Assembly (NCBI GenBank): GCA_903928345.1
Contig: CAIYQO010000302.1
Span: 5,680 to 69,679 of the forward strand
DNA from: an uncultured bacterium
GTDB taxonomy: Bacteria > Armatimonadota > Hebobacteria > CAIYQO01
Direction of reading: 5' to 3'
DNA: 64,000 nucleotides
Shown here: one piece after another, positions 1 through 64,000 of the stretch
How the letters are laid out: each line of letters begins with the position of its first letter
Position numbering within the stretch: the stretch's first letter is position 1
Made by a program: the position numbers and the translations under genes
Notes under the pieces: generated by a model
What the model was told of the DNA's origin: nothing
Database searches by the model: none
What the model saw: the letters and a program-made list of their open reading frames with translations, nothing else

Positions 1-46
1 GGCGTTTGACAACGCCCGCCACAACGGCGCCACGTGGGGGACCGCC

Positions 47-1366
47 GTGGGCTGGCTGCGCGATGTCTTCTGCGGCGACACGACGACGGAGGGACTCTAC
101 GCCCCCGACGCGGGCATCTGCACCTACGCGGTGGGCTCGCGTCCCAAGGCCGGCGGTGACTACGGGTGGTTCTGGTGGCCGCAATGGGCGGGCCTGCTGC
201 ATTACCGCGCGCGCCTCACCGGCGACGCGGCGCTGGAAGCCCTATGCCTGCGCAACGACGACAAATTCGCCGCCTGGGCGGGCTCGCGCTCGCTGCAGCA
301 CGGCATCGCCGCCGGGGTGACCATCGCCCCGAGCATCTGGTGGGCCGCGGGCGGCGGTAAAGGCGGCGTACTCGCCGAGGCGCTGCGCGGGGTGCTGGAG
401 AACGCGTGTGCGGGTTCCGCCGCGGAGAACGGCACGCGCCGCAAGATGGACTACGGCGCGCAGGCCTCCATCGCGGAAGTGCTCCTCCTCGGCGCGCAGG
501 CCTACGACGCCCCGGCGATGCAAGCCCAGGCGCTGATCCTTCTCGACGAGATGGACACGCGGCTGGATGGGAATTTCTGGGAATTCAACATGGGCGAGGC
601 GGACAGCCTCATCCACGGCGGGCAGATTCGCAGCCTGGGCCACGGCCACGCGGTACTCGCCAACCTGCTGGCGCACCGCTGGCTGGGCGATGGGCGCTTC
701 CTGGCACAGGCGCACCGCTTTGCGCGCTACCTCCTCGCGGTGAGCTACGCCGCACACAACGGCTCTCACGACCCCGACTTCGACTGGCGCGGGTGGTGCA
801 ACGGCAGCAACGCCGGGCGCGACCAGATCGCCGAGTTCCCGCCCTGGGAGACGCAAAACGGCCTCCTCTGCCTGGCCTCGTTGATGGCGGAAACGGAGCT
901 GGAAGGCGGCTTCTACGACGTGCTGTGGTACATCGCGCGCACCGGCCTGGCGCAATTCCCCGCGGCGCGCAGCCTGAAGCGCGTGCTCGACGAGGAGATG
1001 GCGGTGCACTTCGTCCCGCGCGGGCAGATCGCCAGCGAGCGGGATTTCTACGACATCCTACCTTACCTGGCCTACGAAAACCCGCACGACCAGACGCTGC
1101 TGGCATCATATCAAGGCACCGACTGCGTGGTGGGAGAATTCGTCTACGGCGGCGGGTTGGCCCGCACCGACGACCCGCGCGTCGGGGTGGTCGTGCCCCG
1201 CGCCGCCCAACTCGACCTCGCCGAGTTGCACGAGCGCCGCGCCCACCTGTGGAACCCGACGCCGAACGTCATCACCACCACCCTCACCGCCGTCTGGCCC
1301 GGTGGGCGCACCACGTCGGCGCCCGTCACCGTGCCCCCGCGCGAGGTGGTGCGGGTGACGCTATGA
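47..1366 (+). CDS. Hypothetical protein, possibly (alpha/alpha)-toroid fold. It has LanC-like or glycosidase-like motifs (GHGH, WCNG). It may be 5'-partial at the window edge.
   Basis: Long ORF with coding-like composition. Its stop overlaps the next start (ATGA at 1363-1366). Motifs LGHGHAV and GWCNGSNAG are reminiscent of LanC-like or Cys-ligand toroid enzymes. I recognise no strong family. Confidence 0.45.
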   Translation: MGWLRDVFCGDTTTEGLYAPDAGICTYAVGSRPKAGGDYGWFWWPQWAGLLHYRARLTGDAALEALCLRNDDKFAAWAGSRSLQHGIAAGVTIAPSIWWAAGGGKGGVLAEALRGVLENACAGSAAENGTRRKMDYGAQASIAEVLLLGAQAYDAPAMQAQALILLDEMDTRLDGNFWEFNMGEADSLIHGGQIRSLGHGHAVLANLLAHRWLGDGRFLAQAHRFARYLLAVSYAAHNGSHDPDFDWRGWCNGSNAGRDQIAEFPPWETQNGLLCLASLMAETELEGGFYDVLWYIARTGLAQFPAARSLKRVLDEEMAVHFVPRGQIASERDFYDILPYLAYENPHDQTLLASYQGTDCVVGEFVYGGGLARTDDPRVGVVVPRAAQLDLAELHERRAHLWNPTPNVITTTLTAVWPGGRTTSAPVTVPPREVVRVTL

Positions 1367-2427
1367 GAAAGACTCATCCGTTAACCGAGCACGAAGCCGC
1401 CGTAGTGGCGAATTTGATCAGCGAGATTACTACGCGCCATCCCGGCGTTACTGGTGTGACATTAAAAGGTTCGGCGTGGAATCCGGCGCATCAGCTTCCC
1501 GAGGCGGATATCGATTTGAACTGGTGCGGGCAGGCGGATGCGGCCTTGGAAGATCCGCTGATGGGCTTTCGCGCCGTCTTCACCCGCGACGGCGTGCTGA
1601 TCGACTTGGCGACATGGTTCTGGAGCGATCTTGGCAAACCGGAGAGTTCCAGTCTCGCCACGGCAGTGAGCCTGGCGCGTAGCACCATCCTCTGGGAACG
1701 CGACGGAGCCTTCAGCGTCCCGCGCCGCGCAGTGCGTCGCCTACTTGCCGACCGGGCCTGGGTGTCCGAGAAGCTTGACAACGATTTCTCCGAATATCGC
1801 CGAACACTGACGTCCTGGCAGGATCCGGCGGCGCGGAACCCATTCGGGCACAACTGGGATTTCGCACGCCAAGTGTGCAATGTTTGGGGATTGGCCGCGT
1901 TGAGTTGCCTTCTGCTCCGCCCGCCGAGTGCCGGACGCAAGGGATTGATGGAAATCGTCGACTGTGCTAATCGGCTCGATGTCCCGTGGTACGGTGACAC
2001 GGTATTGCATGTGATGGGTGCGACGGATATCACCCCCAATGAGGCCGCATCCTGGATTGAGCGCGGTGCGGAGCTGCTGCAGGACGCCGAAGCCTTGCAT
2101 GCAGGCCTCGATCTCGGCCAGGGCTATTATTATCTCGCCGGGATACGCGCCATGGTGGAGCGCGGGTGCCACCGCGAAGCGGTATGGCCGTACTGGCGGG
2201 TGACGCATACGTTGGCGCGGGAGCTAGCCGCGACGCCGCTCGCGGTACTCGCCGACGAAACAGCACATGCACTGCGCGTACGCACCGGTCTGGTAGATGA
2301 TGGCGCCATCTCGGCGCGTCTGCCGTGGATTGCCGACGCGATCGATCGACTATACGCAGAAATACCGCGCCTGTTAGAGCGGTATTTCGCGGAATTGCCG
2401 ATGGTAAGCGCAACCTGGAAAGACTGA
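1363..2427 (+). CDS. Pol-beta superfamily nucleotidyltransferase-like protein (minimal NTase N-domain plus helical C-domain).
   Basis: The real ATG at 1363 follows the upstream stop (ATGA overlap). The motif G-S-x13-D-I-D (LKGSAWNPAHQLPEADIDL) fits the NTase fold signature. The listed 406..2427 ORF is a frame artefact upstream of 1363. Confidence 0.5.
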   Translation: MRKTHPLTEHEAAVVANLISEITTRHPGVTGVTLKGSAWNPAHQLPEADIDLNWCGQADAALEDPLMGFRAVFTRDGVLIDLATWFWSDLGKPESSSLATAVSLARSTILWERDGAFSVPRRAVRRLLADRAWVSEKLDNDFSEYRRTLTSWQDPAARNPFGHNWDFARQVCNVWGLAALSCLLLRPPSAGRKGLMEIVDCANRLDVPWYGDTVLHVMGATDITPNEAASWIERGAELLQDAEALHAGLDLGQGYYYLAGIRAMVERGCHREAVWPYWRVTHTLARELAATPLAVLADETAHALRVRTGLVDDGAISARLPWIADAIDRLYAEIPRLLERYFAELPMVSATWKD

Positions 2428-2485
2428 AGGGACGATATGAACGGTTTCCCTAACGTGACCAAGGAGAAGAGACAGGGAGGCGCGT

Positions 2486-3919
2486 ATGCCTGATCGTCGA
2501 TCCCTACCGCGCAGCACGCCCGAAGCTCAGGGTGTGGCCTCGGCGGCGGTGCTGGCCTTGCTCGCGGATATTGACGCGAACGTATCCGAGCTGCATAGCC
2601 TGATGCTGTTGCGGCACGGGCAGGTGATTGCCGAAGGCTGGTGGGCGCCGTATGCGTCCCACTCCCCGCACATGCTCTTCTCCCTGAGCAAGAGCTTCAC
2701 GTCCACCGCGGTGGGCATCGCGGTGGCGGAAGGCCGGCTGTCGGTCGACGATTGCGTGCTCTCCTTCTTCCCCGAGGACGCGCCGCCCGCGCCTGACGCC
2801 AATCTGCGCGCCATGCGCGTGCGCCACCTGCTGTCGATGTCGACCGGACACGACCACGACACCACGGACCACACACGCGCGCACGAGAACTGGGTGCAGG
2901 CGTTCCTCTCCCTGCCCGTCGAACACGTGCCCGGCACGCACTTCTGCTACAACACCGCGGCTACCTATATGCTCTCGGCCATCCTGCAAAAGTTGACCGG
3001 GGAGACGTTGCTCGACTACCTGCGCCCGCGCCTCTTCGCGCCACTCGGTATCACCGCGCCGACCTGGGAGACCTGCCCGCGCGGGATCAACACCGGCGGC
3101 TTCGGCCTGTCCGTCACTACCGAGGACATCGCACGCTTCGGGCAGCTTTATCTGAACAACGGGCTGTGGCATGGGCGGCGTTTGGTCAGCGCGGCCTGGA
3201 TCGCGGAAGCGACTACCGGGCAGGTCAGCAACGGCGACGACCCCAACAGCGATTGGCAACAGGGGTACGGGTATCAATTCTGGCGGTGCCGGCATAACTG
3301 CTACCGCGGCGACGGCGCGTTCGGGCAATATTGCGTGGTCATGCCCGACCAGGATGCCGTGCTGGCGATCACCGGCGGCCTCGGCGACATGCAGGCGGTG
3401 CTGACCAAGGTGTGGGACCACTTGCTGCCTGGCTTCGCCCCCGCGGCGTTGACCCCCGACTGCGACGCGCAGGCGCGTTTGTCCGACCGGCTGGCCGCCC
3501 TGCGTCACGATCCCCCCACCGGGCAGGCCACCTCGCCGTTGGCGGCACAGGTATCCGGGCGGGAGATACGCCTCGCGCCCAATGCCCCGGGCATCGATGC
3601 GCTGCAATGCACCTTCGGCGACGACGGCATCACGCTCACGTTCCAACAGGGGCGGCGGCGGCGGGCGGTCACCTGCGGCCTGAACGCATGGCAAACGAGC
3701 CGCATCGGCACCCCCCTGCTCCCACGCCCCGCGCAAGTGGCCGCCGCAGGTTGCTGGACCACCCCTGACACCGTGCAACTTGTCCTGCGCTACTACGAGA
3801 CGCCGTTCTACCAGACGCTCACGCTCCGCTTTACCGAGGCGGGTGCCGAGGTAGCCGTGGCGACCAATGTCTCCTTTGGGAGCAACGAAGCGTTGCAACT
3901 CGTGGGCACTTTCGCCTGA
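2486..3919 (+). CDS. Serine hydrolase of the beta-lactamase family (class C / esterase-like).
   Basis: SxxK motif (FSLSKSF) and Y-x-N motif (CYNTAA). Length 477 aa. Tightly packed in the same plus-strand operon. Confidence 0.75.
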   Translation: MPDRRSLPRSTPEAQGVASAAVLALLADIDANVSELHSLMLLRHGQVIAEGWWAPYASHSPHMLFSLSKSFTSTAVGIAVAEGRLSVDDCVLSFFPEDAPPAPDANLRAMRVRHLLSMSTGHDHDTTDHTRAHENWVQAFLSLPVEHVPGTHFCYNTAATYMLSAILQKLTGETLLDYLRPRLFAPLGITAPTWETCPRGINTGGFGLSVTTEDIARFGQLYLNNGLWHGRRLVSAAWIAEATTGQVSNGDDPNSDWQQGYGYQFWRCRHNCYRGDGAFGQYCVVMPDQDAVLAITGGLGDMQAVLTKVWDHLLPGFAPAALTPDCDAQARLSDRLAALRHDPPTGQATSPLAAQVSGREIRLAPNAPGIDALQCTFGDDGITLTFQQGRRRRAVTCGLNAWQTSRIGTPLLPRPAQVAAAGCWTTPDTVQLVLRYYETPFYQTLTLRFTEAGAEVAVATNVSFGSNEALQLVGTFA

Positions 3920-3939
3920 GACCGGAGAATGGATGCGCC

Positions 3940-5016
3940 ATGTCATCTGCGCTGACCCATCGCGAACGCGTTTTGCTGGCGCTGGACCACCGGGAGACGG
4001 ACCGCGTGCCGATCTCGATGATCGGCTCGTTCATCAACCCGCCGGCGCGGGCGCGGCTGGATGCCTACCTGCGCCGGGAGCGCGGGATGAGCAGCGACGC
4101 GTACCTGGCGGAGGCCGTTGATCTGCGCGCCGTGGCACCGCGCTACGTCGGCCCGACGCTTCCCACGGGCACGGATGAGTGGGGGGTGCACCGCACCGCG
4201 ATCTCCTTCGGCGCGGATGCCTACGACGAGATCGATAACTACCCGCTGGGTGAGATGACCGATATCGCCGACCTCGACGCCCACCGCTGGCCGCGTCCAG
4301 AGTGGTTCGACTACTCCGTGCTCCCCGAGCAGATCGCCGCCGCGCGCGCGGGGGGTGACTACGCCACCTGGCTTTATTTCCCGACGAACCCCTTCGAAGC
4401 GAGCTGGTACCTGTTCGGTTTCGAGCGCATCTTTGAAGCGATGCTCGAGACGCCCGAGCTGGTACACACCCTGCTGGAGCGCGTTACCGACTGTATGGCC
4501 GCCCGGCTACGTGCCGCGCTGGAGGCGGTGGACGGGGGATTCGACCTTGTCTACACCGGCGACGACATCGCCGGGCAGCAGGGGCTGCTCATGTCGTTGG
4601 GCATGTGGGAGACCTTCGTGAAGCCGTGCCACCAGCGGCTGAACGCCATCAGCCACGAGTTCGGCACGCGGGTCATCTACCACTCCGACGGCGCGGTGAC
4701 CGCCGCGGTGCCGGGGTTGCTGGACATGGGGATCGACGTGCTGGAAGCCCTGCAGTTCGACGCCGCGGGGATGGACCCCGCCGACCTGAAAACGCGCTTC
4801 GGCGACCGCCTGTGCTTCGCCGGCGGGGTCAGCGTGCAGCACACCCTCCCCTTCGGCACCCCGGACGACGTGCGCGCGGAAGTCCGCCACCTGCGCACCA
4901 CCCTCGGCCACCACGGCGGCTACCTCCTCGGCCCCTCGCACGCCATCCAGGCCGACACCTCAGCGGAAAATATCGTGGCGCTGTTCGACACGGCGCTGGA
5001 GACGGTCGCCGGGTGA
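3940..5016 (+). CDS. Uroporphyrinogen decarboxylase (URO-D) family protein, non-HemE type.
   Basis: URO-D-like N-terminus (RVPISMIG instead of the HemE PVWxMRQAGR) and conserved C-terminal block (VIYHSDG...GMDPADLK...FAGGV). Starts 21 nt after the upstream gene. Confidence 0.65.
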   Translation: MSSALTHRERVLLALDHRETDRVPISMIGSFINPPARARLDAYLRRERGMSSDAYLAEAVDLRAVAPRYVGPTLPTGTDEWGVHRTAISFGADAYDEIDNYPLGEMTDIADLDAHRWPRPEWFDYSVLPEQIAAARAGGDYATWLYFPTNPFEASWYLFGFERIFEAMLETPELVHTLLERVTDCMAARLRAALEAVDGGFDLVYTGDDIAGQQGLLMSLGMWETFVKPCHQRLNAISHEFGTRVIYHSDGAVTAAVPGLLDMGIDVLEALQFDAAGMDPADLKTRFGDRLCFAGGVSVQHTLPFGTPDDVRAEVRHLRTTLGHHGGYLLGPSHAIQADTSAENIVALFDTALETVAG

Positions 5017-5096
5017 GGTGCCGAATCAGGTTAACGACAACTTTGAGAGGGCGAGCGTACCCGCGAGCCGCGTCGGATGCACCGTTGTGAAAAGCG

Positions 5097-5148
5097 GAGA
5101 CGGCCTGTGCGTGTGAACAAATCGCACGTACAGGCCGTCTCTTTTTTT
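5097..5148 (+). terminator. Rho-independent terminator, likely bidirectional, nested inside an 18-nt outer inverted repeat.
   Basis: 12-bp perfect stem gagacggcctgt/acaggccgtctc followed by T7. Outer IR gcgagcgtacccgcgagc at 5051-5068 and 5171-5188. Confidence 0.65.
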
Positions 5149-5205
5149 ACCCACACCCGCCTCGCCCGTAGCTCGCGGGTACGCTCGCGCTCCCAAGTCA
5201 GGCAG

Positions 5206-6150
5206 TTACGCCTCCAGTACCGCCATCTCCCGCTCGCGGAAGTAGGTGGCGGTTTGCTGCACCAGGTGGCGCAGCAGGGCGGGGTCGGGTTTGCCGTGCA
5301 TGGCGGGGTACGGGTCGCCGCCGGGACCGAGGGGCTCGGGGGTGACGTAGCAGCCCGGGCGGTTGAAGCCGATAAGGTAGAGCACCATAATGACCGTGTC
5401 GATGTCCAGCGCGCCCTCGCCCAGCGCGCAGCGGTTGCTGTCCGCCAGGTGCAGGTTGGCGAGCATCGGCCCGGCGTCGAGCAGCGCCATGCCGAGGTGG
5501 CTCTCTTCACTCTGCATATGGTACAGGTCGGCGTTGATGTGCTGCACGCCGGGGTGGTTCAGCGCGGCGATGTACGTCTTCGCGTCGGCAATGGTGTGGC
5601 AGAAGCTCACCTCGGCGGAGCGGATAGGCTCCACGGCGCCCTGCACGCCCGCGGCGACGAAACGGTCGGCCACCAGGCTCAGCGTGGCGATGGAACGCTC
5701 GAACTCGGAGTCGTCATACGGGGTCGGGCGGCCTACCGCGCCGGGCACCACCAGGATGTACCCCGCCTTAACTTCGGCGGAGAAGTCGATGGTGCGCTTC
5801 AGGTAGTCCACCGCCGCCTGCCGCGTCAGCCCGCTGTTGCTCGAGAGGTCGCTCTCTTTGGAGAACATGCCGCAGATGCCCCCCACGGTGATGCCGTGCT
5901 CCGCCAGCACGCGCAGCGTCTCCGCCGGCTTATAGCCCAAATCGGCGCCGTAGTGGTTGCCGTGCAACTCGATAAAGCGGATGTCCGCCTCCGCGAGCCG
6001 CGCCGCCGACGCCGCCAGCGGCTCCATCCCGAACCCCCAGTTGCTCCACGACAGGTTCAGCCGCGCCCGCAACCGCCCCGGCTCCTGCGTCTTCAACAGC
6101 GCAAAGCGCGCCCGAATCTCGTCATTCTTCACCTGAAAATGCTGCTTCAT
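5206..6150 (-). CDS. Sugar phosphate isomerase/epimerase (xylose-isomerase-like TIM barrel).
   Basis: 314-aa ORF with TIM-barrel sugar isomerase-like blocks (IELHG...GITVGG...HLADSN). Confidence 0.7.
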   Translation of the reverse strand: MKQHFQVKNDEIRARFALLKTQEPGRLRARLNLSWSNWGFGMEPLAASAARLAEADIRFIELHGNHYGADLGYKPAETLRVLAEHGITVGGICGMFSKESDLSSNSGLTRQAAVDYLKRTIDFSAEVKAGYILVVPGAVGRPTPYDDSEFERSIATLSLVADRFVAAGVQGAVEPIRSAEVSFCHTIADAKTYIAALNHPGVQHINADLYHMQSEESHLGMALLDAGPMLANLHLADSNRCALGEGALDIDTVIMVLYLIGFNRPGCYVTPEPLGPGGDPYPAMHGKPDPALLRHLVQQTATYFREREMAVLEA

Positions 6151-6198
6151 CCCGTTTCTCCTCTGTGAAAATCTGTGAAATCTGTGGTTTCTCGTCCT

Positions 6199-7209
6199 CT
6201 ACCGCCCGTAAATTTCCTTGCTCAGCGCGAAGAACTCCTCGCACATCGCGTCGATGGCGGCGCGGGTGTGGCCGGCGCCGACGGGGTCGGTGTACCAGCG
6301 CGGGATGAGCCCGCCGGCGGGACGGCCCAGCGTCTGCGTCATCCGGCGGGCATAGGCGCGCACCTCCGGCAGCGAGCGCTGCATGCCCATCTGGATATCC
6401 ACCCCGCTGAAAAAGGTCAGGCGCCCCCCGAAACGTTTCCCGAGCAGCTCGAGGCCCATATTCTCCTGCTGGTCCATGTGGACGACATCCAGCCCGATCT
6501 CGATAAGGTCGTCCAGGATGTCCACGATATAGCCGCAACTATGCAAAAACGTGCGCAGGCCGCGCGCGTGGGCGGCAGCGAAGACGCGCGCATAAGCGGG
6601 CTTCCAGATTTCGCGCCAACTCGTCGGGGAGATCATCAACCGGTTCTGCAGCCCCCAGTCGTCGCAGAAGATCAGGGCGTCCGCGCCGGCAGCCGCGAAC
6701 TTCTCCACCGCGACCAGGTTCATCTCCACCAGGATATCCAGCAGCGCCTTCAACTCGTCGGGATACTCGTAGATATCCGTCCAGGTGTTCTCCAACCCGC
6801 GGATGAAGTGGATGCGCTCGTACAGGGAGACGCCGTAGGAGAGCAGAAACTTGTCCCCGGCGCGCTCGCGGGCACCCTCGAGGGCGGTCCAGCGCGACGG
6901 GTCGTGGATGTCGGGGATGTGGAGCTTGTCGAAATCCGCCCAGTCGAGCAGCGGGTAGACCTTCACCTCGCCGAGTTGCGTGGTGCCCAGATTCTCCCAC
7001 ACCGCGCCCCATTCGTCGGTACCGCTGGCCGGGCGCCCGTCGGGGCTGGGACTCATGCCCATCCCGGCAAAGTCGCTGCCGTAGGGGTCGGGAAAGTCGA
7101 AGGGGAAGCGGTCGGGCCCGGAAAAGGTGATCGCGGCGTGCACCACCTCGCGGCTGGTCATCATGGCGGAGTCTCCCATTGCGAAACTGCGCCGATGGTA
7201 ACAGCGCAC
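6199..7209 (-). CDS. URO-D family protein, second paralog.
   Basis: 336-aa ORF with URO-D-family architecture (LIFCDDWG, FFSGVD). Exact start uncertain (several in-frame Met). Confidence 0.6.
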   Translation of the reverse strand: MRCYHRRSFAMGDSAMMTSREVVHAAITFSGPDRFPFDFPDPYGSDFAGMGMSPSPDGRPASGTDEWGAVWENLGTTQLGEVKVYPLLDWADFDKLHIPDIHDPSRWTALEGARERAGDKFLLSYGVSLYERIHFIRGLENTWTDIYEYPDELKALLDILVEMNLVAVEKFAAAGADALIFCDDWGLQNRLMISPTSWREIWKPAYARVFAAAHARGLRTFLHSCGYIVDILDDLIEIGLDVVHMDQQENMGLELLGKRFGGRLTFFSGVDIQMGMQRSLPEVRAYARRMTQTLGRPAGGLIPRWYTDPVGAGHTRAAIDAMCEEFFALSKEIYGR

Positions 7210-7282
7210 GCGACCGCCGTCAAGGGGGATTACGGTTGCAGATTGGTTAGCAAGCGACTGTTTAAATTACCCAACCCTCGGT

Positions 7283-7288
7283 TATAAT
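7283..7288 (+). promoter_or_regulatory. Candidate -10 hexamer (TATAAT) upstream of rtcB.
   Basis: gttATAATagct sits 32 nt upstream of the rtcB ATG. AT hexamers are rare at this GC content. The same TATAATAG(CT) motif recurs at 44328 and 17159 (rc). Confidence 0.35.
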
Positions 7289-7320
7289 AGCTTTCCCTGG
7301 CGGGGAGAAAGAGCTTGGAG

Positions 7321-8769
7321 ATGTTGAAACAGGAGTTTGTGAAGATCACGGAGCAGATCTTCGAGGTGCCGGTGACGTATCGCGCGGGAATGCGCGTGCC
7401 GGCGCGGGTGGTGGCGGACGAGCGGATTTTGGAAGCCGCCCTCGGGGACAATTCGACCGAGCAGTTGGTGAACACCACCATGCTGCCCGGCGTGGTGCGC
7501 TACGCGCTGGCCATGCCGGACATCCACCAGGGGTACGGGCCGCCCATCGGCTGGGTGATTCCCATCGACGCCGCGACGGGCGTCATCTCCCCCGGCGCCA
7601 CGGGGTACGACATCAACTGCGGCGTGCGCCTGTTGCGCGCCGAGGTGGAAGCCGACGAGGTGGTGCCCTTCATGGACGGCCTGGTGCGCGCGCTCTTCAA
7701 CAACGTGCCAAGCGGCGTGGGCAAAGGCGGGGCACTGCGCCTCTCCGACCACGACATGGAAGGCGTGCTGGAAGACGGTGCGCGCTGGGCGGTGCGCAAA
7801 GGTTACGGCGTGCAGGAGGACCTGGAGGTTACCGAAGAAGGCGGCGCCATGCCCGGTGCCGACGCGACGACGGTCAGCCCCTCCGCCAAAGCGCGCGGGC
7901 GCGACCAACTCGGCACGCTGGGCAGCGGCAACCACTTCATCGAGGTGGGCAAGGTCACGGAAATCTTCGACCCCGCCATTGCGGAGGCCTTCGGTCTCTT
8001 CGCGGGGCAGGTGGTGGTGTGGATTCACTCCGGCTCGCGCGGGCTGGGGCACCAGGTCTGCACGGACTACGTGAAGCGCATGCAGAAGTCGGTACGCGAC
8101 TACGATATCACCCTCCCCGACCGCGAGCTGGTGTGCGCGCCCTTCACCTCCCCGGAGGGGCAGGAATACTTCGCGGCAATGGCGGCGGCGGCCAACTTCG
8201 CGTGGGCCAACCGCCAGGCGATGGCGCACCTGGTGCGCCAGACCTTCGACGACGCGCTGGCCGGCAAGGTGCGCCGCCGGGAGTTGCACCAGCTCTACGA
8301 CGTGACGCACAATATCGTAAAGCGCGAGACGTACGAGATCGACGGCGTCGCGCGTGACCTTATCGTGCACCGCAAAGGCGCCACACGGGCCTTCGGACCG
8401 GGGCGCGTCGAAGTGCCGCGCGCCTACCGCGCCGTCGGGCAGCCGGTGCTGGTGCCCGGCAACATGGGCACGGCGAGTTACATCCTGGTAGGCACCGAGA
8501 CAGCGATGACCACCACCTTCGGCAGCGCCTGCCACGGCGCCGGACGCGCCATGAGCCGCTCGAAAGCGCTCAAACAGGTGGACGGCCACATGCTGCAGGA
8601 GCGGCTGGCCCGCGCCGGCATCGTGGTGCGCGGCGGCAGTTGGGACGGCCTGGCCGAGGAAGCCCCGGAGGCGTACAAGAACGTCGACCTCGTGGTCAAC
8701 GTGGTGCACCAGGCCGGCATCGCCCGTAAAGTCGCCCGCACCGTGCCCCTCGGCGTCATCAAGGGGTAG
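7321..8769 (+). CDS. rtcB: RNA-splicing ligase RtcB (3'-phosphate/5'-OH RNA ligase).
   Basis: Hallmark motifs MPDIHQGYG, GYDINCGVR and GSGNHFIEV. The listed ORF begins at a TTG (7315). The ATG at 7321 aligns with archaeal and Thermus RtcB N-termini. Confidence 0.9.
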   Translation: MLKQEFVKITEQIFEVPVTYRAGMRVPARVVADERILEAALGDNSTEQLVNTTMLPGVVRYALAMPDIHQGYGPPIGWVIPIDAATGVISPGATGYDINCGVRLLRAEVEADEVVPFMDGLVRALFNNVPSGVGKGGALRLSDHDMEGVLEDGARWAVRKGYGVQEDLEVTEEGGAMPGADATTVSPSAKARGRDQLGTLGSGNHFIEVGKVTEIFDPAIAEAFGLFAGQVVVWIHSGSRGLGHQVCTDYVKRMQKSVRDYDITLPDRELVCAPFTSPEGQEYFAAMAAAANFAWANRQAMAHLVRQTFDDALAGKVRRRELHQLYDVTHNIVKRETYEIDGVARDLIVHRKGATRAFGPGRVEVPRAYRAVGQPVLVPGNMGTASYILVGTETAMTTTFGSACHGAGRAMSRSKALKQVDGHMLQERLARAGIVVRGGSWDGLAEEAPEAYKNVDLVVNVVHQAGIARKVARTVPLGVIKG

Positions 8770-8826
8770 CGAAAGGTCGGTTCGCTTACGGGAATCTCTC
8801 CTAGACGCGGCCCCCCACCACCCTGA

Positions 8827-8998
8827 CCCCCTCCCCCGTAACGTCCTGTGACAGGGGAGGGGGAATCGGAATAACAAGTGTAGGCGCAGGCTTTAGCCTG
8901 CGATAAGTACTGGTACCGCTTGCAATATCGAGCGCAGGCTGAAGCCTGCGGCTACATTTTCTCCCTTCCCCCCTCACAGGACGTTACGGGGGAAGGGT
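8827..8998. repeat. Composite palindromic element: two inverted copies of a ~38-nt hairpin module flank two REP-like units GCGCAGGCTnnnAGCCTGCGGCTAC.
   Basis: Hairpin cccctcccc/ggggagggg with loop gtaacgtcctgtgaca (8827-8864) and its inverse cccttccccc/gggggaaggg with loop ctcacaggacgttac (8963-8998). Between them are gcgcaggctttagcctgcg (8883-8902) and gcgcaggctgaagcctgcggctac (8932-8955). Confidence 0.6.
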
Positions 8999-9125
8999 CG
9001 GGGATGGGGGGGCGCGCCGACAGGCGCGGAACCGCAAAGTAAACCGGATTGGGTAGCGCCATATTTTAGTTTTTAGCTTTTGTCTTGCATGATAGCCGCA
9101 AGGGATGTCGAATACAGAGGTTGTT

Positions 9126-9452
9126 ATGATCACCTACGACAAGGGCACATTGCTTATCGACCGCGCGCAGGAAGGCGAGGATGTCCATCCCTTGCTGGAG
9201 ACCGGGCGGACGGAGCGCTGGTTTCTCGAGTTGCGCATCACCGAGCAGGCGGCGCTGGAATACCTGATCGACGCGGAGATCGTCGGCGACGACATCCCCG
9301 TGCGCTACATCGCACGCGACGGGCAAAGCTTCACCGGCATCGCGCAGGTGGAGGAATCCCTCTGCGCCGACGAGCAGAAGCTCTTCCTCCTCCGCGGCTA
9401 CGGCAAGCCCCCCGCCGTCTTCCTGGCCGACAGACCGGATAAAATGGGGTAA
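9126..9452 (+). CDS. Hypothetical small protein (~108 aa).
   Basis: ORF 9105..9452. The ATG at 9126 has a GAGGT RBS 5 nt upstream. An AT-rich promoter-like stretch lies at 9060-9100. No recognisable domain. Confidence 0.4.
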   Translation: MITYDKGTLLIDRAQEGEDVHPLLETGRTERWFLELRITEQAALEYLIDAEIVGDDIPVRYIARDGQSFTGIAQVEESLCADEQKLFLLRGYGKPPAVFLADRPDKMG

Positions 9453-9586
9453 CCATCCCGCGCGGTGAATCTTCTGTGATTCTCAGAAGGAATCCGCTCC
9501 ACCCCGTTGAAAAGTTCTACAAGGGCGTTATGCCGCAGCGTTGGCATGACGCCCGTCCATTGCTACCCTGAACACTGGAGTGGTTG

Positions 9587-10384
9587 ATGAAAATCGTCGT
9601 TTGTATCAAGCAGGTGCCGCAGACCACCAACGTCAAGATCGATCCGGTGACCAATACCCTCGTGCGCGAGGGCGTCGAGTCGCAGATCAATCCCTTTGAT
9701 CTCTATGCCCTGGAAGAGGCCGTGCGCGTGAAGGAACGGCTGGCCGCCGCCGGCACGGAGAGCACGGTCACGGTGATCTCCATGGGTCCGCCGCAGGTGG
9801 ACGCCGCGTTGCGCGAAGCGATTACCCTCGGCGCCGATGACGCGGTGCTCCTCTCCGACCGCGCGTATGCCGGCTCCGACACGTGGGCCACCTCGTACGC
9901 GCTGGCGATGGCGATCAAGCAGCTCGCCGCCGACCTGGTCTTCTGCGGCATGCAGGCCATCGATGGCGATACCGCGCAGACGGGCCCCGGCATCACCGTG
10001 CATATCGACCTGGCGCTGGCGGCCTATGTGGCGAAGATCGACGAGATCTCCCCCAAGCGCGCCACCGTCCGCCGCCTGCTCGAAGAGGGCTACGAAGTGT
10101 GCGAGGTGCAGTTGCCCGCCGTCTTCACCGTGGTGAAGGAGATCAACGAGCCGCGCACCCCCAGCCTGCGCGGCAAGATGAAGGCGAAGTCCGCCCAGAT
10201 CCCCGTGTGGACCGCCGCCTCCCTCGGCCTGGACCCCGACAAATGCGGCCTGAAGGGCAGCCCCACGCAAGTGGTCAAGATCTTCAGCCCCGAACACCGC
10301 GCCGGCGGCGAACGCTGGGACGGCGACGCCCCCGATCTGGCGGCCAAGCTGCTGGAAGTGATCCGGGAGCGGATTACCGTGTAA
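9587..10384 (+). CDS. etfB: Electron transfer flavoprotein beta subunit.
   Basis: MKIVVCIKQVPQTTNVKIDP... is a canonical EtfB N-terminus, and the length is ~265 aa. Confidence 0.85.
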   Translation: MKIVVCIKQVPQTTNVKIDPVTNTLVREGVESQINPFDLYALEEAVRVKERLAAAGTESTVTVISMGPPQVDAALREAITLGADDAVLLSDRAYAGSDTWATSYALAMAIKQLAADLVFCGMQAIDGDTAQTGPGITVHIDLALAAYVAKIDEISPKRATVRRLLEEGYEVCEVQLPAVFTVVKEINEPRTPSLRGKMKAKSAQIPVWTAASLGLDPDKCGLKGSPTQVVKIFSPEHRAGGERWDGDAPDLAAKLLEVIRERITV

Positions 10385-10491
10385 TGAAAAATGAAAATTG
10401 AAGAGTGAAAAATGCAAATTCCCGGTTCTCGGATACCGCATTTTTCATTTTCAATTTTTCATTTTCCACTTTTCATTCCAAAGGACCTATC
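10384..10491. repeat. AT-rich heptamer-repeat palindrome between etfB and etfA: TGAAAAA-like x5 then TTTTTCA-like x6.
   Basis: gtaATGAAAAATGAAAATTGAAGAGTGAAAAATGC ... GCATTTTTCATTTTCAATTTTTCATTTTCCACTTTTCAT. About 30% GC in a ~70% GC genome, with 7-nt periodicity. The two arms are reverse complements. Confidence 0.55.
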
Positions 10492-11694
10492 ATGTCAATT
10501 CGCGTACTCGAAGACAATTGCACCGGCTGCAAGCAGTGCGTCAAGGCCTGCCCGCAGATGGCGATCAGTATGGACGGGAAACTGGCGACGATCGCGCTGG
10601 ACAACTGCAACTTCTGCGGTTCCTGCGTGAGCACGTGCAAGTTCAAGGCCATCACCATCGAGATCGAAAAGCAGGCGCGGGAAGACCTGTCTGCTTACTC
10701 GGGCGTATGGGTGTTCGGCGAGCAGGACGGCGGCCACCTGGCCGGCGTGGTGCCCGAACTCATCGGCGCCGGACGCAAGCTGGCCGACAAGCGCGGCTGC
10801 AAGCTGGGCGTGGTGCTGCTCGGGGATAATATCGCCGAGTTGGCCGCCGCCGTGGCGAAGTATCCGGTAGACCTGGTCTACGTCTACGACCACCAAAAAC
10901 TCGCCCGCTATCGGCCCGAACCTTACTCCCGCGTGCTCTCCGCGCTGGTGCGCAAGTTCAAGCCGGAGATCGTGCTCGCCGGCGCCACCACCACCGGGCG
11001 CGGCTTCCTCTCCCGCGTGGCCGTCGACCTATACACCGGCCTCACAGCGGACTGCACGGGCCTCGAGATCGGCGACGACGGGCTGCTCTACCAGACCCGC
11101 CCGGCCTTCGGCGGCAACATCATGGCGACGATTCTCTGCCCGTATACCCGGCCGCAGATGTCCACCGTGCGCCATAAGGTGATGCCCGCCGTGCTGCCCG
11201 GCGACACGGTGCGCGCGGAGATCATCAACGTCGAGCCGCAGGAACAGCTCCTCGCCTCCCGCGTGAACATCACCGACTTCATCCGCGACGTCACGCAGAA
11301 GGTAAACCTTGTCGAAGCCGACGTGATCGTCTCCGGCGGGCGCGGCATGGGCAAGCCGGAAAACTTCGCCATCCTGCACGAGCTGGCCGACCTCCTCGGC
11401 GGCGCCGTCGGCTCCTCCCGCGCCGCGGTGGACGCCGGCTGGATGCCCTACCCGCATCAGGTAGGCCAGACGGGTAAAACGGTCTGCCCCAAGCTCTACA
11501 TCGCCTGCGGCATCTCCGGCGCCGTCCAGCACCTCGCCGGCATGCAATCCTCCGATTGCATCATCGCCATCAACCGCGATAAAGACGCCCCCATCTTCCA
11601 AGTCGCCGACTTCGGCTTCGTAGGCGACGCCCTGGAAGTGGTGCCCGAGCTGATCAAAGCCATCAAGGCCAGCAAGGTAGCGGTGGCGATCTAA
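10492..11694 (+). CDS. etfA: Electron transfer flavoprotein alpha subunit with N-terminal 2x[4Fe-4S] ferredoxin domain (FixB-like).
   Basis: [21 protein letters not shown]...[11 protein letters not shown] gives two CxxCxxCxxxC clusters, followed by the EtfA FAD-binding C-terminus ([11 protein letters not shown]). Start at 10492 chosen over the listed 10405. Confidence 0.85.
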
Positions 11695-11706
11695 AGCAGC
11701 GTAAAT

Positions 11707-11810
11707 TTGGAGTGCGGCGCGAAACGCCGCTTTCACTGGCACCGTTCTTCCCCTCGCTACGGTGAGGAAGGTCGAGACCAACGAAAGCGGCGTTTCGCGC
11801 CGCACTCCAA
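11707..11810. terminator. Large bidirectional hairpin with 28-bp perfect inverted repeats between convergent genes.
   Basis: ttggagtgcggcgcgaaacgccgctttc (11707-11734) is the exact reverse complement of gaaagcggcgtttcgcgccgcactccaa (11783-11810), with an inner sub-hairpin. Confidence 0.55.
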
Positions 11811-11830
11811 AACACCATCGAAGCGCGCTT

Positions 11831-12598
11831 CTACTCCGCCCCAACCTTCTCCAGCAACAACCCGATTTTATCGATCTCGATGCAGATCAATTCATCGATA
11901 ATCGCTTCGCTTGACCAACCACGGTCAAGCATGAAATGCTGTGGGCCGACCGAAGTGACTTTCCACCCTCGTGCCCGCAGCACGGCTGCCTTTTCCTCCC
12001 GTGCCAGTGACAGCGGAGCTAGTAACAGATCCACGGCTCGCTGGAATCCCCAAAGATAGGCCACGGTATGCTCCACGGTTTCGTACGCGTAAAACATGCC
12101 TGGCCGAACCCTCGTATGTTCCAGGTCGATAATGGATTGCCGTAGACGCATGGATAGCGGCAGATCGGCGGTGAAGTCCATAAATCGGATATACGCGGCA
12201 TCGTATCGCGGCTTCGATGGTATTTCCGTCCATTGATAAGTCGCCAATACGGCACGACTTGCCTGGCGCACGGCCGCCCATCCCGGTCGATGCAAAGTGG
12301 AAAGACGAGCTTCCGCATACGCCGTGCGCTCTTCTGGCGATGGAGGCTGCTTCCAGGGGATAGGTACCGACTCCACATGCGCGCAGGCATCCACTACCTG
12401 CTGCAATGCCGTCTGCTGCACCTCGGTTGGATGCCAATCATCCCGACCGACAAGGACAGTGCACCAGTGTTTCAATTCCGTACGCAGCACACCAGGGTCA
12501 GTGTCTTCCGGCATATATGCCACCAACGCCTCCGCCGGCAGCGCCAGCGCCTGCAAGGTGGTGATCAATTGCTCGAGTGGGGATTCGCAGTAGTTCAT
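11831..12598 (-). CDS. Hypothetical protein (~255 aa).
   Basis: Long ORF. Start at MNYCESPLEQL (12598) fits spacing with the upstream small gene (ends 12615). No recognised domain. Confidence 0.45.
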   Translation of the reverse strand: MNYCESPLEQLITTLQALALPAEALVAYMPEDTDPGVLRTELKHWCTVLVGRDDWHPTEVQQTALQQVVDACAHVESVPIPWKQPPSPEERTAYAEARLSTLHRPGWAAVRQASRAVLATYQWTEIPSKPRYDAAYIRFMDFTADLPLSMRLRQSIIDLEHTRVRPGMFYAYETVEHTVAYLWGFQRAVDLLLAPLSLAREEKAAVLRARGWKVTSVGPQHFMLDRGWSSEAIIDELICIEIDKIGLLLEKVGAE

Positions 12599-12614
12599 CT
12601 CCCCCCATTTCCCC

Positions 12615-12851
12615 TCAACGGTCCCGACGTGTGACAATATCCCGAAAGAGCGTAAACACGACCAGAAAATCGATGACACAGAAGCCGGCGATGGCAATGA
12701 CGGCGTTGTAGTAATACATCGCGGTGCCGAGGGTAAGGCCGACGGCGGCCAATATGGTGACAATCCACCCCGCACCCAGCTCCTCGGCGTTCATCACCAG
12801 CAGCACGAGCAGCACCACCGCAAACGGGAGGACAAACAGAAGGGATTCCAT
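12615..12851 (-). CDS. Small membrane protein (two predicted TM helices, ~78 aa).
   Basis: MESLLFVLPFAVVLLVLLV... and ...IVTILAAVGLTLG... are hydrophobic segments. Adjacent and co-directional with the downstream hypothetical. Confidence 0.4.
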   Translation of the reverse strand: MESLLFVLPFAVVLLVLLVMNAEELGAGWIVTILAAVGLTLGTAMYYYNAVIAIAGFCVIDFLVVFTLFRDIVTRRDR

Positions 12852-12957
12852 TCCTGTGCTGCCTTCCCTGCATGCGAGCCGGGCTCTTAGCCCCGTTCCA
12901 AACAGTGACCATCCACCCAACCTGAACGGTCGCCGCCTCACCACCCGGCCAAACTCA

Positions 12958-12992
12958 TTCTCTTCGCGCGTCCTTTGAGTCCTTTGTACCTT
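12958..12992. repeat. Half-copy of the GTCCTTTG-repeat arm also present at 49447-49482.
   Basis: gcgcgtcctttgagtcctttgtacctttgtggtt versus cgcgggtcctttgcgtcctttgtgtctttgcggtt (~85% identical). Confidence 0.4.
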
Positions 12993-13001
12993 TGTGGTTC
13001 G

Positions 13002-14825
13002 TTACTCCGTCGTCTTCGCCGCCCCCGCGTAGTATCCCGCCTCGTAGAAGGCGATCAGGCCCAGCAGGCCGCCCCAGTGGTAGAAGCGGTCGGAGTTGCC
13101 CACGCCGCACCCCTCGCCGGTGTCGCCGCTGTAGTTCTCGTGCACGTGGCCGTGCTCACGCCACTCTTTGAGGAGCAGGGCGACCGACTTCTCAGCCAGG
13201 TCACGCTTGGCGTCGGGCAGGTCGTACCCCTGCAGCGCCAGGTAGACCAGGAAGTTCATCGGCGCCCAGATGCGCCCCCGCCAGTAGTTCTGGTCGGGGT
13301 ATGCCGGGTCGTCGCGGGTGATCGACGGCATGATATACTCCCCCCAGAACTCGGCGGGGTTGTAGAAGTGCTCGGTGATCATGCGCTCCGCCTGCGCCTG
13401 GGTGGCGGTGCCGGCGAAGAGGGGGTAGAAGTTGGTGGGTGACAGCCGGTGGCTCACCTCCCCGGTGTCCGTGCGGCGGTTGCAGAAGATGCCCGTCGCC
13501 TCGTCCCACAGGGAGAGGACGTTCCGGGCGAACTGGTCGCCGCGCGCGCGCAGCTCCGCCTCTTCAGGTCGCCCGAGTACCGCGGCCAACTCCGCCAGCG
13601 CCCGGCAGTCCATCACGTACATGCCGGTGAGGCCGGCGTCGGCGAGCTGCAGCAGGTGCGTCTCGGGGTCGAAGGGCACGTCGTCATACATCGGCGAGTT
13701 GTCCAGTCCGCTCTCCAGCGCCGCGCCGAAGCGCGCGTTCACGCCCTCGTGCTCCCAGAAGTTGTCCACCACTGGCTCGTAGGGATCGGAGCCCCACGCC
13801 AGCAGGCCGTCGATGACGCGGTGCGCCAGCCACCAGCGGTTCCAGACCAGCAGGTCGTCGAAGAGCATCTCCGGCAGCCAGCGGTCGCCGAAGCGCTTGT
13901 ACAGCTCCAGCACCACGCGGCTACCCGCGGGCGGCTGCGAGCGGTCGCGGCTTTTCATGCCCGTCACCGAGGCGAAGTTGGGGATAAAACCGGCCTCGGT
14001 GTGCTCGCGCGTGATCTCGATGGCGTTGGCGTAGGCCAGCTCCTTGTTGTCGATGGAGGCGAGCAACCCGGCGAAGTAGGTGTCCCAGTCGAAGAGGATG
14101 TACCCGCCCGCGCCGCAGCTCCAGATGCGGCTGACGGGACTGATGACGCGGTCGTGTTGCGGATCATAGACGGTATCCCACGCCATGCACGTCTGCACCG
14201 CGGTGTAAACCTCGGCGAGGTCACCGAAGGTCGCGATACACGCCGCGCGCTCCGCCTGTGCCGCCGCCACGCGCGCCTGAATCTCCGCCAGCGTGCGTCG
14301 CTTGCCGGTGGCGATGCCCACCGGGCCGTCGAGGGGCAGCGCCAGGTAGGGGGTCTGCGCCCACACGTACGGCTCTTCCACGGGCGTCGTGGTTGCGTAG
14401 GCGTGAACGGTACCCTTCGGCGTCGTCGCGACCAGCGTGTCGCCGTCGCGTACCAGCGTGCCGGGGCGGTTCCACAACATGCCGCTCTCCACCACCAGCA
14501 GCGGCGTGCGGCGGTGCGTCGACTTCGGGGTGACGAGGAGGAGCAAGTCGTCGCCGTCCAGCGCGCTCTGCACCAGCACCTCGATCTTCTGCCAGGTGAG
14601 GGTCAACTCGGTGTAGCCATCGTCGTAGGTGCGCGGGCCGGGGTGGATTTGCTCCTCCTCACGCCCGATCAGCGCCTCCTTCAGATACCCGCCGCCGGCA
14701 TATTCCTTTAACCCCAGGTTCAGCGCGAACCCCGCCGGCAGCAGCACGTGCGACAGCACGCTGCGCGTATTCCACGTATTCCACCCACGCGCCAGGCGCG
14801 CTTTGAGAGCGTCATATTCGTGCAT
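13002..14825 (-). CDS. Glycoside hydrolase, (alpha/alpha)6-barrel, GH63/GH37-like (processing alpha-glucosidase / trehalase-like).
   Basis: 607-aa ORF with a GAGG RBS. C-terminal blocks (WAPMNFLVYLAL, DRFYHWGGLLG) resemble GH63 / debranching-type six-hairpin glycosidases. Confidence 0.6.
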   Translation of the reverse strand: MHEYDALKARLARGWNTWNTRSVLSHVLLPAGFALNLGLKEYAGGGYLKEALIGREEEQIHPGPRTYDDGYTELTLTWQKIEVLVQSALDGDDLLLLVTPKSTHRRTPLLVVESGMLWNRPGTLVRDGDTLVATTPKGTVHAYATTTPVEEPYVWAQTPYLALPLDGPVGIATGKRRTLAEIQARVAAAQAERAACIATFGDLAEVYTAVQTCMAWDTVYDPQHDRVISPVSRIWSCGAGGYILFDWDTYFAGLLASIDNKELAYANAIEITREHTEAGFIPNFASVTGMKSRDRSQPPAGSRVVLELYKRFGDRWLPEMLFDDLLVWNRWWLAHRVIDGLLAWGSDPYEPVVDNFWEHEGVNARFGAALESGLDNSPMYDDVPFDPETHLLQLADAGLTGMYVMDCRALAELAAVLGRPEEAELRARGDQFARNVLSLWDEATGIFCNRRTDTGEVSHRLSPTNFYPLFAGTATQAQAERMITEHFYNPAEFWGEYIMPSITRDDPAYPDQNYWRGRIWAPMNFLVYLALQGYDLPDAKRDLAEKSVALLLKEWREHGHVHENYSGDTGEGCGVGNSDRFYHWGGLLGLIAFYEAGYYAGAAKTTE

Positions 14826-14872
14826 TAAACTACCTCACTTGCCCCAATGTGGTGTGCGCAAAAGATCCAGAA

Positions 14873-15280
14873 TCACTTGCCCCACGCCGCGGCATCAAGC
14901 CACTGACGCAATTCGATGCCCAGGCCGTCGGGGTCGCGGATTTCGGCGCGGATGGAGGCGCCCAAGTTCATCGGGCCCCATACCACCGGCACGCCTTGCG
15001 CCGCCAGCGCGTCGATGGTCGCCGTCATGTCATCGACTTCCAGCGCGATGGAACGGTACGCCACCTGCTGCCCGCCGACGGGCGTGGTGTCGGGCTGCGC
15101 GTATCCGAGCAACTCGATCATCGTGTCGGCCAGCGTCATGAAGGCGATTTCGTGCAGCTCGCCCATATTGAGGACGTGCCGGCTGGTCAGCGTAAAGCCG
15201 ATGACATCCCGGTAAAAAGCGATGGTGCGGTCCATATCGGACGGCGCCAATTCGACGTGATCGATGCGACGGAACATGCG
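14873..15280 (-). CDS. VOC family protein (glyoxalase / bleomycin-resistance fold).
   Basis: MFRRIDHVELAPSDMDRTIAFYRDVIGF... is a typical VOC N-terminus. Start taken at MFRR rather than the listed 15358. Confidence 0.65.
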   Translation of the reverse strand, partial: RMFRRIDHVELAPSDMDRTIAFYRDVIGFTLTSRHVLNMGELHEIAFMTLADTMIELLGYAQPDTTPVGGQQVAYRSIALEVDDMTATIDALAAQGVPVVWGPMNLGASIRAEIRDPDGLGIELRQWLDAAAWGK

Positions 15281-15354
15281 GTATCCTCCATTATAGTCGT
15301 GCCTGAACCCGCCTGCGTGGGCAGGTCGCGGGAAGCCAGGGGAATTGTGTCTGG

Positions 15355-17139
15355 TCAATGCGCGCCGGGGTCGAGTTGCGCGAAGTAATCTTTTACGCGC
15401 TGGGTGTAGCTCGGGGGCACTTGCTCGGCTTCGATGGCGTGCTCGGCGCCCTTGTGGTAGTCGGAGTAGACCTCCGTATACGGCACCCCGGTGCGTCCGC
15501 CGCCGTCGCCACCGCGCACGTCTACCGTGCTCACGCCCGGGTCGCCCGCCGGAAGCGGGTGCTCGCCGACGCCGTAGCCGTTGCGCAGCCCGTGGTGCAA
15601 CGACTGCTGTCCGCCGCCCGCCACATAGGCCGGATCGCCGTCGTGCGTGCCGTAGAAGTTCGGGTTGGGATCTTCGTTCGGCTTGGAATCGTGCCCGGCG
15701 CCATTATTGCCGCCGGTGGCGTTGGGATGCCGGCCGGTGCCCCCACCGCCGGAGCCCTTCTTGCCGCCGGAGCCGCCGCCGCGACCGCCGTTGCGCCCGT
15801 TGCCGTTGCCGTTTTGGCCGCCCTTGCCATTCCCGTTGCCGTTGCCGCGGTTGTTGCCGGACTGGTTGTCCGCCATGGCGCGGCGCGCGTTCTCCATGTT
15901 GCCCATCGCCTGGTTGAGCATATCACCGGCGTCGCTCTGCCCACCGTTGCCGCCGGGCATGTTCGACATGCTGTTGCCCGCCTGCTGCTGCCCCTGCGAC
16001 GTGCCCTGCTGCAACTGTCCTGCGGCGTTGCGCATCGCCTGTGAACTCGCCGACGACCCGTTGCGCTGGGCGGCGTTCGCCATGTGGCGCATCGCCTGCG
16101 ACAGCGCCTGTTGCGCCTGGGGCGACAGGGCGCCGTTCTTCATCGGCACGCCCAACCGGCGCAGCGCGTCGGTGGCGGCAGCCATATTTCCCGCCGCCAG
16201 CGCGCGTTGCAGCGCCTGCATGGCCTCTTCACGCTCCAGCGCGTTGCGCTCTTGCGGGGTGAGCTGCTGCTTGGACAAACCGGCAGCCAGCCGCGCTTTC
16301 GCTTGTTGCGCGGCGGCCTTTTCCGCCTCCGAGCGGCTGTTCAGCGCGGCCTGCGCCTGCGCGGCGGCGTTTTGCAGCTCCTTCTGCGCCTGTTCGACAT
16401 CGTCGCGCACCTTCGCCTGCTGCAGGTGCTCCATCTCGTCGCGCAGCTTATTCCAGCGCTTCATCGCCTCTTTTTTGGGCAGACGGTTCTTTTCCATCTC
16501 CACCGCCAGCTTGCGTAAGCGGCGCACCAGCTGCTGGATTTCCGGGTCGTGGCGCAAGGCGTCGTGTTCGTCGAGCTTTTTCGCCGTCTCGTGCAATGTC
16601 ACCCCGGCGTCGTGCACCGCGGCCCGCTCAGCGCGCGCCATGGGGCTGTAAAACCAGGGTAAATTGGGCAGTAGACAGCCGAGGAGCACCGCCATCCACA
16701 CCGCCAGCGCGGCGCGATAAGGGCGGGCAAAGATGCGTGGAAAGAGCGCCTTGGGATCGAGGCCTTGCAGGTGCGCGACGGCGTCGTCGGTGACGAGGGT
16801 GCGGAATTCCGGGTGCGCCTGCGGATCGGCGAGCAGCGCCACCGCGGTGCTGGCGCGTTCCTGCAGCGCGCAGCGGCGCTCCACGGTAAGGGCAATGGAG
16901 AGTGCGTCGGGGCGGCGGACATAGGCGAGGCCCGCGCCGACCAGCGCGCCAAGGAGGCAGACGATGGTCAGTTCGAGGGGGGTAACGTACCAGATGGTGC
17001 AGAGGTCGATAAGGAGGAGCACCAGCCCCACCACACCGGCGCCGGCCACCCCCCAGCAGATCCAGCGCTCGCAGAAGAGCCACAGGATACGGCGACGGAA
17101 GGCCTGCAGTTGCGCGGCTAATGCGGTTGCGTGGTCCAT
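15355..17139 (-). CDS. Membrane-anchored coiled-coil protein with a long Gln/Asn/Gly-rich low-complexity region and a conserved C-terminal module.
   Basis: Two or three N-terminal TM segments. Long heptad-like coiled-coil (EMEKNRLPKKEAMKRWNKLRDEMEHLQQAK...). Then a ~200-aa N/G/Q-rich tract (NGNGNGKGGQNGNGNG...). C-terminus VPYTEVYSDYHKGAEHAIEAEQVPPSYTQRVKDYFAQL. GGAGG RBS. Start at MDHATAL (17139). Confidence 0.6.
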   Translation of the reverse strand: MDHATALAAQLQAFRRRILWLFCERWICWGVAGAGVVGLVLLLIDLCTIWYVTPLELTIVCLLGALVGAGLAYVRRPDALSIALTVERRCALQERASTAVALLADPQAHPEFRTLVTDDAVAHLQGLDPKALFPRIFARPYRAALAVWMAVLLGCLLPNLPWFYSPMARAERAAVHDAGVTLHETAKKLDEHDALRHDPEIQQLVRRLRKLAVEMEKNRLPKKEAMKRWNKLRDEMEHLQQAKVRDDVEQAQKELQNAAAQAQAALNSRSEAEKAAAQQAKARLAAGLSKQQLTPQERNALEREEAMQALQRALAAGNMAAATDALRRLGVPMKNGALSPQAQQALSQAMRHMANAAQRNGSSASSQAMRNAAGQLQQGTSQGQQQAGNSMSNMPGGNGGQSDAGDMLNQAMGNMENARRAMADNQSGNNRGNGNGNGKGGQNGNGNGRNGGRGGGSGGKKGSGGGGTGRHPNATGGNNGAGHDSKPNEDPNPNFYGTHDGDPAYVAGGGQQSLHHGLRNGYGVGEHPLPAGDPGVSTVDVRGGDGGGRTGVPYTEVYSDYHKGAEHAIEAEQVPPSYTQRVKDYFAQLDPGAH

Positions 17140-17155
17140 CACTTCCTCCCACCCG

Positions 17156-17206
17156 CGAGGTGTTTCTATTATACCACGACGCGGCCCCTCCCGCACGGGA
17201 GGGGCC
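17156..17206 (-). promoter_or_regulatory. Terminator hairpin of the PPIase gene followed by an extended -10 (TGgTATAAT) promoter for the coiled-coil gene.
   Basis: Minus strand reads cggcccctcccgtgcgggaggggccg (hairpin), then cgtGGTATAATag about 20 nt before the ATG at 17139. Confidence 0.4.
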
Positions 17207-17217
17207 GGTCAAGTCGG

Positions 17218-17826
17218 TTATTTAATATTCTCGTCCGCGTTGGGGATCGGCTCCTTGCCTTTGTACGGGGCCACGGTGACGGTCTTCATCACGTCGCCCT
17301 TCTTCACGGCCGCGACTTCGTCCATACCGCTCTTCACCCACCCGAACGCGGCGTAGCCGCCGTCCAGGTTCGGCGTGTCATCCGTGCAGATGAAGAACTG
17401 GCTGCCGGCGGTGTCGGGGGCATCGGTGCGCGCCATAGAGATGGTGCCCTTCTTATGGCGCAGCAGCGGGGAGATTTCCAGGTTGATGGTGTAGCCGGGG
17501 CCGCCCAGACCGGTGCCTTCGGGGTCGCCGCCCTGGATGACAAAGTGCTCGACCACGCGGTGGAAGGTGAGACCGTCGTAATATTTGGCCTTCGTCAGCT
17601 TCACGAAGTTCGCCACGGTGTAGGGCATTTCGGTGCCTTCTAGCACGACTTCGATCGCTTTCCCGTTCTGCATCGTGATCGTCACCAGGTAACGGCCCTC
17701 TTTGCGGGTCGCTTCCATTTCCGCGCGGGTCGGCGGGGCATACTTCGGCTTGTCGCCGGCCGCCACCGCGACCACGGCACCGAGCAGCAACAGCGCCATC
17801 AACCAGTAAAACGTGCGCATATCCAT
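17218..17826 (-). CDS. Peptidyl-prolyl cis-trans isomerase, cyclophilin type, secreted or membrane-anchored.
   Basis: HRVVEHFVIQGGDPEGTGLGGPGY and FFICTDDTPNLDGGYAAFG are cyclophilin signatures. AGGAGG RBS before MDMRT. N-terminal hydrophobic segment. Confidence 0.8.
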   Translation of the reverse strand: MDMRTFYWLMALLLLGAVVAVAAGDKPKYAPPTRAEMEATRKEGRYLVTITMQNGKAIEVVLEGTEMPYTVANFVKLTKAKYYDGLTFHRVVEHFVIQGGDPEGTGLGGPGYTINLEISPLLRHKKGTISMARTDAPDTAGSQFFICTDDTPNLDGGYAAFGWVKSGMDEVAAVKKGDVMKTVTVAPYKGKEPIPNADENIK

Positions 17827-17941
17827 CCTCCTGTTGACCTGAATTCGCTTCGTATCATACCGGCAACGGCCTTCCTTGTCCAGTAGCAAGGAGGTGACGT
17901 GGGGCGGGACGAAATAGGAAAGAAAGACGAGGGAGTACCCC

Positions 17942-18382
17942 ATGGATACCATTGAGATCGCCATCGAACTGTGCCGGCCCGGCGCCGTGCTGCCCCGGTA
18001 TGCCCACCCGACGGATGGGGGGATGGACGTGTCGCTCGCGGAGGCCGTGACGCTGGCGCCCGGTGAGAAGCGCATCGCGCCCACGGGGCTGAAAGTGGCG
18101 GTGCCGAAGGGGTGGATGCTGCTTGTCTTCCCGCGCTCCGGGTTGAGCGCGAAGACGGGCCTGCGCGTGGCGAACAGCCCCGGCCTGATCGACGCCGGCT
18201 ACCGTGACGAGGTGGGGGTGATCCTGCACAACACCGGCACGGAGGCGGTGACGCTGGACGCCGGCGCCCGCGTGGCGCAATTCGTAGTGGTGCGCCGCAC
18301 CGCCATCGCCTTCGTTCCCGTGCCCAGCGTCGCGGACATCGGCGAGAACCGCGGCGGCGGCTTCGGCCACACGGGGGCGTAG
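17942..18382 (+). CDS. dut: dUTP diphosphatase.
   Basis: MDVSLAE...PRSGLSAKTGLRVANSPGLIDAGYRDEVGVILHNTG carries dUTPase motifs I-V. Confidence 0.85.
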   Translation: MDTIEIAIELCRPGAVLPRYAHPTDGGMDVSLAEAVTLAPGEKRIAPTGLKVAVPKGWMLLVFPRSGLSAKTGLRVANSPGLIDAGYRDEVGVILHNTGTEAVTLDAGARVAQFVVVRRTAIAFVPVPSVADIGENRGGGFGHTGA

Positions 18383-18399
18383 AGAACCGGGTCTACCAA

Positions 18400-18445
18400 C
18401 GTCAACGGGACGGGGCCCCGTTCTACCCCGTCCCGTCAACTCTCC
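18400..18445. terminator. Bidirectional hairpin between convergent dut and thyX.
   Basis: gtcaacgggacgggg...ccccgtcccgtcaac is an imperfect 14-bp stem. Confidence 0.4.
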
Positions 18446-18676
18446 TTGCGGAGGTGCTCCCGTTCTCTGGTTGTCTTCTGCCTGAAGGCGGGCTCTCTGG
18501 TTGCCCGTGCCGATATCTTACGCGTTCCGCGGGGGGCGCGAGGGTCGGAAAACGCACGTCTGTGCAGATTTCACGACACCGCACTGCCCTTTTCCGCAAA
18601 ACCCCCTACCCGGGATAGACGGACTTCCGCTCTCAGCAGACGCCGGCGTTGCCGGTTGTGTGCGCCGACGCACAGG

Positions 18677-19414
18677 CTACCACCCCGGTTGCTTCTTATA
18701 CTCCGCCGCCAACGCACAGCCACCTTCGTGACAGGGCCCCCAGGCGCATTCGGCGCCCATGTTTTCAAAGACCACCGGCACCTGCACCTGTACCAGCGTG
18801 CGGATCGCGCGGAAGAGGGCGCGGATCTCCCATTGCGCACGGCTGCAGAGGCGTTGGCGCGCCATCTCCAGCAATTGACGGGCGTTGACGGTCATCACCA
18901 GCTCCGTCTCGCACGCGTTAGGCAGCAGGAAGCGCGCATCTTCGTTCACCGCTTCCGCGTTGGCCGCCGGGTCGGCGTCGTGGAGCAGTGCCTGCAGCGC
19001 CGCGTAGTTCTCCGTGAGCGTGCCCATCACGTCGCGGTAGCGCGCCAGTGCTTCCGGGCAGGCGCGCACGCGCTCCGGCACCACGAAGCGGAAACCCGCC
19101 TTGTCCACGTAGCGCTGGCTCTGCTGAGCGTATGAAGCGATGCGGTGGCGCACGAGCTGGTGCGAACAGGCGCGTGAGATGCCGCGGATGGCGAAGGTGA
19201 AGGTGAGGTGTTCCAGGATGCCCCAGTGTCCGCGTGCGAGCACCCGGTCGCGCAGCCAGGCGCCCATGTCCGCCTCAGTGTCCAGCGGCGTCACGGCGGG
19301 GTAGCCGTCTTTGCTGTAGCAGATGCGTGCGGCGGCGTAAGCGGGAAAAAGGGTTCCCGTCCAGTGCACCAGTTCGACGTGCAAGGACGTCTCGCGGCTC
19401 GTATCGGCGGTCAT
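18677..19414 (-). CDS. thyX: FAD-dependent thymidylate synthase ThyX.
   Basis: ThyX motif RHRIASYAQQSQRY (RHRxxxxxxxSxR). ~245 aa. Confidence 0.85.
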   Translation of the reverse strand: MTADTSRETSLHVELVHWTGTLFPAYAAARICYSKDGYPAVTPLDTEADMGAWLRDRVLARGHWGILEHLTFTFAIRGISRACSHQLVRHRIASYAQQSQRYVDKAGFRFVVPERVRACPEALARYRDVMGTLTENYAALQALLHDADPAANAEAVNEDARFLLPNACETELVMTVNARQLLEMARQRLCSRAQWEIRALFRAIRTLVQVQVPVVFENMGAECAWGPCHEGGCALAAEYKKQPGW

Positions 19415-19612
19415 GGCGGCTCCCGTGCGCTAAATATGTGGCAGGGACAATTGTAGCACACTAGCAGCGGTCTGCATAGCGGCGGCGAGGAATGGGAAGT
19501 CGTGCGGAGGCTAGCAACACGACTTCGCCCCCCACCACGCAACGACCAACGGCAAACGGGGTGTCTCCACGGAAGGAAACACCCCGAACGCGGGCCGTGC
19601 GTAGCGGGCCGG

Positions 19613-19891
19613 TTACTGGGCGGCGTTGAGTCGCTTCATCAACCGGGACTTGCGGCGGGCGGCGGTATTCTTGTGAATGATCCCCTTGGTCGCGGCGCTG
19701 TCGATTTCCTTCAACGCCAGCTTCACCTTGTCGACACTGGCAGCAGCATCGGTGGTGATCGCGGCGAGCGCCTTGGTGCGCAGCGTCTTGAGCTTGGACT
19801 TGACGGACTGATTCCGCAGACGGTTGCGCTCATGGATCAGCAGATCTTTTTTTGCCGATTTGGTATTGGGCACAGCAGGCTCCTTTGCCAT
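19613..19891 (-). CDS. rpsT: 30S ribosomal protein S20.
   Basis: MAKE...KSAKK...GIIHKNTAARRKSRL matches S20. Confidence 0.8.
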   Translation of the reverse strand: MAKEPAVPNTKSAKKDLLIHERNRLRNQSVKSKLKTLRTKALAAITTDAAASVDKVKLALKEIDSAATKGIIHKNTAARRKSRLMKRLNAAQ

Positions 19892-19918
19892 AGCTCGCGC
19901 TTGCGAGCGGTCGAAAAA

Positions 19919-20317
19919 CTAGCGCTTGGAGAACTGGAAGCCGCGGCGGGCGCGCTTGCGACCGTACTTCTTCCGCTCTTTGACGCGGGCGTCGCGCGTC
20001 AGCATCCCGTATTGACGCAGCAGCTTGCGCAGCGCCTCATCGAATTGCACCAGCGCGCGGGCGATGCCGTGGCGCATCGCGCCGGCTTGCCCGGAGTTGC
20101 CGCCGCCCAGACACTTGACGGTCACGTCGAAGCGGTCGGTTAGATTGGAAATTGCCAACGGGGACATCGCCATGATCTCCAGCGTCGGACGGCACATGTA
20201 CCCGTGCAGGGTCGTGCCATTGACGACGACCTTGCCGGTGCCTTCCCGCAGCCACACCTTAGCGGTGGCGTTTTTTCGATGCCCGGTCCCGTAGAAAAAT
20301 TCGTCAACCAAGGTCAT
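19919..20317 (-). CDS. rpsI: 30S ribosomal protein S9.
   Basis: YYGTGHRKNATAKVWL...KYGRKRARRGFQFSKR is the S9 C-terminus. Confidence 0.9.
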   Translation of the reverse strand: MTLVDEFFYGTGHRKNATAKVWLREGTGKVVVNGTTLHGYMCRPTLEIMAMSPLAISNLTDRFDVTVKCLGGGNSGQAGAMRHGIARALVQFDEALRKLLRQYGMLTRDARVKERKKYGRKRARRGFQFSKR

Positions 20318-20335
20318 GCCTCCTCATCGACAGGG

Positions 20336-20776
20336 CTACTGCCGAAACGACTCCGTGATATTCACCGGCTGTTGCGCCGCATGGGGATGCGTGTCGCCTG
20401 CGTAAATCTTCAGCTTCAGCGCCATCTTGCGGCCGAGTGCGTTCTTCGGCAGCATCCCTTTGATGACGCGGCGCACCGCCTCAGCGGCGTTCTTTTCCAT
20501 TGCGCGGCCCAGGGGTTCGGCCTTCTGCCCGCCGGGATACCGGCTGTGCGTTAAGCGGATCTTCGTTGCCATTTTGTCCGCGGTCACGCGCACTTTGTGG
20601 GCATTGACGATGATGACAAAATCACCGGTGTCCACGTTGGGCGTAAAGATCGGTTTATGCTTGCCGCGCAGCAGGGACGCCACCCGCGCCGACATCCGGC
20701 CCAGCACCAGGTCCGTCGCGTCGACCAGCAGCCAACTGTGGTCAACTTCCTGCGATTTCGCCAGAAAACTCTTCAT
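20336..20776 (-). CDS. rplM: 50S ribosomal protein L13.
   Basis: HSWLLVDATDLVLGRMSARVASLLRGKHKP is the L13 N-terminus. Confidence 0.9.
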   Translation of the reverse strand: MKSFLAKSQEVDHSWLLVDATDLVLGRMSARVASLLRGKHKPIFTPNVDTGDFVIIVNAHKVRVTADKMATKIRLTHSRYPGGQKAEPLGRAMEKNAAEAVRRVIKGMLPKNALGRKMALKLKIYAGDTHPHAAQQPVNITESFRQ

Positions 20777-21557
20777 CGGTTAACTCTCCACCATACACCC
20801 CCAGCGGGGGCGCGTCTCCGATCGGGGGATACCCGATTCGCATCAAACACAGGCCGTGGGGCGGCGCCCCGTAGCCGGCGAGATCGCGGTTGCGCGAGGC
20901 CAGCACTTCCGCCGGCCAGCTCTCGGGCCGCACTCCGCGGCCCACCTGCACCAGGGTGCCCACCAGCAGGCGGACCATGCGGCGCAGAAAGGCGTCTGCC
21001 TGGATATCCAGCAGCACCAGCCCCGGGCGTTGCCGCACCACGAGCCGTTGCAGCGTACGCACCGATCCTCCGAGCGCTTTGCCACCGTGGCAGAAGGCTG
21101 CGAAGTCATGTCGGCCGATCAGCGCCGTAGCGGCCCGTGCCATCGCTTCCGCATCCAACGCCGGCACCTGCCAGCAGAAGCGGCCCCGCAGTGGATCGGA
21201 CCGACGTGTCGGCTGCAGCACGTAGACGTAGCGACGATACCCGGCGGACAGGCGCGCGTGGAACCAGGGTTCCCGCTCTACTGCCGCGCGCAGCCGGATA
21301 CTCGGCGGCAATTCGCGGTTCGTCACCCACGGTACCCGTTCCACCGGAATGGTGCTCGTGGTGCGCAGGCTGATCACCTGTCCCAGCGCATGCACCCCGG
21401 CATCCGTGCGTCCGGCACCGGTCACTGTCGTCGGCTGTCGCAGCACCGTCGTCAGGGCAGTTTCCAACGCGGCCTGGAGCGACGGGTAACGCGACTGTCG
21501 CTGAAATCCCGCCCACTCCGTGCCATCGTACGCGACGGTCACGGCGAGGGTGCGCAT
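20742..21557 (-). CDS. truA: tRNA pseudouridine(38-40) synthase TruA.
   Basis: VAYDGTEWAGFQRQ...GAGRTDAGVHALGQV is the TruA catalytic Asp motif. Its 3' end overlaps the rplM start by ~34 nt. Bacillus-like truA-rplM-rpsI arrangement. Confidence 0.85.
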   Translation of the reverse strand: MRTLAVTVAYDGTEWAGFQRQSRYPSLQAALETALTTVLRQPTTVTGAGRTDAGVHALGQVISLRTTSTIPVERVPWVTNRELPPSIRLRAAVEREPWFHARLSAGYRRYVYVLQPTRRSDPLRGRFCWQVPALDAEAMARAATALIGRHDFAAFCHGGKALGGSVRTLQRLVVRQRPGLVLLDIQADAFLRRMVRLLVGTLVQVGRGVRPESWPAEVLASRNRDLAGYGAPPHGLCLMRIGYPPIGDAPPLGVYGGELTDEEFSGEIAGS

Positions 21558-21560
21558 CGA

Positions 21561-22058
21561 CTAATCCACGAACTCGAGCTTGACCATGGCCGAGGCGTCG
21601 CCGCGGCGCGCACCTCGCGCGGTCAGCTCACCCTTGGTATTCACGTGCGGCTCGCCACCGAGGCGTGTCAGGCGCGTATACCCACCGTTACGCTCTTTGA
21701 ACTGCGGCCCAAGTTCCTCGAACAGGATGCGGATCAGACGCTCGCCACTCGGCGCCATATCCTTGCCCTTCAGGTGTCCCTTATAATCGGGCGCGTCGCC
21801 GTGCACATTCTCGAACTTCTCGCGCGTGGTGATGCGTCGGCCCATCGGGATCCAGCGGCGCGCCAGGCGCCGATTCGTCAGCGTGTCCTCGCGTCCCAGG
21901 GTGATAATGCGCTCGACGATGGGCCGGGCTTCTTTCGCGCGGGTTTCGGTAGTGATGATGCTGCGGTGATCTAGCATCCCCGCCACCAGCGATTTAAGAA
22001 TCGCCAAGCGTTGATCGGTCGGTCGACCGAGTTTTTTCATGCCGGAACGGTGTCTCAT
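21561..22058 (-). CDS. rplQ: 50S ribosomal protein L17.
   Basis: MRHRSGMKKLGRPTDQRLAILKSL matches L17. Confidence 0.9.
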   Translation of the reverse strand: MRHRSGMKKLGRPTDQRLAILKSLVAGMLDHRSIITTETRAKEARPIVERIITLGREDTLTNRRLARRWIPMGRRITTREKFENVHGDAPDYKGHLKGKDMAPSGERLIRILFEELGPQFKERNGGYTRLTRLGGEPHVNTKGELTARGARRGDASAMVKLEFVD

Positions 22059-22114
22059 GATCTATCCCTTTTCCTTCGGCATCCGGGGAGCGGACGCCGC
22101 ACGGTCACCGAGCG

Positions 22115-23131
22115 TCAGTCTTCCTCGGTGTCGCTGCCCGGGACGTATTCCCCGGACTCGCGCAAACTCAGGCTCATCTCCTGCAGCTTGTCCTTCACTT
22201 CGTTGAGGGACTTGCGACCGAAGTTCTTGATCGCCATCAACTCCGATTCGGAGTGCGCGATGAGTTCGCCCACGGTGGAGATGCCCACCTTGCGCAGGCA
22301 GTTGAAGGTGCGCACGGAGAAGTCCAGATCCTTGATCTTCTTCTCCGCCCCCGGCAGCGACGCGGTGATGTCGGTAAAGAGACCGTGCTCTTCCTGCTCA
22401 CCGAAGTCGAAGAAGAGGATCAGATAGCGGTCGAGAATCTTCGCGCTGTCGCTGATCGCCTCCTGCGGACTGATCGTGCCGTTGGTGCGTACTTCCAGCG
22501 TCAGCCGATCGAGGTCGGTGGCGCTGCCCACGCGCGTGGGATCCACGCGGTACGCGACGTGGCGCACCGGCGTGTAGATGGAGTCCATCGGAATGGTGCC
22601 GATGGGCATACGAGTGCGGTCCTGGTGTTCAGCGGCAACGAAGCCGGTGCCGAACTGCACCTCCATTTTTATATCCAGCGTGGCGCTCTCGCCCGACAGG
22701 GAGGCGATGTGGTGGCCGGGATTGGCGATTTCGATGTCGGGCGGCAATTCGATGTCCGCCGCGGTCACTTCGCCGGGGCCTACACGGTAGAGCGTTACTT
22801 CTCGCGGCTCTTCGGTCCCACGGTCATCGCTGCCCGGGAGGATGCGGAAGGCGATCTCCTTCATATTGAGCAGCAGGTCGGTGGTGTCTTCCACCACGCC
22901 GGGGATCGTGCCAAATTCGTGCAATACGCCTTCGATGCGGACAAATTTGAGCGCGGCTCCGGGGATAGAGGAGAGCAACACGCGGCGCAAGGCGGCGCCC
23001 AGCGTGGTCCCATAGCCCCGTTCCAACGGCTCGACCACAAACTTCCCGTACGACGGGTCGCTGCGGTCGTCGATCCGCTCGATTTTCGGCGTCTGATTCG
23101 TCATAACAAACATAATTCGCTCCTGCGACAA
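22115..23131 (-). CDS. rpoA: DNA-directed RNA polymerase subunit alpha.
   Basis: N-terminal dimerisation domain plus C-terminal CTD (VRTFNCLRKVGISTVGELI). Exact start ambiguous (MSQERIMFVMTN). Confidence 0.9.
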   Translation of the reverse strand: MSQERIMFVMTNQTPKIERIDDRSDPSYGKFVVEPLERGYGTTLGAALRRVLLSSIPGAALKFVRIEGVLHEFGTIPGVVEDTTDLLLNMKEIAFRILPGSDDRGTEEPREVTLYRVGPGEVTAADIELPPDIEIANPGHHIASLSGESATLDIKMEVQFGTGFVAAEHQDRTRMPIGTIPMDSIYTPVRHVAYRVDPTRVGSATDLDRLTLEVRTNGTISPQEAISDSAKILDRYLILFFDFGEQEEHGLFTDITASLPGAEKKIKDLDFSVRTFNCLRKVGISTVGELIAHSESELMAIKNFGRKSLNEVKDKLQEMSLSLRESGEYVPGSDTEED

Positions 23132-23159
23132 GGTCGCGCGAGGGGGACACGCATACGAG

Positions 23160-23780
23160 TTAGCGCGAGTAATACTCTACGACGAGCTGCTCGTGCATTT
23201 CCGGGACATCCATTTCGCCGCGGCTCGGGACCGACAGCACCTGGATGCGCTTGCCCTCCGTATCGACGGACAGCCAGCTCGCGGCGCGGCGGACGGTGCC
23301 GCTGTGTGCAAAGACTTCACGGGTCTTCGACTTCGCCTTGACTTCGATGTTCATCCCCGGCTTCACCTGGAAGGACGGCACGTTGACGATGTGCCCGTCG
23401 ACCAGGAAGTGGCGGTGGGTGATGAGCTGGCGAGCCTCCGCGCGGGAGGACACCAACCCGGAGCGGAAGACCACGTTATCGAGCCGCAGTTCCAGTCCTT
23501 GCAACATCGCTTCACCGGTCACGCCGCGGCTGCGCGTCGCTTCGGTGTAGTAGCGCCGGAACTGCTTTTCATACACGCCGTAGAAACGACGCGTCTTCTG
23601 CTTTTCACGCAGCTGCAGGCCGTAGTCGGATACCTTCTTGCGTCCCTGGCCGTGCTGACCCGGGGGATACGCGCGATCTTCCATCGGGCACTTGGGTCCC
23701 AGGCAGCGCGCGCCCTTCAAAAAGAGTTTCAAAGCCTCCCGGCGGCAGAGTTTGCACACCGGACCGGTATAACGTCCCAT
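23160..23780 (-). CDS. rpsD: 30S ribosomal protein S4.
   Basis: MGRYTGPVCKLCRREALKLFLKGARC matches S4. Confidence 0.9.
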   Translation of the reverse strand: MGRYTGPVCKLCRREALKLFLKGARCLGPKCPMEDRAYPPGQHGQGRKKVSDYGLQLREKQKTRRFYGVYEKQFRRYYTEATRSRGVTGEAMLQGLELRLDNVVFRSGLVSSRAEARQLITHRHFLVDGHIVNVPSFQVKPGMNIEVKAKSKTREVFAHSGTVRRAASWLSVDTEGKRIQVLSVPSRGEMDVPEMHEQLVVEYYSR

Positions 23781-23801
23781 GGGTGGTTCTCCTTGCTGTA
23801 C

Positions 23802-24191
23802 TTACACGCGACGGCGTTTCGGCGGGCGGCAGCCGTTATGCGGCACCGCGGTGACATCCTTGATGGACACCACCTGCACTCCGGCCGCGCCGATGGCGCG
23901 AATGGCGGTCTCGCGGCCGCTGCCCGGGCCGTTCACGAAGACGTTGATACGGCGCATCCCCTGATCCGCCGCGCGACGCGTGGCGTTTTCTGCGGCGAGT
24001 TGCGCCGCGAACGGGGTACCTTTCTTCGTGCCCTTGAAGCCGACGGACCCGGAACTCGCCCAGGTCACCACATCGCCGTTCAAGTCGGTCACCGTCACGA
24101 TCGTATTGTTGAAGGTGGACTGGATGTAGGCATTCCCTTCCACCACGGCGCGTTTTTCACGCTTCTTAGTCTTGCTGACTTTACGAGCCAT
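23802..24191 (-). CDS. rpsK: 30S ribosomal protein S11.
   Basis: [24 protein letters not shown] matches S11. Confidence 0.9.
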
Positions 24192-24224
24192 CGATTTCCT
24201 CCGCGGCGCTACGCGCCCGTCACG

Positions 24225-24605
24225 TTACTTCTTCGCCGCTTTTTTCTTCCCGGCGATGGTGCGCTTCGGCCCTTTGCGGGTGCGCGCATTGGTGCGGGTG
24301 CGCTGACCGCGACACGGCAAACCGCGGCGATGGCGCAGGCCGCGATAGCAGCCAATCTCGATCAAGCGCTTGATGCTGGCGCTCACCTGGCGGCGCAGAT
24401 CGCCCTCCACGGTGTATTGGCGCTCGATCACTTCGCGCAGACGGGCAATTTCTTCTTCCGTCAGGTCGCGCACCCGGGTAGCCGGGCTGATGCCGCTCTC
24501 TTCCAGGATGAGCTGACTGGACGGCAGCCCGATCCCGTAAATATACGTGAGCGCGATCTCGACTCGTTTGTCTCGGGGCAAATCGACGCCCGCAATTCTG
24601 GCCAT
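24225..24605 (-). CDS. rpsM: 30S ribosomal protein S13.
   Basis: [26 protein letters not shown] matches S13. Confidence 0.9.
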
Positions 24606-24627
24606 GCGTTACTCCTCTATCTCGCCG

Positions 24628-24741
24628 TTACCCCTGCACCTGCTTGTGCTTGGGGGTCACGCAAATGACGCGCACCTTGCCTTCGCGTCGAATGATCTTG
24701 CACTTATCGCAGATCCGTTTCACCGATGCCCGTACTTTCAT
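24628..24741 (-). CDS. rpmJ: 50S ribosomal protein L36.
   Basis: Not in the ORF track (<60 aa). Manual translation of the minus strand gives [37 protein letters not shown]. Confidence 0.85.
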
Positions 24742-24753
24742 CGTCCCTCTCCG

Positions 24754-25008
24754 TTACTTGTAGCGATATACGATGCGGCCGCGCGTCAAATCGTACGGCG
24801 ACAGCTCCATCTTCACCCGGTCGCCCGGAAGGATGCGGATGAAATTCAACCGAATCTTCCCCGACACCGTGGCCAGCACGATCGTCGGCTTGCCGTCCGG
24901 CCCGGGCATGCTGTCCACCCGTACGCGGAAGGTCGCGTTCGGCAGCGCTTCCGCTACCACGCCTTCCATTTCGATGACATTCTCTTTGGCCACTCGTCGC
25001 TCCCCCAC
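24754..25008 (-). CDS. infA: Translation initiation factor IF-1.
   Basis: [12 protein letters not shown]...[17 protein letters not shown] is the IF-1 S1-like fold. True start may be the GTG at 24993 (VAKENV). Confidence 0.85.
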
Positions 25009-25014
25009 CGTCGC

Positions 25015-25791
25015 TCACCGCAACAGCGTAATGATCTCCGGCCCCTCGGGCTGGATGAGCACCGTGTGCTCGAAATGGACCGAAAGCGACCCGTCCAGCG
25101 TGACAAAGGTCCAGCCGTCGTTCAAAATGCGCACCCCGGCGCCCCCGGCGTTCACCATCGGTTCGATGGCCAGCGCCATCCCGGCGCTCAACACCTGCTC
25201 GCCACCCGGCGCCGGATAGTTCGGCACCTGCGGCGGTTCGTGCATCGACCGGCCCACCCCATGTCCGCACAGGTCGCGCACGACCGTGTAGCCTTGCGCC
25301 TTCGTAAACCCTTCGATCGCGGCGCCGATGTCGCGGATCCGGTTGCCCGGGCGCGCCATGGCGATCCCCGCGGCCAGCGCGCCCTGCCCGGCCTCGAGCA
25401 AGCGCGTTGTTTCGGCACTTACCACGCCCACGGGGAAGGTGAAGGCCCCATCGGCGACCCATCCCTCTACTGTCGCGCCCAGATCGACGCCCAGTATATC
25501 CCCTTCACGCAACGGGCGCGGCCCGGGAATCCCGTGTACCACTTCCTGATTCACCGATAGACACGCCGTCGCCGGATAGCCCTGGTAGCCAAGAAAGGTG
25601 GGCACGGCGCCCAGTCCGCGGATCGTCTGTTCCGCCAGTGCGTCCAGCTCCCCGGTGGTAATCCCGGGGCGCAATGCTTCGCCTACCTTGGCAAGCGCGA
25701 GCGCGACGATGCGCCCGGCCCGCCGCATCGTTGCCTGAGCCCGCGCATCCTTCAGCGGGATCTGCGGCTGGCCGGAGCGATGCCGTGCCAT
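25015..25791 (-). CDS. map: Type I methionine aminopeptidase.
   Basis: Metal-ligand blocks (GDILGVDLG, CGHGVGRSMHE, HFEHTV). Confidence 0.9.
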   Translation of the reverse strand: MARHRSGQPQIPLKDARAQATMRRAGRIVALALAKVGEALRPGITTGELDALAEQTIRGLGAVPTFLGYQGYPATACLSVNQEVVHGIPGPRPLREGDILGVDLGATVEGWVADGAFTFPVGVVSAETTRLLEAGQGALAAGIAMARPGNRIRDIGAAIEGFTKAQGYTVVRDLCGHGVGRSMHEPPQVPNYPAPGGEQVLSAGMALAIEPMVNAGGAGVRILNDGWTFVTLDGSLSVHFEHTVLIQPEGPEIITLLR

Positions 25792-26466
25792 TTAATTTAC
25801 CTCTCCGCAAAGCGCAGTGCGAATCTTTTCGCCGACTTGCGCGACCCCGATCGTCCCGTCGATGACCACCAGCAGCCCGCGCGTCTGGTAGAAGTCGATC
25901 AGCGGTTGCGTCTGCGACTTATATACGGCCAACCGATTCGTAATCGCCTCGATCTGGTCGTCCTTGCGCTGGATGAGCGCGCTGCCGCACACATCGCAGA
26001 TCCCGTCGACCTTCGGCTTCATCGTATCGATATGGTACACTGCATTACAGTTCGGGCACACGCGGCGCCCGGTGAGCCGACGAATGAGTTCAGGATCGGC
26101 CACATCGATGTTTACCACGGCGTTGAGCGTATGCCCAATGCGCTCGAGCATCGCCTGCAGGGCTTCCGCCTGCGCCACGGTGCGCGGGAAGCCGTCCAAC
26201 ACGTACCCCGTCTCCGCGCCCAGCTTGCCCAGCCGCTCTTCCATCATGCGGATGATCAAGTCGTCCGGGACGAGCGCGCCGCTCTCCATGTACCCTTTGG
26301 CTTCGAGTCCGAGGGCAGTGCCTTCACGGACTTCGGCGCGCAGGATATCCCCGGTCGAGATGTGCACCAGGCCCCACTGCTCACGCAGGTAGGAGGCTTG
26401 TGTGCCTTTCCCGGCGCCCGGGGCGCCCAACAGAATCAAATGCATTGTACGGACATCGACGGCCAT
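25792..26466 (-). CDS. adk: Adenylate kinase with zinc-binding lid.
   Basis: GAPGAGKGTQA P-loop. CPNC...CDVC lid. AGGGAG RBS. Confidence 0.9.
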   Translation of the reverse strand: MAVDVRTMHLILLGAPGAGKGTQASYLREQWGLVHISTGDILRAEVREGTALGLEAKGYMESGALVPDDLIIRMMEERLGKLGAETGYVLDGFPRTVAQAEALQAMLERIGHTLNAVVNIDVADPELIRRLTGRRVCPNCNAVYHIDTMKPKVDGICDVCGSALIQRKDDQIEAITNRLAVYKSQTQPLIDFYQTRGLLVVIDGTIGVAQVGEKIRTALCGEVN

Positions 26467-26475
26467 GCAGTCTCC

Positions 26476-27885
26476 CTATTTAATGAACCCCTCGTAATGG
26501 CGCATCACCAGGTGCGCCTCGATCTGTTTCATCGTTTCCAACGCCACCCCCACTACGATGAGCAGCGAAGTGCCGCCCCATAACGGGAAGATGTTCGCGT
26601 TGGCGTCGGGGGGCAGCAGCGACGGGATGATATACGGCAACAACGCGACGATTCCGAGGAAGAGCGCCCCCGCAAAGGTAATGCGGGTGAGCACGTTGTC
26701 GATATACTTCTCCGTCTGTTTGCCCGGGCGCAAGCCCGGCACGAAGCTACCCTGTTTCTTCAAGTTGTCCGAGATATCCTGCACGTTATACACAATCGCT
26801 GTGTAAAAGTACGTAAAGAAGACGACGAGCAGGAAGTAGACCAGACCGCCGATAACCGCCCCCAGGTGCCAGGTATGTGACTTAATGGTCCACGCGAGCA
26901 AGTCGCCGTTATACCCCGGCGAGAGCACTTTCAGCAGTTCGAGTACCTTGACGTTACCGAGCATCAAATTCGCAGCGCTCGTCTTGGCCATGAACTGGGC
27001 AGCCGTGGTCGGCAGCATCACTAGCGAAATGGCGAAGATGATCGGGATCACGCCGGCGGTGGCGATCTTCAACGGCAGGTAGGTGTTCGCCGACGAGAAG
27101 ACCCGCGCCCCGACCACGCGCTTGGCGTGCTGGATGGGGATCTGCCGCGTCGCCTGGTTCACCCAGGTGATGAAGACCACGATGGCCACGAAGATCGCGA
27201 CGATCAGCGCGATGCTGAACAGCGCCGCGATGAGACTCGACTGCGCGTTCTGCCAGGCCAGCGCGAAGATCTTGCCCATCGTGTCGGGCAGGCGGATCAA
27301 AATGCCCGCGAAGATGATCAACGATACGCCGTTGCCGATACCACGGTCGGTGAGCTGCTCACCCATCCACATCAGGAAGGAGGTGCCCGCCGCCATCACG
27401 ATGATGAGCGGCACCATGGAAAAGATCCCGAGCGTACTCTCGTCGATAGCGCCCGCGCTGCGCAGATAGAAGCTGAACCCGGCCGCCTGGAGGAAGGCCA
27501 GCACGACGGTGCCGATGCGTGTGTACATCGACAGGGTCTTGCGCCCGTTCTCCCCCTCTTTTTGCATGCGCTGAATGGAGGGCACCGCGATGCCCAACAA
27601 CTGCATGATGATGGAGGCGTTGATATACGGCACGATGCCCAGCGCCAGGATGGAGAGGCGACGGAAGGCGCCCCCGGACATGATGTCCAGGAAGCCGAAC
27701 ACGCCGGTGCTCGCCAGCTCTTTCATCTTATCAGGGTTCACGAAGGGTGCCGGAATGTGCAGCCCCGCGACGAACATGAGCAACATCGCCCCGATAAAGA
27801 TCAGGCGTTGGCGCAGCTCCGGCACCTGAACGGCCCGGCTCAACCGCGTTAATGACTCTCTCCAGTTGGCGTCATGATTTGCCAC
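26476..27885 (-). CDS. secY: Protein translocase subunit SecY.
   Basis: 469-aa multi-pass membrane protein at the canonical position after rplO. Confidence 0.9.
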   Translation of the reverse strand: MANHDANWRESLTRLSRAVQVPELRQRLIFIGAMLLMFVAGLHIPAPFVNPDKMKELASTGVFGFLDIMSGGAFRRLSILALGIVPYINASIIMQLLGIAVPSIQRMQKEGENGRKTLSMYTRIGTVVLAFLQAAGFSFYLRSAGAIDESTLGIFSMVPLIIVMAAGTSFLMWMGEQLTDRGIGNGVSLIIFAGILIRLPDTMGKIFALAWQNAQSSLIAALFSIALIVAIFVAIVVFITWVNQATRQIPIQHAKRVVGARVFSSANTYLPLKIATAGVIPIIFAISLVMLPTTAAQFMAKTSAANLMLGNVKVLELLKVLSPGYNGDLLAWTIKSHTWHLGAVIGGLVYFLLVVFFTYFYTAIVYNVQDISDNLKKQGSFVPGLRPGKQTEKYIDNVLTRITFAGALFLGIVALLPYIIPSLLPPDANANIFPLWGGTSLLIVVGVALETMKQIEAHLVMRHYEGFIK

Positions 27886-28340
27886 TACAGAACCTCCGTG
27901 CTCCCCCCGGCGGCACTGATTTTACCCGCCGCACTGGAGCTAAAATGATGAGCGTGCACGGTGAGCGGTTTCGTCAGCTCGCCGTCGCCCAGCACCCGCA
28001 ACCCCGTATGAAGGTCGCGGATGACGCGCGTTTTCAGCAGTAGGTCGGGGGTGACCACGGTATTCGCGTCAAAGACGTCGAGTTGACCGACGTTGACGAT
28101 GGCATACTCCTTGCGGAAGATGCCGATGTTCATCGCGTTCTTGCTGATGCCCTTGAGTTTGCGCATCTGGCGTTGCAGCGGGGTCTGTCCGCCCTCGAAC
28201 CCGGGGCGGATATTACCCTTCGAAAGCCGCCCCTTGTGCCCACGGGTGGAAGTCTTTCCATGCCCGGAGCCGGTGCCGCGTCCGATGCGTTTTGCCTTCT
28301 TAAATGCCCCCGCGGGGGCGGACAGTGTCTCGAGTCGCAT
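27885..28340 (-). CDS. rplO: 50S ribosomal protein L15.
   Basis: KRIGRGTGSGHGKTSTRGHKG matches L15. Confidence 0.9.
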   Translation of the reverse strand: MRLETLSAPAGAFKKAKRIGRGTGSGHGKTSTRGHKGRLSKGNIRPGFEGGQTPLQRQMRKLKGISKNAMNIGIFRKEYAIVNVGQLDVFDANTVVTPDLLLKTRVIRDLHTGLRVLGDGELTKPLTVHAHHFSSSAAGKISAAGGSTEVL

Positions 28341-28384
28341 GTCGCTATCCTCACGCCGCGTCGCGGCGAATCGTCGCCCGCAGC

Positions 28385-28582
28385 CTACTCGGCCGCTGCC
28401 TCCAGCACCGCGACCGTCACCAGGTGGCGCACCTTGAGGGCAGCGCCGCGAGTGGACGGATTGTCCGGCAGCACCACCGTATGGTGCAGCTTGCGCAGGC
28501 CGAGAGCCTCCACCGTAGCGCGCTGCTTCGGCGGACAGCCGTTCGGACTATGAATCAGGGTAATGGCCAGTTGACCGCTCAC
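28385..28582 (-). CDS. rpmD: 50S ribosomal protein L30.
   Basis: [27 protein letters not shown] matches L30. Confidence 0.85.
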
Positions 28583-29106
28583 GCTACTTCTCCTTGCCGG
28601 GGTGCGCGACCGAGAATTTCCTCGACCGTCTTCCCGCGTACGCTCGCTACCTCTTCAGGGGTGCGCAGCGCCTTTAAGCTTTTCACCGTCGCCCAGGCGA
28701 TATTGATCGCGTTAGCGGAACCCAGCGACTTGGTGAGAATGTCGCGAATGCCGGCGACTTCCACGATGGCGCGCACCGCTCCGCCGGCGATGACGCCGGT
28801 ACCGGGCGCCGCGGGCTTCAACAGCACGCTCGCCGCCCCGAGCTGTTCCTGCACCTGATGCGGGATGGTGTGCTCGGCCATGGCGATGGTGAAGATCGCC
28901 TTCTTAGCGGCTTCGGCGCCTTTGCGAATCGCTTCCGGCACTTCAGACGCCTTACCGAGCCCGACGCCGACGTGGCCATGACTGTCACCGACCACCACCA
29001 ACGCGCTCCAGCGCAGCGTGCGCCCGCCTTTATGGACCTTCTGCACGCGGTTGAGGGAGATAACTTTCTCCTCAAGCTGCAGCGCCGCAACATCTACTTT
29101 CGCCAT
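28579..29106 (-). CDS. rpsE: 30S ribosomal protein S5.
   Basis: [27 protein letters not shown] matches S5. Confidence 0.9.
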
Positions 29107-29136
29107 CCGGTCTACTCCGTCTCCCGCTTCACGCGG

Positions 29137-29508
29137 TTAAAATACCAATCCGCCTTCGCGTGCGCCGTCAGCCACCGCCTTGATGCGGCCGTGGTACGGA
29201 TATCCGCCCCGATCGAACACCACCTGTGTAATCCCAGCGGCTTTCGCGCGCTCGGCTACCAGGGCGCCGACGAGTTTCGCGCCGGCCACGGTGCCACCCT
29301 TCACGGTCTCCGTCACCTGGGTGCGGAAGGCCGGTTCGTTGCTCGACGCGGCCGCCACCGTATGGCCGGCCAAGTCGTCGATGACCTGGGCATAAATATG
29401 CTGCAGGCTCCGGTGTACCGCCAGGCGTGGTCGCTCCGGGCTGCCGTTCACTTTGGCGCGGACGCGGCGGTGACGCCGCGCGAGTGCCGCTGTTTTGTTC
29501 AGTTTCAT
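29137..29508 (-). CDS. rplR: 50S ribosomal protein L18.
   Basis: [20 protein letters not shown]...[14 protein letters not shown] matches L18. Confidence 0.9.
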
Positions 29509-29539
29509 CGCCTATTCCTCCGCCCTGCACGGGCGTCCG

Positions 29540-30124
29540 TTATTTCTTCCCCTTGCCGGCCTTGGCCGCCTTGCCGGCCTTGCGGCGGATCGTTTCGCCT
29601 AGATAGCGGAACCCTTTGCCTTTGTACGGCTCGGGCTTCTTCAGATCGCGGATCTTCGCCGCCACCTGGCCGACGATTTCCTTATCGATCCCGCTCACCA
29701 GCAGGCGCGCGGTGCACTGTTGATTGTCCACGTTCGGCGACGAGGTTTCCACCGTAATCGCGACCCCCGTAGGGGGAATCACGAAGACGTCGTGCGAGAA
29801 ACCCAGGTTCAGCAGCACGCGGTCGCCTTGCAATTGCGCGCGAAAGCCGATGCCGTGCAGGGTGAGCCGCTTCGAAAATCCCTCAGTGACGCCGGCGACC
29901 ATATTGGCCACCAGCGAACGCGTCAGGCCGTGCAGCGCCTTGTGCAGCTTCAGATCGCTCGGGCGTTCGACCAATAGCTGCCCGTCCGCTTCGCGCACGG
30001 TGATCGGGGCGGGGAGCGAACGCGACAGCGTCCCCTTCGGCCCGTTCACCGTGAGCAGTGATTCCGTTTGCGTGACCGTCACCCCGCCGGGCAGCGGGAT
30101 GGGCATGCGTCCAATTCGCGACAT
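29540..30124 (-). CDS. rplF: 50S ribosomal protein L6.
   Basis: MSRIGRMPIPLPGGVTV matches L6. Confidence 0.9.
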   Translation of the reverse strand: MSRIGRMPIPLPGGVTVTQTESLLTVNGPKGTLSRSLPAPITVREADGQLLVERPSDLKLHKALHGLTRSLVANMVAGVTEGFSKRLTLHGIGFRAQLQGDRVLLNLGFSHDVFVIPPTGVAITVETSSPNVDNQQCTARLLVSGIDKEIVGQVAAKIRDLKKPEPYKGKGFRYLGETIRRKAGKAAKAGKGKK

Positions 30125-30161
30125 GGTGCGATCCCTTCACGGGCGTACCGCCCGGTTTCCT

Positions 30162-30566
30162 TTACCACACGTAGCAGAGCAGCTCGCCGCCCACATGCTC
30201 GCCCCGCGCCTGGCGGTCGGTCATGACCCCGCGCGAGGTGGTGAGGATGGCGATACCGAGCCCGCCCTGCACCTTGGGAATCTCGCGACTGCCGACGTAC
30301 AGTCGGCGGCCGGGCTTACTGGCACGCTGGATGCCCCGGATGACCGGGGTACGGCGCGTGCTGTACTTCAGCGTGATACGCAGCGTGGCCGTGGGCAGCT
30401 CAGTATCGGTGATCTCGAACTTTCCGATGTACCCCTCGTCCTTCAGCAGGCGCGCGAGGTCGACCTTCAGCTTCGAGGTCGGCATGGCCACGGTGTCGTG
30501 ACCGGCGGAGGCGGCGTTCCGCACCCGTGTTAGCATATCCGCAATCGGATCGGTGATCGGCTTCAT
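30162..30566 (-). CDS. rpsH: 30S ribosomal protein S8.
   Basis: [15 protein letters not shown] is the S8 N-terminus. Confidence 0.9.
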
Positions 30567-30575
30567 GGCGTCCCC

Positions 30576-30761
30576 CTACCAGCTCGACTTCGTCACACCG
30601 GGCAACAGGCCCTGGTGTGCAAAGGAGCGCAGGCAAATACGGCACATGCCGAACTTGCGGAAATACGCGCGCGGACGGCCGCAGATGTTGCACCGGTTAT
30701 AGGCGCGTACGGCGAACTTGGGCTTCCGCTTCCAGCTCTCGATTTTCGATGTCTTGGCCAC
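30576..30761 (-). CDS. rpsZ: 30S ribosomal protein S14, zinc-binding type Z.
   Basis: 61 aa with CNICGRP...CRIC zinc ribbon. Confidence 0.9.
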
Positions 30762-30770
30762 GTGTTTCTC

Positions 30771-31448
30771 CTAGCCTTTGCGCAGCGGCAATCCGAGCTT
30801 GCCGAGCAGTGCGCGCGCTTCTTCGTCGCTCGCGGCGCTGGTGACGATGGTGACGTCCATCCCGCGCACGCGGTCGATCGTATCGATATTGATCTCCGGG
30901 AAGATCGTCTGCTCCTTCACACCGAAGGAGTAGTTCCCCCGACCGTCCAGCGATTTCGCCGGCAGTCCCTGGAAGTCGCGAATACGCGGCAGCGCCACGG
31001 AAAAGAGGCGATCCAGGAATTCCCACATGCGCGGCCCGCGCAGCGTCACCTTGGCGCCGATCGGGTTGCCTTCGCGCAATTTGAAGGCGGCGATTGACTT
31101 CGTCGCTTTGGTCACCAGCGGCTTCTGCCCGGTGATCATCGCCATTTCGCGCACGGCATGGTCTAGCGTTTTGGCATCCTGAAGCGCCTCGCCCACGCCC
31201 ATGTTGACCACTACCTTCAGCACCCGCGGCACCTGCATCACGTTGGCATAGTTGAACTGTGCCTGCAGGGCAGGGGCCACTTCCTCGGCATAGCGCGCCT
31301 TCAGGCGCGGGGCCGGCCCCTTCTCCTCGACGCCGCCGAATTGCTGCGCGCCGGCTGCCGCATCCTTGGATTTGCCCGTGACGGCCTTGCCGCCCTTGGC
31401 CCCCTTGGCCGGCGGGACAGCACTCTTTTTCGTCTCTTGCTTGGCCAC
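30771..31448 (-). CDS. rplE: 50S ribosomal protein L5 with a Lys/Ala/Gly-rich N-terminal extension (~45 aa).
   Basis: Core [32 protein letters not shown] start at 31448 preceded by a perfect AAGGAG SD. The listed ATG at 31520 would overlap rplX by 31 nt. Confidence 0.8.
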
Positions 31449-31488
31449 AACTCGCTCCTTGTATCTGCTCCGCGGCGTGCCGCGTGTC

Positions 31489-32013
31489 TTAGCGGATGGC
31501 GCTGCGCGCCTCGGCGTCATGCGTGGTCGGGCGCTCGATGATCTCGCCGCACTGCTTGCACACGCGTTCGCGAATCGGTTGCGTCCGCGTGCCGGTTACG
31601 GTGTTCAACGTGCGCGTACCGACCAGCTTGCTACCCACGCGCGTCGGCTTGTCGCAATGCGGACAGACCAGCATCACACGGGACACCGGCAGCGCTGCTT
31701 CCATTTGGATGCGCCCGCCTTGCTGAATCTGCGCAGCCCCGCTACTGGCACTCGGCTTTTTATGCTTCGTCACCATGTTCTTGCCGCGCACGACCACCTT
31801 GCCATCTTTCGGGAGCACGCGGATAACTTCGCCGCGCACGCCCTTCACCTTGTTCGCCTCCGCGATCTGATCGGCCATCGGCATGGCCTCGCGCTTGCTC
31901 TGGAAGGTGGCCTCGTCGGCCTTGTCCATGTCCAGTGCTTCGCGTAGACGCGAGATGCCAGCGGCATCGCGTCCGGCGCGGATGTAGACGATATCACCCT
32001 TAACAATTTTCAT
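31489..32013 (-). CDS. rplX: 50S ribosomal protein L24 with C-terminal zinc ribbon and a ~35-aa internal insertion.
   Basis: MKIVKGD...; CPHC...CKQC as in Thermus L24. Insertion [41 protein letters not shown] inside the KOW region. Confidence 0.85.
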
Positions 32014-32073
32014 AGCACCCACCAACACAGGGTGCCACGCACAGGGGCACTGTACGGTGGCACACGATCCGTA

Positions 32074-32102
32074 ATTTTAGAGAGGTCGGACGCGCCTGTC
32101 AA
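32074..32102 (-). promoter_or_regulatory. Sigma-70-like promoter (TTGACA-17-TAAAAT) upstream of rplX, inside the 124-nt rplN-rplX gap.
   Basis: Minus strand reads TTGACAggcgcgtccgacctctcTAAAATtacgg. The -35 is complementary to 32097-32102 and the -10 to 32074-32079. Confidence 0.4.
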
Positions 32103-32137
32103 GGCCTTGCGGCCTGTTTTTGCGTACCGAGCAAGCG

Positions 32138-32506
32138 TCAGAGTACCTCCGGGGCAAGACTGACGATCTTCATGAAGTCGCGGTCGCGCAATTCGCGCGC
32201 CACCGGGCCGAAGATGCGCGTCCCGCGCGGGTTCTTCTGCTCGTTGATAAGGACGGCGGCGTTCTCGTCGAAACGGATATACGAGCCGTCCGGCCGGCGC
32301 AGCGGCTTCTTGGTGCGCACGACGACCGCCTTGGCTACGTCGCCCTTTTTCACCGCCGAGCCCGGCGTGACTGTCTTGACCGCCACCACGATGACATCGC
32401 CGATATTGGCGGTACTGCCGGTGGACCCTTTGAGGACGCGGATGCATTCCACCACGCGCGCTCCGGAATTATCGGCTACGTTGAGCCGTGTGCGTAACCC
32501 AATCAT
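32138..32506 (-). CDS. rplN: 50S ribosomal protein L14.
   Basis: [17 protein letters not shown] matches L14. Confidence 0.9.
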
Positions 32507-32515
32507 CTCTTCTCC

Positions 32516-34600
32516 TTACCGCTCTTCCTCGGCGCGCCGCTTCGCATCGGCGATAATCCCTTCGGCGGCGTGCGGCGGCACCTCTTCGTAGTGCGAGAGG
32601 CTCATGGTGAAGCTCCCGCGTCCCTGGGTGAGCGCGCGCAATTCGTTGGAATATTGGAACATCTCCGCCTGCGGTACCTGCGCCTTCACGGTGGACATGC
32701 CGCCGCCGGATGCCTCGGTCCCCTGCACGCGGCCTCGCTTGCTCGACATACCGCCGATGATGTCGCCGATGTATTCGTCCGGTACAGTGACCTCGACGTT
32801 CACGTACGGCTCCAGCAGCACGGGCATGGCCCGCGTGATGGCATCCTGAAAGCCTAGACGCGCCGCGCTCTGGAAGGCTATATCCTTCGAGTCCACCGGG
32901 TGGTACTGGCCATCGTAGAGCGTGACGCGCACGTCGACGACGGGGTAGCCGGCCAGCGGGCCGTGCTTGATCGTCTCGCGGATGCCCTTTTCGACCGACG
33001 GGATGTACTGCCGGGGCACGACGCCGCCGACGACGGCGTCGACAAATTCGAAGCCGACGCCACGCTCCAGCGGTTCGAGCTTGATCTTCACGTCGCCGAA
33101 CTGCCCGGAGCCGCCGGTCTGCTTCTTATGCCGCCCGTGGCCGTCCGCCGCGGCGCGCACCGTTTCGCGGTAGGCGACCACCGGGTTGCCGGTGACCGTT
33201 TCGACGTTGAACTTGCGCTTCAGGCGATCCTGAATCACCCCCAGGTGCAGCTCGCCCATGCAGGCGATGATCGCTTCGTGGGTCTCCGGATCCTGCTCGA
33301 AGTGCAGGGTGGGATCCTCTTCGACAAAACGATGGAGCCCCTGGGCCATCTTATCCTCTTCCCCCTTGTTCGTCGGGGCGATAGAGAAGTTGAGCATCGG
33401 GATCGGATAAGCAGGCGGGATGACGATGACGCGCTCGGTCGCGGTGGCGAGGGTATCCGCGGTCGCGGAGGCGTGCAACTTGGCGACGAGGACAATGTCC
33501 CCCGCCTTGGCCGTCTCAATCGGCTCCTGCTGCTTGCCGATGAAGGCAAACAGGTTGCCGACGCGCTCCCTGGCTTCCTTATTCGAATTATACGCTTCTG
33601 AGCCCGAAGGCAAAGTGCCGGCGTAGACACGCAAAAATGTGATGCGCCCCGCGAAGGGGTCGGCCGTAGTTTTGAACGCGTAGGCGACGAGTGCCCCCGC
33701 GCTGTTGGACTTCACCGTGACTTCCGCATCGCCCTTCGTCGCCGCGACCGGCGCCACCTGGTTGGGGGCGGGGGTGCTGGAGACGAGCAGGTCGAGCAGG
33801 GCGGTGGTACCGAAATTCTTTACCGCGGCACCGAGTAGTACCGGGAAAATGCGCCCGGCACGCACCCCTTCCTGCAAGCCGAGGATGATCTCCTCGTCGG
33901 AGAGATCGCCTTCTTCCAGATACTTCAGGGTCAGGTCGTCATTCGCCTCGGCGGCGGCTTCCACCACCGCTTCGCGCAGCGACGCGGCCTTGCTCTGCAA
34001 TTCGGCAGGGATGGCCTCTACTTTCGGCGCGGCCAGGTCTTCGGTTTCTAGGAGCGCGTGCATGGAGATCAGATCCACCATACCGTGGAAACCGGTTTGC
34101 TCGCCGATGGGGAGCTGCAACGCGACGACGCCGGAGCCGAAGCGCGCCTTGAGGGCGGCCAGCGTGTTGTCGAAGTTGGCGTGCTCTTTATCCATCTTAT
34201 TGACATAGAGTACACGCGCCAGCCCGCGGGCATCGGCCATGCGCCAGTAGCGTTCCGTCTGCACCTCGATGCCGTTCACCGCATCGATGACCATCAGCGC
34301 GGTATCCGCCACGTGCAGGGCGCCGACGACCTCACCGACGAAGTCGGCAAAGCCCGGCGTATCCAGCACGTTTAGTTTCACGCCATTATACTGCACGGGC
34401 AGCAGCGATGTACTGATGGAGATCTGACGCTGAATCTCGTCCACGTCGATGTCGGACAAGGTGGTGCCGGCGTCAACGCGCCCCATGCGGCCGATTACGC
34501 CCGTCTGGTACATCATCGCTTCTGCCAGCGTGGTCTTACCCGCGCCGCCGTGGCCAATGAGCGCCACGTTGCGCAGTGATTCGGTTTCATAGGTCTTCAT
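32516..34600 (-). CDS. Elongation factor G paralog (EF-G2 / EF-G-like translational GTPase) embedded between rpsQ and rplN.
   Basis: 694 aa. G1 [10 protein letters not shown]3 DTPG, G4 NKMD. Domain IV loop YHPVDS. Domain V present. Only ~35-40% identical by eye to the canonical fusA at 40798-42866. Intergenic gaps to the flanking ribosomal genes are 24 nt and 9 nt. Confidence 0.8.
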
Positions 34601-34624
34601 GCGTCTCTCCTCGCCGGGACTATC

Positions 34625-34888
34625 CTACTTCGCGCGTTCGAGAATCGCTTCTATGCGCCAGCACTTGTCCTTGCTCAGCGGGCGGGTCTCCATGATGCGT
34701 ACTTTGTCGCCGACCTTGCAGTCGTTCGCTTCATCGTGCGCTTTGAACTTCGCGGTCCGCTTGAGAACGCGTTTGTACAGCGGGTGTTGCACCAGGTCTT
34801 TGACCTGCACCACTACTGTCTTATCCATCTTATCGCTGATTACAATCCCTTCGCGCATTTTGCGCGCGTTGCGGGGTGTCGTCTCCAT
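34625..34888 (-). CDS. rpsQ: 30S ribosomal protein S17.
   Basis: [18 protein letters not shown] matches S17. The start may be the internal MREG at 34858. Confidence 0.85.
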
Positions 34889-34905
34889 CGTTGCTCTCCC
34901 GTTGC

Positions 34906-35190
34906 CTAACGGCCGTTGCGGGCGTGGTACGCCTCGCGCTCGGCCTGCTTATAGGCCTTGTATTCATCCATCGTGGCGAAGCTGTGCTCCGCCATCAACG
35001 CCTTTTCGCGGATGAGCGTCTTGAGCCGGGCAATCTGCTTGCGCGTTTGGTGCAGCAGCGCCGGGTTCGTCAGCTTATTGAGGCCGGCGTCGAAGCGATG
35101 CGTCATCAGCTCCCGCTCAGCCGTGGCCAGCTCGGCGTCGAGCTGCTCAGGCGTCTTCTTCTGATATTCCTGGCGTTCGGTCAGCTTCAC
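34906..35190 (-). CDS. rpmC: 50S ribosomal protein L29 with C-terminal extension.
   Basis: [39 protein letters not shown] matches L29. Confidence 0.85.
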
Positions 35191-35618
35191 AGCTCCTCGC
35201 CTCCTTCCGTTTCCTCGCGGGTGACGAAGCGCGTTTTGATGGGCAGCTTGTAGGCCGCCAGCTGCATCGCTTCTTTGGCGATCTTCTCCGGGATGCCGCC
35301 CATTTCGAAGAGGACGCGACCCGGCTTGATGACGGCCACCCAGTATTCCGGAGCGCCCTTGCCGGAACCCATGCGGGTTTCCGCCGGCTTTGCGGTAACA
35401 CTCTTATCGGGGAAGATGCGAATCCACACCTTGCCCTGGCGTTTGATATGACGGGTCATGGCGACGCGCGCCGCTTCGATCTGGCGATTCGTCATCCAAC
35501 AGTGCTCGGTGGCCATTAACCCGAACTCCCCCATGGCCACGGTATTGCCGCGTGTCGCTTTGCCCTTCATCCGGCCGCGATGCAGCTTGCGGAATTTGAC
35601 CTTGGCGGGCATTAACAT
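35187..35618 (-). CDS. rplP: 50S ribosomal protein L16.
   Basis: [19 protein letters not shown] matches L16. Confidence 0.9.
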
Positions 35619-35631
35619 GATCGTTCCTCCT

Positions 35632-36672
35632 CTAGGCGTCGGCCTGCTCGTCCGCCGGGCTTTCCGCTACCGGGGTCTCGTCGAGAGTCGCGTCCGGGGT
35701 GGTCAGCGGGGCCGTGCCCGCTGCTTCCGGGGCAATCTCTTCCACACCTTCGATGACCGCGCTCACCGCGTCGATCGCTTCCGCGACCGACTCTTCACGC
35801 GGCACGCGGCGCCAGCCCTTCTTCTTTTCCGCCGCGGCCTGCGCGGCGGTCTGGGCGGCGACCGGCGCGGCGGCTTGCGTCGGACCGGCGGTCGGGAGCG
35901 GCACTTCGCGGCGCATCGGGCGCGCCACGGGCAACTCGGAAGCGCCGGGGAGGATTTCCCCGCGGTAAATCCAGACCTTCACGCCGATGTTCCCATACTG
36001 TGTGCGTGCTTCGCTCAGTCCATAATCGATGTCGGCGCGCAGTGTATGCAGCGGAACTTTGCCGTCTTTATCCGAATACGAGCGTGCGATTTCCGCGCCA
36101 CCCAGGCGACCGGACACGATCACCTTGATCCCCTTGCCGCCGCGCTGCATGGTGCGCGCAATGGCCAGGCGAATGGCGCGCTTAAAGGAGACGCGACGCT
36201 CGATCTGATTGGCCACGGAATCCGCCACCAGCAGGGCATCGAGTTCCGGTTGCTTGATCTCGAGCACATTGAGCTGAATTTTGCGCGGGGTGAGCTTTTC
36301 GAGTTCGGCACGCAGCTCGTCGATGCCGCGTCCGCCGCGCCCGATGATCAACCCCGGACGCGCGGTATGCATCGTCACCTTGATGATATTGGCCATGCGT
36401 TCGATTTCGATCTGCGAGACCCCGGCGTCCATGCCGCGACCGCCACGCCCACCGGAGTTACGTCCGCCGCCACCGCCACCACGTCCGCCGGACCCACCGC
36501 GACGTGCGCCGCCGGCACCGGCCAGCAGCACGGGTAAGCGCGCGCGGAGGTATTTGCGGATCGTGTGGTCCTCGATCACAAAAGCCTTATACTCTTTGTC
36601 CGCGAACCAGCGGCTTTGCCAGTCGCGAATGATGCCGAGACGGAATCCGTAAGGATGAACCTTCTGCCCCAT
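35632..36672 (-). CDS. rpsC: 30S ribosomal protein S3 with an internal Gly/Arg-rich insertion and a long acidic/Ala-rich C-terminal tail.
   Basis: [20 protein letters not shown]...KH domain. Insertion [39 protein letters not shown] before VSQIEIER. 346 aa versus ~230 typical. Confidence 0.9.
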
Positions 36673-37112
36673 TATTTACTCCCTCCCGCGCGCGCCATGC
36701 GGACACGCGGTCGTTCGGCGACCTGCACGGTGATGTGGCTGGTGCGCCGTTTGATGACGCGCGCGCGGCCCTGCGTCGTGGGGTGCATGCGCTTGAAGGC
36801 GAACCCGCAGTCGACATAACAAACCTTCACGTACAGCCGTCCCGGATCGAGCCCCATCTGGTTGGGGTCTTCCGCGTTGGCGGCCGCCGACTCTACCACC
36901 TTCTTAATCGGTTCGGCGGCGAGACTCGGGGTGAAGGTGAGGATCGCCAGCGCCTCCGCCAGGTCCTTGCCGCGAATCAGGTCGACGACGCGGCGCGCTT
37001 TCAGCGGCGACACACGGATATTGCGGGCGATCGCTTGCGCAATCCCCTCCGCGCGCCGCTGCTCGATGCGTGCACGCCGCCGTGACCCTCGTTCATTAGC
37101 ATTCTTGCCCAT
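36672..37112 (-). CDS. rplV: 50S ribosomal protein L22.
   Basis: RVSPLKARRVVDLIRGK matches L22. Confidence 0.9.
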   Translation of the reverse strand: MGKNANERGSRRRARIEQRRAEGIAQAIARNIRVSPLKARRVVDLIRGKDLAEALAILTFTPSLAAEPIKKVVESAAANAEDPNQMGLDPGRLYVKVCYVDCGFAFKRMHPTTQGRARVIKRRTSHITVQVAERPRVRMARAGGSK

Positions 37113-37172
37113 TATCGTCCTCCCCCATCGGGGTGCGGTTCGCCGTCAACGCGCGTCGCGCGCCGAAGCGGA

Positions 37173-37454
37173 CTAGCGTACTTTCGAAGATCGATCGCCG
37201 CCCGCGTGACCGCGGAAGGTGCGCGTCGGGGCGAATTCGCCCAGCTTGTGTCCCACCATATTTTCGGTGATGAACACCGGCACGTGCTTACGCCCGTCGT
37301 GCACGGCAATGGTATGCCCGATCATGTCCGGCAGCACCGTAGAGCGCCGCGACCAGGTCTTGATGATGCGCTTCTCGCCGCGGCGATTCAGCTCGTCAAT
37401 CTTTTTCGTCAGGTGCTCGTCCGCAAACGGCCCCTTCTTTAGTGAACGTCCCAT
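37173..37454 (-). CDS. rpsS: 30S ribosomal protein S19.
   Basis: [15 protein letters not shown]...[15 protein letters not shown] matches S19. Confidence 0.9.
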
Positions 37455-37469
37455 CGTCTCCTCCTCGGC

Positions 37470-38303
37470 CTATTTCGCGCCGCGGCGCTTCACGATAAAC
37501 CGGTCGGTGCGTTTGTTGGTGCGTGTCTTTTTGCCCAACGCGGCCTTCCCCCACGGGGTGGAGGGACCCTTTTTACGGCCGACGGGGCTGTGCCCCTCGC
37601 CACCGCCGTGCGGATGATCGCACGGGTTCATCGCGACGCCCAGCACGTGGCCTTTGTGCCCGAGATGGCGCATACGGCCCGCGGTACCCAGGCGGATATT
37701 CTCGTGTTCGACGTTGCCCACCTGCCCGATGGTGGCGCGGCAGTCTTTGTTCACCTGGCGCATTTCCCCGGAGGGCAACACGAGGGTGGCAAACTTGCCT
37801 TCCTTCGCCATCAACTGCGCGTAGGTGCCGGCGCTGCGGCACATCTGTGCGCCTTTGCCTTCGTGCAGCTCAACGGCGTGCACGGTGCTGCCCACCGGAA
37901 TAGAACTCAGCGGGAGGGCGTTGCCGGGCTTGATGTCCGACTTCGGACCGCTCTCCACCACCGTACCGACCTTCAGCCCGAGGGGGGCGAGGATGTAGGT
38001 CCTCTCACCATCCGCGTACTGCAGCAGCGCGATGCGCGCCGAGCGGTTCGGATCGTATTCGAGCGCGATGACCGTTGCCGGCATGTCATCCTTGCGCCGC
38101 TTAAAATCGATGACGCGGTACGCCCGCTTGGCGCCGCCGCCGCGGAAGCGCGAGCTGATCTTCCCGGTGTTATCGCGGCCGCCCGACTTCTTCAGCGGAC
38201 GCGTCAGCGATTTCTCCGGTTCCTTTTTCGTCAACTCGCTGAAGTCGGCCACGGTCATCGTGCGCCGTCCCGGCGACGTGGGCCGGTAACTCTTCAGTGC
38301 CAT
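37470..38303 (-). CDS. rplB: 50S ribosomal protein L2.
   Basis: [14 protein letters not shown]...HPHGGGEG matches L2. Start at 38303 rather than the listed 38321. Confidence 0.9.
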
Positions 38304-38371
38304 GATCCTGTCTCCTGCCACACTTCGCGGTGGTGGCGCACCTTACGGCGGGTCGACGACCCGCGTCAACC

Positions 38372-38716
38372 CTACGCGCCTTCGAGCAGCGGGATCGTCG
38401 GCGAGGTTTTGCGAATGGTGACGATCGCCTTCTTCCAGGTCGGCGTAGTGCCGTAGCTGGCTGCCTGTTTGCTGTGCGCCTTGCCCAGCGTCCGCTTTTT
38501 GCGGCCACGCACGTGCAGGGTATTGACCGCCTCAACCTTCACCTTTTCCTTGGTAAAGTAGGCTTCCACCGCCTTGGCAATCTCGATTTTGTTCGCATTG
38601 AGTGCCACGGCGAAGATGTATTTCACCAGGGACTGGTCGGCGCTCGGTTGTGTGAGCGCGACGCTTTTTTCGGTGAGCAACGGGCGAATGAGAATTTGAT
38701 GCAGCGGTTTCGTCAA
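38372..38716 (-). CDS. rplW: 50S ribosomal protein L23.
   Basis: ILIRPLLTEKS matches L23. Confidence 0.85.
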   Translation of the reverse strand: MTKPLHQILIRPLLTEKSVALTQPSADQSLVKYIFAVALNANKIEIAKAVEAYFTKEKVKVEAVNTLHVRGRKKRTLGKAHSKQAASYGTTPTWKKAIVTIRKTSPTIPLLEGA

Positions 38717-39387
38717 GCCACACCCCCTTGGTTGGCCATCCAGCGCGCGATCCCCAGCGGCCGTTGTTTCAGTGCGGTCAGCGCGTCGAGGCTCGTGCGG
38801 GTAAAGAGCAGGCAGTCCGCCAACAGCGTTTCGTAGGTGCCCACCGACTCGGGGGTGGTCACCGCCACTTGCGGCAGGTTGCGGAAGGAGAGCACCACCT
38901 CGGCGGTGAGCGTCTCCGTCACCACCAGCACGCGCTTGTCCGCGATCTCCAGCGCCTGGAGCAGCGCCGCGGCGTCGCGGGTGCGGGGAGCGGTGAAGGT
39001 AAAGGCGTCGATGACGCGGATAGCGTTCTCCTGTGCTTTCGCGGAGAGCACGGAGAGGAGCGCCTTGCGCCGCATCTTCTTATTCAACGACTGGCGGTAA
39101 TCGCGGGGATGCGGCCCAAAGACCACGCCGCCGCCCTTCCAATGGGGGGCGCTCTTCATCCCCTGGCGAGCACGACCGGTGCCCTTCTGGCGGAAGAGTT
39201 TGCGCGTGGTATGATGGACTTCGCCGCGGGTTTTGGTGTCCGCGGTCCCCTGGCGCTGATTGGCCAGCGTCGCCCGCACGGCCTGATGGACCAGCGCTTC
39301 ATGGGGCTCGATGCCGAACACGTCGGCCGCCAGCTCGATTTCACCCGCCGGCTGCCCGGCGGCCGTATACACAGGTATGGTGGCCAT
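38713..39387 (-). CDS. rplD: 50S ribosomal protein L4.
   Basis: [31 protein letters not shown] matches L4. Confidence 0.9.
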
Positions 39388-40172
39388 CAGTCTTTCTCCA
39401 ATGCGGTAAAGGTCACGTACTTGCCCTTGCCGCGCTCGATGACGGGACGATCAGGCAGGGTCACCACGACGAGGCTGCCGTTGGCCCCGGGCACGGCGCC
39501 CTTGAGGACAAGCATGTTCTTTTCGGCGTCGGCGCGCACCACGGTCAGGCCCTTCACGGTTACCTGTTCGTTGCCCATGTGGCCCGGGCGGCGGGCGCCG
39601 GGGAAGACGCGGGCGGCATCGGTGGCGCCGCCGGAAGCCGGCTTGCGGTGGAACATGGAACCGTGGGAAGCCTTGCCACCCTTGAAGCCGTAGCGTTTCA
39701 TGACGCCGGCGAAGCCGCGGCCTTTGGAGGTGCCCGCCACGTTGACCTTCTCACCGGCGGTGAAGAGGTCGGCGCGCAGAATGGCGCCTTCGGCGAAATC
39801 GTCCGGGACGGCGACGGTGAATTCCTGCAGGTAGCGCAGCGGTGGCACATTGTGCTTGGTGAAGTGCCCGAGGGCGGCCAGGGTAATGCGGCGCTGCTTG
39901 CCACGGGGATCCGTGTCAATGGAGGTGCGCGTATTCGTTTTGCGGCGCTGGTCGTGTTCGCGGCGCAGCTCTTCGGCATGCTTCACGTCGCGCTCTTCGA
40001 ACTCGAGATACCCGAGCTGGACGGCTTCGTAGCCGTCGCGCTGTTTCGTGCGCCGCTGTACCACATAGCAGGGTCCGACTTCCAACACCGTCACCGGCAC
40101 GGCCTTGCCGTCCGGATCGAAGAGCTGCGTCATGCCCACCTTGCGTCCCATGATCATCTTGCGAACTGCCAT
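39387..40172 (-). CDS. rplC: 50S ribosomal protein L3 with a ~60-aa internal insertion.
   Basis: MAVRKMIMGRKVGMTQLF...; FKGGKASHGSMFHRKPASGG. Start at 40172 (MAVRK) rather than 40238. Confidence 0.85.
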   Translation of the reverse strand: MAVRKMIMGRKVGMTQLFDPDGKAVPVTVLEVGPCYVVQRRTKQRDGYEAVQLGYLEFEERDVKHAEELRREHDQRRKTNTRTSIDTDPRGKQRRITLAALGHFTKHNVPPLRYLQEFTVAVPDDFAEGAILRADLFTAGEKVNVAGTSKGRGFAGVMKRYGFKGGKASHGSMFHRKPASGGATDAARVFPGARRPGHMGNEQVTVKGLTVVRADAEKNMLVLKGAVPGANGSLVVVTLPDRPVIERGKGKYVTFTALEKD

Positions 40173-40271
40173 GGTTGTGTCCTTATCCTTTCCCGTCCCT
40201 AGCGGAGTCGTGAGCGGACTCATAGGGTTCCGGCGCAACCTGCGCCGGGTCCCGGCCCGCGGAGGGAGGGC

Positions 40272-40601
40272 CTAGATCTTGATCTCGATGTTTACACCGC
40301 CCGGCAGGTCGATACGCATGAGCGCGTCGATCGTCTTCGGATTCGGCTCCAGGATGTCGATGAGCCGCTTGTGCGTGCGCATCTCGAAGTGCTCCATCGA
40401 CTCTTTGTCGATGTGCGGCGAGCGGATCACGCAAAAGCGATTGATCTCGGTGGGCAGCGGCACGGGGCCCGCGATACGGGCGCCGGTGCGGCGGGCCGTC
40501 TCCACGATCTTCACGGCCGACTGGTCCAGAATCCGGTGGTCGAACGACTTCAGTCGGATACGAATTTTGTCGCTCGGCACGTTGCGAGTTTGTTTACGCA
40601 T
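40272..40601 (-). CDS. rpsJ: 30S ribosomal protein S10.
   Basis: [22 protein letters not shown] matches S10. Confidence 0.9.
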
Positions 40602-40688
40602 GGACGGTATGCCTCCGCTTGAAACAACGTATGCGCTGTTTCGGGCTTCTTGTCACGGTACATGTATCCCTGGGGACACACAGTTGAG

Positions 40689-40718
40689 AATTATAAGGTT
40701 TTCGCCCGCTCAAGTCAA
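40689..40718 (-). promoter_or_regulatory. Consensus sigma-70 promoter (TTGACT-17-TATAAT) for the S10 operon, with ~80-nt leader.
   Basis: Minus strand reads TTGACTtgagcgggcgaaaacctTATAATtctcaactg. Lies between the fusA stop and the rpsJ start. Confidence 0.5.
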
Positions 40719-40797
40719 CAGGTTGGACGAAAATAGTTGTCGGCGGTGAATCTGCTGTCGGCACATCCGGTTTCCGACTGCCGCACCGCGCCGTCCC

Positions 40798-42866
40798 TCA
40801 CTTGCCGATCACTTCTTCGGCAATGGATTTCGGCACTTCCTGGTAATGCGACGGCTCCATCGCATAGTTGGCGCGGCCTTGCGACAGCGAGCGCACGGTG
40901 GTGGCGTAGCCGAACATTTCGGAGAGCGGCACCTTGGAGCGAATGGCTTGCAGGCCGCCCGGTTGTGCTTCCAGGCCGTCGATATGCGCGCGACGCGAAC
41001 TCAGGTCGCCCATGATCTCGCCCATGTTCAATTCCGGGCAGATCACTTCCACGCGCATGATCGGTTCCAGCAGGATCGGCTTCGCTTTCCGCATCGCCTC
41101 TTTGAAGGCAATGGAGCCGGCGAACTTGAAGGACATCTCGTCGGAGTCCACTTCGTGGTAGGAACCGTCGTAGAGCGTCACCTGCAGGTCGATCACCGGG
41201 TAGCCGCCGAGGACGCCGTTGTCCAGCGCCTCGCGGATCCCCTGTTCCACCGCGGGGATGTACTCACGCGGCACTACGCCGCCCACCACGCCGTCGACGA
41301 AGCGGAAACCGGCGCCGGTCTCCAACGGGGCGATTTCGATGCGGACGTGGCCGTACTTGCCGCGGCCCCCCGTCTGGCGGATGTAGCGCCCTTCGGCCTT
41401 CGCGATCTGCGTGACCGTCTCACGGTACGCAACCTGCGGCCGACCGATGTTCGCTTCGACGCGCGATTCGCGGCGCAGCCGGTCCACGATGATCTCCAGG
41501 TGCAATTCGCCCATGCCGGAGATGATCGTCTGCCCGGTTTCGGCATCGGTGTATTGGCGGAAGGTGGGGTCCTCCGCGGCCAGGCGCACCAACCCGTTGG
41601 TCAACTTCTCCTCGTCCACCTTCGTCTTCGGCTCGATCGCCACCGAGATGACGGGTTCGGGGAAGTGGATCTTTTCCAGCAGCACCTGGTCCGCATGTCC
41701 GGTGAGGGTATCGCCCGTCGTGGTGGTGTCGAGACCGACGACGGCCACGATATCGCCGGCACGCACTTCCTCCACCTCTTCGCGGTGGTTGGCGTGCATG
41801 CGCAGGACACGGCCCAGGCGCTCGCGCTTGCCCTTGCTGACGTTCATCGCGCGGTGCCCTTGGCGACGGTGCCGCTGTAGCAGCGCAGGTAGGTGATGCG
41901 GCCCACGTAGGGGTCGGACATAATCTTAAACGCGAGGGCGCTGAAGGGGGCGTCGTCACTCGGCTCGCGCCAGAGTTCTTCGCCCGTGTGCGGGTCTTCC
42001 CCGCGTACGGCGCCGACGTCCAGCGGCGAGGGGAGGTATTCCACCACGGCGTCCATCAGCGGCTGCACGCCCTTGTTGCGGAAGGAGGCGCCGCAGAGCA
42101 CGGGGACGATCTCGATGCGCAGCGTGCCCGCACGGATTCCCGCGCGGATCTCCTCTTCGCTAAACGTCCCGCCCTCGAGATATTTGTGCATCAGCGTGTC
42201 GCTGCCGTCGGCGGCCGCCTCGATGACGTGCTCGCGATGCTCCAGGGCCAGGGCCATCAGGTCGGCGGGGATCTCCGTTTCGATCATCTGTTGACCCAAC
42301 TCGTCGGGGTACAGCAGCGCGACCATGCGCACCAGGTCAATGACGCCCTTGAACTCGCCCTCTTCGCCGATGGGGAGCTGCAGCGGCACCGGGCGGATGC
42401 CCAGCCGCTCGCGCATGGATTCCAGCACGCGGAAGAAGCTGGCGCCGGTGCGATCCATCTTATTGATGAAGGCGATGCGCGGCACCTTATAGCGATTGGC
42501 CTGCCGCCACACCGTCTCCGATTGCGGCTGCACGCCGCCCACGGCGCAGAACAGGCCGATGACGCCGTCGAGCACGCGCATGGAGCGTTCCACTTCCATG
42601 GTGAAGTCGACGTGTCCCGGCGTGTCGATGATGGTAATCAGGTGGTCGCGCCAGTGGCAGGACGTGGCCGCGGAGGTGATGGTGATGCCGCGTTCCTGCT
42701 CCTGCGGCATCCAGTCCATGGTGGCGGCGCCATCATGCACCTCACCCATGCGATGCAGCCGTCCGGTGTAGAACAGCATGCGCTCGGTGGTCGTGGTCTT
42801 GCCGGCGTCGATGTGCGCGGCGATTCCGATATTACGTGTACGTTCCAGTGGGTATTCTCGTGCCAT
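40798..42866 (-). CDS. fusA: Elongation factor G (canonical fusA), split into two ORFs by an apparent 1-nt indel near 41845.
   Basis: N-terminal half: [27 protein letters not shown]-terminal half: YHEVDS, domain V. The two ORFs abut at 41844/41847. Inserting one nucleotide in gcgcgATGaac restores ...[18 protein letters not shown]..., which is co-linear with Thermus EF-G (TLTSGSYVYNTTKGRKER). Confidence 0.85.
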
Positions 42867-43007
42867 AGTATTCTCAAGCTCCGCGTCCTGCGTGCGCGCC
42901 CTGGGCGCGTCCTGGATCGGCCCGGTTCCCCGAGCAGGCATCCGGGACAGACGAAGTCCCATCCCTATGAACGGGATGGGACTCGTACATGTACCGGAAA
43001 GGGTGTC

Positions 43008-43478
43008 TTAGTACCGGTAGTGGGCGAAGGCCTTGTTGGCTTCGGCCATGCGGTGCGTGTCGTCGCGCTTTTTCACCGAGGCGCCGCTATTATTGGCGGC
43101 GTCCATCAGCTCGCCGGCGAGCTTTTCGCTCATCGTCTTGCCGCCGCGCTTGCGCGCGTTGCTGATGATCCAGCGCATGCCCAGGTCGAGTTTGCGCACG
43201 GCGCGCACTTCCATCGGCACCTGGTAGGTAGCGCCGCCCACGCGGCGAGGACGTACCTCGACGGCGGGGATGACGTTGCGCATGGCAACTTCGAGCACTT
43301 CCAGCGGATCTTTGCTCGTGCGCTTGTTAATCAGATCCAGCGCGCGGTAGAAGATCCCCTCGGCGATGCTTTTCTTGCCGCCGTGCATCATCTTATTGAT
43401 GAAGCGGCTGATCAGCTCACTGTTGTAGACGGCGTCCGGCACGATCAAGCGGCGCGGCGCAGGTCCTTTTCTCGGCAT
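43008..43478 (-). CDS. rpsG: 30S ribosomal protein S7.
   Basis: [22 protein letters not shown] matches S7. Confidence 0.9.
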
Positions 43479-43530
43479 AGTGGTTCAACCCTCACGATGC
43501 GATCTCCGCCCACGGCGGACACACTATTTA

Positions 43531-43980
43531 TTACTTGCGGCCCTTCGCCGCGGCCTGGCCGGGCTTCGGGCGCTTGGCGCCGTATTTCGAACGCCCCTGC
43601 TTACGATTCGCCACGCCGGCGGTATCGAGCACGCCACGGACGATGTGGTAGCGGATCCCCGGCAGGTCCTTCACGCGGCCGCCGCGAATCATCACGACGG
43701 AGTGTTCCTGCAGGTTGTGCCCCTCGCCCGGAATGTAGGCGGTGACTTCGATGCGGTTGGTGAGGCGGACGCGCGCCACTTTGCGCAGCGCCGAGTTCGG
43801 CTTCTTCGGGGTCACGGTCCAGACACGCGTGCAGACGCCGCGCTTCAGCGGGCCCTCGGTCATGACGTACTTGCGCTTATTGCTGTTAAAGTTCCAGCTC
43901 AACGCCCAACGCACGGTCGGGGTGATCTTCACGTGCGCCCGCTGACGCCCCTTACGAACTAATTGATTGATGGTCGGCAC
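43531..43980 (-). CDS. rpsL: 30S ribosomal protein S12 (GTG start).
   Basis: [13 protein letters not shown]...[16 protein letters not shown] matches S12. GGAGAG SD before the GTG at 43980. Confidence 0.9.
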
Positions 43981-44063
43981 GCAGGCCTCTCCTTCATCGG
44001 AAAATCGCGACGGTGGGCCGGAAAATTCTCGGCACACGCAACGCCGCTCCGCGCGTCACGCCG

Positions 44064-44093
44064 AGCGGTTCACACAGCGGGTGATTGTAACAA
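44064..44093 (-). promoter_or_regulatory. Sigma-70-like promoter (TTGACA-17-TACAAT) for rpsL-rpsG-fusA.
   Basis: Minus strand reads TTGACAaagcctgcgtcgctttgTTACAATcacc. Leader ~75 nt. Confidence 0.45.
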
Positions 44094-44327
44094 AGCGACG
44101 CAGGCTTTGTCAACAGATACGCGTGGTTTTTTTCCCTACCGCGTAACTTAGCGGGCCATGCGCTCCGTCGCACGGGCGATTCAGGTCCGCCGCGCGGTTT
44201 TCGCGGAGGGCTTCCGCCCCCGAAAACCTCGGTCGTCGCGCATCCCCATCTCTCATTTCCACCTCTCCCGCCTCTTCCCCTTCCCACCCTGCCCCTTATT
44301 CGCCTGTTAACACGGCGTTTGTTGGGG

Positions 44328-44333
44328 TATAAT
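44328..44333 (+). promoter_or_regulatory. TATAAT -10 element 8 nt upstream of the LptD-like ATG (near-leaderless transcript).
   Basis: gttggggTATAATAGCTgccATG shares the TATAATAGCT motif with the rtcB upstream region. Confidence 0.35.
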
Positions 44334-44340
44334 AGCTGCC

Positions 44341-46563
44341 ATGTCCACCTTTTCGCTGCACCGCTCGGGTCGTCTACTGGGCGCCCTGGCGCTGCTGTTG
44401 TGCGTGGGCGCCTCAGGCGCGCACGCGACGGCGGCGAATTATAATATCCAGGCCACCGCGCAGCCCAAGCGTCTGACCTACGGCGACGACAACCGGGTGA
44501 CGTTGTCCGTGCACGTACTCGACGGGAAAACGGGGGGGCCGGCCGCCGACGGCACGTCGGTCTTCCTCTACACCACGCTGGGCACCCTCTCCGCCACCAC
44601 CTGCTATACGCAGCATGGGGAGATCAGCGCGCTGCTGGACAACACCACCGGCCCGGGCAAGGCGTACGTCACCGTGACCGTGGGGGATACGCAGGAGACA
44701 CTGCTGGTGGAATACCTGGGGGCCGGCGGCACGGCGTCGGGCACGCCGGTGGCGCAGACGCGCCCCAACTATCGGCTGGATGCCGGACAGGTGTATTTCA
44801 GCGCCGACAAACGCATCTTCGACTTGCGCGATACCGCCAAATTCACCGCCCTCGCCTTCACCATCACCGCGGGAGCGATCCAGTACGACGTGGCGAACAA
44901 CATCATCACCGCGCAGAGCGACGTGGTGGTCAACGCGGGGAGCAGCACGATCTCCGGCGAGAAGATGCGCCTGGACCTGGTGACGGGGCGCGGGGCGATC
45001 GTGGTCGTCAACCCGAGCATCGCCTACCTCTCCCTCACGCTGCCCGCGCTGAACGCCCACGAAGACGACGACGCGAAGAGCACCGACTTCACCCCGCTCA
45101 ATCCGTTGCCCACGCACACCTGGATCGTCTGCCACCCGGCGACGATGGCGCCATCCGCGCCGACGCCCCCCCCACCCTACCCCGGTTTTGCCACCTACAA
45201 GGTCGACAAACAGGTCAGCGGCGCACTGCCGGCGGGGATGCGGCCTCCCAAGCTGTGGAAGATGCCCGACTACCAGGTGATCGTCTATCCGAACGACATG
45301 GTGCTCTTCCACCAGCCGTCCTTTTACCTCAACGAATTCGACCATCCGCTTTTTTCCCTCCCCTACCACGTGCTCGACCTGCGCACGCCGCAGGGGGGCA
45401 CCTTCTTCAACAGCGACATCAGCCTGGCGTCGGACGCCGGGTTGAACATTGACTTTCCCTTCTACTACATCGCCACGGGCAACCGCACCGGGGCGCTGCA
45501 CTTCCGCCGCGTCACGCCCGGGTCGCAATACTTCCGTGGGGAATCCGGCTTCCAGTTGGATATGGAGGAAGAGTACCTGGTGGGCAACAAAACGGGGGAC
45601 GGCGGCGTCTACTTCGACGACCTGACCAACCCCACGCGCAGTATTTCGTGGGATCACAACCAGACGTTCGGATCGAATACGCACCTCAGCATGAACGCCT
45701 CCTATAGCCGCTACACCGCCGATACGCCCTACACGGCGCGCGGAGGGTTTGACTACTCACGCTCCTTCGGGCCCATCAACACCAACCTGCGCGCCACGGT
45801 GTCGCAGTTCCAGGAGCACCAGAACGGCGTCTACGAGCTGTACGTCACCCCCCCGGCGGTACCGTTGTTGCGCAACAAGATAACGCTGAGCTTCTCGCCT
45901 TATATCGGGTTCGAGCACGACAGCGACGTGAACGCCACCACCAACGAAAAGACGGCGACAAACAGCTTCTACCAGGGGTTGGGCACCTCGCTGGGGCTGC
46001 CTTCCTTCTCGAAGTGGGGCTGCGGCATCACGGAGAACGTGAGCAACGAACTCTCGCGTGACGGCGCCGGCACGGTGACCGACTACATCGACCTGGGCGC
46101 CAGCCTGCGGCGCGACCTGATCGACTCCTTCACCACCTCGTTGACCTACGGGTATAGCATTACGCGCACCTTCATCGCGGCGCCCGGCATCATGCCGGCG
46201 TCCACCCAGCCCAGCCAGCATCTCAGCGTGGACCTGACCGGCGGGCGGGCGCAGCGGTGGAGCTTCTACGCGTATTCGTCATATACCATCGAGTCAAAGT
46301 CGTTGTACAATTCCCTGACCTACACCTATTACCCGCCCTTCGACCGCGCGAAGGACGGCACCCCGCGTTTGTTTATCCGCTTCACCGCCCACCAGACCAC
46401 CGGCGATGTCAGCACCACCGACCAGCTCATCTCCGTCGGGCGCAATATCGGCCTGTACACCGTGGTGTGCCACTTCTCCCCCACCGGCAACACCGGCGTC
46501 TCCGGCATCGGCTCCGCCACCGGCCAGTCCTTCGCGGTGGAGCTGCAACGGCAGGGGTTCTGA
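44341..46563 (+). CDS. LptD/OstA-like outer-membrane LPS-assembly protein (signal peptide, OstA-like N-domain, beta-barrel, C-terminal Phe).
   Basis: Signal peptide LLGALALLLCVGASGAHA. OstA-like beta-jellyroll block (YFSADKRIFDLRDTA...ITAQSDVVVNAGSSTISGEKM). Y/G/S/T-rich alternating C-terminal 400 aa ending ...LQRQGF. Confidence 0.6.
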   Translation: MSTFSLHRSGRLLGALALLLCVGASGAHATAANYNIQATAQPKRLTYGDDNRVTLSVHVLDGKTGGPAADGTSVFLYTTLGTLSATTCYTQHGEISALLDNTTGPGKAYVTVTVGDTQETLLVEYLGAGGTASGTPVAQTRPNYRLDAGQVYFSADKRIFDLRDTAKFTALAFTITAGAIQYDVANNIITAQSDVVVNAGSSTISGEKMRLDLVTGRGAIVVVNPSIAYLSLTLPALNAHEDDDAKSTDFTPLNPLPTHTWIVCHPATMAPSAPTPPPPYPGFATYKVDKQVSGALPAGMRPPKLWKMPDYQVIVYPNDMVLFHQPSFYLNEFDHPLFSLPYHVLDLRTPQGGTFFNSDISLASDAGLNIDFPFYYIATGNRTGALHFRRVTPGSQYFRGESGFQLDMEEEYLVGNKTGDGGVYFDDLTNPTRSISWDHNQTFGSNTHLSMNASYSRYTADTPYTARGGFDYSRSFGPINTNLRATVSQFQEHQNGVYELYVTPPAVPLLRNKITLSFSPYIGFEHDSDVNATTNEKTATNSFYQGLGTSLGLPSFSKWGCGITENVSNELSRDGAGTVTDYIDLGASLRRDLIDSFTTSLTYGYSITRTFIAAPGIMPASTQPSQHLSVDLTGGRAQRWSFYAYSSYTIESKSLYNSLTYTYYPPFDRAKDGTPRLFIRFTAHQTTGDVSTTDQLISVGRNIGLYTVVCHFSPTGNTGVSGIGSATGQSFAVELQRQGF

Positions 46564-46564
46564 C

Positions 46565-46598
46565 GATTGCGGATTTTGGATTGCGGATTGCGGATTGA
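46565..46598. repeat. Tandem heptamer repeat (GATTGCG)n, ~5 units.
   Basis: cGATTGCGGATTTTGGATTGCGGATTGCGGATTGAag lies immediately after the LptD-like stop. Confidence 0.5.
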
Positions 46599-46608
46599 AG
46601 CCGGAGAA

Positions 46609-46686
46609 GGCGGGACAGCCACCACTTTTCCGCAACTAGCGTGCAATAACGGAGCCCGGGGTTGGAAAAGTGGTGGCAGTCCCGCC
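46609..46686 (+). terminator. Long hairpin (26-28-bp near-perfect inverted repeat) after the LptD-like gene.
   Basis: ggcgggacagccaccacttttccgcaac ... gttggaaaagtggtggcagtcccgcc (2 mismatches), 24-nt loop. Confidence 0.5.
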
Positions 46687-46708
46687 TTTCCCGGGGTATG
46701 AGGTGACT

Positions 46709-47647
46709 ATGACGGCGCCGGTACGGGAAGGCATGGCGGAGGCGGAGTGGGCGCGGGCGCGGGCGACGGCGGAGCGGCAACGCGCGGGGCTGCTGCGTCG
46801 CACGCGGGTCCGTACGGACATCGGCGGGGTGGCGCGCCTGTGGCGCCGCACCGGCGCGCCGACGCAGGTGCTCATTCAGCCGGGCATGGCCGACGATCTG
46901 CCCGCGCTCCTCTCCGCGCTGGCGGTCGAGCTGGCGTGGCCGGGGGCGGCGGCGACGGGGCATGCGGATATCGTGGCCGTGTGGGCGTGCGCGTGGCAGG
47001 TGCGCGAAGACGCCGACCTGCGCCTAGCCTGCGGGTGGAACCCCGCGGGCGCCTTCCAGGGCGCGGCGTGGCTGCAGCCGGTGGAGGGGCCGACGCGCCC
47101 GTTGCTCGCCGACGGCGCGCTGGTCGCCGCGCTGGACACCTACGCCGCGGCGCCGGTGCACAGCGCCTCCCCCCACGGGCAACTGCTCGACGCCAACGCG
47201 GCGATGCAGGCGGGGGAGTACGCCGCGGCGCGCGACCTGTATCTGCACGCGGTGGAAGCGCTGCCCGACCATCCGCAGGCGCGGCACAACCTGGCCATCG
47301 CGCTGGCGCGCCTGGGGGCATGGGAGGAAGCCGCGGCGGCGATGCTCCGTGCGCGCGAGTTGGCCCCCCGTGACGCGCAGCTCGGGATGGAATACCTGGC
47401 GCTGGAGACGGATGCCGGGGTGCAGGCCGTGCAGGAGGACGCGCTGGAGCGTGCCGCGGGCCATTTTCTGCGCGTGCTGGCGCTGTGGCCGGAAGAGCCC
47501 ACCGCGCTGGCGAACCTGGGCAACATCCGCCTGCGGGAAGGCCGCGGCGCCGAGGCCCGCGCCATCTTTCGCCGCTTCCTGCGCCGCTACCCCGACCACC
47601 CCATCGCCGAACGCCTGACGCAGGCGCTGCACGACATCGGGGAGTAA
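46709..47647 (+). CDS. TPR-repeat protein.
   Basis: Repeated A-x-x-L/Y helical-pair pattern (AMQAGEYAAARDLYLHAVEALPDHPQARHNLAIALARLGAWEEAAAAM...). Start uncertain (46670 or 46709). Confidence 0.55.
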   Translation: MTAPVREGMAEAEWARARATAERQRAGLLRRTRVRTDIGGVARLWRRTGAPTQVLIQPGMADDLPALLSALAVELAWPGAAATGHADIVAVWACAWQVREDADLRLACGWNPAGAFQGAAWLQPVEGPTRPLLADGALVAALDTYAAAPVHSASPHGQLLDANAAMQAGEYAAARDLYLHAVEALPDHPQARHNLAIALARLGAWEEAAAAMLRARELAPRDAQLGMEYLALETDAGVQAVQEDALERAAGHFLRVLALWPEEPTALANLGNIRLREGRGAEARAIFRRFLRRYPDHPIAERLTQALHDIGE

Positions 47648-47707
47648 GGTGGCATGGCCGTCCCGGCCATGGGTTCACGGGCGAGACACCCGTGCCACGT
47701 GCCGGCG

Positions 47708-48418
47708 CTATTCCTGCAGCATGGGCTCGTCCGTCGGCGGGGCGGGGGGCACGGGGACGGCGTGGAGGTCGTCTTCGATGCGCTTGCTGACGTAGAAGTT
47801 GTTGCCGACGATGCGAGTGATGCGCACGGCGGCGAAGCGCGGGATGAGCACCGCTTCGTTGCTGCGCGCCGGGGCGGTGATGCGCTGCCCCATAGCCACG
47901 TAGGCGATTTCGCCGAAGCCCTGCTCGGGAATCGCCACCGTCACCTCGGCCTCTTCGCCCACCAGCGCACTCAGGCGCACCTCGCTGCTCGACTGCAGGT
48001 TGCCCAGCACCTTGTTGAAGAAGTTGAGGAGCAGCCATGCCAGGACCGTGCCCGCGGCCAGCGCACACACGATCGCCAGCACGCCGAAGAAGCCCAGCTT
48101 GGTAAGGATGATCCCGGTGGCGCCGAAGCAGGTGAGGAAGAAGGCGATCACCAGCGGCGAGAAGGGGCCGAAGATGGCGCTGTCGCTCTGGTCGGCGCCG
48201 ATCGACTTACCCACGCCCTGGCCGTGCTGCCCGGAGCCGTGTACGCCGTAGGTATGGGAGACCTGCCCCACGTGCCCGCCGCCGTGGCCGAAATGCCCGA
48301 CGTGCAGGTGGCCGACGTGGCCGAAGGCCCCGCCGACTTCGCCCAGGATGAAGGACAGGATCGTGTAGCCGATGCCCACGATCAAGCAAATCCAATATGC
48401 GGTGATGACCCACTCCAT
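47708..48418 (-). CDS. NfeD-family membrane protein with His/Gly-rich loop.
   Basis: N-terminal TM segments, His-rich HVGHLHVGHFGHGGGHVGQVSHTYGVHGSGQHGQG, and C-terminal OB-fold-like SEVRLSALVGEEAEVTVAIPEQGFGEIAYVAMGQRITAPA. Confidence 0.6.
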   Translation of the reverse strand: MEWVITAYWICLIVGIGYTILSFILGEVGGAFGHVGHLHVGHFGHGGGHVGQVSHTYGVHGSGQHGQGVGKSIGADQSDSAIFGPFSPLVIAFFLTCFGATGIILTKLGFFGVLAIVCALAAGTVLAWLLLNFFNKVLGNLQSSSEVRLSALVGEEAEVTVAIPEQGFGEIAYVAMGQRITAPARSNEAVLIPRFAAVRITRIVGNNFYVSKRIEDDLHAVPVPPAPPTDEPMLQE

Positions 48419-48578
48419 GTCGCTACCCTCACTGGTTAAACCAATACTATTTTATTCCCACCCTCGCGATTACGCAAGCGGTTGCGCAAGAAAATCCCCC
48501 CACGGCGTCGCCCCGCGCCGGCAGGAGTTTCCCCGGGGCGACGGGAACTGAGCAGTAGCCCGCAACCCGGAGGCGCAG

Positions 48579-49319
48579 ATGGCGATTATCGATTGCTACG
48601 GTCAGCTCGGACCGCAACCCTACCCCACGCAGGCCACGACGCCCGACGACCTGGAGCGCCTGATGACGCGCTTCGGCGTGGATATGACCTTTGTGGCGGC
48701 CACCGAGGCGCTGCGCGGCTCGATGAGCGCCGGCAACGCGTGGCTGGCCGAGCAGATCGAAAACCGCCCACGCTTCCGCGGCTACTGCGTGGTGAACCCG
48801 CTCATGCTGGAAACCTCGCAGGAGGACATGCGCCGCCATCTGTCGCGCGAACTGTTCGTGGGGGCGATGCTCTCCGAGGGGTACGTCCGCCGCCCGCTTA
48901 ACGCGGAGCCGATGCTGGCGCTGGTGAAGAGCCTGTTGCGCTACGACCGCCCGCTGCTGCTGCAAATCTCCGACCCGCGGGAGATCAACGACCTGTGGGA
49001 GGTCGCCAAGCAATACACCACACAGCGCTTCATCATCCTGCACATGGCCAACGAGCACTGGCCCATGGCGGTGTCGCTGGCGTCGAAGATCACCAACGTA
49101 TACCTGGAGACGGGCGGCATGGTGGCGGACTACGACAAACTGGCCGAGGCGCTGGAGATCATCGGCGGCCACCGCCTCCTCTTCGGCTCCGGCATGCCCC
49201 TCATCAACCCCGTCTACGCCCTCGGCATGGTGCGCGACTCCGCCATCCCCGCGATGGAAAAAGAGCGTATCCTGGCGAAGAACGCGCGGAAGGTGTTCAA
49301 CCTGGATCAGACGGGATAA
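48579..49319 (+). CDS. Amidohydrolase-2 family (TIM-barrel metal-dependent hydrolase).
   Basis: MAIIDCYGQLGP... N-terminal beta-strand plus His motifs; FIILHMANEHWP; ~246 aa. Confidence 0.6.
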   Translation: MAIIDCYGQLGPQPYPTQATTPDDLERLMTRFGVDMTFVAATEALRGSMSAGNAWLAEQIENRPRFRGYCVVNPLMLETSQEDMRRHLSRELFVGAMLSEGYVRRPLNAEPMLALVKSLLRYDRPLLLQISDPREINDLWEVAKQYTTQRFIILHMANEHWPMAVSLASKITNVYLETGGMVADYDKLAEALEIIGGHRLLFGSGMPLINPVYALGMVRDSAIPAMEKERILAKNARKVFNLDQTG

Positions 49320-49328
49320 GGGACGGGA

Positions 49329-49482
49329 ACCGCAAAGACGCAAAGAGCGCAAAGAACACGCAAAGAGATCGCGTAAGGGCCGGGTGGAAAATCGGCAGCC
49401 CAATCTGTTTGGGTACCGATCTTGCATCCGGCCCTTTGCCAATCCCTTCGCGGGTCCTTTGCGTCCTTTGTGTCTTTGCGGT
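49329..49482. repeat. Complex multi-stem palindromic element with GCAAAG / CTTTG direct repeats. Bidirectional terminator-like, between the amidohydrolase and darA.
   Basis: ccgcaaagacgcaaagagcgcaaagaacacgcaaagag ... gggccgg...ccggccc ... gggtcctttgcgtcctttgtgtctttgcgg. The right arm is related to 12958-12992. Confidence 0.5.
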
Positions 49483-49491
49483 TATTCCGTC

Positions 49492-49821
49492 TCAGATCTT
49501 CTCGAACCGCTCCACGTCGAGCACAAATACAATCGCCCCGCCGACGAGGACTTTGACGGGGCTGGGGATCACGGTGCCGACGGGCTCCATGGTGGGGGGC
49601 ATCACGTTGACGTACTGCTCGCGGGTCTGGCAGCTTTCACGGATGACATCGATGGCCTGCTCGACCTGATCTTCGTCGACGCCGATGAGGAGGGTGACGT
49701 TGCCTTCGCGCAGGAAGCCGCCGGTGCTGGCCACGTTGGTGAATTGGAAGGCGCTTTCGAGCAGGCTGTCCTGCACGTGCCGCTGATCCTTTTCATGAAC
49801 CACCGCGATCACCAGTTTCAT
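49492..49821 (-). CDS. darA: PII-like c-di-AMP receptor DarA (YaaQ family).
   Basis: MKLVIAVVHEKDQRHVQDSLLESAFQFTNVASTGGFLREGNVTLLIGVDEDQVEQAIDVIRESCQTREQ closely parallels Bacillus YaaQ/DarA. Confidence 0.8.
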   Translation of the reverse strand: MKLVIAVVHEKDQRHVQDSLLESAFQFTNVASTGGFLREGNVTLLIGVDEDQVEQAIDVIRESCQTREQYVNVMPPTMEPVGTVIPSPVKVLVGGAIVFVLDVERFEKI

Positions 49822-50462
49822 CTCATGCCTCCCATCGCCATCGTCGTTTCCACCGCCCGGCGCACCGCCGTCTGCACGGCGTCCACCGTGCCCGTGCCGT
49901 CGATCACCGCCATGTGCATCTCCGCCGCCAGCGCCCGGTAGCCATCCACCACGCGCTGCAAAAAGGCGCGGCCCTCGCCTTCGAACCGATCCTGCCGCGC
50001 GCCGATGCGCGCTAGCGCGGCCTCCAGCGGCACGTCGATGAGCAGCGTCAGGTCAGGGGTCACCCCCTGCGTCGCCACCGCGTCGACGGCGCGAATCTCG
50101 TCCACCGGCAGTCCGCGCCCGAACCCCTGGTACGCCAGCGAGGAGGGCGAGAAGCGGTCGGAGACCACCGTCACGCCGTCGCGCAGTGCGGGGGCAATCA
50201 CCTCCGCCACGTGCTGGGCGCGCGCCGCCTCGATGAGCAGCAGTTCGGCGCGCGGGTCGCAGGCTACCGTGCCGTGCAAAATCGTCTCGCGGAGCCGCTC
50301 CCCCAGCGCCGTGCCGCCCGGCTCGCGCGTGAGCAGCACCCGCCGCCCCTCCGCGCGCAGCCAGTCCGCCAGCAACGCCGCCTGCGTCGATTTACCGCTG
50401 CCATCCACGCCTTCCACCACGAGAAACCACGCGGGAAGGGCGGCAAAGGAGGGCTCGATCAT
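49818..50462 (-). CDS. tmk: Thymidylate kinase.
   Basis: VVEGVDGSGKSTQ P-loop and DRF motif, 214 aa. It is the 3' part of the listed 49818..51398 ORF. Start ATG at 50462. tmk-darA order as in Bacillus. Confidence 0.85.
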   Translation of the reverse strand: MIEPSFAALPAWFLVVEGVDGSGKSTQAALLADWLRAEGRRVLLTREPGGTALGERLRETILHGTVACDPRAELLLIEAARAQHVAEVIAPALRDGVTVVSDRFSPSSLAYQGFGRGLPVDEIRAVDAVATQGVTPDLTLLIDVPLEAALARIGARQDRFEGEGRAFLQRVVDGYRALAAEMHMAVIDGTGTVDAVQTAVRRAVETTMAMGGMR

Positions 50463-50630
50463 GTACTCATTGTAGCCTTGCCGCCCGGCGGCGTCAAGGC
50501 GAACGGGAGCAAGGGGGAGGGCCGGGTGAGCCGGGCATTCACCAAGCGTGCTTGATCTTCCACCCGGCCCTCCCCCATTCTCCGACCGCAGTTGCACGAC
50601 GGGCGGAATTCCGGTTACAATGCCGCGCGT

Positions 50631-51419
50631 ATGGCATACAACACGGGGACATATCTGGATCGCATTCTGGCGGACACGGCGGCGGGACTGGCGGCGCGGG
50701 GGGATTTGCCCATGGCGCCTCCGGCGGTGATTCCGGCGGCACGCGGGTTCGCGCAGGCGCTGGCCGGGCCGGAGATCGCGCTCATCGCCGAGGTGAAGAA
50801 GGCTTCGCCGTCGCGCGGGCTGATCCGGGCGGACTTCCACCCGGCGGAAATCGCTCGCGCCTACGCCTCCGCCGGCGCCGCGGCCATCTCCGTGCTCACA
50901 GAGGAGCGGTATTTCCAGGGACGGCTGAGCTACCTGGACGACGTGCGCGCGGCGGCGCCGCTTCCGCTGCTGCGCAAGGACTTCATCATCCATCCCGCGC
51001 AGATTTTCGAAGCCGTGGGGCACGCCGACGCCGTGCTGCTCATCGTGGCGGCGCTCTGCCCCGGCGAACTGCGCGACCTGCGGGCGGTGGCCACGGCATG
51101 TGGGCTGGACACGCTCGTGGAAGTGCACGACCGCGCGGAGCTGGAGATCGCGCTGGAGATCGGCGCGCCGGTCATCGGCATCAACAACCGCGACCTGCGC
51201 ACCTTCACCATCAACCTGCAAACCACCTTCGCCTTGCGCCCGCACATCCCCGCCGGCACGCGCGTGGTGAGCGAGAGCGGCATCACCACCCACGCCCAGG
51301 TGGCCGCGCTGGCGGACGCCGGGGTGGACGGCATCCTGGTCGGCGAGGCGTTTATGCGTGCGGCGGACATCGCCGGCGCGGTGCGCACGCTGCTGCACGG
51401 GCCGTCAACGGACGGGTAA
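50631..51419 (+). CDS. trpC: Indole-3-glycerol phosphate synthase.
   Basis: LDRILADT...ALIAEVKKASPSRG...ISVLTEERYFQG...LLRKDFII...NNRDL match TrpC motifs. Confidence 0.85.
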   Translation: MAYNTGTYLDRILADTAAGLAARGDLPMAPPAVIPAARGFAQALAGPEIALIAEVKKASPSRGLIRADFHPAEIARAYASAGAAAISVLTEERYFQGRLSYLDDVRAAAPLPLLRKDFIIHPAQIFEAVGHADAVLLIVAALCPGELRDLRAVATACGLDTLVEVHDRAELEIALEIGAPVIGINNRDLRTFTINLQTTFALRPHIPAGTRVVSESGITTHAQVAALADAGVDGILVGEAFMRAADIAGAVRTLLHGPSTDG

Positions 51420-51505
51420 TCGCCCAATTTCAGGCGTGTGCGACTTTTTTTCCCTGCCGCAGAAGGAATATTGTAGGAAAAATCGACGCATCCCCCCAGA
51501 AGCCC

Positions 51506-51535
51506 TTGACGCTCCCTTGCCCGTACCCCTATAAT
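51506..51535 (+). promoter_or_regulatory. Sigma-70-like promoter (TTGACG-18-TATAAT) with ~120-nt structured leader, upstream of the SigH-like gene.
   Basis: cccTTGACGctcccttgcccgtacccCTATAATcc. The leader contains gtgat/atcac and gtgcc-ac-ggcac palindromes. Confidence 0.45.
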
Positions 51536-51660
51536 CCACTTGTGATTCGTTCGAGGGATCACACGAACAGGCTTCCCCTGGTCAGAACGAGAGACTATCC
51601 TCCCTGTGCCACGGCACGTGTGCCGCGCGAGTGCAGCAGGATAGTGTGGAGGGCGAATCG

Positions 51661-52308
51661 ATGCAGACGATGGCGCGCGACCACTTCGTCAACTTTCATG
51701 GCATGGGCGATGAAGAGGTCGTTATCTACGCAAAGGAAGGGTCTCAGCTCGCCACCGAGCACCTGTTGTGCAAGTATCGGAGCATCGTCGAGGGGAAGGC
51801 GCGCTCGTACTTTTTGGTGGGGGCGGACCATGAAGATATCGTACAGGAAGGGATGATCGGACTCTTTAAAGCGATCCGTGACTTCCGTAACGACCGTATG
51901 CTCCCCTTCCGCGCCTTTGCCGAGTTGTGTATCAGCCGGCAGATCTTCACCGCGATCAAAGCCGCCACGCGGCAGAAACATATCCCGCTCAACTCCTACG
52001 TGAGCCTGCACACTAACCTCTTCGACACCGACTCCGACCGCACCCTGCTCGACACCATCGCCGAAACCGCCACCAGCGACCCCGAAGAAGTGGTGATCAC
52101 CCAGCAATTCTCCGACGACCTGCGCCGCCGCATCAAGCGCGACCTCTCCAGCCTGGAAAGCGCCGTGCTGCGCAGCCACCTGGAAGGCAAGTCGTACCAG
52201 GAAATCGCCTGCGAACTCAACCGCCGCGTGAAATCCATCGACAACGCCCTGCAGCGCGCCAAACGCAAAATCGGCAAGTCGCTGAAGTGCATGATGGCGG
52301 TCGGGTAA
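51661..52308 (+). CDS. RNA polymerase sigma factor, SigH-like (sigma-70 family group 3).
   Basis: ARSYFLVGADHEDIVQEGMIGLFKAIRDFRNDRMLPFRAFAELCISRQIFTAIKAATRQKHIPLNSYVSL and SYQEIACELNRRVKSIDNALQRAKRK are near co-linear with B. subtilis SigH. GGAGGG RBS before the ATG at 51661. Confidence 0.8.
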   Translation: MQTMARDHFVNFHGMGDEEVVIYAKEGSQLATEHLLCKYRSIVEGKARSYFLVGADHEDIVQEGMIGLFKAIRDFRNDRMLPFRAFAELCISRQIFTAIKAATRQKHIPLNSYVSLHTNLFDTDSDRTLLDTIAETATSDPEEVVITQQFSDDLRRRIKRDLSSLESAVLRSHLEGKSYQEIACELNRRVKSIDNALQRAKRKIGKSLKCMMAVG

Positions 52309-52330
52309 GCGCTCCGCACCGTAATCGAAA

Positions 52331-52360
52331 GGCCGGGCGCCATGCGCCCGGCCTTTTTTG
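52331..52360 (+). terminator. Canonical rho-independent terminator.
   Basis: ggccgggcgc-catg-gcgcccggcc then TTTTTT. Confidence 0.7.
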
Positions 52361-52402
52361 GTGCCGTTGCCGTCCGGTGAGACGTGATGTAAAATACCGA
52401 TT

Positions 52403-52950
52403 ATGTATAACACAACGGTTGATGAATACTTCCGCATTGAAGAAGCCGTTGAAGTCAAACATGAATACGTCGAGGGTGTCGTGTATCCGATGACCGGGTT
52501 TACCGAGAACCACTGCCTCATCATCGGCAACGTGATGGTCGACCTGATGAATCGACTCGATGACACACCATGCCATGTCTATTCCAGTCACTTTCGACTG
52601 AAGATCGCGGCCGACACGATCTATACATATCCCGATGGCTCGGTTGTCTGTGAAAAACCCTTGTTGGCCGACGGACGAGATGATGTATTTCTCAATCCCA
52701 CCGTTGTCTATGATGTGCTCTCGGATTACCTGGAAGCGTTTGATCGTCGAAAGAAGCCGTCTATTACCGCAATATCTCGACCCTACAGGAATATTTGCTA
52801 ATCTCCGTAGACCACCCCCACATCGAACACTATCGCCGGCATGGCCGCGGCTGGATTTTGACGGACATCTCCGTGTTGGACGATCAGGTCGTCCTCGATT
52901 CCATCGGCTGTACCCTGTCCTTGATGGACATCTACCGCCGGGTGCGCTTC
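52403..52950 (+). pseudogene. Uma2-family (DUF820) putative endonuclease, interrupted by a 1-nt frameshift near 52765-52775.
   Basis: N-terminal part ...VYDVLSDYLEAFDRRKK stops at 52801. The C-terminal part (...YYRNISTLQEYLLISVDHPHIEHYRRHGRGWILTD...) continues in another frame to 52950. Confidence 0.6.
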
Positions 52951-52965
52951 TGAACTACACGTCCC

Positions 52966-53976
52966 CTACCCCTCACCCAGCGGCGGCATATCCGCGGTGT
53001 GAGGGTGCTCGCTGCCGGTGAGGCGTTTCAGCGCGGTGCGCATCTGCCCGGGTTCGCCGAGGAGGATCAGGGTGTCGCCCGCTTGCACGCTGTATTGCGC
53101 CAGGCCGTGCAACAACATGCGGCCGTCGCGCGTGTGCACCCCAAGCATGTGCACGCCGATGCTCTCCACGTCGTTCTCCGCCGTCAGGCACTTGCCGCAT
53201 ACGCGCGTGGCGTCGGTGACGCGCACTTCCTCCAGCACCATCTCCATCTGCTCGCCGTTAATGATGGCGTCCAGGAACTCCACCACGGTGGGCCGCAGCA
53301 CCGCCTCCGCCATGCGCCGTCCGCCGATGACGTACGGGGAGAAGACGCGGTCGGCACCGGCGCGCAGCAGCTTGGCCTCCCCGCTGGCGTGCGAGGAACG
53401 GGTGACGATGTACAGCTTCGGGTTGAGCACGCGCGCGGAGAGGGTGATGTAGACGTTCTCCTCGTCGGTGGCATACACCGCGATGAGCCCCTTGGCGCGC
53501 TTGATGCCCGCGCGCAGCAGTTGCTCGTCCTCACGCGCGTCCCCTTCGACGTAGAGGAACCCCTCGGCGTCGAGGCTGGGCAACTGCTCCGGGTTGTGCT
53601 CCACCACCACGAAGGCGCGGTGCGAACGCGACAACTGGCGCGCGATCTCCTGCCCCATGCGCCCGAAGCCGCAGATGATGTAGTGCCGGGATAGCGATGC
53701 GATGCGTTGTTCCATACGACGGGTACCCCAATAGTAGACCAGCTCCCCTTTGACCGTGGCTTCGACCAGCAGGGTGACGCCCCAGAGGACGACGAAGAGG
53801 ATGGTGACGATGAAGAAGATGTCGAACCATTGCGAGGTGACCAGCTTCGCGGGGGGGACCTTTCCCACATCGCCGCCCAGCGTGGTCACCGTCTCCACGA
53901 TCTTCAGCAGCGACTCCCGAAATGTCCAGCTCAGATACGTACAGTAGAACGCCACCCCGATGCCGGTGAGAATCAC
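52966..53976 (-). CDS. Two-TM cation-channel protein with tandem RCK/TrkA (NAD-binding plus TrkA-C) domains; atypical selectivity filter TTLGGD.
   Basis: Pore region ESLLKIVETVTTLGGDV; RCK Rossmann IICGFGRMGQEIA. The start is uncertain: the in-frame ORF continues upstream to ~54100 without an ATG. Confidence 0.6.
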   Translation of the reverse strand: MILTGIGVAFYCTYLSWTFRESLLKIVETVTTLGGDVGKVPPAKLVTSQWFDIFFIVTILFVVLWGVTLLVEATVKGELVYYWGTRRMEQRIASLSRHYIICGFGRMGQEIARQLSRSHRAFVVVEHNPEQLPSLDAEGFLYVEGDAREDEQLLRAGIKRAKGLIAVYATDEENVYITLSARVLNPKLYIVTRSSHASGEAKLLRAGADRVFSPYVIGGRRMAEAVLRPTVVEFLDAIINGEQMEMVLEEVRVTDATRVCGKCLTAENDVESIGVHMLGVHTRDGRMLLHGLAQYSVQAGDTLILLGEPGQMRTALKRLTGSEHPHTADMPPLGEG

Positions 53977-54155
53977 CAGCAGCAGGATGACGATCTTTAA
54001 CTGAAACAGCGGGGAGCGCCATTGCAGGCGAATATGATGTTCCCACTCGCGATGCTCGGAAATAGGCTCGCCTCCGGTGCGAAGTAGGATGATCGTATCA
54101 AAATACCGTTAATAACGCAATGCAGTCGGTCGGGTGCCCGGGGAACGCGCCCCGT

Positions 54156-55094
54156 TCACCCCTTCTCCTCCGGGTCGTCCTTCGCCGTAAACGTCTTGAG
54201 CAGATGCGACCATTCGATGGGGAAGAGCACCACGGTGTTGGAGGGGTTGGGGCCCAGGCCGTCGATGGTTTGCAGCGAGCGGAGCTGCATGGCACCGGGG
54301 CTTTGCAGCATGGTGGCGGCGGCGGCGGCCAGGTTGACGGCGGCGTCTTTGTCCCCTTCCGCCTTGGTGATGGTGGCGCGCTTCTCGCGCTCCGCCGACG
54401 CCTGGCGGGACATCATGCGCTTCAGATCCTCCGGCAGCTCGATGTCCAGCAGGCGGATCGACTCGATGTGCAATCCCCAGACGACGATGTGCTTTTCCAC
54501 GATCTCCCCGATGCGCAGTTGGATCTGCTCGCGTTCGGTGAGCAACTCGTCCAGCGTAAGGCCGCCCACCACGTCGCGCATGGCGCCTTGCGCGGTCTGC
54601 GAGATGGCGAACGGGTACTCCTGCACCTGGGTGATGGCCGCTTCCGGGTCGGCAATGCGAAAGAAGACGGCGCCGTCGATCTCCGCCGGCACGTTGTCAC
54701 GCGTGATGACGCGCTGCCGCGGGATATTGAGCACCAGCGTACGCGTGTCGACGAAGCGGATGTAGTCGAGCACCGGCACCACGTAGATCAATCCCGGCCC
54801 TTTCACCGCCTGAAAGCTGCCCAGCCGCAGCAGGATGCCGCGCTCCCATTGCGCCGCCACGCGGATACCCGACAGCACGAAGCGCACCAGGAAGCCGTAG
54901 ATGATGAGCAGGACGATGAGCAGCGGGGTGAAGCTGCCGACCACCAGGTAGCCGATGATCACCCCCGCGCCGGTGAGCACGAGCCAGAGCAGCCCGCGCA
55001 CCGGTGCTCCGAGGGAGATATGTTGCCAGGTCGGCACCGCGAACTGCCGCGAAGGCGCGGGGCTCGTCGTAGGGGAAAAGGGCATATCCGGCAT
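54156..55094 (-). CDS. SPFH/Band-7 (stomatin-like) membrane protein.
   Basis: N-terminal TM, then SPFH core (TRTLVLNIPRQRVITRDNVPAEIDGAVFFRIADPEAA...) and coiled-coil tail. GGAGGTG RBS. Confidence 0.75.
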   Translation of the reverse strand: MPDMPFSPTTSPAPSRQFAVPTWQHISLGAPVRGLLWLVLTGAGVIIGYLVVGSFTPLLIVLLIIYGFLVRFVLSGIRVAAQWERGILLRLGSFQAVKGPGLIYVVPVLDYIRFVDTRTLVLNIPRQRVITRDNVPAEIDGAVFFRIADPEAAITQVQEYPFAISQTAQGAMRDVVGGLTLDELLTEREQIQLRIGEIVEKHIVVWGLHIESIRLLDIELPEDLKRMMSRQASAEREKRATITKAEGDKDAAVNLAAAAATMLQSPGAMQLRSLQTIDGLGPNPSNTVVLFPIEWSHLLKTFTAKDDPEEKG

Positions 55095-55191
55095 ACGTCA
55101 CCTCCGTCGAAGGGTATACCCGCCCGCCCGCGGCGTTGTTATAGGCGTTTGTTGTCATCCCGAGCTATCGTATTAGTTGACCGGTAAGATA

Positions 55192-55220
55192 TTGACATTT
55201 GCGTGATGCTTTGTTATCTT
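55192..55220 (+). promoter_or_regulatory. Sigma-70-like promoter (TTGACA-17-TATCTT) for the first H-X9-DG gene.
   Basis: atTTGACAtttgcgtgatgctttgtTATCTTtg, about 50 nt upstream of the ATG at 55273 (RBS AAGGAGA). Confidence 0.45.
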
Positions 55221-55272
55221 TGTGTTGTTACGGTGGTCACCGTCACCACTCTGTCCCCCAAAGGAGATACGC

Positions 55273-56382
55273 ATGAAACGCTCGGGTTTTACTTTAATTG
55301 AGTTGCTAGTCGTAATTGCGATCATAGCGATCCTTGCTGCCATCCTCTTCCCCGTCTTCGCCAAGGCCCGCGAAAAGGCCCGGCAGACCGCCTGTCTGAA
55401 CAATCAGAAACAGCTCGCCCTGGCCGCGCAGATGTTCGCGCAGGATCACAATGAGTTGCTCCCCACGTCAGACACCGTCTGGGGTGACCTGAATATGGAC
55501 AAAGGCGTGCTGATCTGCCCCACCGCCGGCACCAAGATCAAGAACGGCTACGGGTATAACCAATTCCTGTCCGGGGTGGCGCTGGGTGAAGTTACCTCCC
55601 CCACCACGACCCCGATGTTCGCGGACAGCGACAGTGCCACCAACATCCTGACCAGTTGGCTCGATTGTGCCAAGCGGCATTCCGGGAAGACCATCCAGGT
55701 GTTCGTGGATGGCCATGTCGAGCCGACCGCTACCCCGCGCTCACTGGTCGTTGCGCCGCCGAGTGATCCCCTCGATGGCCTGACCAATCCCTTGTATACC
55801 AATGGCGCCACCTCCACCAACGCGCTGGGCACCTGGAGCATGCTGATTCAAGGCAACCTGGGCTACAACATCATCCAGCAGGACACCACGACGGGGAACC
55901 CCGCCCCCTGCTTCCGTGTGTCCTCGAACGGTACCTACACCGGGGCGACGTTAACCCTTTCTCCGGTACCCACCGTCAACACCAGTTGGGCCATCACCGG
56001 CGACGTCCGGTTTACGCAAGGCGGTTCGGCAACGGGCTACTTCCAGTGCTTTGACGGCGCCAATGAAATGTGCCGCATGGAACTACGTTCCAGCACGTTC
56101 GTGGGGGCGCGCAATTTTGTCCTGAACAATACCTTAAGCGTCTACGGTTCCGGTACGGCGGCGACCGATGCCACGATCGATGCCGCCGTAGATACGACAT
56201 TCCATCCGTTTAAGATCACCGTGGCGAACGGGAAAGTGCTCTACGAACTCAATAGCGACATCATCTACGAGGCGCCGGTCATGGCAGGCAGTTGGAAGCA
56301 TCTCACAAGCATCGTCCTGTGCGGCAACGGCGGCCATGGCGCGACGGTGCGCGTCGACAACGTACGCTTCGGCGCCTGGTAA
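55273..56382 (+). CDS. Prepilin-type N-terminal cleavage/methylation-domain protein of the H-X9-DG (DUF1559-like) family with C-terminal lectin/jelly-roll-like domain.
   Basis: [50 protein letters not shown]9-DG motif ...FVDGHVE. ~200-aa beta-rich C-domain. Confidence 0.8.
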
Positions 56383-56400
56383 GCAGTCGCTGCGACGGAA

Positions 56401-56447
56401 AGGCCACGCCCTCGGACCTGTGTCCGGGGGCGTGGCGTTTGGTACGC
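56401..56447 (+). terminator. Hairpin terminator after the first H-X9-DG gene.
   Basis: ggccacgccc-tcggacctgtgtccgg-gggcgtggc then gttt. Confidence 0.45.
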
Positions 56448-56544
56448 GCCACGGGCTACCGCAGCGCATGCGCCTAAACAAATGACCATTTAAGGAAGCG
56501 CCTGGCCCCCTAGCGAGCAAGGCCTTTTGTATTCCAGAAGAGTA

Positions 56545-56573
56545 TTGACAAATCGCCGGCGGATGCATACTAT
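56545..56573 (+). promoter_or_regulatory. Sigma-70-like promoter (TTGACA-17-TACTAT) for the second H-X9-DG gene.
   Basis: agtaTTGACAaatcgccggcggatgcaTACTATtatac. The RBS AAGGAGA is identical to the first paralog. Confidence 0.45.
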
Positions 56574-56621
56574 TATACTTGAGACGATGCAAGTCGCCCA
56601 TTTTCCTCCAAGGAGATATGT

Positions 56622-57791
56622 ATGAAACGCTCAGGCTTTACTTTGATCGAGTTGCTAGTCGTAATCGCGATAATAGCGATCCTTGCCGCCATCCTCTTTC
56701 CCGTCTTCGCCAAAGCGCGTGAGAAGGCCCGCCAGACCTCCTGCCTGAACAATCAGAAGCAGATCTGCACCGCGACGCTCATCTACGCGCAGGACAACAG
56801 TGAACTGCTCCCCCCGTCCGATGGGTACTGGGGCTACGTCAACCTGGACAAAGGCGCACTGATCTGCCCCACCGCGGGCACCAAGCGCACCTACGGGTAC
56901 GGCTACAACAGCAACATCGCCGGGATGGCGCTGGGCGAACTCAGCCCGCCGGAAACGACGTTGCTCACCGCCGACACCACCTCCGCCACCGGCATCCTCG
57001 TCGCGATGTCCGACATCGACAAGCGCCACGGGATCTCGACCATTGCCTCCTTCCTCGACGGCCACGTGGAGATCACCAGCAGCCTGCCCACCATCGCCAT
57101 CGCGAACATCGACCTGATGGCCTCTGCCGTGCTGCCGGCGACGGGCGACACTATCTCGAACAACACCCCGGTCGGCAGCCCGGTGTGGACACGCAGCCCC
57201 GCCACCGACAGCAACTGGCGCACCCCCACCACGGGCATCGCCGGGGCCTGGGGCGCGAGCGTGGTGGGTGGCTACACCTGCAGCATGGACCCCAACGACG
57301 GCAAGGCGGCGCCGTGCATCTACGTCGGGCAGTACGGCGGCGGCACGACAGTGAACCTGTACCGCTCGATGGGCACCAACACCAATCTCTCAGAGTGGAT
57401 CATCGAAGGCGATGTCTGCTTCCAGCCAGGCGGCAACCGCGGACTCTACGTCAACGTCCAGGATGCCAGCGGCAATGATATTACCTCGATCAAGCGCGAA
57501 TCCGTCACCACGGCCGGTACGCAAAAGCTCGCCTTCAACGGCACCTACCTGTATCCGTTCGGCACCTCCCAGACTGACGCCGCGCTGAACGCCATCACCA
57601 ATATCTGGCAGCACTTCAAAGTCTCCTGCTATGCGGGCAAAGCGCTGTTCGAATACAACGGCGGCCGTTGGGAATACGGCACCATCGGCGGGGTGTGGAA
57701 CAGCCCCTCCCGGGTGTGTATTCGCAGCGAAGACTGGGGCCACGGCGGCGACGTACTCGTCGACAACCTGAAGATGGGTGTGTCGAAATAA
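56622..57791 (+). CDS. Prepilin-type H-X9-DG family protein, second paralog, with homologous C-terminal lectin-like domain.
   Basis: The N-terminal 45 aa are nearly identical to the first paralog. It has ...SFLDGHVE. The C-domains align ([20 protein letters not shown]; [30 protein letters not shown]; [18 protein letters not shown]). Confidence 0.8.
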
Positions 57792-57826
57792 TAGGGGTAT
57801 GGCCGAGACGACCATGCCACAACGCC

Positions 57827-57866
57827 AAACGCCCCGCGTCGCACGACGCGGGGCGTTTCTTTTACT
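57827..57866 (+). terminator. Rho-independent terminator (13-14-bp stem, T-rich tail) between convergent H-X9-DG-2 and dnaJ.
   Basis: aaacgccccgcgtcg-cac-gacgcggggcgttt then cttttact. Confidence 0.6.
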
Positions 57867-57934
57867 GGTTACAGAACCGTGGCACGGGCTTCTCGCCCGT
57901 GACGTTCATGGCCGGGACGGCCAGGCCACAAACC

Positions 57935-59098
57935 CTACCCGCCGAAGGCTTCCTTCGCCCGGTCGCGGTATTCATCCACCACGTCGCCCACGACATCCTT
58001 CACCTTCTGGAAGACGCCTTTGTGCTTGTGGTCGATATTCTCCCCGCGCGCGTCGGCCAGCTCACGCAGCAGTTCGCGCTGTTTCGGGTCCAAATCGGTA
58101 GGTACGGCGATGCCGACCACGATGTGCTGGTCGCCGCGATGCGCGCCGCGCTGGGTGGGCATCCCTTTGCCCTTGAGGTGGAAGATGTGGCCGGGTTGCG
58201 TGCCGGGCGGCACGTCGATCTCCGCCTGCCCGTCCAGCGTGGGCACGGACACCTTGCCGCCCAGGGCGGCGGTGGTGAAGGGCAGCGCGGTTTCACAGAT
58301 GAGGTCGGCGCCCTTGCGGGTAAAGACGGGGTGCGCCTTCACGTGAAAAACCACCGCCAGGTCGCCTGCGGGCCCACTGTGCGGCCCGGCGTCGCCCTTG
58401 CCGCCGAATTCCATGTACATCCCGCTGTCGACGCCTTGCGGCACGGTGATGGACAGCTCGTCCATCGTGCGCGTGCGCCCCGCGCCGTGGCACGCCGTGC
58501 ATGGATTGGTGATAATCTGCCCGGTGGCTCCGCAGCGCTCGCAGGGGGTGACGGTGGTGAACTGCATGCCGAGGAAGCCGGCATTGGCCTGCCGTTGCCC
58601 GGTGCCGCCGCACGCCACGCAGGTGGTCACACGGCCGTTTTCCGACCCCGTGCCATGGCAGGTGCCACAGGTCGCCTGATGGGGAAAACGGATGGTGCGT
58701 TCGCCGCCGAACGCGGCCTCTTCCAGCGTGATCTCCAGGTCGTAGCGCAGATCGTTGCCGCGGTTGGTGGGACGTCCGCCGCCCATGCCGCCCACGTTGA
58801 AAAAACCGCCGAGGATATCGCCGAACATGTCGTCGAAGCCCGCGCCGCGCCCGCCGCCCCCCGCGGCACCGGACAGCCCCGCGTGGCCGAAACGGTCATA
58901 CGCGGCCCGTTTTTGCGGGTCGCTGACGGCATCGTACGCTTCGCCGAGTTCTTTGAACTGCTCCTCGGCGTGGGGATCCTCGCGGTTCACGTCCGGATGG
59001 AGCTGGCGTGCCTTTTGCCGGTAGGCCTTCTTGATCTCCTCCGGCGACGCGTCGCGTTCGACACCCAGTACTTCGTAATAGTCACGCTTATTGGCCAT
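57935..59098 (-). CDS. dnaJ: Molecular chaperone DnaJ (J domain, G/F region, 4x CxxCxGxG zinc finger, C-terminal domains).
   Basis: KRDYYEVLGV...HPD; CGTCHGTG, CVACGGTG, CERCGATG, CTACHGAG. Start ATG at 59098 with GAAGG RBS. The listed ORF extends to 59206 through a partial duplication of the start. Confidence 0.9.
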   Translation of the reverse strand: MANKRDYYEVLGVERDASPEEIKKAYRQKARQLHPDVNREDPHAEEQFKELGEAYDAVSDPQKRAAYDRFGHAGLSGAAGGGGRGAGFDDMFGDILGGFFNVGGMGGGRPTNRGNDLRYDLEITLEEAAFGGERTIRFPHQATCGTCHGTGSENGRVTTCVACGGTGQRQANAGFLGMQFTTVTPCERCGATGQIITNPCTACHGAGRTRTMDELSITVPQGVDSGMYMEFGGKGDAGPHSGPAGDLAVVFHVKAHPVFTRKGADLICETALPFTTAALGGKVSVPTLDGQAEIDVPPGTQPGHIFHLKGKGMPTQRGAHRGDQHIVVGIAVPTDLDPKQRELLRELADARGENIDHKHKGVFQKVKDVVGDVVDEYRDRAKEAFGG

Positions 59099-59235
59099 AT
59101 GCCTTCGATCGTTGTCGCGCGCGCGAGACCCCGGGTCGTTGCGTCGTCGGGCATTTCGCGCAGCATCACCGTTGCGGTAGTAGTCACGTTTAGGGGCCAT
59201 CGGCACTCGCTCGTCACCGCATACCCGTGACCCGT

Positions 59236-59472
59236 TTACTCTTCTTCAGCGGGCACTTCGAGCAGCTTCACCTTCGCTTCGGAAATTTCCACTAGGGCGC
59301 GCCCGATCAGATTGGCGGGGGTGATGTCCCCGATGCGGCTCTGACGGTCCTTCAGCTCGCGCGCACGCTGCGACACGGCCACCACCAGCCCGTATTTGCC
59401 CAACCGGTGGGCCAGTCGTTCCAGGTTGACCCGCACATGCCCGCCCAGCCGCGGCTCTTCTGCTCTTACCAT
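59236..59472 (-). CDS. Possible RNA polymerase omega subunit (RpoZ-like).
   Basis: 78 aa. LGKYGLVVAVSQRARELK resembles the omega core (RFxLVxxAxxRARQL). Assignment is tentative. Confidence 0.45.
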   Translation of the reverse strand: MVRAEEPRLGGHVRVNLERLAHRLGKYGLVVAVSQRARELKDRQSRIGDITPANLIGRALVEISEAKVKLLEVPAEEE

Positions 59473-59590
59473 AATCCCATTACCTCAAATCCCATTGAAA
59501 ATCCATGCAATTATACGTACCTACGCCGTCGCGGTCAAGGCCGCCTCACGCCGGGATGTCCGCCGCAGTGCGAGGTGGAGTCAACACCGG

Positions 59591-59666
59591 TAGCCGCAGG
59601 TCTTCAGCCTGCGCCATGTGCCGGTGCCGGAAGGAAGATCGAACGCAGGCTAAAGCCTGCGGCTAC
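59591..59666. repeat. Two REP-like GCAGGCT-NNN-AGCCTGC-GGCTAC palindromic units, one of them inverted. Same family as 8883-8955.
   Basis: gtagccgcaggtcttcagcctgcgc (59591-59615, inverted orientation) and cgcaggctaaagcctgcggctac (59644-59666). Confidence 0.55.
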
Positions 59667-59680
59667 GTTCAATCGCCCCG

Positions 59681-60772
59681 TCACTTGCTGCCGAAGCAGA
59701 AGATCGCCCCGTCGCTGGTACCGAGGACCAGGCGACCCTGGGCGATGGCGGGGGAAGCTTTGATCTCGCCGCCGAGGGTAAAGTGCCAGATTTCCGCGCC
59801 GGTGTGCAGGTTGAGGCCGTAGAGCACGCCGTCGCCGGAGCCGGCGTAGACCGTGGCGCCGGCGATGGCGGGCGGCGCGTCGGTGCCGCCTTTCAGCGCA
59901 AACCGCCAGCCGATCTTCCCGGTATCCCGATGCACGCCGACGACCTTTTGCCCCTGCGTGCTGAACACCACCATCTCCCCGTCCACCGCGGCGCCGGCGT
60001 AGCAATTGCCCAGGTTCTCCTCGTTGGCGATGCGCCATGCCACACCGCCGGTCTGCGTGTGCACGGCCAGGTATTCCCCCGTCAGCGCGCCGACATACAC
60101 CGTGCCGTCGGCATAGGCGGGGGAGGCGGCGAAGTTAGTGCTCTCCAGCGCCACATGGGTGATCTGCTTGCCCGTCGCCAGGTTAATCATACGCACCTTG
60201 CCGTCGCAGCCGGCGATGACCACCGCGTTGCCCGCCACGCACGGAGAGCAATGCACCTGCGCGTCCGCCTTGAACTTCCAGCGCGGCGTGTGCTTTTTCA
60301 GATCGAGGCAGTACAGCGTGTCGTCGTAGGAGCCCACCAGCACCACGCCCGGCGCCGGGGTAGCCGAGGAGATGATCTTATCTCCCGTTTTGAAGCGCCA
60401 CAGCCGCTTGCCGGTGGCGCAGTTCACCGCGTGAAAGACCCCGTTCTCGTCGCCCACGTACACCGCGCCACCCACCACGCACGGCGAGGCGGCAATGGAG
60501 GAGCCGGTGGTGTATTTCCACTTCAGCTTGCCCGTCTTCAGCCCGATCGCCAGCAGCGCGCCGGTGGTGGTGCCCACGTAGACGGTGTCCCCGACGATAG
60601 CCGCGGTGGACTCCACCCCGGAGCCGGTTTCATATGTCCACAGCACCTTGGGCACCGGCGGCAACGCGCACCCCGCCACGCCGGTCATCGCCGCGTTGCC
60701 GCGAAACGACGCCCAGTCGTCGGCCAGCGCCGGCGAGAGGAGGAGGAGGGATATGAGAAGGTATTTCAGCAT
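59681..60772 (-). CDS. Secreted PQQ-like beta-propeller repeat protein (BamB-like).
   Basis: Signal peptide MLKYLLISLLLLSPALA. Repeated GxVYxGxxDGxLxAxDxxTGKxxW blades. Confidence 0.7.
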   Translation of the reverse strand: MLKYLLISLLLLSPALADDWASFRGNAAMTGVAGCALPPVPKVLWTYETGSGVESTAAIVGDTVYVGTTTGALLAIGLKTGKLKWKYTTGSSIAASPCVVGGAVYVGDENGVFHAVNCATGKRLWRFKTGDKIISSATPAPGVVLVGSYDDTLYCLDLKKHTPRWKFKADAQVHCSPCVAGNAVVIAGCDGKVRMINLATGKQITHVALESTNFAASPAYADGTVYVGALTGEYLAVHTQTGGVAWRIANEENLGNCYAGAAVDGEMVVFSTQGQKVVGVHRDTGKIGWRFALKGGTDAPPAIAGATVYAGSGDGVLYGLNLHTGAEIWHFTLGGEIKASPAIAQGRLVLGTSDGAIFCFGSK

Positions 60773-60793
60773 GGAATGGCTCCGTAAAGTCTG

Positions 60794-63700
60794 TTAATCG
60801 CCGCGCAACCCGTCGAGCAGCCGCCCGCGGGTGGCGGGCCAGGCGGTGAAGGCGGTGGCGGCGATGCCCAGTGCCAGGTTGCCTCCGAGCATGACGGCCA
60901 CGCCGCCCCAGGCCACGTGGGCGGTACCGAGTTGCGGCGCCACCGCCGCGAGGGCGGCGACGGCCCCGAGAAGCTGCCCGGCAACGAGCAGGCCGATGTT
61001 TTCCAGCAGCAGCAGGCGCACGAGCTGGGCGCGCGTGAAACCGACCGCGAGGAGCAGCGCGAACTCCCGCCGGCGCTCCAGCGCGTTGCGCAGCAGCACC
61101 ACCACCAGTCCCAGCGTGCCCAGCAACAAGCCCAGCCCGCCGAGAGCGAGGAAGCAGGCGAGGTAGGTATTTTCCACCCGCGCGTAGTCGGCCAGCACCT
61201 CGCGCGTCGGATGCACTTCCAGCCCCAGGTCACCCAGTGTGCGCCGCAGGGAAGCCGCCACCGCGTCGGCCTTTTCCCTCGGCGCCGAAATGAGAAAGTA
61301 CCGCGGCGCTGAGATGCCCGGGTACAGCGTGCGGAAGTTGGTGTCGGAGACGAGCAGCGCGTTGGCGAAGAGGCTGCCGGGCAGCACGCCCACGATATGC
61401 AGCGGTGCCGGCGCCCCCGCCAGCGGCACCCGCCCGCCCAACTCCGCGTGCAGCGACCACTCCACGCTATCGGCGTCGCCGAAGGCGGGGAAGGCGTCAT
61501 TTTCCGTCAGCAGCGCCCACGGCTGCGCCGTCGGTTTCGCGGTATTGATGGTGAAGCCGCCGCGTGCGCGCAGCGCGTCCGGCACCCCGAGCAGGCGCGG
61601 GGCGGCGCTCTTCGCCAGGTTCAAACAGCTCACTTCGTCGCCGGGGCTCTCCAGGAAGGGGTAGACCTGTACGCCGGCAAAAAGCGGTTCGTCCTCCGGC
61701 GCGAAACCGAGTTTCTCGCGCCCCGTCGGTGTGCCGAAGTCGTAGAGGATGGGCAGCGAGGCGGTAGCGAGCAGCGTGAAGCCCCCGGCGCCGGAGCGCG
61801 GGTCGCTGACATCGAAGCGCGAGAAGTCACGCACGCTGGCCGCCACGGTGATGAGCAGGAAGCTCGCGCACGCCAGCAGGCCGATCACCAGCACGCTGCG
61901 CCCGCGGTTAGCCGCCGCGTTGCGCAGCGCCAGGCGGGGGAAGGTGGGCACGCCGGGAGTCAACGCGCGCGCGAGCAACTGCCCGCACCCGAGCAACCCC
62001 GCCACGAGCAGCGCCGCGCCGCCGCAGAAGAAGGCCTCCAGCGGGGAGAGGGCGTGCGCCGCGCCGGCGGCAAAGCAGCCGACCGCCAACACCGCGCTGC
62101 CACCCAGCGCCCAGGCGCCGCGCGGTGGGGCGGGCAGCATCGCCAGCGCCTGCGCGCCGCCGAGGAGATCCGTCACCCGCGCCTTTTTCAACGCGCGCGT
62201 CCCCCACCAGGCTGCGGGCAGGCCGATCACAAAGCCCGACACCGCACCAATCCACAGGCTGCCCGGCGTGGCGTGGAACCACAGCGGGGTATCCGCCACC
62301 GCGCCCGCCCACCAGGTGGTCAGCGCGTGCACCACACCCCAGCCGTACAGCGCGCCCAACGGCACACCGATAACGGCCCCAAGCGCTGCCAGTGCGGCGC
62401 CTTCCGCCAGCAAGATACCTGTCACCGTGCGCGGCGCAATGCCCACCGCCAGCAGCAGCCCCACCTCGGCGGCGCGACGGTCGATCAACAAGCGCATGGT
62501 CATCGCCGCCAGCCCGACCGCCGCGGCGATGAGGAAAAAGCCCAGCGCCAGGAAGAGTCCCGCGAAGTCGGTGGCGCCTTCCGAGGCCGCCAGCGCCTGC
62601 GTGCGCACCGGCAGCGTCGGCACCCCCGCGGCTTCCGGGGGCAGCACCGCCGAGAGCGCGGTGGTGAAGCGCCGTGCCTGCGCCGCAAAATCGCCGGCGG
62701 GCACGCTGACGCGCACTCCCGTCACCCAATCCGCCTGTGCCCCCTCCGGCCCGCGCGCCCACAGCGCCCGCGCCGTTTCCAGGCTTACGAAGGCTTTCGG
62801 CGTGGTGCGGTAGCGCTGCCAGTACGTCTCGTCGCGCGGGGTGACGCGGTGCATGTCAACGGGGAAGGGCGGCGCCCATTCGTCGATGCGCTCCGCCGTG
62901 CTGATGCCGCGCAGCGGAGGCACGCAGGCGGTATCCGGCACCGTCGGCACCACGCCGCGCACGGTAAGGGGCCTCGTTTCCGTGCGGTAGACACCGTCCC
63001 ACGCGGGCACCAGGTAGCTGAGCGTCAGCACATCACCCGGCTTTGCGGCCAGATCCTCCGCGCTCCACGTGCTCAACCAGACCCCGTCCCCGTGCGCCTC
63101 CACCCCCGGCGGGGGCGCACCGAGCAGGGCGTAGGACGTGCCGTGCGCCGCGCCGGTGAGTTCGGCAGCGAGGTAAAACGAGGTCGGCGCCGCGCGCACG
63201 CCCGCGCGATCCGCCGCGTCGGCGATGGCCTTCACCATGGGCCGACGCAGCAGCAGGTCGGTGCTCTGCACGGTGAGGGTGCGTGCCGCGGGGTTGGTTT
63301 TCAGTGTCAGGCCCAGGTCGTCGAGGGTGGCGTGCGTCCGTACCGCTTCCGCCAGCTCCGTGCCGTGGGAGACGATTACATTCGCCAGCCCCGCGTCGTC
63401 GAGCTGCCCCTGCAACCAGTGCAAATCGATGAACACGTTGCGCGGGGTTTGCGAAGAGGCCGTCAGCGCGAAGCCCCCCACCCCGCGGTCGGGCAGGATG
63501 GCCGCCACGGTAAGGCGTACCGTACGCAGCGCCGCTTGCCGGGAGCGCTGCGCGAAGAGGGAATCCGCCGGCCCGGCCCCCGCGCGCGGCACGTGGAGAA
63601 TTACGTCGTCCCCCACCGCCACGCCCAGGTCGCGCGCCAGCGCCGCATTCACCGCCGCCTGCCGCCCGTTCACCGGGTTCGCGGTACCGAAGAGCGCCCA

Positions 63701-63961
63701 GAAGCGTCCCTCCACGCCATACACCTGCACGCGGGGCACGGTGGCGTCGTTCTCCGCCGTCAGCGCGCCGCGCGTCTGCAGCAGGGGGGCGTCCGACCCG
63801 GCCAACGCCTCGCGGAAGGCATGGCTGCCGACGGTCGCCGTGGATATAGCGCCCAGCCGTGCCAGCGCGGTGTCGCGCAGGCTGCCGCGCACGGAATCAC
63901 CCACCAGTAGCGAACCGGTGATCACCGCCGTGGCCGTCGCCAGCGCCAGTGCCACGGCCAT
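60794..63961 (-). CDS. Large ABC-transporter permease with duplicated FtsX/MacB-type domains (LolE/MacB-like).
   Basis: 1055 aa. Two sets of 4-TM FtsX-like modules (ALGFFLIAAAVGLAAMTM... and LGGLGLLLGTLGLVVVLLRNALERRREFALLLAVGF...) with large periplasmic loops. N-terminus close to the window end. Confidence 0.7.
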   Translation of the reverse strand: MAVALALATATAVITGSLLVGDSVRGSLRDTALARLGAISTATVGSHAFREALAGSDAPLLQTRGALTAENDATVPRVQVYGVEGRFWALFGTANPVNGRQAAVNAALARDLGVAVGDDVILHVPRAGAGPADSLFAQRSRQAALRTVRLTVAAILPDRGVGGFALTASSQTPRNVFIDLHWLQGQLDDAGLANVIVSHGTELAEAVRTHATLDDLGLTLKTNPAARTLTVQSTDLLLRRPMVKAIADAADRAGVRAAPTSFYLAAELTGAAHGTSYALLGAPPPGVEAHGDGVWLSTWSAEDLAAKPGDVLTLSYLVPAWDGVYRTETRPLTVRGVVPTVPDTACVPPLRGISTAERIDEWAPPFPVDMHRVTPRDETYWQRYRTTPKAFVSLETARALWARGPEGAQADWVTGVRVSVPAGDFAAQARRFTTALSAVLPPEAAGVPTLPVRTQALAASEGATDFAGLFLALGFFLIAAAVGLAAMTMRLLIDRRAAEVGLLLAVGIAPRTVTGILLAEGAALAALGAVIGVPLGALYGWGVVHALTTWWAGAVADTPLWFHATPGSLWIGAVSGFVIGLPAAWWGTRALKKARVTDLLGGAQALAMLPAPPRGAWALGGSAVLAVGCFAAGAAHALSPLEAFFCGGAALLVAGLLGCGQLLARALTPGVPTFPRLALRNAAANRGRSVLVIGLLACASFLLITVAASVRDFSRFDVSDPRSGAGGFTLLATASLPILYDFGTPTGREKLGFAPEDEPLFAGVQVYPFLESPGDEVSCLNLAKSAAPRLLGVPDALRARGGFTINTAKPTAQPWALLTENDAFPAFGDADSVEWSLHAELGGRVPLAGAPAPLHIVGVLPGSLFANALLVSDTNFRTLYPGISAPRYFLISAPREKADAVAASLRRTLGDLGLEVHPTREVLADYARVENTYLACFLALGGLGLLLGTLGLVVVLLRNALERRREFALLLAVGFTRAQLVRLLLLENIGLLVAGQLLGAVAALAAVAPQLGTAHVAWGGVAVMLGGNLALGIAATAFTAWPATRGRLLDGLRGD

Positions 63962-64000
63962 GCCGGTCCGCGCAAAGCCGCACAGGTTGCGGGCTATCAG

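Follow-up and report, generated by a model that had tools for sequence, protein, structure and literature searches.

The window, by which we mean the whole 64-kb stretch of DNA that was analysed, carries an rtcB gene (Pfam RtcB match, E 8e-171) whose stop at 8769 is separated from the ATG of the next ORF at 9105 by a 335-nt gap, just as the sequence-only reading had placed it. A compound palindrome of ~206 nt (8810–9015) lies inside this gap. The ORF that follows the element (9105–9452, 115 aa) and a 363-aa ORF upstream (5077–6168) gave no Pfam match. The features discussed below are as follows:

7315..8769, plus strand: rtcB, the upstream gene, whose 3′ untranslated region contains the composite (context only)
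8810..8862, no strand: left arm of the outer inverted repeat, 53 nt, including the local C-rich hairpin 8827–8863
8876..8959, no strand: REPIN 1, a head-to-head doublet of REP units (arms 8876–8902 and 8933–8959)
8880..8902, plus strand: REP unit A, GTAG-G-CGCAGGCT-TT-AGCCTGCG
8933..8955, minus strand: REP unit B, GTAG-C-CGCAGGCT-TC-AGCCTGCG on the minus strand
8963..9015, no strand: right arm of the outer inverted repeat, 53 nt, including the local hairpin 8963–8997
59590..59666, no strand: REPIN 2, a head-to-head doublet (units 59590–59613, plus, and 59644–59666, minus)

The predicted RNA fold of 8800–9030 is a single long hairpin (−160.3 kcal/mol, z −13.3), and the predicted DNA fold of the same stretch reaches −87.7 kcal/mol (z −12.3). 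The outer arms, 8810–8862 and 8963–9015, are 79% complementary and are centred on REPIN 1 to within 5 nt, with unequal linkers of 13 nt on the left and 3 nt on the right. The left arm holds the hairpin CCCCCTCCCC / 16-nt loop / GGGGAGGGGG (8827–8863; −13.8 kcal/mol as DNA, z −3.6) and the right arm its mirror image, CCCTTCCCCC / GGGGGAAGGG (8963–8997). A left hairpin of ~38 nt together with its exact inverse had been proposed earlier; the left hairpin is there, whereas exact inversion is limited to a 20-nt core, TCCCCCGTAACGTCCTGTGA (2 matches vs 0.02 expected), within the more diverged 53-nt repeat. Three positions of the outer stems differ between the arms, and since each of them is compensated within its own arm, each local hairpin is intact.

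Enclosed by these arms are two mutually inverted units, GTAGGCGCAGGCTTTAGCCTGCG on the plus strand and GTAGCCGCAGGCTTCAGCCTGCG on the minus strand. The two inner palindromes of the earlier description are thereby recovered at 8880–8902 and 8933–8955, with a loop of 2 nt (TT / GA) instead of the 3 nt given there. The 27-nt arms of REPIN 1 are 89% complementary and lie 30 nt apart; as single-stranded DNA the doublet folds with −28.2 kcal/mol (z −6.7) and the single units with −8.5 and −8.8 kcal/mol. On the plus strand, unit B is followed by ATTTT, and a terminator scan flagged this right-hand unit with GCTACATTTT (2 found, 0.7 expected) as the sole terminator-like site in the gap, the C-rich hairpins having no T run.

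The second doublet and the GTAG-type REP class

The sequence-only reading had also reported two further copies of the palindrome at about 59591–59666, one of them inverted, and these are indeed present as the two units of REPIN 2, of which the plus-strand one (59590–59613) carries one extra stem base. The REPIN 2 spacer of 29 nt is identical to that of REPIN 1 at 18/29 positions, and the repeat match between the two doublets extends over 68 nt at 78% overall. As the spacers are homologous between both sites, the doublet, not the single hairpin, would be the copied unit. REPIN 2 lies 15 nt past the stop of a beta-propeller gene (59681–60772, minus strand) and upstream of a promoter-like site for dnaJ; it is without outer C-rich arms. 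Both doublets follow closely on a stop codon, and the genes on either side are co-directional. Within the 64 kb, the REP copies thus amount to four units at two sites 50.7 kb apart, all extragenic. The pattern GCAGGCTNNAGCCTGC with up to two mismatches gave 3 matches in the window vs 0.40 expected, a number reached in 0/100 shuffles.

All four units begin with a 5′ GTAG, followed by one unpaired base and then the stem, in agreement with the unpaired GTAG or GTGG of REPs. They are GC-rich and 23–24 nt long, their stem counts 7–8 bp (6 bp for the one with the bulge) and their loop is a 2-nt TY; length and stem fall within the REP range of 20–40 nt and 6–13 bp. At both sites they form the foldable inverted pair of the class (two units within ~130–150 nt), with GTAG outside and a 29–30-nt spacer. 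Published GTAG REPs have a GTAG tag, a 6–13-bp stem and a TY loop, form dimers 20–100 bp apart in which the HH layout (GTAG outside) is favoured, lie past coding regions between co-directional or convergent genes, and flank RAYT genes (PMC3733652, PMC3116915, PMC6006769). Judged by sequence, 8876–8959 is classed as a REPIN/BIME doublet of GTAG-type REP, and 59590–59666 as its second copy. A CRISPR array was considered and rejected, the units being inverted and not direct, two per site, with no tandem array.

The proposal of a dispersed REP-like family holds, and the family can be narrowed down to a GTAG-type REP associated with RAYT transposases. The clustering of copies as higher-order palindromes had been called unusual; the standard layout of REPs is an inverted pair with GTAG on the outer side (PMC3733652, PMC3116915), and among neighbouring pairs of the GTAGCCGCAGGCTTYAGCCTGCG family in other genomes we counted 36 HH vs 14 TT and 9 HT, so the higher-order palindrome corresponds to the normal arrangement. 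What is unusual is the outer C-rich inverted repeat alone, and REP dimers within longer palindromes have a precedent of their own (PMC3733652).

With the REPIN/BIME and RAYT systems of E. coli (yafM) and P. fluorescens SBW25, the window family shares the GTAG tag, the GC-rich hairpin, inverted doublets and a short spacer (PMC3116915, PMC2817692, PMC3479197), as well as a position past stop codons, RAYT genes that in other genomes have the family's own units beside them, the HUH and Tyr motifs and the 4ER8 match; it differs in the REP sequence and in its uncultured host. The REPs of Haemophilus influenzae, GTAGGGTGGGCTTYAGCCCACC, and Thioalkalivibrio, GTAGGTCGGCCTTCAGGCCGAC, have the GCTTYAGC or CCTTCAGG hairpin tip with a TTYA loop, as in the window REP (PMC2817692 Table 1), and the same layout of GTAG, 1–2 unpaired bases, a 7–8-bp stem and a TY loop, but the stem sequence differs (PMC2817692). 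The exact REP sequence had no match in a literature search or in the supplements of two REP surveys; it may be identical to one of the 24 published GTAG families (PMC3733652).

Family spread and association with RAYT genes

We scanned one genome per species (596 Gb, two strands) with the pattern GCAGGCTNNAGCCTGCGGCTAC, which has 20 specified bases, and found the GTAGCCGCAGGCTTYAGCCTGCG unit in at least 120 genome stretches, compared with ~1 expected by chance. Among the stretches listed, the record titles give at least 16 phylum-level labels, which are taken from MAG records and may include some mixed bins: Nitrospirota, Chloroflexota, Desulfobacterota and other “delta” groups, Thermodesulfobacteriota, Ignavibacteriota, Bacteroidota, Pseudomonadota, Verrucomicrobiota, Bacillota, Acidobacteriota, Planctomycetota (including the isolate Limnoglobus roseus PX52), Armatimonadota, Omnitrophota, Aerophobetes, Spirochaetota and Cloacimonadota. 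Most carriers are uncultured sediment and groundwater lineages. RAYTs adjoining identical REPs have a mutual identity of only 35–43%, and this divergence shows that the hosts are truly different lineages. The exact 22-base REP is also present on 21 IMG/VR contigs (L126–L146), once as a doublet (L135); such contigs may stem from proviruses or from host DNA wrongly called viral, or they may be a vehicle of horizontal spread. The window-family 22-mer is common to many phyla, whereas classical REPIN-RAYT systems are portrayed as confined to single lineages and passed on vertically (10.1101/2021.07.10.451892).

Beside the exact units we found partner hairpins in which head and loop are alike and the stems are swapped: GTAGCCGCAACCTTTAGGTTGCG, ...CACCCTTCAGGGTGCG, ...CAAGCTTTAGCTTGCG and ...CGGGCTTTAGCCCGCG. 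In a set of 30 distinct units, picked solely by the head GTAG[CG]CGC and the loop TTYA, the stems covary: 93% of cells are paired, and 27 double changes were counted against 5.8 in column shuffles (0/500). Slid registers, used as a control, left only 21–39% paired.

One MAG contains a tandem array of a heterodimer of GTAGCCGCAACCTTTAGGTTGCG and the REP with a 95-nt period (L038, 147–404) and, at another locus (L120), a shorter tandem repeat made up of the REP and flanking sequence. In a Caldimicrobium MAG (L106, L114), a second GTAG REP class, GTAGGGGC-stem-GCCC, occurs in many stem variants interleaved with the GTAGCCGCAGGCTTYAGCCTGCG REP, so that one genome carries two families. In deltaproteobacterial MAGs (L007, L078 and L095; in part L104, L117 and L059), the REP has as its direct neighbour, 4–5 nt away, a GT[AG]G-tagged hairpin, (G)GT[AG]GCACAGGCTTTCCAGCCTGTGC, and at several of these loci the pair lies within a shared outer inverted repeat, ATACCNNNTTGCAGTC ... 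GCGCAACTYGGTAT, as a recurring nested composite. At a minority of loci (L003, L130, L137, L142, L143 and others), a single REP is found 5–30 nt upstream of a ribosome-binding site and start codon, with its GTAG-first orientation towards the gene. A preference for such positions was considered and set aside: a crude count gave 16 units before starts in this orientation vs 8 in the opposite one and 61 (39 + 22) beside gene ends, which dominate as expected for REPs.

No RAYT gene was detected within the 64-kb window by tblastn with four real RAYTs as queries. Elsewhere, tblastn with a RAYT query identified Y1-transposase-like genes near the motif in 4 of the 120 loci listed (L055, L086, L048 and L066). 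In L055 the RAYT gene (6824–7264) is bracketed by REP doublets, and unit A of the window is identical at 23/23 positions to a unit adjoining this gene. The L086 gene (7320–7808, minus strand) lies between inverted units at 7289–7312 and 7809–7832, and in L048 a unit lies 20 nt from the RAYT start codon. A RAYT also adjoins a unit in L072, where the gene is cut by the locus end; in L066 the distance is greater, ~1.4 kb. The NCBIfam model for REP-associated tyrosine transposases, NF047646, has a cutoff of 80 and gave the proteins of the tblastn loci 83.5, 82 and 96.8 bits, with L048 at 68.2; 3/4 passed the Pfam Y1_Tnp cutoff of 23 bits, with L048 at 19.8. Their sole PDB match is 4ER8, E. coli TnpA-REP, and an alignment of eight RAYT sequences shows no variation in the HUH histidines, WQ and YxxxNPVR.

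A protein search with the L086 RAYT returned 861 matches at E ≤ 1e-10, many of them named “REP element-mobilizing transposase RayT” by JGI. As a test independent of the motif, we took four homologues of this protein (54–61% identical), chosen by protein similarity on long contigs. In three of the four (L167, L168 and L169), an exact REP unit lies no more than 30 nt from either end of the gene, and the two flanking units are inverted in L167 and L169.

Origin and possible role of the outer arms

The C-rich loop has no other copy with up to two mismatches in the window and the 120 REP loci (~1 Mb), and blastn-short with word size 7 likewise found no second C-rich module in these data. A 22-base C-rich pattern gave 0 matches in JGI metagenomes; a 17-mer gave 16, none of them within a C/G-rich stem and hence attributable to chance, as are three IMG/VR matches of a C-rich 16-mer. 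The outer arms therefore appear to lie outside the mobile unit, given that no other copy was seen and that REPIN 2 is without them, and they would be locus-specific as far as is visible in the data searched. The 38-nt hairpin is not a dispersed family in the data searched. The absence of further copies or of conservation in relatives had been named as a sign of a chance local palindrome; this absence applies to the outer hairpins and not to the REP units. Two similarities within the window were discarded. The alignment of the outer arm with a G/C-rich hairpin at 50506–50583 scores 20–22, inside the window-wide background (top 28), and a 3′ stretch of rtcB that resembles the arm (70% over 27 nt) is coding sequence found also in a relative, and was taken as chance.

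Five other one-off long intergenic palindromes were noted in the window. The one at 5043–5196 is a 26-nt, 92% inverted repeat around a separate hairpin (5090–5148) that resembles a terminator and has a T run. At 10385–10468, between etfB and etfA, there is an AT-rich palindrome of GAAAAT-type repeats, and after etfA, at 11706–11811, one with 46-nt arms, each with the small hairpin GCGGCGCGAAACGCCGC. The palindrome at 46601–46694 precedes the gene at 46670 and has 31-nt arms (90%). The last, 49328–49483, is a near-continuous 156-nt hairpin with 76-nt arms (78%), a 4-nt loop and GCAAAGA-like repeats in the arms; no other copy of it was noticed. Long hairpins that occur only once seem to be typical of the intergenic regions of this genome.

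We read the rtcB locus as a mobile REPIN doublet nested in a locus-specific 53-nt palindrome, and estimate the probability of this overall explanation at roughly 0.78. Most likely, a GC-rich palindrome already existed 3′ of rtcB and the REPIN was inserted at its single-stranded apex. This order is favoured by the unequal linkers and by the outer arms being more diverged than the inner ones, and it matches both the one-off palindromes of this genome and earlier reports of REP dimers with a longer palindrome around them, namely Anabaena variabilis GTAG-15, Thermomicrobium roseum GTAG-23 and Halothiobacillus neapolitanus CGTC-1 (PMC3733652, Di Nocera 2013). As at the rtcB site, a REP dimer there occupies the centre of a longer unrelated inverted repeat; in those three families, the enclosing palindrome recurs with many dimers, whereas the rtcB palindrome was seen once and the second doublet is without it.

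The same geometry would also arise if the outer repeat postdated the REPIN, the nascent strand having folded back so that a single C-rich hairpin flank was copied in inverted form. Growth of the palindrome outward from the REPIN by such template switching is less likely than insertion, and we consider it unlikely in absolute terms. The centring of the arms on the REPIN to within 5 nt speaks for it, the one-off palindromes at 5043–5196, 11706–11811 and 49328–49483 would suit a genome prone to such events, and template-directed correction within hairpins could yield the compensated changes without selection. Against this stand the 13-nt and 3-nt linkers and the 79% complementarity of the outer arms, lower than the 89% of the REPIN arms, and direct evidence for the event itself is lacking. 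A lower probability still is assigned to the whole of 8810–9015 being the repeat unit, with a REP and an unrelated stem-loop in each arm and the composite moved as one piece by a tyrosine transposase, in the manner of the “double palindromic” inverted repeats around some RAYT/TIRYT genes. There are precedents: P. putida and P. fluorescens carry REP-plus-stem-loop arms by the hundred, and S. maltophilia has self-complementary TIR repeats (PMC3733652). At the P. putida ppf607 and P. fluorescens pfs4255 tyrosine transposase genes, an arm combines a REP with an unrelated self-complementary stem-loop, as at the rtcB site (PMC3733652), but those repeats exist in hundreds of copies and flank the transposase gene, whereas the rtcB site is a single copy with no gene inside. 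What keeps this reading alive is the three compensated stem differences, which preserve the local hairpins as in a covarying hairpin family, so that the outer arms could be members of an unseen repeat family, and the parallel with the deltaproteobacterial loci (L007, L078, L095), which repeatedly show a REP heterodimer enclosed by a common outer inverted repeat. It is opposed by the bare REPIN 2 and by the single occurrence of the C-rich module across the window, ~1 Mb of REP loci, IMG/VR and JGI metagenomes.

Two further readings leave the REP units aside or make them latecomers. The outer 53-nt arms might be the terminal inverted repeats of a DDE-type miniature transposon that received the REPIN later, and long inverted repeats around a short non-coding interior are what such an element would have; of the classical MITE features, only the inverted repeat is present, with neither multiple copies in the data searched nor a target-site duplication at the ends (CTAGA/CGCGG ... 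CGCG/CCGAC, slashes marking the ends), and no transposase is found nearby, which makes this the least credible of all the readings. Scarcely more probable is that the region encodes a structured RNA of its own, which could be an sRNA or could regulate rtcB or the downstream 115-aa ORF in cis, with the repeats incidental. Its very stable predicted fold, its position between two co-directional genes and the terminator-like right REP unit would fit. Yet Rfam 15 gave 0 matches at the gathering threshold over the whole window, and with permissive E-values 8700–9150 yielded only sub-threshold microRNA/snoRNA-like noise (best local match 21 bits vs a threshold of 71); no promoter-like site was seen in 8600–9300; the inner units are found in hundreds of unrelated contexts; and rtcB-bearing relatives have other neighbours and no such sequence. 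The nearest other RtcB is 71% identical (Armatimonadota MAGs) and sits in the synteny metG-archease-rtcB-LamG, unlike the window, with no REP in the region downstream of rtcB. The suggestions of an sRNA or a binding array made in the sequence-only reading thus find no support. In that 71% relative (L121, 5456–5581), rtcB is directly followed by a long inverted repeat, GGCTCAGGGACTGTCCC ... GGGACAGTCCCTGAGC, of unrelated sequence.

RAYT or TnpA-REP proteins are HUH-Y1 enzymes related to the IS200 transposase. On the established picture of TnpA-REP and IS200/IS605 enzymes, a RAYT binds a folded single-stranded hairpin, reads its 5′ GTAG, and cleaves and rejoins via a covalent tyrosine intermediate. 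On the preferred reading of a REPIN nested in an older palindrome, we infer how mobilisation would have proceeded in this genome. The doublet would be a non-autonomous element, and because a RAYT recognises the GTAG hairpin, one encoded elsewhere in the genome would have copied it into both sites, such copying to new extragenic sites presumably occurring at a low rate. The REPIN may then have landed in the single-stranded apex of the palindrome 3′ of rtcB, although this order of events is a guess. If co-transcribed with rtcB, the ~206 nt would fold as one long hairpin, which could plausibly act as a 3′-end barrier, attenuator or terminator between rtcB and the next gene.

The locus itself is of little import, as it belongs to a known element class, and we propose that the rtcB element be annotated as a REP doublet in the 3′ untranslated region and not as a new RNA or binding array. 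The one point that might merit follow-up is that the family is spread over many phyla with its sequence unchanged. To our knowledge, REP-RAYT systems have been characterised almost exclusively in Gammaproteobacteria. More tentatively, and with the odds somewhat against it, GTAGCCGCAGGCTTYAGCCTGCG may belong, with its RAYT clade, to one REP-RAYT system found across at least 16 phyla and on predicted viral contigs, the 22-nt substrate having stayed constant while transposase identity has fallen to 35–57%. On that view, the nested rtcB palindrome would show a REPIN preference for the single-stranded apex of existing hairpins. If true, this would imply repeated horizontal spread of the REP-RAYT pair or extreme constraint on a 22-nt DNA substrate, and would conflict with the view of REPIN-RAYT as lineage-specific and vertically inherited. 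An unchanged REP with an identifiable RAYT clade offers a test case for horizontal movement and for enzyme constraint on the hairpin.

Many of the RAYT homologues (P0121–P0240) lie on contigs of ~0.7–1.3 kb, roughly the gene plus its flanks. This size fits short-read assemblies breaking at the flanking REPs, and serves as a warning that REP repeats break metagenome assemblies.

Follow-up and report, generated by a model that had tools for sequence, protein, structure and literature searches.

What is an AT-rich palindrome doing between the two genes of an ETF operon, and where did it come from? The question is raised by a locus in a 64-kb stretch of Armatimonadota DNA (referred to as the window), in which etfB and a ferredoxin-fused etfA (Fd-etfA) are held apart by two arrays of heptamers in opposite orientation. 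An earlier sequence-only reading had suspected a protein-binding array, or an RNA-level attenuator or processing site that decouples the expression of the two subunits. Here, the junction was compared with the same junction in relatives and with heptamer arrays around genes elsewhere.

The palindrome between etfB and Fd-etfA

The upstream gene, etfB, occupies positions 9587-10384 of the + strand, and its 265-aa translation matches Pfam PF01012 (E = 1e-42). Fd-etfA follows on the same strand (10492-11694). Its 400-aa translation carries the Pfam domains Fer4, ETF and ETF_alpha (PF00037, PF01012 and PF00766) and represents a 2x[4Fe-4S] ferredoxin-EtfA fusion. The spacer (10385-10491) is 107 nt long with a GC content of 0.327, compared to 0.647 for the window. 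It is the lowest-GC 107-nt stretch of the 64 kb, the minimum elsewhere being 0.40. The AT-rich palindrome that had been described from the letters is real, and the spacer is indeed low in GC (33%); the accompanying figure of about 70% GC for the genome was slightly high.

The palindrome consists of inverted heptamer arrays around a GC-rich centre. The left arm (10383-10418, + strand) is made of the five tandem heptamers AATGAAA, AATGAAA, ATTGAAG, AGTGAAA and AATGCAA. TRF reports it with period 7 and 5.1 copies of AATGAAA, and a sub-periodicity of 21 nt is also present. The stop codon of etfB (TAA, 10382-10384) overlaps the first heptamer. The right arm (10439-10479, + strand) reads CATTTTT, CATTTTC, AATTTTT, CATTTTC, CACTTTT and CATTCC; here TRF finds 5.6 copies of CATTTTT, again with period 7 (10439-10477). 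The right-arm units are the left-arm units reverse-complemented, and the counts agree with the earlier estimate of about five direct and six inverted heptamers. Between the arms lies the 19-nt GC-rich centre TCCCGGTTCTCGGATACCG (10420-10438, + strand), which by sequence and fold is placed in the apical loop. Complementarity between the two arms is 77% over 39 nt (10380-10418 against 10442-10480).

As RNA, the region 10383-10477 (+ strand) is predicted to form a hairpin with a 32-bp A-U-rich helix, in which 10383-10415 pairs with 10438-10477. The helix is interrupted by three bulges, a single one of 1 nt in the 5' arm and two, of 1 nt and 7 nt, in the 3' arm. It is closed by a loop of 19-22 nt that holds no S23p ORF. 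The minimum free energy is -31.7 kcal/mol (z = -4.7), and none of 200 shuffled sequences folded as well. The arm-arm duplex was calculated at -27.1 kcal/mol, within the range of -18 to -71 kcal/mol obtained for the ORF-containing cassettes described below. The RBS (AAAGGA, 10480-10485) and the ATG (10492) of Fd-etfA (together 10480-10494, + strand, by sequence and fold) follow the stem directly on its 3' side, where the predicted fold leaves them essentially unpaired.

The pattern TGAAAAATGAAAA, searched with at most two mismatches, gave eight matches, all within the etfB-etfA locus, where 0.27 were expected by chance. No further copy of the palindrome or its arms was found in the 64-kb window by the pattern with two mismatches or by a PWM scan; the other TGAAAAA-heptamer arrays for which a search had been suggested are absent from it. 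A different, direct heptamer array at 46565 is the only other signal that these searches gave. No rRNA match was obtained in a search of positions 9000-12000 against Rfam 15, run in E-value mode. Membership in a curated RNA family was rejected, as sub-threshold miRNA-hairpin models alone were returned (16-26 bits versus thresholds of 42-135), which are generic hairpin matches. An intrinsic terminator or attenuator was rejected as well: the spacer scan gave no + strand terminator, and the A-U-rich stem is followed by CCAAAGGACC. A four-helix-bundle gene was not found in the window, either by tblastn or with the family HMM on six-frame ORFs.

The same junction in related genomes

The closest relative, L088, encodes an EtfB 94.7% and an EtfA 95% identical to those of the window. 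Both loci share a downstream MGH1-like glycoside hydrolase gene and a GC palindrome after etfA. The etfB-etfA spacer of L088 contains a four-helix-bundle gene (PF05635/TIGR02436, "23S rRNA intervening-sequence protein"). There, the order is six AATnnnG units, the ORF, six CATTnnn units, AGAAGGAC and the ATG. The window has five and six units, with phase and RBS as in L088. Genes of the same family with heptamer arms were also found at this junction in L006, L085 and L087, which belong to the same Armatimonadota clade. In the relatives the gene lies between in-phase heptamers, AATGnnG on its left side and CnnCATT on its right. When aligned, the left arm of the window shares its phase with those of L088, L087, L085 and L006. 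The palindrome is positionally homologous to these full cassettes. From the comparison with L088 and L003, its centre takes the place of the four-helix-bundle ORF and the 19-nt post-ORF segment of L088.

The heptamers of window and L088 differ markedly in sequence. A manual heptamer count gave about 71% identity between the right arms, unit by unit. Identity is 74-78% at four-fold degenerate sites in the flanking genes, so that drift under vertical descent suffices to account for the difference. The three variable bases of the heptamers are A/T in the window and G/C in L088. The loop shows weak similarity to the post-ORF segment of L088, limited to CCGG..CGG. Since the MAFFT alignments with L088 and L003 are ambiguous and contain only short CCGG/CGGA blocks, the end-points of a deletion cannot be fixed.

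The four ORF-bearing loci fall into three subclades, and each of the four loci has a close ORF-less relative; the key groupings have 97-100% bootstrap support. In the outgroups L011 and L012 the spacer is 0 nt. The ORFs of L088, L006, L085 and L087 are among the six best matches of the L006 ORF and share 64-73% identity with each other. No significant correlation was seen between the divergence of the four-helix-bundle proteins and that of their hosts (r = 0.34, n = 6 pairs). Loss of the ORF was weighed against repeated gain by parsimony on about 15 taxa, in a tree with 40-60% support at some deep nodes. In the simplest reading, a cassette would have entered the etfB-etfA junction in an ancestor of the clade. 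Several lineages would then have retained it intact, and the lineage of the window would have deleted the ORF, so that the arms now stand around the 19-nt centre.

Across the relatives, the junction holds a full four-helix-bundle cassette, other repeat-armed hairpins, a GC hairpin or just 23-36 nt. Among close relatives its length is 23, 34, 36, 69, 93, 107, 114, 139, 143, 161, 186 or about 500 nt, and the sequences are unrelated. In L003, the closest relative that lacks the four-helix-bundle gene, nearly all heptamers are gone. An ORF-less repeat-armed hairpin at the junction is found in four members of the clade (the window, L009, L170 and L171). The spacer of the window itself recurs identically in two other metagenome contigs alone, L001 and L002, which most likely represent the same species. 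Both are 100% identical to the window throughout, the one difference in L001 being a run of N from a scaffold gap and no variant, and they are therefore uninformative on selection. In most of the more distant relatives the two genes are adjacent or 0-28 nt apart, so the structure does separate cistrons that are usually close. It had been considered that the spacer might be unique to the strain, with directly adjacent genes in relatives. The outcome is mixed: the spacer sequence is organism-specific, but etfB and etfA of close relatives are not directly adjacent.

Heptamer arms of four-helix-bundle genes elsewhere

The flanks of PF05635 genes were examined in a family sample of 80 unrelated metagenomic loci, drawn with peptide patterns from one subfamily. 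Period 7 was the sole enriched period, in 39 of 78 upstream and 40 of 77 downstream flanks (threshold 0.71); periods 4-6 and 8-11 gave counts of 0-1 in the same flanks. At least one arm was present in 56 of the 80 loci. Up to a distance of 200 nt from the gene, heptamer-periodic segments numbered 3.5 per kb, versus 0.115 per kb elsewhere. The arm units have the consensus AA[A/T]TG[C/A]A (AAWTGMA), which is not universal, because the sample comes from one subfamily and plasmid examples carry other units. Plasmid-borne PF05635 genes of cultured bacteria had inverted heptamer arms in six out of six cases. One of the six, from Planktothrix, has CCCCAAT in its flanks, the classical cyanobacterial STRR1 unit. 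Cultured carriers of a full cassette include Nostoc punctiforme PCC 73102 (pNPUN01, NPUN_RS34315), Planktothrix agardhii PCC 7805 (p1, NMG85_RS21755) and Gloeocapsa PCC 7428 (GLO7428_RS25575). A profile built from the cassette proteins hits PDB 2RLD (five chains, E = 1e-26).

The arms of the window belong to this family. Scored with a PWM built from 79 arms that flank four-helix-bundle genes elsewhere, the left arm reached 6.9 and the right arm (reverse complement) 7.7 bits per heptamer. Composition-matched shuffles scored 0.4-0.7 +/- 1 bits, none of 5000 reached the scores of the window arms, and these arms are the two best PWM matches in the 64 kb. Arms of the same cassette are 90% complementary to each other, compared to 71% between different cassettes (p = 2.5e-14). 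The upstream neighbour was co-oriented in 19 of 22 cases, and in 13 of these 19 the left arm begins at most 16 nt after its stop codon. The window obeys this placement rule, its arm overlapping the TAA of the co-oriented etfB. Heptamer palindromes without an ORF also occur elsewhere, at L098:403-488, at the etfB-etfA junction of Marinifilum (L061 and L065) and at several other junctions of L064.

Origin of the palindrome and its meaning

The closest known counterparts are the S23p-type intervening sequences (IVS) in the 23S rRNA of Coxiella burnetii, Leptospira and others. These share with the etfB-etfA element the terminal inverted repeats that close a long stem, the tandem heptamers in that stem, and a decay-prone four-helix-bundle ORF in the loop, as seen in the cassettes of L088, L006, L085 and L087. 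In Coxiella, the 23S IVS carries its S23p ORF in the loop and is closed by a terminal stem of 28 bp; its tandem heptamers vary in number, with two to three copies of GACAGAT and a further, degenerate one. There, RNase III cleaves at the first repeat, and the ORF is in decay (PMC4990558). In contrast, the element of the window lies in an mRNA spacer and not in helix 25 or 45 of 23S rRNA, its copy has no ORF, both arms consist wholly of heptamers, and RNase III cleavage, known for Coxiella, is here a prediction.

Three other groups of elements are partly similar. REP/BIME or MITE hairpins are likewise palindromic non-coding inserts between co-transcribed genes, and they can serve as mRNA stabilisers or processing sites. 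The window differs from them in that no multi-copy family was found in 64 kb, its arms consist of heptamers in tandem and not of a unique inverted repeat, and the insert would derive from a gene-carrying cassette. Avd, the accessory variability determinant of diversity-generating retroelements, is a four-helix-bundle protein that forms pentamers and binds nucleic acid. It resembles PF05635 and falls into the same CDD family (PMC10053308). In contrast, no reverse transcriptase was seen next to the cassettes at the loci L085-L089, and the window lacks any such gene. Finally, heptamer repeats of bacteria, such as the cyanobacterial STRR, the TAACTGA repeats of Beggiatoaceae, Cyanobacteria and Bacteroidetes, and long simple-sequence repeats, form intergenic arrays of 2 to more than 10 units with an unexplained function, often just before a start or after a stop codon (PMC4679880). 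The STRR and TAACTGA arrays resemble our element as intergenic tandem heptamers in Cyanobacteria and Bacteroidota and differ from it in being described as direct arrays. The terms "four helix", "S23" and "intervening" do not occur in PMC4679880, and its descriptions include neither an enclosed gene nor inverted partner arrays.

Overall, we consider it likely that the palindrome represents the terminal arms of an IVS-like cassette that has lost its ORF, with the relic stem probably an RNase III site. The origin as orphaned cassette arms is well supported. A complete cassette would comprise tandem heptamers, a four-helix-bundle/S23p gene of about 120-145 aa (PF05635) and the same heptamers inverted. 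On the etfBA transcript, the arms of the window are expected to pair into the 32-bp stem, which would span the distance from the etfB stop codon to 2-3 nt before the etfA RBS. Such pairing across the junction would loop out the insert and bring the stop codon and the next RBS side by side. Since the heptamer-bearing stem of the same element type in 23S rRNA is cut by RNase III, the stem probably is an RNase III substrate as well, at which the etfBA mRNA would be cleaved between the cistrons. That the stem is A-U rich and bulged counts against the overall reading, as do the marked difference of the heptamers from those of L088 and the weak similarity of the loop to its post-ORF segment. Among the activities proposed earlier, an RNA-level processing site is the most plausible one, by analogy with the excision, without religation, of S23p-type IVS by RNase III. 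No sign was found that the palindrome evolved as an operator or as an ETF-specific attenuator. The inserts at the junction differ widely among relatives, and a decaying selfish insert fits this better than a conserved regulator. The palindrome is best viewed as a tolerated, presumably neutral relic of a selfish element and not as a purpose-built regulator of ETF.

Whatever its origin, the hairpin could now be kept for a role in setting the EtfB:Fd-EtfA ratio. It might do this by making the mRNA pieces differ in stability once processed, as a 3' stabiliser for etfB, or as a translational attenuator or thermosensor for etfA. Its stem is stable, significant and located exactly between stop codon and RBS, a repeat-armed hairpin without ORF has been kept in four clade members, and the spacer is identical in L001 and L002. 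However, these two contigs are silent on selection, the junction is highly variable among close relatives and filled with unrelated sequences, L003 has lost almost all heptamers, and the etfA RBS is not sequestered in the predicted fold. We regard such exaptation as unlikely. It is also doubtful that an ORF-less, MITE-like heptamer palindrome was acquired independently and inserted into or replaced the resident cassette. In its favour, all units differ from those of L088 in their variable bases as one block, ORF-less palindromes are known from L098, L061, L065 and L064, and the window arms resemble the AAATGAA-type arms of unrelated cassettes such as L095, L097, L099 and L092. Against it, the window agrees with L088 in the number and phase of the units, in their spacing from the stop codon and in the surroundings of the RBS, the divergence of the arms is compatible with the neutral rate, and there is no second copy in 64 kb. 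On inspection, no target-site duplication was evident at the arm ends (GTGTA/ATGAAA ... TTTCATT/CCAAAGG). To our knowledge, heptamer cassettes have no link to a RAYT or transposase, and no mobility mechanism is known for such elements.

Control of etfA at the level of DNA, by a protein-binding array (operator or iteron) or an internal promoter region, appears very improbable. Tandem short repeats and an AT-rich tract that could be bent or bound would suit such an array, as would the 21-nt sub-periodicity of the left arm, which equals two helical turns. However, a scan of 8800-12200 found no sigma-70-like promoter, and the complementarity of arms within a cassette points to a constraint on pairing rather than to one-sided binding sites. 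From lineage to lineage the unit sequences vary freely, with period and symmetry preserved, and the element travels with a gene and not with a regulator. A chance simple-sequence repeat from replication slippage, unrelated to any element, is effectively refuted. In many bacteria, the commonest simple-sequence repeats of the long type are heptanucleotides (Mrazek 2007, summarised in PMC4679880), but two inverted arrays in register, a match to the cassette-arm consensus and an orthologous cassette in L088 are not expected from slippage alone.

For the locus, descent from a cassette explains an odd AT-rich structure without a dedicated ETF regulator and predicts RNase III cleavage between etfB and etfA. 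Beyond it, we tentatively put forward a wider reading, which is possible rather than probable. PF05635 (S23p/Avd-like) genes within inverted heptamer arrays may be a widespread class, "intervening sequences of operons", which none of the papers searched was found to describe as such. Its members would insert directly behind the stop codons of co-oriented genes; examples were seen within ETF operons, beside DISARM/BREX genes and ahead of cas1 and of xisHI. As parts of the same tentative reading, the arm-arm stem would loop the cassette out of the host transcript, RNase III could cut this stem, and cassettes would decay into ORF-less heptamer palindromes and solo arrays. Arms of roughly five units might be binding sites of a pentameric cassette protein. 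If this wider reading is true, many unexplained heptamer repeats, such as the cyanobacterial STRR and those of the TAACTGA type, would be footprints of cassettes. In open-access PMC and bioRxiv, nothing beyond the Coxiella IVS paper was found that links heptamer repeats to four-helix-bundle genes. The link would connect the S23p/four-helix-bundle proteins of rRNA IVS, still without an assigned function after some 30 years, with the stand-alone "four helix bundle protein" genes abundant in Cyanobacteria, Bacteroidota, Chloroflexota and Armatimonadota, and with the puzzling tandem heptanucleotides that lie between bacterial genes. If it holds, where these repeats come from and what the protein does can be tested directly, and annotators would gain a rule for spotting such inserts inside operons.

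The heptamer palindrome between etfB and etfA

The gene etfB (9587-10384; PF01012; stop TAA at 10382-10384) and the ferredoxin-fused etfA (10492-11694; Fer4 + ETF + ETF_alpha) are separated by a gap of 107 nt. The GC content of this spacer is 32.7%, the lowest of any 107-nt stretch in the 64 kb, against 64.7% for the window. Thus the low-GC spacer described in the sequence-only reading was recovered, but its value of ~70% for the surroundings was slightly high. TRF returned 5.1 copies of AATGAAA for the left arm (10383-10418) and 5.6 copies of CATTTTT for the right arm (10439-10477); over 39 nt, 77% of the arm positions are complementary. In the predicted RNA fold, the palindrome forms a significant 32-bp helix capped by a GC-rich loop of 19-22 nt (-31.7 kcal/mol, z = -4.7; equalled by 0 of 200 shuffles). 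GC content, TRF, complementarity and fold together bear out an AT-rich heptamer palindrome at this position. The RBS of etfA, AAAGGA (10480-10485), follows immediately 3' of the stem and is almost wholly unpaired; a 32-bp RNA helix can form from the etfB stop to just before this RBS. Motif matches in the window numbered eight (0.27 expected), every one inside the locus.

Scans of the spacer revealed no sigma-70-like promoter and, on the + strand, no intrinsic terminator. The Rfam scan of the palindrome region gave sub-threshold generic hairpin (miRNA) models only. A function as DNA operator or promoter is considered very improbable.

Other palindromes were found nearby. A GC-rich palindrome (11706-11812) starts 12 nt past the etfA stop and has a perfect 29-bp stem (GGAGTGCGGCGCGAAACGCCGCTTTC + complement; -79 kcal/mol, z = -10.9). 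Its Rfam match to MIR1437 was sub-threshold and spurious; situated between convergent genes, the palindrome is probably either a terminator or a REP-like element. Two small REP-like palindromes, 8884-8900 (GCAGGCTTTAGCCTGC) and 8923-8950 (GCAGGCTGAAGCCTGC), are intergenic and downstream of rtcB; the latter, with a T-run directly after it, looks like a terminator.

The etfB-etfA junction in relatives

Judged by its proteins, the window is from an Armatimonadota MAG. Two further metagenome contigs, L001 and L002, carry the identical spacer, and L001 differs from the window solely in a scaffold gap. We surveyed 80 relatives' loci from GTDB representative genomes. At EtfA identities of 66% or less, most relatives have 0-28 nt between etfB and etfA. 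Every member of the close clade (78-95%) has a larger spacer, and these are mutually unrelated in sequence. Hence the same spacer was found in the orthologous loci of L001 and L002, but not across the close clade. The 511-nt spacer of L006 encodes a four-helix-bundle ORF (PF05635 "23S rRNA-intervening sequence protein", E = 2.5e-14; TIGR02436, E = 2e-21), and the nearest homologues of this ORF are on contigs that also bear close EtfA relatives. The order etfB - PF05635 gene - etfA recurs in L085/L086, L087 and L088/L089. In all four loci L006, L085, L087 and L088, 4-9 tandem AATGnAG-type heptamers come before the ORF, starting a few bases past the etfB stop, and 4-6 CTnCATT-type heptamers come after it, ending ~15-20 nt before the etfA ATG. 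In L005, sister of L006, a 114-nt GC-rich perfect hairpin (1338-1451; -61.5 kcal/mol) stands in place of a cassette. Unrelated palindromes are tolerated at this junction.

Among the relatives L088 is closest, its EtfB being 94.7% and its EtfA 95.0% identical to those of the window. Both have an MGH1-like glycoside hydrolase gene downstream and the GC-rich palindrome after etfA, both arms of which are conserved in L088 (4687-4792). L088 retains the PF05635 ORF in its spacer, between a left arm of six AATnnnG units and a right arm of six CATTnnn units followed by AGAAGGAC and the ATG. In the window, the corresponding arms have five and six units, phased alike, before AAAGGAC and the ATG, and the ORF is lacking; the 19-nt centre occupies the place of the 381-nt ORF and 19-nt post-ORF segment of L088, to which 19-mer it is weakly similar. 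When the five left arms are aligned, invariant A.T columns recur at intervals of 7 nt. The right arms of window and L088 are about 71% identical (unit-by-unit hand count) and four-fold degenerate sites in the flanking genes 74-78%, so that ordinary divergence suffices to explain the arm difference.

In a NJ tree of EtfB+EtfA, the ORF-containing loci are spread over three subclades, with a close ORF-less relative for each of the four. Bootstrap values were 100% for window and L088, joined by L003 at 98.5%, 97% for L004 and L087, and 100% for L005 and L006, with L009 added at 95.5% and L085 at 98.5%. In the outgroups L011 and L012, etfB and etfA are adjacent. In a database search, the four clade ORFs all ranked within the six best matches to the L006 ORF; they are 64-73% identical to each other. 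The simplest history would be that the clade ancestor acquired one insertion and that the ORF was then lost repeatedly. Since the deep nodes are weak (40-60%) and the correlation of ORF with host divergence was not significant, we can only infer this direction of change. Compatible with a decay series are the junctions of L009 (93-nt AT-rich repeat hairpin), L170 (139-nt hairpin), L171, L003 (69 nt, repeats nearly gone), L008 (34 nt), P0011 (36 nt) and L172 (23 nt). That of L171 (Armatimonadota MAG GCA_054642535.1; 1640-1800) is an ORF-less 161-nt palindrome (-58.7 kcal/mol) with octamer arms, (GTTAGAAC)n and (GTTCCAAC)n, so that a repeat period of 7 is not universal.

Heptamer-armed genes in metagenomes and plasmids

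JGI metagenomes were scanned with a profile of 31 four-helix-bundle proteins, yielding 80 loci. Self-similarity was tested in 150 nt on each side of the gene (threshold 0.71). Period 7 alone stood out, in 39/78 upstream and 40/77 downstream flanks, with counts of 0-1 for periods 4-6 and 8-11. At least one arm was found in 56 of the 80 loci and both in 23, contig ends cutting many flanks. Up to 200 nt from the gene, heptamer-periodic segments had a density of 3.5 per kb, as against 0.115 per kb in the remainder of these loci. Upstream arms have the consensus AA[A/T]TG[C/A]A and downstream arms its reverse complement; the median arm length is about 5.3 units. The neighbouring upstream gene has the same orientation in 19 of 22 cases; in 13 of 19, no more than 16 nt separate its stop codon from the left arm. 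Arm complementarity is 90% within and 71% between cassettes (best 24 nt; p = 2.5e-14), and variant units are mirrored between the two arms of one cassette, which is expected if pairing is selected for or if the origin is palindromic. Among strictly defined heptamer palindromes in the sequence gathered for comparison, 28 of 34 enclose a PF05635 gene. In L006 (9544-9981), L102, L106, L111, L112, L132 and L157 the ORF extends into the right arm before its stop, so that the heptamers there encode a C-terminal tail of variable length.

On a PWM built from 79 survey arms, the window arms scored 6.9 and 7.7 bits per unit and were the top two matches in the whole window; composition-matched shuffles gave 0.4-0.7 +/- 1 (0/5000 as high). 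Their duplex (-27 kcal/mol) lies inside the range of intact cassettes. The third-best match (3.5 bits per unit) is a direct array at 46565-46597 (GATTGCG GATTTTG GATTGCG GATTGCG GATTGAA), which starts 2 nt past a TGA stop and is followed by a GC-rich hairpin (46601-46695) and an ATG at about 46709. No inverted partner of this array was seen; it may be the solo left arm of another decayed cassette.

A tblastn search of PLSDB plasmids for four-helix-bundle genes matched mostly Cyanobacteria, and also Bernardetia and Chlorohelix. All six plasmid regions inspected have inverted heptamer arms with units differing from AA[A/T]TG[C/A]A: AGGTCGG in Nostoc punctiforme, AGTGATT (x11) in Bernardetia, GATGAAG in Chlorohelix, TTTAGAT in Gloeocapsa, and CCCCAAT, the classical cyanobacterial STRR1 unit, and AAATCGT in Planktothrix. 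The constants are therefore period and symmetry, and the unit sequence is lineage-specific. In five regions the gene either immediately precedes or sits between genes of the same orientation (drmD|pglX, helicase|methylase, DUF1156|HEPN, before xisH, before recF); in the sixth it is about 150 nt before cas1. Defence or mobile-element genes adjoin the heptamer-armed genes of L178 (Planktothrix agardhii p1), L175, L176, L177 and L173, namely drmD|pglX (DISARM and BREX genes), helicase|N6-methylase, DUF1156|Swt1-HEPN, cas1 and xisH-xisI. A figure legend on CRISPR-associated domains in the FLSHclust CRISPR survey includes a 23S_rRNA_IVP domain (PMC10910872); heptamer arms might have been taken for CRISPR arrays there.

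Repeat palindromes were also observed in other etfB-etfA spacers. Two Marinifilum species (Bacteroidota) have AATTACG / CGTAATT palindromes (L061:9863-9991, L065:9912-9994); in several sister species the gap is short, roughly 12 nt. Four more heptamer-array sites lie in one 21-kb region from Marinifilum (L064:3248-3341, 4959-4996, 6492-6583, 7796-7827); the two inspected are found where a stop codon meets the next start and contain no four-helix-bundle gene. A deltaproteobacterial MAG (L045:9840-9991) has a hexamer palindrome, (GGTAAA)n / (TTTACC)n, past the etfB stop, and the spacer folds at -53 kcal/mol.

Origin and likely fate of the element

The cassette proteins belong to the same family as the ORFs within 23S rRNA intervening sequences (IVSs); their profile matched PDB 2RLD, which has five chains (E = 1e-26), and the family resembles Avd, the DGR accessory protein (PMC10053308). 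In the Coxiella IVS, terminal inverted repeats make up a 28-bp stem, and two or three tandem GACAGAT heptamers, strain-variable in copy number, lie 5' of the S23p ORF, which is under reductive evolution; RNase III cuts at the start of the first repeat and the excised RNA decays rapidly (Warrier et al., PMC4990558). Intergenic heptamer arrays are on record without explanation (MacGregor 2015, PMC4679880) and, as cited there, were documented by Mrazek 2007; PMC4679880 makes no mention of four-helix-bundle or IVS proteins. Beyond Coxiella, we found no link between heptamer repeats and four-helix-bundle genes in the open-access literature.

In arms, symmetry, unit consensus, placement and orthologous position, the window element agrees with a four-helix-bundle cassette. 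We consider its origin largely explained. Chance slippage, by which the repeats would have arisen without a cassette, is hardly credible. That an ORF-less palindrome was inserted independently, or replaced the resident cassette, is unlikely. On the etfBA transcript the arms would pair and loop out the insert, which would bring stop codon and RBS together and keep any damage to the coupled expression of the two ETF subunits small. In length the helix suffices for RNase III, and cleavage, which is probable because of the homology with rRNA IVSs, would part the etfB and etfA mRNAs. The sequence-only reading had proposed such a processing site, an RNA-level attenuator or a protein-binding array. 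Close relatives vary so much at this junction that a tolerated relic is a likelier reading of the hairpin than a tuned regulator; its exaptation to balance expression seems similarly doubtful to an independent insertion.

Taken as a locus, the element is a decayed remnant, and its importance is modest. What makes it valuable is the comparison, with the recurrent heptamer-armed four-helix-bundle cassettes within operons, which tie rRNA IVS proteins to the unexplained heptamer repeats of bacteria.

Follow-up and report, generated by a model that had tools for sequence, protein, structure and literature searches.

The gene lies on the minus strand of the window, the 64,000-nucleotide stretch of DNA from an uncultured bacterium that was analysed here, and is positioned 3′ of a gene for a secreted cyclophilin (Table 1). 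The open reading frame at this position, 15355..17196 (−), encodes 613 aa when counted from a GTG codon. An ATG start at 17139 has a GGGAGG sequence just 5′ of the codon, corresponds to the first codon of the homologue P0001 (65% identity; MDH...) and yields the 594-aa product that is already on record as a called gene in a contig of 113 kb. Homologues of this query exhibited 65%, 38% and 35% identity, each across 99% of the length. The gene is real, and its architecture is, overall, that described in the initial annotation.

An extended −10 promoter directly after the terminator of the PPIase (cyclophilin) gene had been proposed for this gene. The box, TGGTATAAT, and the GC-rich hairpin were both present, and both are kept in the P0001 loci. 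The 11-bp stem of the hairpin is perfectly paired, with one compensatory base-pair change in L001-L003 relative to the window, and the 86-nt intergenic stretch folded at −41.7 kcal/mol (z = −4.2). No −35 element was present at consensus spacing from the box, the hairpin has no U-tract, and a consensus scan flagged neither the box nor the hairpin. The gene appears to have an extended −10 promoter (TGgTATAAT) of its own, downstream of the cyclophilin gene. No rRNA or Rfam matches were detected in the window.

Table 1. Features of the gene and its upstream region, in window coordinates
Feature	Residues	Coordinates	Strand	Evidence or description
Complete CDS		15355..17139	(−)	594 aa plus TGA stop at 15355-15357
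Arg-rich short N-terminus (..FRRRI..), predicted cytoplasmic, and TM1-TM2 hairpin	1-75	16915..17139	(−)	Hydrophobicity, AF2
Basic helical TM2-TM3 segment, predicted cytoplasmic	76-141	16717..16914	(−)	Family's most conserved residues
Third TM helix, then (L)LPN motif	142-163	16651..16716	(−)	Hydrophobicity, AF2
Ala/Gln/Leu/Arg-rich helical region, predicted extracytoplasmic	166-427	15859..16644	(−)	AF2
Disordered Gly/Asn-rich low-complexity tether	431-536	15532..15849	(−)	pLDDT below 50; composition
Conserved C-terminal module	538-594	15358..15528	(−)	Short beta segment, then two-helix hairpin ending ..VKDYFAQLDP
Shine-Dalgarno-like GGGAGG		17145..17150	(−)	5 nt 5′ of ATG; GGGAG kept in L001-L003
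Extended −10-like box		17168..17176	(−)	Invariant at the P0001 loci (65% protein identity)
GC-rich hairpin, 11-bp stem, GUGC loop		17182..17207	(−)	Directly 3′ of cyclophilin stop codon

Membrane segments were read from the hydrophobicity profile and the AF2 model. Hydrophobic blocks at aa 25-75 (two TM helices with a short loop between them) and aa 142-163, together with AF2 helices at residues 3-47, 54-74 and 139-159, therefore indicated three TM helices, where two or three had been anticipated. An Arg cluster preceding TM1 and an RR pair past TM2 are both kept in the family consensus. The segment between TM2 and TM3 carries the most conserved residues (A83, D87, L92, E94, T98, A99, D119 and P134) and a motif, D-x4-L-x-E-R-x-S-T-A, whose columns are nearly invariant in alignments of 80 and 102 sequences; Lys and Arg account for 9 of the 72 residues at aa 76-147. 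As the N-terminus is Arg-rich and the TM2-TM3 segment is basic, the positive-inside rule predicts a topology with the N-terminus inside and the C-terminus outside. The family consensus after the third TM helix is LLPNPQ.

Beyond the membrane segments, residues 166-427 were modelled as helical with a pLDDT of around 90. The long coiled coil of the initial annotation is divided in this model into roughly a dozen separate helices, each of 4-46 residues; the region is, therefore, of a helical-bundle or coiled-coil-like form and not a single uninterrupted coiled coil. The N/G/Q-rich tract is strongly biased, as had been claimed, but is somewhat shorter than the ∼200 aa given for it. This tract contains about 30% G, 19% N and about 4-6% Q, with maxima of 61% for N+G+Q (100-aa window from aa 383) and 67% for N+G (60 aa from residue 425). 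These composition windows and the low pLDDT therefore delimited a disordered stretch of about 105-150 aa. An imperfect (NG)n hexanucleotide array is present at 15797-15847; a hypermutable tandem repeat was ruled out, as the hexamer array had only 66% matches. The C-terminal sequence VPYTEVYSDYHKGAEHAIEAEQVPPSYTQRVKDYFAQL was present and conserved, and Y585 and F586 of this module are nearly invariant.

No match above noise was obtained with the query in Pfam and NCBIfam, and sequence searches of Pfam, NCBIfam, PADLOC, PHROGs and PDB with the query and its relatives produced nothing above threshold. The PADLOC (anti-phage defence) and PHROG (phage) models gave only noise-level coiled-coil matches. 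A strong HMM match to a characterised family was looked for and not found, and no curated family covers the protein, in keeping with the view that it belongs to no recognised family.

Profile searches, by contrast with these curated collections, indicated that the protein is an ordinary member of a very large family without a name or a characterised role. At E≤1e-10, an exhaustive search with the N-terminal module profile alone detected 6,961 protein clusters, compared with 14,018 representative clusters at the looser cutoff of E≤1e-3 and 247 at the stricter one of E≤1e-30. The C-terminal module was present, at the C-terminus, in 90 of 100 full-length representatives retrieved by their N-terminus; the scan covered 101 sequences (91 positive), including one partial sequence with an apparently truncated C-terminus. 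Most representatives without the module exhibited frameshift-like tails, and the module was not detected in shuffled sequences. Independent members match the N-terminal and then the C-terminal profile, as does the window ORF, with scores of 183.7 bits (N-terminal HMM) and 67.4 bits (C-terminal HMM); the query was included in the seed alignments. A scan of a genome collection with L[QK]ERASTAV detected 4 loci, while no locus was confirmed by scanning with coiled-coil peptides.

The family plan is fixed: the N-terminus is Arg-rich and is followed by a hairpin of TM helices, a basic segment of ∼65 aa that is predicted to be cytoplasmic, a third TM helix, ∼250 aa of helices predicted to be extracytoplasmic, a disordered G/Q/N-rich tether of ∼100 aa and a 45-aa C-terminal helical hairpin with a nearly invariant Tyr-Phe at its end. 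Conserved positions cluster at aa 83-134 and at Y585/F586, and D..L.ER.STA, in the ∼65-aa segment, is the only strongly conserved motif. The window protein has the defining elements, namely, the ER.STA membrane module, the helices, the low-complexity tract and the YF hairpin, in this order. As a G- or Q-rich tract was found in 129 of 133 members (median, 98 aa; range, 0-303 aa), the tract is a family hallmark, and only the Asn-richness is specific to the lineage of the window. The composition was G-dominated in 63 of these members and Q-dominated in 57; variability of this kind, in both length and composition, would be expected of a spacer. The initial annotation had held this composition to be unusual for bacteria; for a protein of this type it is not, as the G/Q-rich tract is a conserved trait of a family that comprises ∼7,000 clusters or more.

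Gene neighbourhoods were examined at 17 distinct loci, which sample the thousands of clusters of the family thinly and non-randomly. Each locus holds exactly one family member, and the C-terminal module was detected in all of these members except that of L015. A MoxR AAA+ gene was located within 8 kb of the family gene in 10 of the 17 loci, representing about six separate lineage groups. In eight loci (L006, L008, L009, L010, L011, L013, L014 and L018), the genes were arranged in the order [∼840-920 aa protein]-ABC-ABC2-FAMILY-MoxR. DUF58 and BatA/VWA genes came next after MoxR in seven of these eight, the exception being L009, and a second VWA/GATase1-like gene was present in five. Two Planctomycetota loci (L007 and L015) had the order FAMILY-NHL-VWA(-VWA)-MoxR, while L019 had ABC-ABC2-ABC2-FAMILY and no MoxR gene. 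An ABC ATPase gene and an ABC-2 permease gene were directly upstream of the family gene in 9 of the 17 loci, and in L009 the permease and family genes overlapped by 4 nt. In the remaining six loci (the window, L001, L004, L005, L012 and L020), genes for MoxR and for an ABC-2 transporter were both absent from the vicinity, and tblastn detected no homologues of MoxR, DUF58, BatA or vWA proteins within the 64 kb of the window.

Few bacterial gene clusters without an established mechanism are as widespread as the MoxR-DUF58-vWA (Bat-type) operons, which have been connected with aerotolerance, envelope integrity and virulence. In Rhizobium, an operon of the MoxR-DUF58-BatA class (cmdA-D) is associated with the integrity of the envelope and the morphology of the cell, and in Borrelia the class is associated with a vWA protein that faces the periplasm (PMC5700661). 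Proximity to MoxR connects the relatives of the window protein to operons such as Bat of B. fragilis, BB0170-0176 of Borrelia and cmdA-D of R. leguminosarum. Our preferred reading, to which we assign a probability of about 40%, is that the protein is anchored in the inner membrane and serves Bat/MoxR-type envelope machinery as a tether or accessory subunit, the latter term denoting a partnership and not a chemistry. The MoxR AAA+ ATPase, DUF58 or BatA-type vWA proteins or the ABC-2 permease would contact the protein at its conserved cytoplasmic segment. The C-terminal hairpin, extended by the helical region and the flexible tether into the periplasm or cell wall, would bind a partner there. 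Like BatA-type proteins, the window protein is multi-pass in the membrane and has a large predicted non-cytoplasmic part. Unlike the described Bat proteins, it has no vWA, TPR, SH3, BatD or AAA+ domain and matches none of them and, unlike members of Bat/MoxR clusters, the window copy is not adjacent to MoxR, DUF58 or BatA/vWA genes; in this genome, the gene is uncoupled from the MoxR/Bat cluster. A cell-envelope role, as had been suggested initially, fits both the predicted topology and the neighbourhoods of the relatives, and the initial interpretation as a whole was partly supported.

The classical MoxR operons of S. meliloti and T. roseum contained no family member; hence, the family protein is not obligatory in MoxR systems. 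The S. meliloti locus consists of MoxR-DUF58-DUF4159 followed by a GATase1-like membrane ORF, while that of T. roseum is a different operon type, with DUF4129. An identification of the fourth gene of the rhizobial cmd operon as encoding a DUF4175 protein was dropped, as the S. meliloti locus has the GATase1-like ORF and no family member. A more far-reaching proposal is that the family is an unrecognised, widespread core part of a composite envelope machine composed of an ABC-2 exporter, MoxR AAA+, DUF58 and BatA/vWA proteins, in which MoxR/DUF58 would engage the ER.STA segment and the tethered hairpin would act as a ligand or sensor across the periplasm or wall; this we consider unlikely.

A role in cell division or envelope biogenesis that is independent of MoxR would be expected if the protein were a distant relative of the DUF4175/TIGR02302 type, a reading that we rate as somewhat unlikely. 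TIGR02302 proteins have an N-terminal TM anchor followed by a long Gln/Gly-rich low-complexity exterior region, and the window protein shares with DUF4175 (PF13779) the N-terminal TM helices and a subsequent long low-complexity region predicted to lie outside, a generic likeness that does not establish homology. DUF4175 was the sole recurrent Pfam match in the family, always sub-threshold and at the DUF4175 N-terminus: 5 of 80 representatives matched at E≤0.01 (best E = 4.1e-5), P0005 and P0018 aligned to HMM positions 1-112 with 16.9 and 18.4 bits, and the Planctomycetota subgroup consensus was co-linear with positions 1-181 of 825 (E = 0.003, 16.1 bits). All of these scores are, however, below the Pfam gathering score of 27.3 bits, and the aligned parts are mostly TM helices, a kind of sequence that is readily aligned. 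The query (even at E≤10), the whole-family consensus and the Chloroflexota-type consensus did not match DUF4175, the consensus sequences gave no rise in score, and TIGR02302 was absent among the matches of the query and among those of 80 members at E≤0.01. A word-indexed profile search with a chimera of the N- and C-terminal modules gave only 10 matches, none with PF13779, and nothing was found with a Planctomycetota-type N-terminus against plasmids (tblastn). The DUF4175 profile has 825 positions compared with ∼500-650 aa in the window family, and neither ER.STA nor the YF hairpin of the C-terminus emerged as a common feature. The stand-alone location of the window gene suits a MoxR-independent role, and this reading gains support from links to division or envelope biology among the few proteins studied, as the annotation of AdvA, an essential division protein of A. 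baumannii, includes a DUF4175 domain and two TM helices (PMC7481262), the division/envelope regulator CenR of R. sphaeroides directly targets a TIGR02302 gene (PMC9275681) and, according to a reference as cited in PMC6842974, a TIGR02302 mutant of A. caulinodans has an exopolysaccharide and infection phenotype.

The protein could also be a TolA/TonB-like envelope-spanning connector, with an anchor, a long extended spacer and a C-terminal domain docking on an outer-layer partner, that is coupled to the adjacent ABC-2 transporter and not to MoxR. The overall plan is similar to that of TolA, in which a membrane anchor is likewise followed by a long helical spacer rich in Ala, Lys, Glu and Gln and then by a small module at the C-terminus, and the ABC genes directly upstream of the relatives, L019 without MoxR included, and the overlap in L009 would fit such a coupling. 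The weak TolA match over the helical region (TIGR02794, E = 0.0024) reached only 17 bits against a cutoff of 59.45 bits, placing the protein outside TolA. Unlike TolA, which has a single N-terminal TM helix, the window protein has three TM helices, an extra motif domain that is predicted to be cytoplasmic and a disordered G/N tether; its C-terminus is a helical hairpin in place of the domain III fold, and no Tol-Pal genes adjoin the window gene. We regard this connector as improbable. The strong compositional bias of the tract, its predicted disorder and its presence across the family would suit phase separation or prion-like assembly, with the protein as a condensate-forming scaffold. Against this reading, which we consider very improbable, the tract drifts among G-, Q- and N-rich compositions and varies in length, as is typical of linkers and not of domains that assemble in a sequence-specific way, and prediction places it beyond the cytoplasmic membrane, flanked by two conserved modules. 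The ‘prion-like’ label describes composition only, Gly/Asn-rich in the window lineage and Gly/Gln-rich elsewhere.

For the window, these analyses indicated that a seemingly odd ‘prion-like’ ORF is an ordinary member of a large family. The existence of a family of at least ∼7,000 clusters with no Pfam or NCBIfam model represents a concrete annotation gap. Furthermore, this family, whose genes are flanked in several phyla by those for an ABC-2 transporter and for MoxR, is a candidate handle on the MoxR-DUF58-vWA systems and, if the family were indeed a core component, the long-enigmatic Bat/MoxR systems would gain a defined trans-envelope element.

The gene lies in an open frame of the minus strand extending from 15355 to 17196. 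The ATG at 17139 proposed by the initial annotation was the credible start, since GGGAGG is present 5 nt upstream, the closest homologue shares the Met-Asp-His start and an identical 594-aa product is already recorded on a 113-kb contig. Kyte-Doolittle analysis detected hydrophobic blocks at aa 25 to 75 and 142 to 163. An AlphaFold2 model generated from a 27-sequence alignment (mean pLDDT, 76.5) contained helices at residues 3 to 47, 54 to 74 and 139 to 159, roughly a dozen helices at residues 166 to 427 (pLDDT of about 90), a disordered stretch at residues 431 to 536 (pLDDT below 50) and, at the C terminus, a small module (residues 538 to 589). Gly and Asn make up about 30% and 19% of the disordered stretch, and the combined content of Asn, Gly and Gln reached 61% across 100 residues. 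The earlier description of the protein was correct, and the C-terminal sequence quoted in it was present, but two adjustments were required: the helical part appears to consist of successive helices and not of a single long coiled coil, and the low-complexity tract, put at ~200 aa, is real but its truly low-complexity part spans about 105 to 150 aa. An (Asn-Gly)n run is encoded by an imperfect array of 8.5 CCGTTG hexanucleotides, which is too degenerate (66% matches) to resemble a slippage-prone contingency repeat.

Word-indexed searches detected only 8, and then 42, relatives. These share an Arg-rich N terminus and two transmembrane (TM) helices; a D-x4-L-x-E-R-x-S-T-A segment, a third TM helix and, after it, LPNPQ; a long Ala/Gln/Glu-rich helical region and a G/Q-rich tract; and a C terminus of the form vPY..V...Y...A..A......P......V..YF..L. 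An exhaustive HMMER search of 1.84 billion cluster representatives with the N-terminal 183 positions alone yielded 14,018 matches at E ≤ 1e-3, 6,961 at E ≤ 1e-10 and 247 at E ≤ 1e-30. The 150 best matches, retrieved without use of the C terminus, included 100 full-length representatives, 90 of which carried the C-terminal module at the C terminus (HMM score of ≥15 bits; median, 54); the script count of 91/101 includes a partial homologue, P0063, apparently breaking off within the Q-rich tract. None of the shuffled controls matched the module HMM, and most representatives without the module had Arg-rich, frameshift-like tails. The most conserved columns were A83, D87, L92, E94, T98, A99, D119 and P134, between TM2 and TM3, and Y585 and F586 (80 to 102 sequences). 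A low-complexity tract was present in 129 of 133 members (median, 98 aa; range, 0 to 303 aa), with Gly predominating in 63 members and Gln in 57; it is therefore the hallmark of the family. Hence, the composition that had been considered unusual for bacteria is normal for this very large family; what sets the clade of the window apart is only its enrichment in Asn.

The only Pfam family recurring among members was DUF4175, always through its N-terminal end. Matches were obtained for 5 of 80 representatives (best E, 4.1e-5), for the homologues P0005 and P0018 (HMM positions 1 to 112; E of about 1e-3) and for a Planctomycetota-subgroup consensus (positions 1 to 181 of 825; E = 0.003). As every match was below the gathering score of 27.3 bits, DUF4175 was not matched by the query or by the whole-family and Chloroflexota-type consensuses, and TIGR02302 was not matched, kinship with DUF4175 is a lead rather than a finding. 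Published work on proteins with DUF4175/TIGR02302-type annotation is scarce and points to the envelope and division; the examples are AdvA of A. baumannii (PMC7481262), an R. sphaeroides TIGR02302 gene regulated by CenR (PMC9275681) and, in A. caulinodans, an exopolysaccharide/infection phenotype (reference cited in PMC6842974). One main rival explanation is a DUF4175-like division or envelope protein acting independently of MoxR.

Neighbourhoods were compared across 17 distinct loci. In L006, L008, L010, L011 and L018, the order was a ~760- to 920-aa protein (no firm Pfam match; weak DUF7408), ABC ATPase, ABC-2 permease, family gene, MoxR (AAA_3), DUF58, BatA_N+VWA and VWA/GATase1-like. The GTDB loci L013 (Ca. 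Promineifilaceae) and L014 (Anaerolineae) had the same order up to BatA/VWA, and L009 had the upstream half plus MoxR, its permease and family genes overlapping by 4 nt. This conserved eight-gene cluster recurs in several lineages; the literature searched yielded no account of it as a unit. L019 contained ABC-ABC2-ABC2-family without MoxR, while the Planctomycetota-type loci L007 and L015 had the family gene, an NHL propeller, large vWA/GATase1-like protein(s) and MoxR. In a six-frame HMM scan, each locus contained exactly one member, and the C-terminal module was detected everywhere except in L015; the classical S. meliloti and T. roseum MoxR operons contained no member. MoxR was within 8 kb in 10/17 loci, and neither MoxR nor the ABC/ABC-2 pair was nearby in six, including the window, indicating that the family protein is a frequent but nonobligatory neighbour of MoxR/Bat genes. 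The ABC/ABC-2 pair was directly upstream in 9/17 loci, and a TolA-like connector for this transporter is another main rival.

The comparison locus L016 (CP090106.1, PLSDB) comes from a record labelled as plasmid pSymB of S. meliloti. At 3.72 Mb, and with L25, pth, ychF and the MoxR-DUF58-DUF4159 operon on it, this record resembles a mislabelled chromosome. The GATase1-like gene after its DUF4159 gene (about 13.7 to 15.7 kb in the locus) is absent from the gene table.

In the clade of the window, the gene follows a cyclophilin gene (PF00160) at the end of a ribosomal protein/rpoA/truA/L13-S9/S20/thyX/dut region; downstream are genes for a glyoxalase-fold protein and an MGH1-like glycoside hydrolase, and these neighbours gave no hint of function. 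The 86-nt intergenic stretch folded at −41.7 kcal/mol (z = −4.2 versus shuffles). Its hairpin, the TGGTATAAT box and GGGAG were retained in three contigs whose homologue is only 65% identical, with one compensatory change in the stem, where a C-G pair is replaced on both sides by T-A. The suggested separate promoter after a terminator is plausible and conserved, but both elements remain putative since the hairpin lacks a U-tract, no −35 element lies at consensus spacing and a simple signal scan flagged neither.

Coordinates of features (window coordinates unless a locus is named)
Feature	Coordinates	Strand	Remark
Query gene	15355-17139	−	
GC stem, perfect, 11 bp, GUGC loop	17207-17182		directly after cyclophilin stop codon
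TGGTATAAT box	17176-17168		downstream of hairpin
CCGTTG array	15797-15847		
Electron-transfer flavoprotein alpha subunit	10405-11694	+	N-terminal two-[4Fe-4S] ferredoxin domain
526-aa ORF	49818-51398	−	thymidylate kinase domain only in last ~200 aa
1055-aa ORF	60794-63961	−	FtsX domain
tRNA-Thr(GGT) call, 93 nt	62257-62349	−	ARAGORN
Long ORF	406-2427	+	
Long ORF	7282-8877	−	
Long ORF	41988-43745	+	
Long ORF	44341-46563	+	
Long ORF	57668-59230	+	
Eight-gene cluster, L006	3446-16022		
Eight-gene cluster, L008	3702-16098		
Eight-gene cluster, L010	3143-15852		
Eight-gene cluster, L011	3281-15738		
Eight-gene cluster, L018	4063-17717		

Elsewhere in the window, the tRNA-Thr call lies inside the FtsX-domain part (aa 473 to 593) of the 1055-aa ORF, where the GC content is about 70%, and is probably false. 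The 526-aa ORF has either an over-extended start or an uncharacterised N-terminal extension. Five long ORFs (484 to 740 aa) had no Pfam match at E ≤ 1e-5; some overlap opposite-strand ORFs and may be GC-driven shadow frames.

With the architecture, family and neighbourhoods shown here, the protein is best read as a tether anchored in the membrane, or an accessory subunit, that would serve envelope machinery of the Bat/MoxR type; both the partners and the tether function are inferred. Arg residues cluster at the N terminus, the loop between TM1 and TM2 is short and lacks charges, and the TM2-TM3 segment is basic (9 K+R in 72 residues); by the positive-inside rule, the N terminus and the ER.STA segment are predicted to face the cytoplasm and everything after TM3 to lie outside the cytoplasmic membrane. 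The conserved segment would form a cytoplasmic docking site that the three TM helices keep at the membrane, followed by an extracytoplasmic helical stalk, a flexible tether of free composition and variable length, and a small conserved helical hairpin whose binding partner would be located in the periplasm or wall. Phase separation by the tract, as first suggested, is a third rival but less likely because tract composition and length drift freely. Published work on the MoxR-DUF58-BatA class connects the rhizobial cmd operon with cell morphology and the integrity of the envelope, and assigns a BatA-like vWA domain of Borrelia to the periplasm (PMC5700661); the role of DUF58 is still unknown (PMC12067865). 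What the analysis adds is the definition of a very large family, so far without a curated-database model, and its recurrent linkage to ABC-2/MoxR/DUF58/vWA clusters.

Follow-up and report, generated by a model that had tools for sequence, protein, structure and literature searches.

Results

An elongation factor G paralog separates rpsQ from rplN

The stretch of DNA analyzed here (the window) comprises 64,000 nt from an uncultured bacterium of the Armatimonadota and includes a ribosomal-protein gene cluster, whose features described below all lie on the minus strand. The gene rpsQ (S17; 34625..34888), recognized by its translation and, in relatives, by tblastn and Pfam labels, is the last gene of the classical S10 operon. 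The gene rplN (L14; 32138..32506, assigned from its translation) usually opens the spc operon. Here, rplN is downstream of an intact ORF of 694 aa (32516..34600), whose translation is an elongation factor G (EF-G) paralog that we call EFG2. The original prediction placed such a gene between rpsQ and rplN with gaps of 24 nt and 9 nt, and the coordinates agree.

Pfam recovers all five EF-G domains in EFG2: GTP_EFTU (residues 8-277), EF-G_D2, EFG_III, EFG_IV, and EFG_C, in agreement with the EFG II architecture of five domains and a G' insertion. The motifs first quoted for the paralog are all present in the translated ORF, namely GHGGAGKTT (residues 16-24), DTPG (80-83), NKMD (134-137), and YHPVDS (566-571). 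EFG2 retains the P-loop, NKMD, and G5 motifs for GTP binding. At the position of the switch II catalytic His it carries Phe84 (DTPGF), and at the position of the P-loop Asp it carries Gly19 (GHGGAGKT versus AHIDAGKT). The G2 motif (residues 58-62) reads RQISI, relaxed from RGITI, with Ser61 replacing Thr. Among the sequences sampled, the catalytic His site is Tyr, Phe, Glu, or Asp in all EFG II proteins and His in all EFG I proteins. The tip of domain IV is retained, with its GQ loop and His567, and the domain IV loop HKKQ is extra-basic, as is typical of EFG II. An AlphaFold2 model built from a 22-sequence alignment had a mean pLDDT of 67, with domain III at about 30, and we draw no conformational argument from it.

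EFG2 belongs to the EFG II subfamily

Margus et al. (2011) defined residues diagnostic of EFG II, numbered as in Thermus thermophilus EF-G1. All six type I residues (19 Gly, 28 Leu, 64 Ser, 316 Thr, 360 Gly, and 379 Lys/Arg) are found in EFG2 (G, L, S, T, G, and K), whereas the same sites in the fusA products of the window and its relatives are A, T, T, I, A, and G, with the single exception of M at 28 in fusA of locus L090. Six of the seven type II positions (224 D, 258 V, 272 L, 498 K, 499 K, 543 E, and 633 G) also agree; position 224 is Asn rather than Asp. The EFG II G2 motif was described as xxxSx, with RxxSI in groups from Clostridia and Chloroflexi (PMC3150367), and RQISI in EFG2 conforms to this pattern. 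EFGII proteins were further reported to carry Gly at the P-loop Asp that binds the monovalent cation (Atkinson 2015; PMC4342817), as does EFG2. As in other EFG II-bearing genomes, an EFG I gene of the str operon co-occurs: rpsL-rpsG-fusA is present in the window, where fusA is frameshifted, and is intact in the related loci L081, L082, and L090. In a phylogeny of both EF-G copies, constructed by the neighbor-joining (NJ) distance method with spdEFG and T. thermophilus EF-G2 references left out, EFG I and EFG II were split in 200 of 200 bootstraps and EFG2 grouped with EFG II. By its diagnostic residues and its place in this tree, the ORF at 32516..34600 is a member of the EFG II (EF-G2) subfamily. 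The EF-G2-type identity originally proposed is thus borne out. The description of the paralog as divergent calls for a qualification: the protein is a typical EFG II member, and its location is the unusual feature.

Profile scores locate EFG2 within the subfamily. It matches the NCBIfam model NF009381 (PRK12740.1-5, 'elongation factor G' subfamily) over its full length with 898.8 bits, above the cut-off of 583. Its score against NF009377, the equivalog model for 'elongation factor G-like protein EF-G2', is 656.8 bits (cut-off 890), and against NF058620, the Bacteroidota EF-G2 model, 584.2 bits (cut-off 1000). Judged by these scores, EFG2 is not an equivalog of the NF009377 EF-G2 lineage. Its match to T. 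thermophilus EF-G1 (610 bits) exceeds that to T. thermophilus EF-G2 (446 bits), and EFG2 is therefore placed among the less diverged EFG II branches, near the sub-subgroups of Clostridia and Chloroflexi. The match to Mycobacterium smegmatis EF-G2 is 512 bits.

EFG2 also scores 701 bits against TIGR00484, the model for canonical EF-G (cut-off 659.4), and its relatives are annotated simply as 'elongation factor G' because this cut-off is passed. EFG2 shares the architecture of canonical EF-G, with 43% identity overall and 57% in domain IV. Canonical EF-G, however, has the catalytic His, RGITI, AHIDAGKT, and a location after rpsL-rpsG, none of which applies to EFG2, and we rejected assignment to EFG I on the catalytic His, the RGITI motif, and the location. 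A tetracycline ribosomal protection protein (Tet(M)/(O)/(Q) or Otr(A)) was likewise rejected: the cut-offs of these NCBIfam models range from 775 to 1425 bits, and EFG2 reaches 328 bits against NF012153 (cut-off 775) and less against the others.

The S17-EFG2-L14 order is conserved across a deep clade

The order S17-EFG2-L14 recurs in at least 14 independent loci (L081, L082, L083/84, L085/86/93, L087/88, L089, L090, L091, L092, L171, and L172), in which identity to EFG2 declines from 87% to about 49-51%. These loci include a 4.9-Mb Armatimonadota contig and DG_56, which carries the NCBI label 'candidate division KD3-62'. Window L14 is 88-93% identical to L14 of the core-clade relatives. In L087/88, EFG2 overlaps both of its neighbors, and in L171 the block L29-S17-EFG2-L14 is intact despite a break in the S10 operon upstream of it. 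A deep Armatimonadota clade and DG_56 thus have EFG2 as a fixed gene where the S10 and spc operons meet. The relatives carry both EF-G copies, which excludes the possibility, raised with the original prediction, that the inserted gene is simply a lone fusA.

In other lineages, none of the 146 loci with EFG II-like genes among the matches listed (mostly EFG II homologs from other phyla, at no more than 49% identity) has ribosomal-protein neighbors, whereas EFG2 lies inside the S10-spc cluster. Two Armatimonadota-labelled genomes have EFG II elsewhere, at L004 and at L173, where the gene adjoins dnaG-rpoD. A single origin of all operon-embedded copies has weak tree support (51-56 of 200 NJ bootstraps). 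We found no report in the searchable literature of EF-G2 in ribosomal-protein operons, or of EF-G2 in Armatimonadota/Armatimonadetes.

EFG2 has a dN/dS of 0.10 (relative to L089), within the range of ribosomal proteins and SecY, and by this measure it is under purifying selection. Its identity across genomes (76, 71, and 59%) is comparable to that of L4, L6, and SecY, and its GC1, GC2, and GC3 composition matches that of the adjoining genes. We rejected recent horizontal transfer on this match together with the conserved synteny. The dS of EFG2 is 0.73, like those of secY, adk, and map, and is above that of the ribosomal proteins (0.41-0.55), a hint of weaker selection on codon usage. A log-likelihood comparison of ribosomal-protein-like codon usage with that of other genes, in which EFG2 and fusA were scored, separated the two classes weakly.

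Promoter-like motifs flank a putative rpsJ...rpsQ-EFG2-rplN unit

The 24-nt spacer between rpsQ and EFG2 (34601..34624) contains a Shine-Dalgarno sequence, GAGGAG, and is without a promoter-like motif. In relatives this spacer varies from -1 to about 84 nt; a Shine-Dalgarno sequence is present in all of them and a TTGACA motif in none. The 9-nt spacer between EFG2 and rplN (32507..32515) has the Shine-Dalgarno sequence AGGAG overlapping the EFG2 stop codon, and its counterparts range from -4 to about 110 nt. No promoter-like motif was found in the flanks of EFG2 in any lineage examined.

Three such motifs occur elsewhere in the cluster. In the rplN-rplX gap, a sigma-70-type promoter-like site (TTGACA-17-TAAAAT; 32074..32102) matches the consensus at 11 of 12 positions, and the form TTGACA-N16-18-TAnnnT is conserved in position in all nine core-clade lineages despite diverged spacers, strongly backing the promoter-like motif initially noted there. 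Upstream of rpsJ, the site TTGACT-17-TATAAT (40690..40718; 11 of 12 matches) is conserved as TTGACG-N17-TAT[AT]AT in L081, L082, and L090. Upstream of rpsL, the first gene of the str unit, the site TTGACA-18-TACAAT (44084..44113; 11 of 12 matches) is conserved in the same three loci. Within each locus, the strict form TTGACA-N16-18-TAnnnT is confined to two places, the rplN-rplX gap and the region before rpsL, and the form TTGAC[G/T] stands before rpsJ.

The rplN-rplX gap measures 124 nt, as first described, if rplX (L24; 31489..32013) starts at the conserved ATG at 32013; the translation of rplX opens with a conserved ATGAAAATTGT start common to the relatives. Just 3′ of rplN, a small GC hairpin (AGGCC-GCAA-GGCCT; 32102..32115, listed by the scan on the plus strand) abuts the -35 hexamer. 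Similar hairpins are found at the equivalent place in L089 and L091, and the element is possibly a 3′-end or weak terminator structure, judging from its sequence and position. Between the promoter-like site and rplX lies a leader of about 60 nt (32014..32073). Alignment and a consensus fold give it conserved ends and a variable hairpin with some compensatory pairs. Rfam returned no match for this leader, none in the window at the gathering level, and none at E ≤ 1 across the cluster.

From the conserved motifs before rpsL, before rpsJ, and after rplN, and from their absence beside EFG2, we infer a transcription unit rpsJ...rpsQ-EFG2-rplN. It would start at the site upstream of rpsJ (S10; 40272..40601), placed as its first gene by translation and synteny tables, and rplX would open the downstream unit. 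The operon boundary appears, from the conserved promoter-like motif, to have moved to after rplN. Co-transcription of EFG2 with ribosomal-protein genes, as anticipated, is plausible from gaps that range from overlaps to about 110 nt, from the Shine-Dalgarno sequences, and from the lack of intervening promoter-like motifs.

The canonical fusA carries a private one-base deletion

A canonical EFG I gene is present separately in the same cluster. This fusA (40798..42866) follows rpsL-rpsG and, as noticed at the outset, is frameshifted: a 1-nt deletion between 41849 and 41848 (CTG to C-G) breaks it into ORFs at 41844..42962 and 40798..41847, which match TIGR00484 positions 1-338 and 341-687, respectively. 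The lesion is a single missing T. It leaves the gene one base shorter than in L081 and L082, is absent from all relatives, and does not lie in a homopolymer. The closest relatives read KGTALMNVSK at the site, with a plain CTG codon. Each half shows 82-86% identity to L081 and L082 and 73-80% to L090, and neither carries a second lesion.

The gene is intact in all three of these same-synteny loci (707 aa in L081, 717 aa in L082, and 691 aa in L090). Full-length fusA homologs of at least 74% identity among the matches listed are likewise all intact, the closest being 92% identical and another 86%. A programmed -1 frameshift was rejected, as there is no slippery heptamer at GCG-CGA-TGA and the relatives have the plain codon; a functional split gene was rejected on the same codon and because the break interrupts the domain II barrel. 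Among about 65 genes in the window, no other was seen to be disrupted. On these comparisons, the frameshift more likely reflects an error of assembly, or a lesion of very recent date, than replacement of fusA. The lesion is private to this assembly and all relatives examined are intact; the suggestion that EFG2 is the principal translocase is therefore not supported.

Discussion

EFG2 shares with the EFG II subfamily (PMC3150367; PMC4342817), whose prototype is T. thermophilus EF-G2 (PDB 1WDT/2DY1), the five EF-G domains, the G1 Gly and Leu, the G2 pattern xxxSx, the domain II Thr, Gly, and Lys, the KK of domain IV loop I, the replacement of the P-loop Asp by Gly, and coexistence with an EFG I gene in the str operon. 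The characterized members differ from one another in behavior, which counts against assigning a function to EFG2 by homology. T. thermophilus EF-G2 works, though more slowly (PMC3150367), and EFGII can take the place of EF-G at a greatly reduced rate (PMC4342817). A Bacteroides EF-G paralog performs translocation without GTP hydrolysis, according to a statement citing that work in PMC12775393. In Bacteroides thetaiotaomicron, EF-G2 (fusA2, BT2167) is, like EFG2, a paralog with a divergent G domain, but it is encoded by a stand-alone gene that carbon limitation induces more than 200-fold and whose expression is anti-correlated with that of fusA (PMC6989115); the regulation predicted for EFG2, expression with ribosomal proteins, is the opposite. 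M. smegmatis EF-G2 (PDB 9K0Z/9K10) is also a second EF-G beside EFG I, which is intact in that organism, and both it and EFG2 are without the residues for ribosome-stimulated GTP hydrolysis. The M. smegmatis protein lacks ribosome-dependent GTPase activity and traps post-translocated ribosomes; it is stand-alone and stress-specific, with displaced domain IV loops (bioRxiv 10.64898/2026.05.25.727771), whereas the loops of EFG2 look canonical. As in other operon-boundary rearrangements, EFG2 sits exactly at the S10|spc boundary, where such changes are tolerated. It differs in being a translation factor itself, in its retention across a deep clade, and in a boundary apparently shifted past rplN.

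The explanation that we favor, and consider reasonably probable as a whole on present sequence comparisons, is that an EFG II gene became fixed at the S10|spc seam, where it would be co-produced with ribosomal proteins as an accessory to canonical EF-G. Within an extended S10 operon (rpsJ...rpsQ-EFG2-rplN), EFG2 would be the last gene but one to be transcribed, with a Shine-Dalgarno site of its own for translation. Membership of such a unit would mean that its synthesis keeps pace with that of ribosomal proteins. By homology to EF-G, the protein may bind the ribosomal factor-binding site, and its domain IV tip (GQ loop and His567) would reach the decoding center. Phe84, Gly19, and Ser61 stand in place of the catalytic His, the P-loop Asp, and the RGITI Thr; the most likely activity is therefore slow translocation with little GTP hydrolysis, or stabilization of the post-translocation state. 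EFG2 would act alongside canonical EF-G, not instead of it; its likely role is that of an accessory translocase-like factor, poor in GTPase activity and produced together with ribosomes.

It is unlikely, though worth weighing, that EFG2 is instead a factor for stress or slow growth, resembling either the translocase that serves Bacteroides in starvation or the ribosome trap of M. smegmatis. On that view the gene would simply be located in the cluster, and its level would be set independently of ribosomal proteins, after transcription or through an internal signal that escaped detection. The experimentally studied EF-G2 proteins are all tied to stress or starvation (PMC6989115; PMC10994844; bioRxiv 10.64898/2026.05.25.727771), the dS of EFG2 exceeds that of ribosomal proteins, and the 60-110 nt spacers around EFG2 in several relatives could house regulatory RNA structure. 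Against this, the conserved promoter-like motifs of the cluster are three and none flanks EFG2 in any lineage, the position has been retained over deep divergence, and the overlap with both neighbors in L087/88 points to translational coupling. We consider it very unlikely that EFG2 is, or is becoming, the principal translocase following true inactivation of fusA. The fusA frame is indeed broken outside a homopolymer, EFG2 retains its domain IV tip residues, and EFGII has been reported to replace EF-G, albeit much more slowly (PMC4342817). However, fusA is intact in every relative examined, including the 92% and 86% identical homologs and the three same-synteny loci, its halves are conserved like other essential genes and free of a second lesion, it is the sole disrupted gene seen in the window, and a lone EF-G gene was always EFG I in the genomes surveyed by Margus et al. 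(PMC3150367).

Eukaryotic EFL1 evicts eIF6 from uL14. By analogy, EFG2 might serve ribosome biogenesis or quality control, by a 'test-drive' of new 50S subunits or the release of an anti-association factor from uL14, a role to which we give similarly little credence. Co-location with ribosomal-protein genes accords with such a role, as does the adjacency to rplN that persists where the S10 operon is broken; the promoter-like motif conserved after rplN in the core clade would, moreover, place EFG2 and rplN in one unit. The adjacency to rplN may nevertheless be incidental, because the rpsQ|rplN junction is a natural seam between two operons, and the conserved decoding-center residues of domain IV fit a role on translating ribosomes. 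To an assembly chimera or a recent, functionless horizontal insertion we assign practically no probability. The window probably derives from a metagenome-assembled genome, the identical protein being recorded solely for a 113-kb contig at NCBI and ENA, and a chimeric junction was a concern attached to the original prediction; yet the same junctions were recovered in at least 14 loci by independent assemblers from independent samples, EFG2 agrees with its neighbors in base composition and GC3, and the dN/dS is 0.10. The conserved synteny refutes this explanation. A broader proposal, quite unlikely in our estimation, is that EFG II in this clade is no stress back-up but constitutive, roughly ribosome-matched, and co-produced from the S10 unit, either as an energy-saving translocase with little need for GTP hydrolysis or as a uL14/SRL licensing factor, perhaps even as the sole translocase of the window organism if fusA is inactivated.

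Although EFG II is widespread in bacteria, its role has been called unknown (PMC4342817). The few genes studied so far stand alone and are linked to stress, whereas the operon-embedded clade predicts that EFG2 is made with ribosomes during growth. On sequence grounds, residence in the ribosomal-protein cluster would imply production with ribosomes, not solely under stress, of a factor that accompanies the normal EF-G without replacing it. The prediction bears on whether translocation with low GTP hydrolysis is in routine use in some slow-growing bacteria. For phylogenomics and operon prediction, it is relevant that the S17-L14 adjacency can be stably broken and the operon boundary shifted past rplN. 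The source label 'elongation factor G' hides the EFG I/EFG II paralogy from annotations.

The EF-G2-type gene and its location

On its minus strand the window (G+C ~64%) contains a ribosomal-protein supercluster that extends from rpsL (about 44037) to rpsT (19613). Within it lies an ORF of 694 aa (EFG2; 32516..34600, −), flanked by rpsQ (34625..34888, −), which ends 24 nt upstream, and rplN (32138..32506, −), which starts 9 nt downstream; each spacer contains a Shine–Dalgarno sequence. The original prediction of an EF-G ORF between these two genes was borne out, and the protein motifs quoted for it, including YHPVDS, are present. Also found as predicted were the motif TTGACA-17-TAAAAT in the 124-nt rplN–rplX gap (32102..32074, −) and, in the window sequence, a frameshift in the canonical fusA, which is split at 41847/41844.

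The order S17-EFG2-L14 recurs on contigs of relatives, drawn from different samples assembled at NCBI, ENA and JGI; the close relatives recovered all come from metagenome assemblies. Identity falls from 87% (locus L089) through 76% (L081 and L091), 75% (L092), 71% (L082), 63% (L083/84) and 59% (L085/86/93 and L090) to about 49–51% (L087/88, L171 and L172). In the L087/88 lineage EFG2 overlaps the genes on either side. The L171 locus is part of a 4.9-Mb Armatimonadota contig (CP070648.1), where the S10 operon is interrupted before rpmC and L29-S17-EFG2-L14-L24 is still contiguous, and L172 belongs to "candidate division KD3-62 bacterium DG_56." The location of EFG2 is thus real and conserved. 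The break in L171 (1..3000), between rplP and rpmC, consists of divergently oriented HD-domain genes, and a 331-aa product with no Pfam match follows L24 where L5 is expected.

Among the matches listed from other lineages (146 EFG II-like loci, ≤49% identity), the fetched flanks contained no S17, L14, S7 or S12; the S12-S7 neighbourhood was seen only at canonical fusA loci. Two Armatimonadota-labelled genomes carry EFG II outside the ribosomal cluster (L004 and L173). In L173 (GCA_031081675.1; 3001..8082), the homolog is directly upstream of dnaG-rpoD, the position of rpsU in the classical macromolecular-synthesis operon, a further link of EFG II to housekeeping operons. Copies embedded in the operon fall into two subclades, each recovered in 200/200 bootstraps. 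These are sisters in the point-estimate tree, and their union appears in 51–56 of 200 bootstraps. Because the insertion site is identical, one ancient insertion is the parsimonious reading, of which the sequence tree alone is no proof.

The EFG2 gene is native, old and constrained. Its GC1/GC2/GC3 (0.67/0.42/0.82) match those of neighbouring genes, and it is under purifying selection, with a dN/dS of 0.10 against the 87% relative, a value within the 0.04–0.15 spanned by ribosomal proteins, secY, adk and map. Across three genomes it diverges faster than fusA (76/71/59% versus 84/83/76% identity) and at about the rate of L4, L6 and SecY.

Assignment to EFG II

The EFG2 protein is a member of an already known subfamily. 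It contains all five EF-G domains (Pfam) and scores 898.8 bits against the NCBIfam "elongation factor G" subfamily model NF009381 (cut-off 583). The published definition of EFG II (Margus et al. 2011, PMC3150367) is based on residues at which it departs from EFG I; we located these by alignment to T. thermophilus EF-G1, using the sequence from a PDB alignment. EFG2 has the EFG II residue at 6/6 type I positions (Gly19, Leu28, Ser64, Thr316, Gly360 and Lys379) and at six of the seven type II positions, among them the Lys-Lys pair of domain IV loop I; its G2 motif is RQISI. The window fusA has EFG I residues at all six type I positions, as do the fusA genes of relatives, except for Met at position 28 in L090. 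In the P-loop of EFG2, Gly replaces Asp, a noted trait of EFGII (Atkinson 2015, PMC4342817). The switch II catalytic His position is Phe84, and Tyr or Phe in clade members; in the sample analysed it is Y, F, E or D in every EFG II and His in every EFG I. The tip of domain IV (GQ loop, His567) is kept.

[quoted passage not shown] Raw scores of EFG2 are nevertheless higher against T. thermophilus EF-G1 (610 bits) than against the EF-G2 structures 9K0Z (512), 7UVP (462) and 1WDT (446), and against the NCBIfam equivalog models of two named EF-G2 lineages it scores below the cut-off; on these comparisons it belongs among the less diverged members of EFG II. Identity to the window fusA is 43%, with a peak of 57% in domain IV.

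Inferred transcription units

Three sigma-70 consensus sites with 11/12 matches occur in the 19-kb cluster, all intergenic and on the coding (minus) strand: before rpsL (44084..44113), before rpsJ (40690..40718) and in the rplN–rplX gap (32074..32102). With weaker matches included, the whole-region count is four against a shuffle mean of 3.6, which is no excess. Near-consensus motifs are very rare in the window and lie, apart from these three sites, at 55192 and 56545 (+). The strict form TTGACA-N16-18-TAnnnT occurs four times in the 64 kb, counting both strands, always intergenic and upstream of genes. Given this rarity and intergenic placing, plain sigma-70 consensus scanning seems unusually informative in this lineage.

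In relatives, the strict motif occurs only before rpsL (where covered) and in the rplN–rplX gap, with a TTGACG variant before rpsJ. The position of the rplN–rplX motif is kept in 9/9 core-clade lineages despite diverged spacers between the hexamers, and this conservation across lineages is good evidence that the promoter is real. No promoter motif was found in the EFG2-flanking spacers of any lineage compared; these measure −4 to about 110 nt, and nearly all have a purine-rich Shine–Dalgarno-like stretch upstream of the start. From these motif positions, and their absence beside EFG2, we infer three units: rpsL-rpsG-fusA, rpsJ...rpsQ-EFG2-rplN, and rplX with the following genes. The classical S10|spc boundary in E. 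coli is between rpsQ and rplN; EFG2 sits at this seam, and the operon boundary appears to have shifted one gene downstream. Since rplN and rplX are 1 nt apart in the L087/88 lineage, a single operon probably spans the whole stretch there.

Downstream of the conserved promoter is a leader of ~60 nt before rplX. Comparison of the rplN–rplX gaps of the window, L081, L082, L083, L085, L089, L090, L091 and L092 showed conservation of the 5′ TCGTGTG and of GTGTTGGTGGGTGCTATG around the Shine–Dalgarno sequence and start codon, and a hairpin that varies in sequence, some of its pairs being compensatory. A small GC hairpin adjoins the −35 hexamer. The region (window 32014..32116, −) has no Rfam match and may be an undescribed ribosomal-protein leader. 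In L092 (about 5110..5200), an insertion of three tandem copies of a ~20-nt unit (CCCCTGCGGAGAGAAACGAC-like) separates the conserved leader from the start codon.

The fusA frameshift and the role of EFG2

The fusA halves match TIGR00484 positions 1–338 and 341–687, and across the corresponding stretch the window gene is one base shorter than those of L081 and L082. Among the matches listed, the sequence KGTALMNVSK stands at this point in the closest homologs (full length; 92% and 86% identity), so the window's GCG-CG-ATG is GCG-CTG-ATG minus T. All listed homologs of at least 74% identity are full length (661–717 aa, one a partial record), and fusA is intact in three loci of the same synteny. 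The halves are 82–86% identical to L081 and L082 and 73–80% to the more distant L090. No other broken gene was seen among the ~65 in the window. The lesion occurs in this assembly only and is either an error or of very recent origin; it lends no support to a replacement of EF-G by EFG2 as a lineage trait.

EFG2 would bind GTP, dock at the ribosomal factor site and reach into the decoding centre with domain IV. Missing from it are the His, Asp and Thr used by canonical EF-G for ribosome-stimulated hydrolysis, which suggests that it probably supports slow translocation with little hydrolysis or holds the post-translocation state. There are precedents: T. thermophilus EF-G2 is active in poly(Phe) synthesis, if slightly slower (PMC3150367), EFGII can replace EF-G at a much slower rate (PMC4342817), and a Bacteroides EF-G paralog translocates without GTP hydrolysis, according to work cited in PMC12775393. 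The regulatory logic differs, as the studied EF-G2 genes stand alone and at least the Bacteroides gene is starvation-induced and anti-correlated with fusA (PMC6989115, PMC10994844), whereas EFG2 is inside a ribosomal-protein operon.

Insertions in the S10-spc cluster are documented for Gammaproteobacteria and Bacilli (Brandis 2021, PMC8046335), which is consistent with the seam location; the EFG2 case is not covered there. A conserved EFG II placement inside this cluster with a shifted operon boundary was not found in the searchable literature. The placement offers a concrete, testable handle on the role of EFG II.

Other features of the cluster

An ARAGORN call of a 93-nt tRNA-Thr(GGT) (62257..62349, −) lies inside a 1055-aa high-GC ORF (60794..63961) and is probably a false positive. 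The cluster tail (19613..23131, −) has the Bacilli-like order rpoA-rplQ-truA-rplM-rpsI-rpsT. Upstream of rpsL, rpoBC is absent and a divergent 740-aa ORF without a Pfam match (44341..46563) is found. The usual gene order is str-tuf-S10; tuf is absent between fusA and rpsJ here (40602..40797) and in L081, L082 and L090, and in the L088 lineage rpsJ is immediately preceded by a fragment of EF-Tu domain 3.

Several ribosomal proteins are expanded, with similar lengths in relatives. S3 (rpsC, 35632..36672, −; 346 aa) has a Gly/Arg-rich insert and a long acidic Ala/Pro-rich tail, L24 (rplX, 31489..32013, −; ~174 aa) an insert with a zinc-ribbon-like CxxC...CxxC, L3 (rplC, 39387..40238, −) an internal insert, and the L5 ORF (rplE, 30771..31520, −; start codon uncertain) a basic N-terminal extension. 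In uS12 (rpsL, 43531..44037, −), ~16 aa are inserted after the N-terminal KGR motif, and S12 is likewise long in relatives (148–184 aa). As uS12 contacts EF-G domain III, a link between this insertion and the extra EF-G is conceivable.
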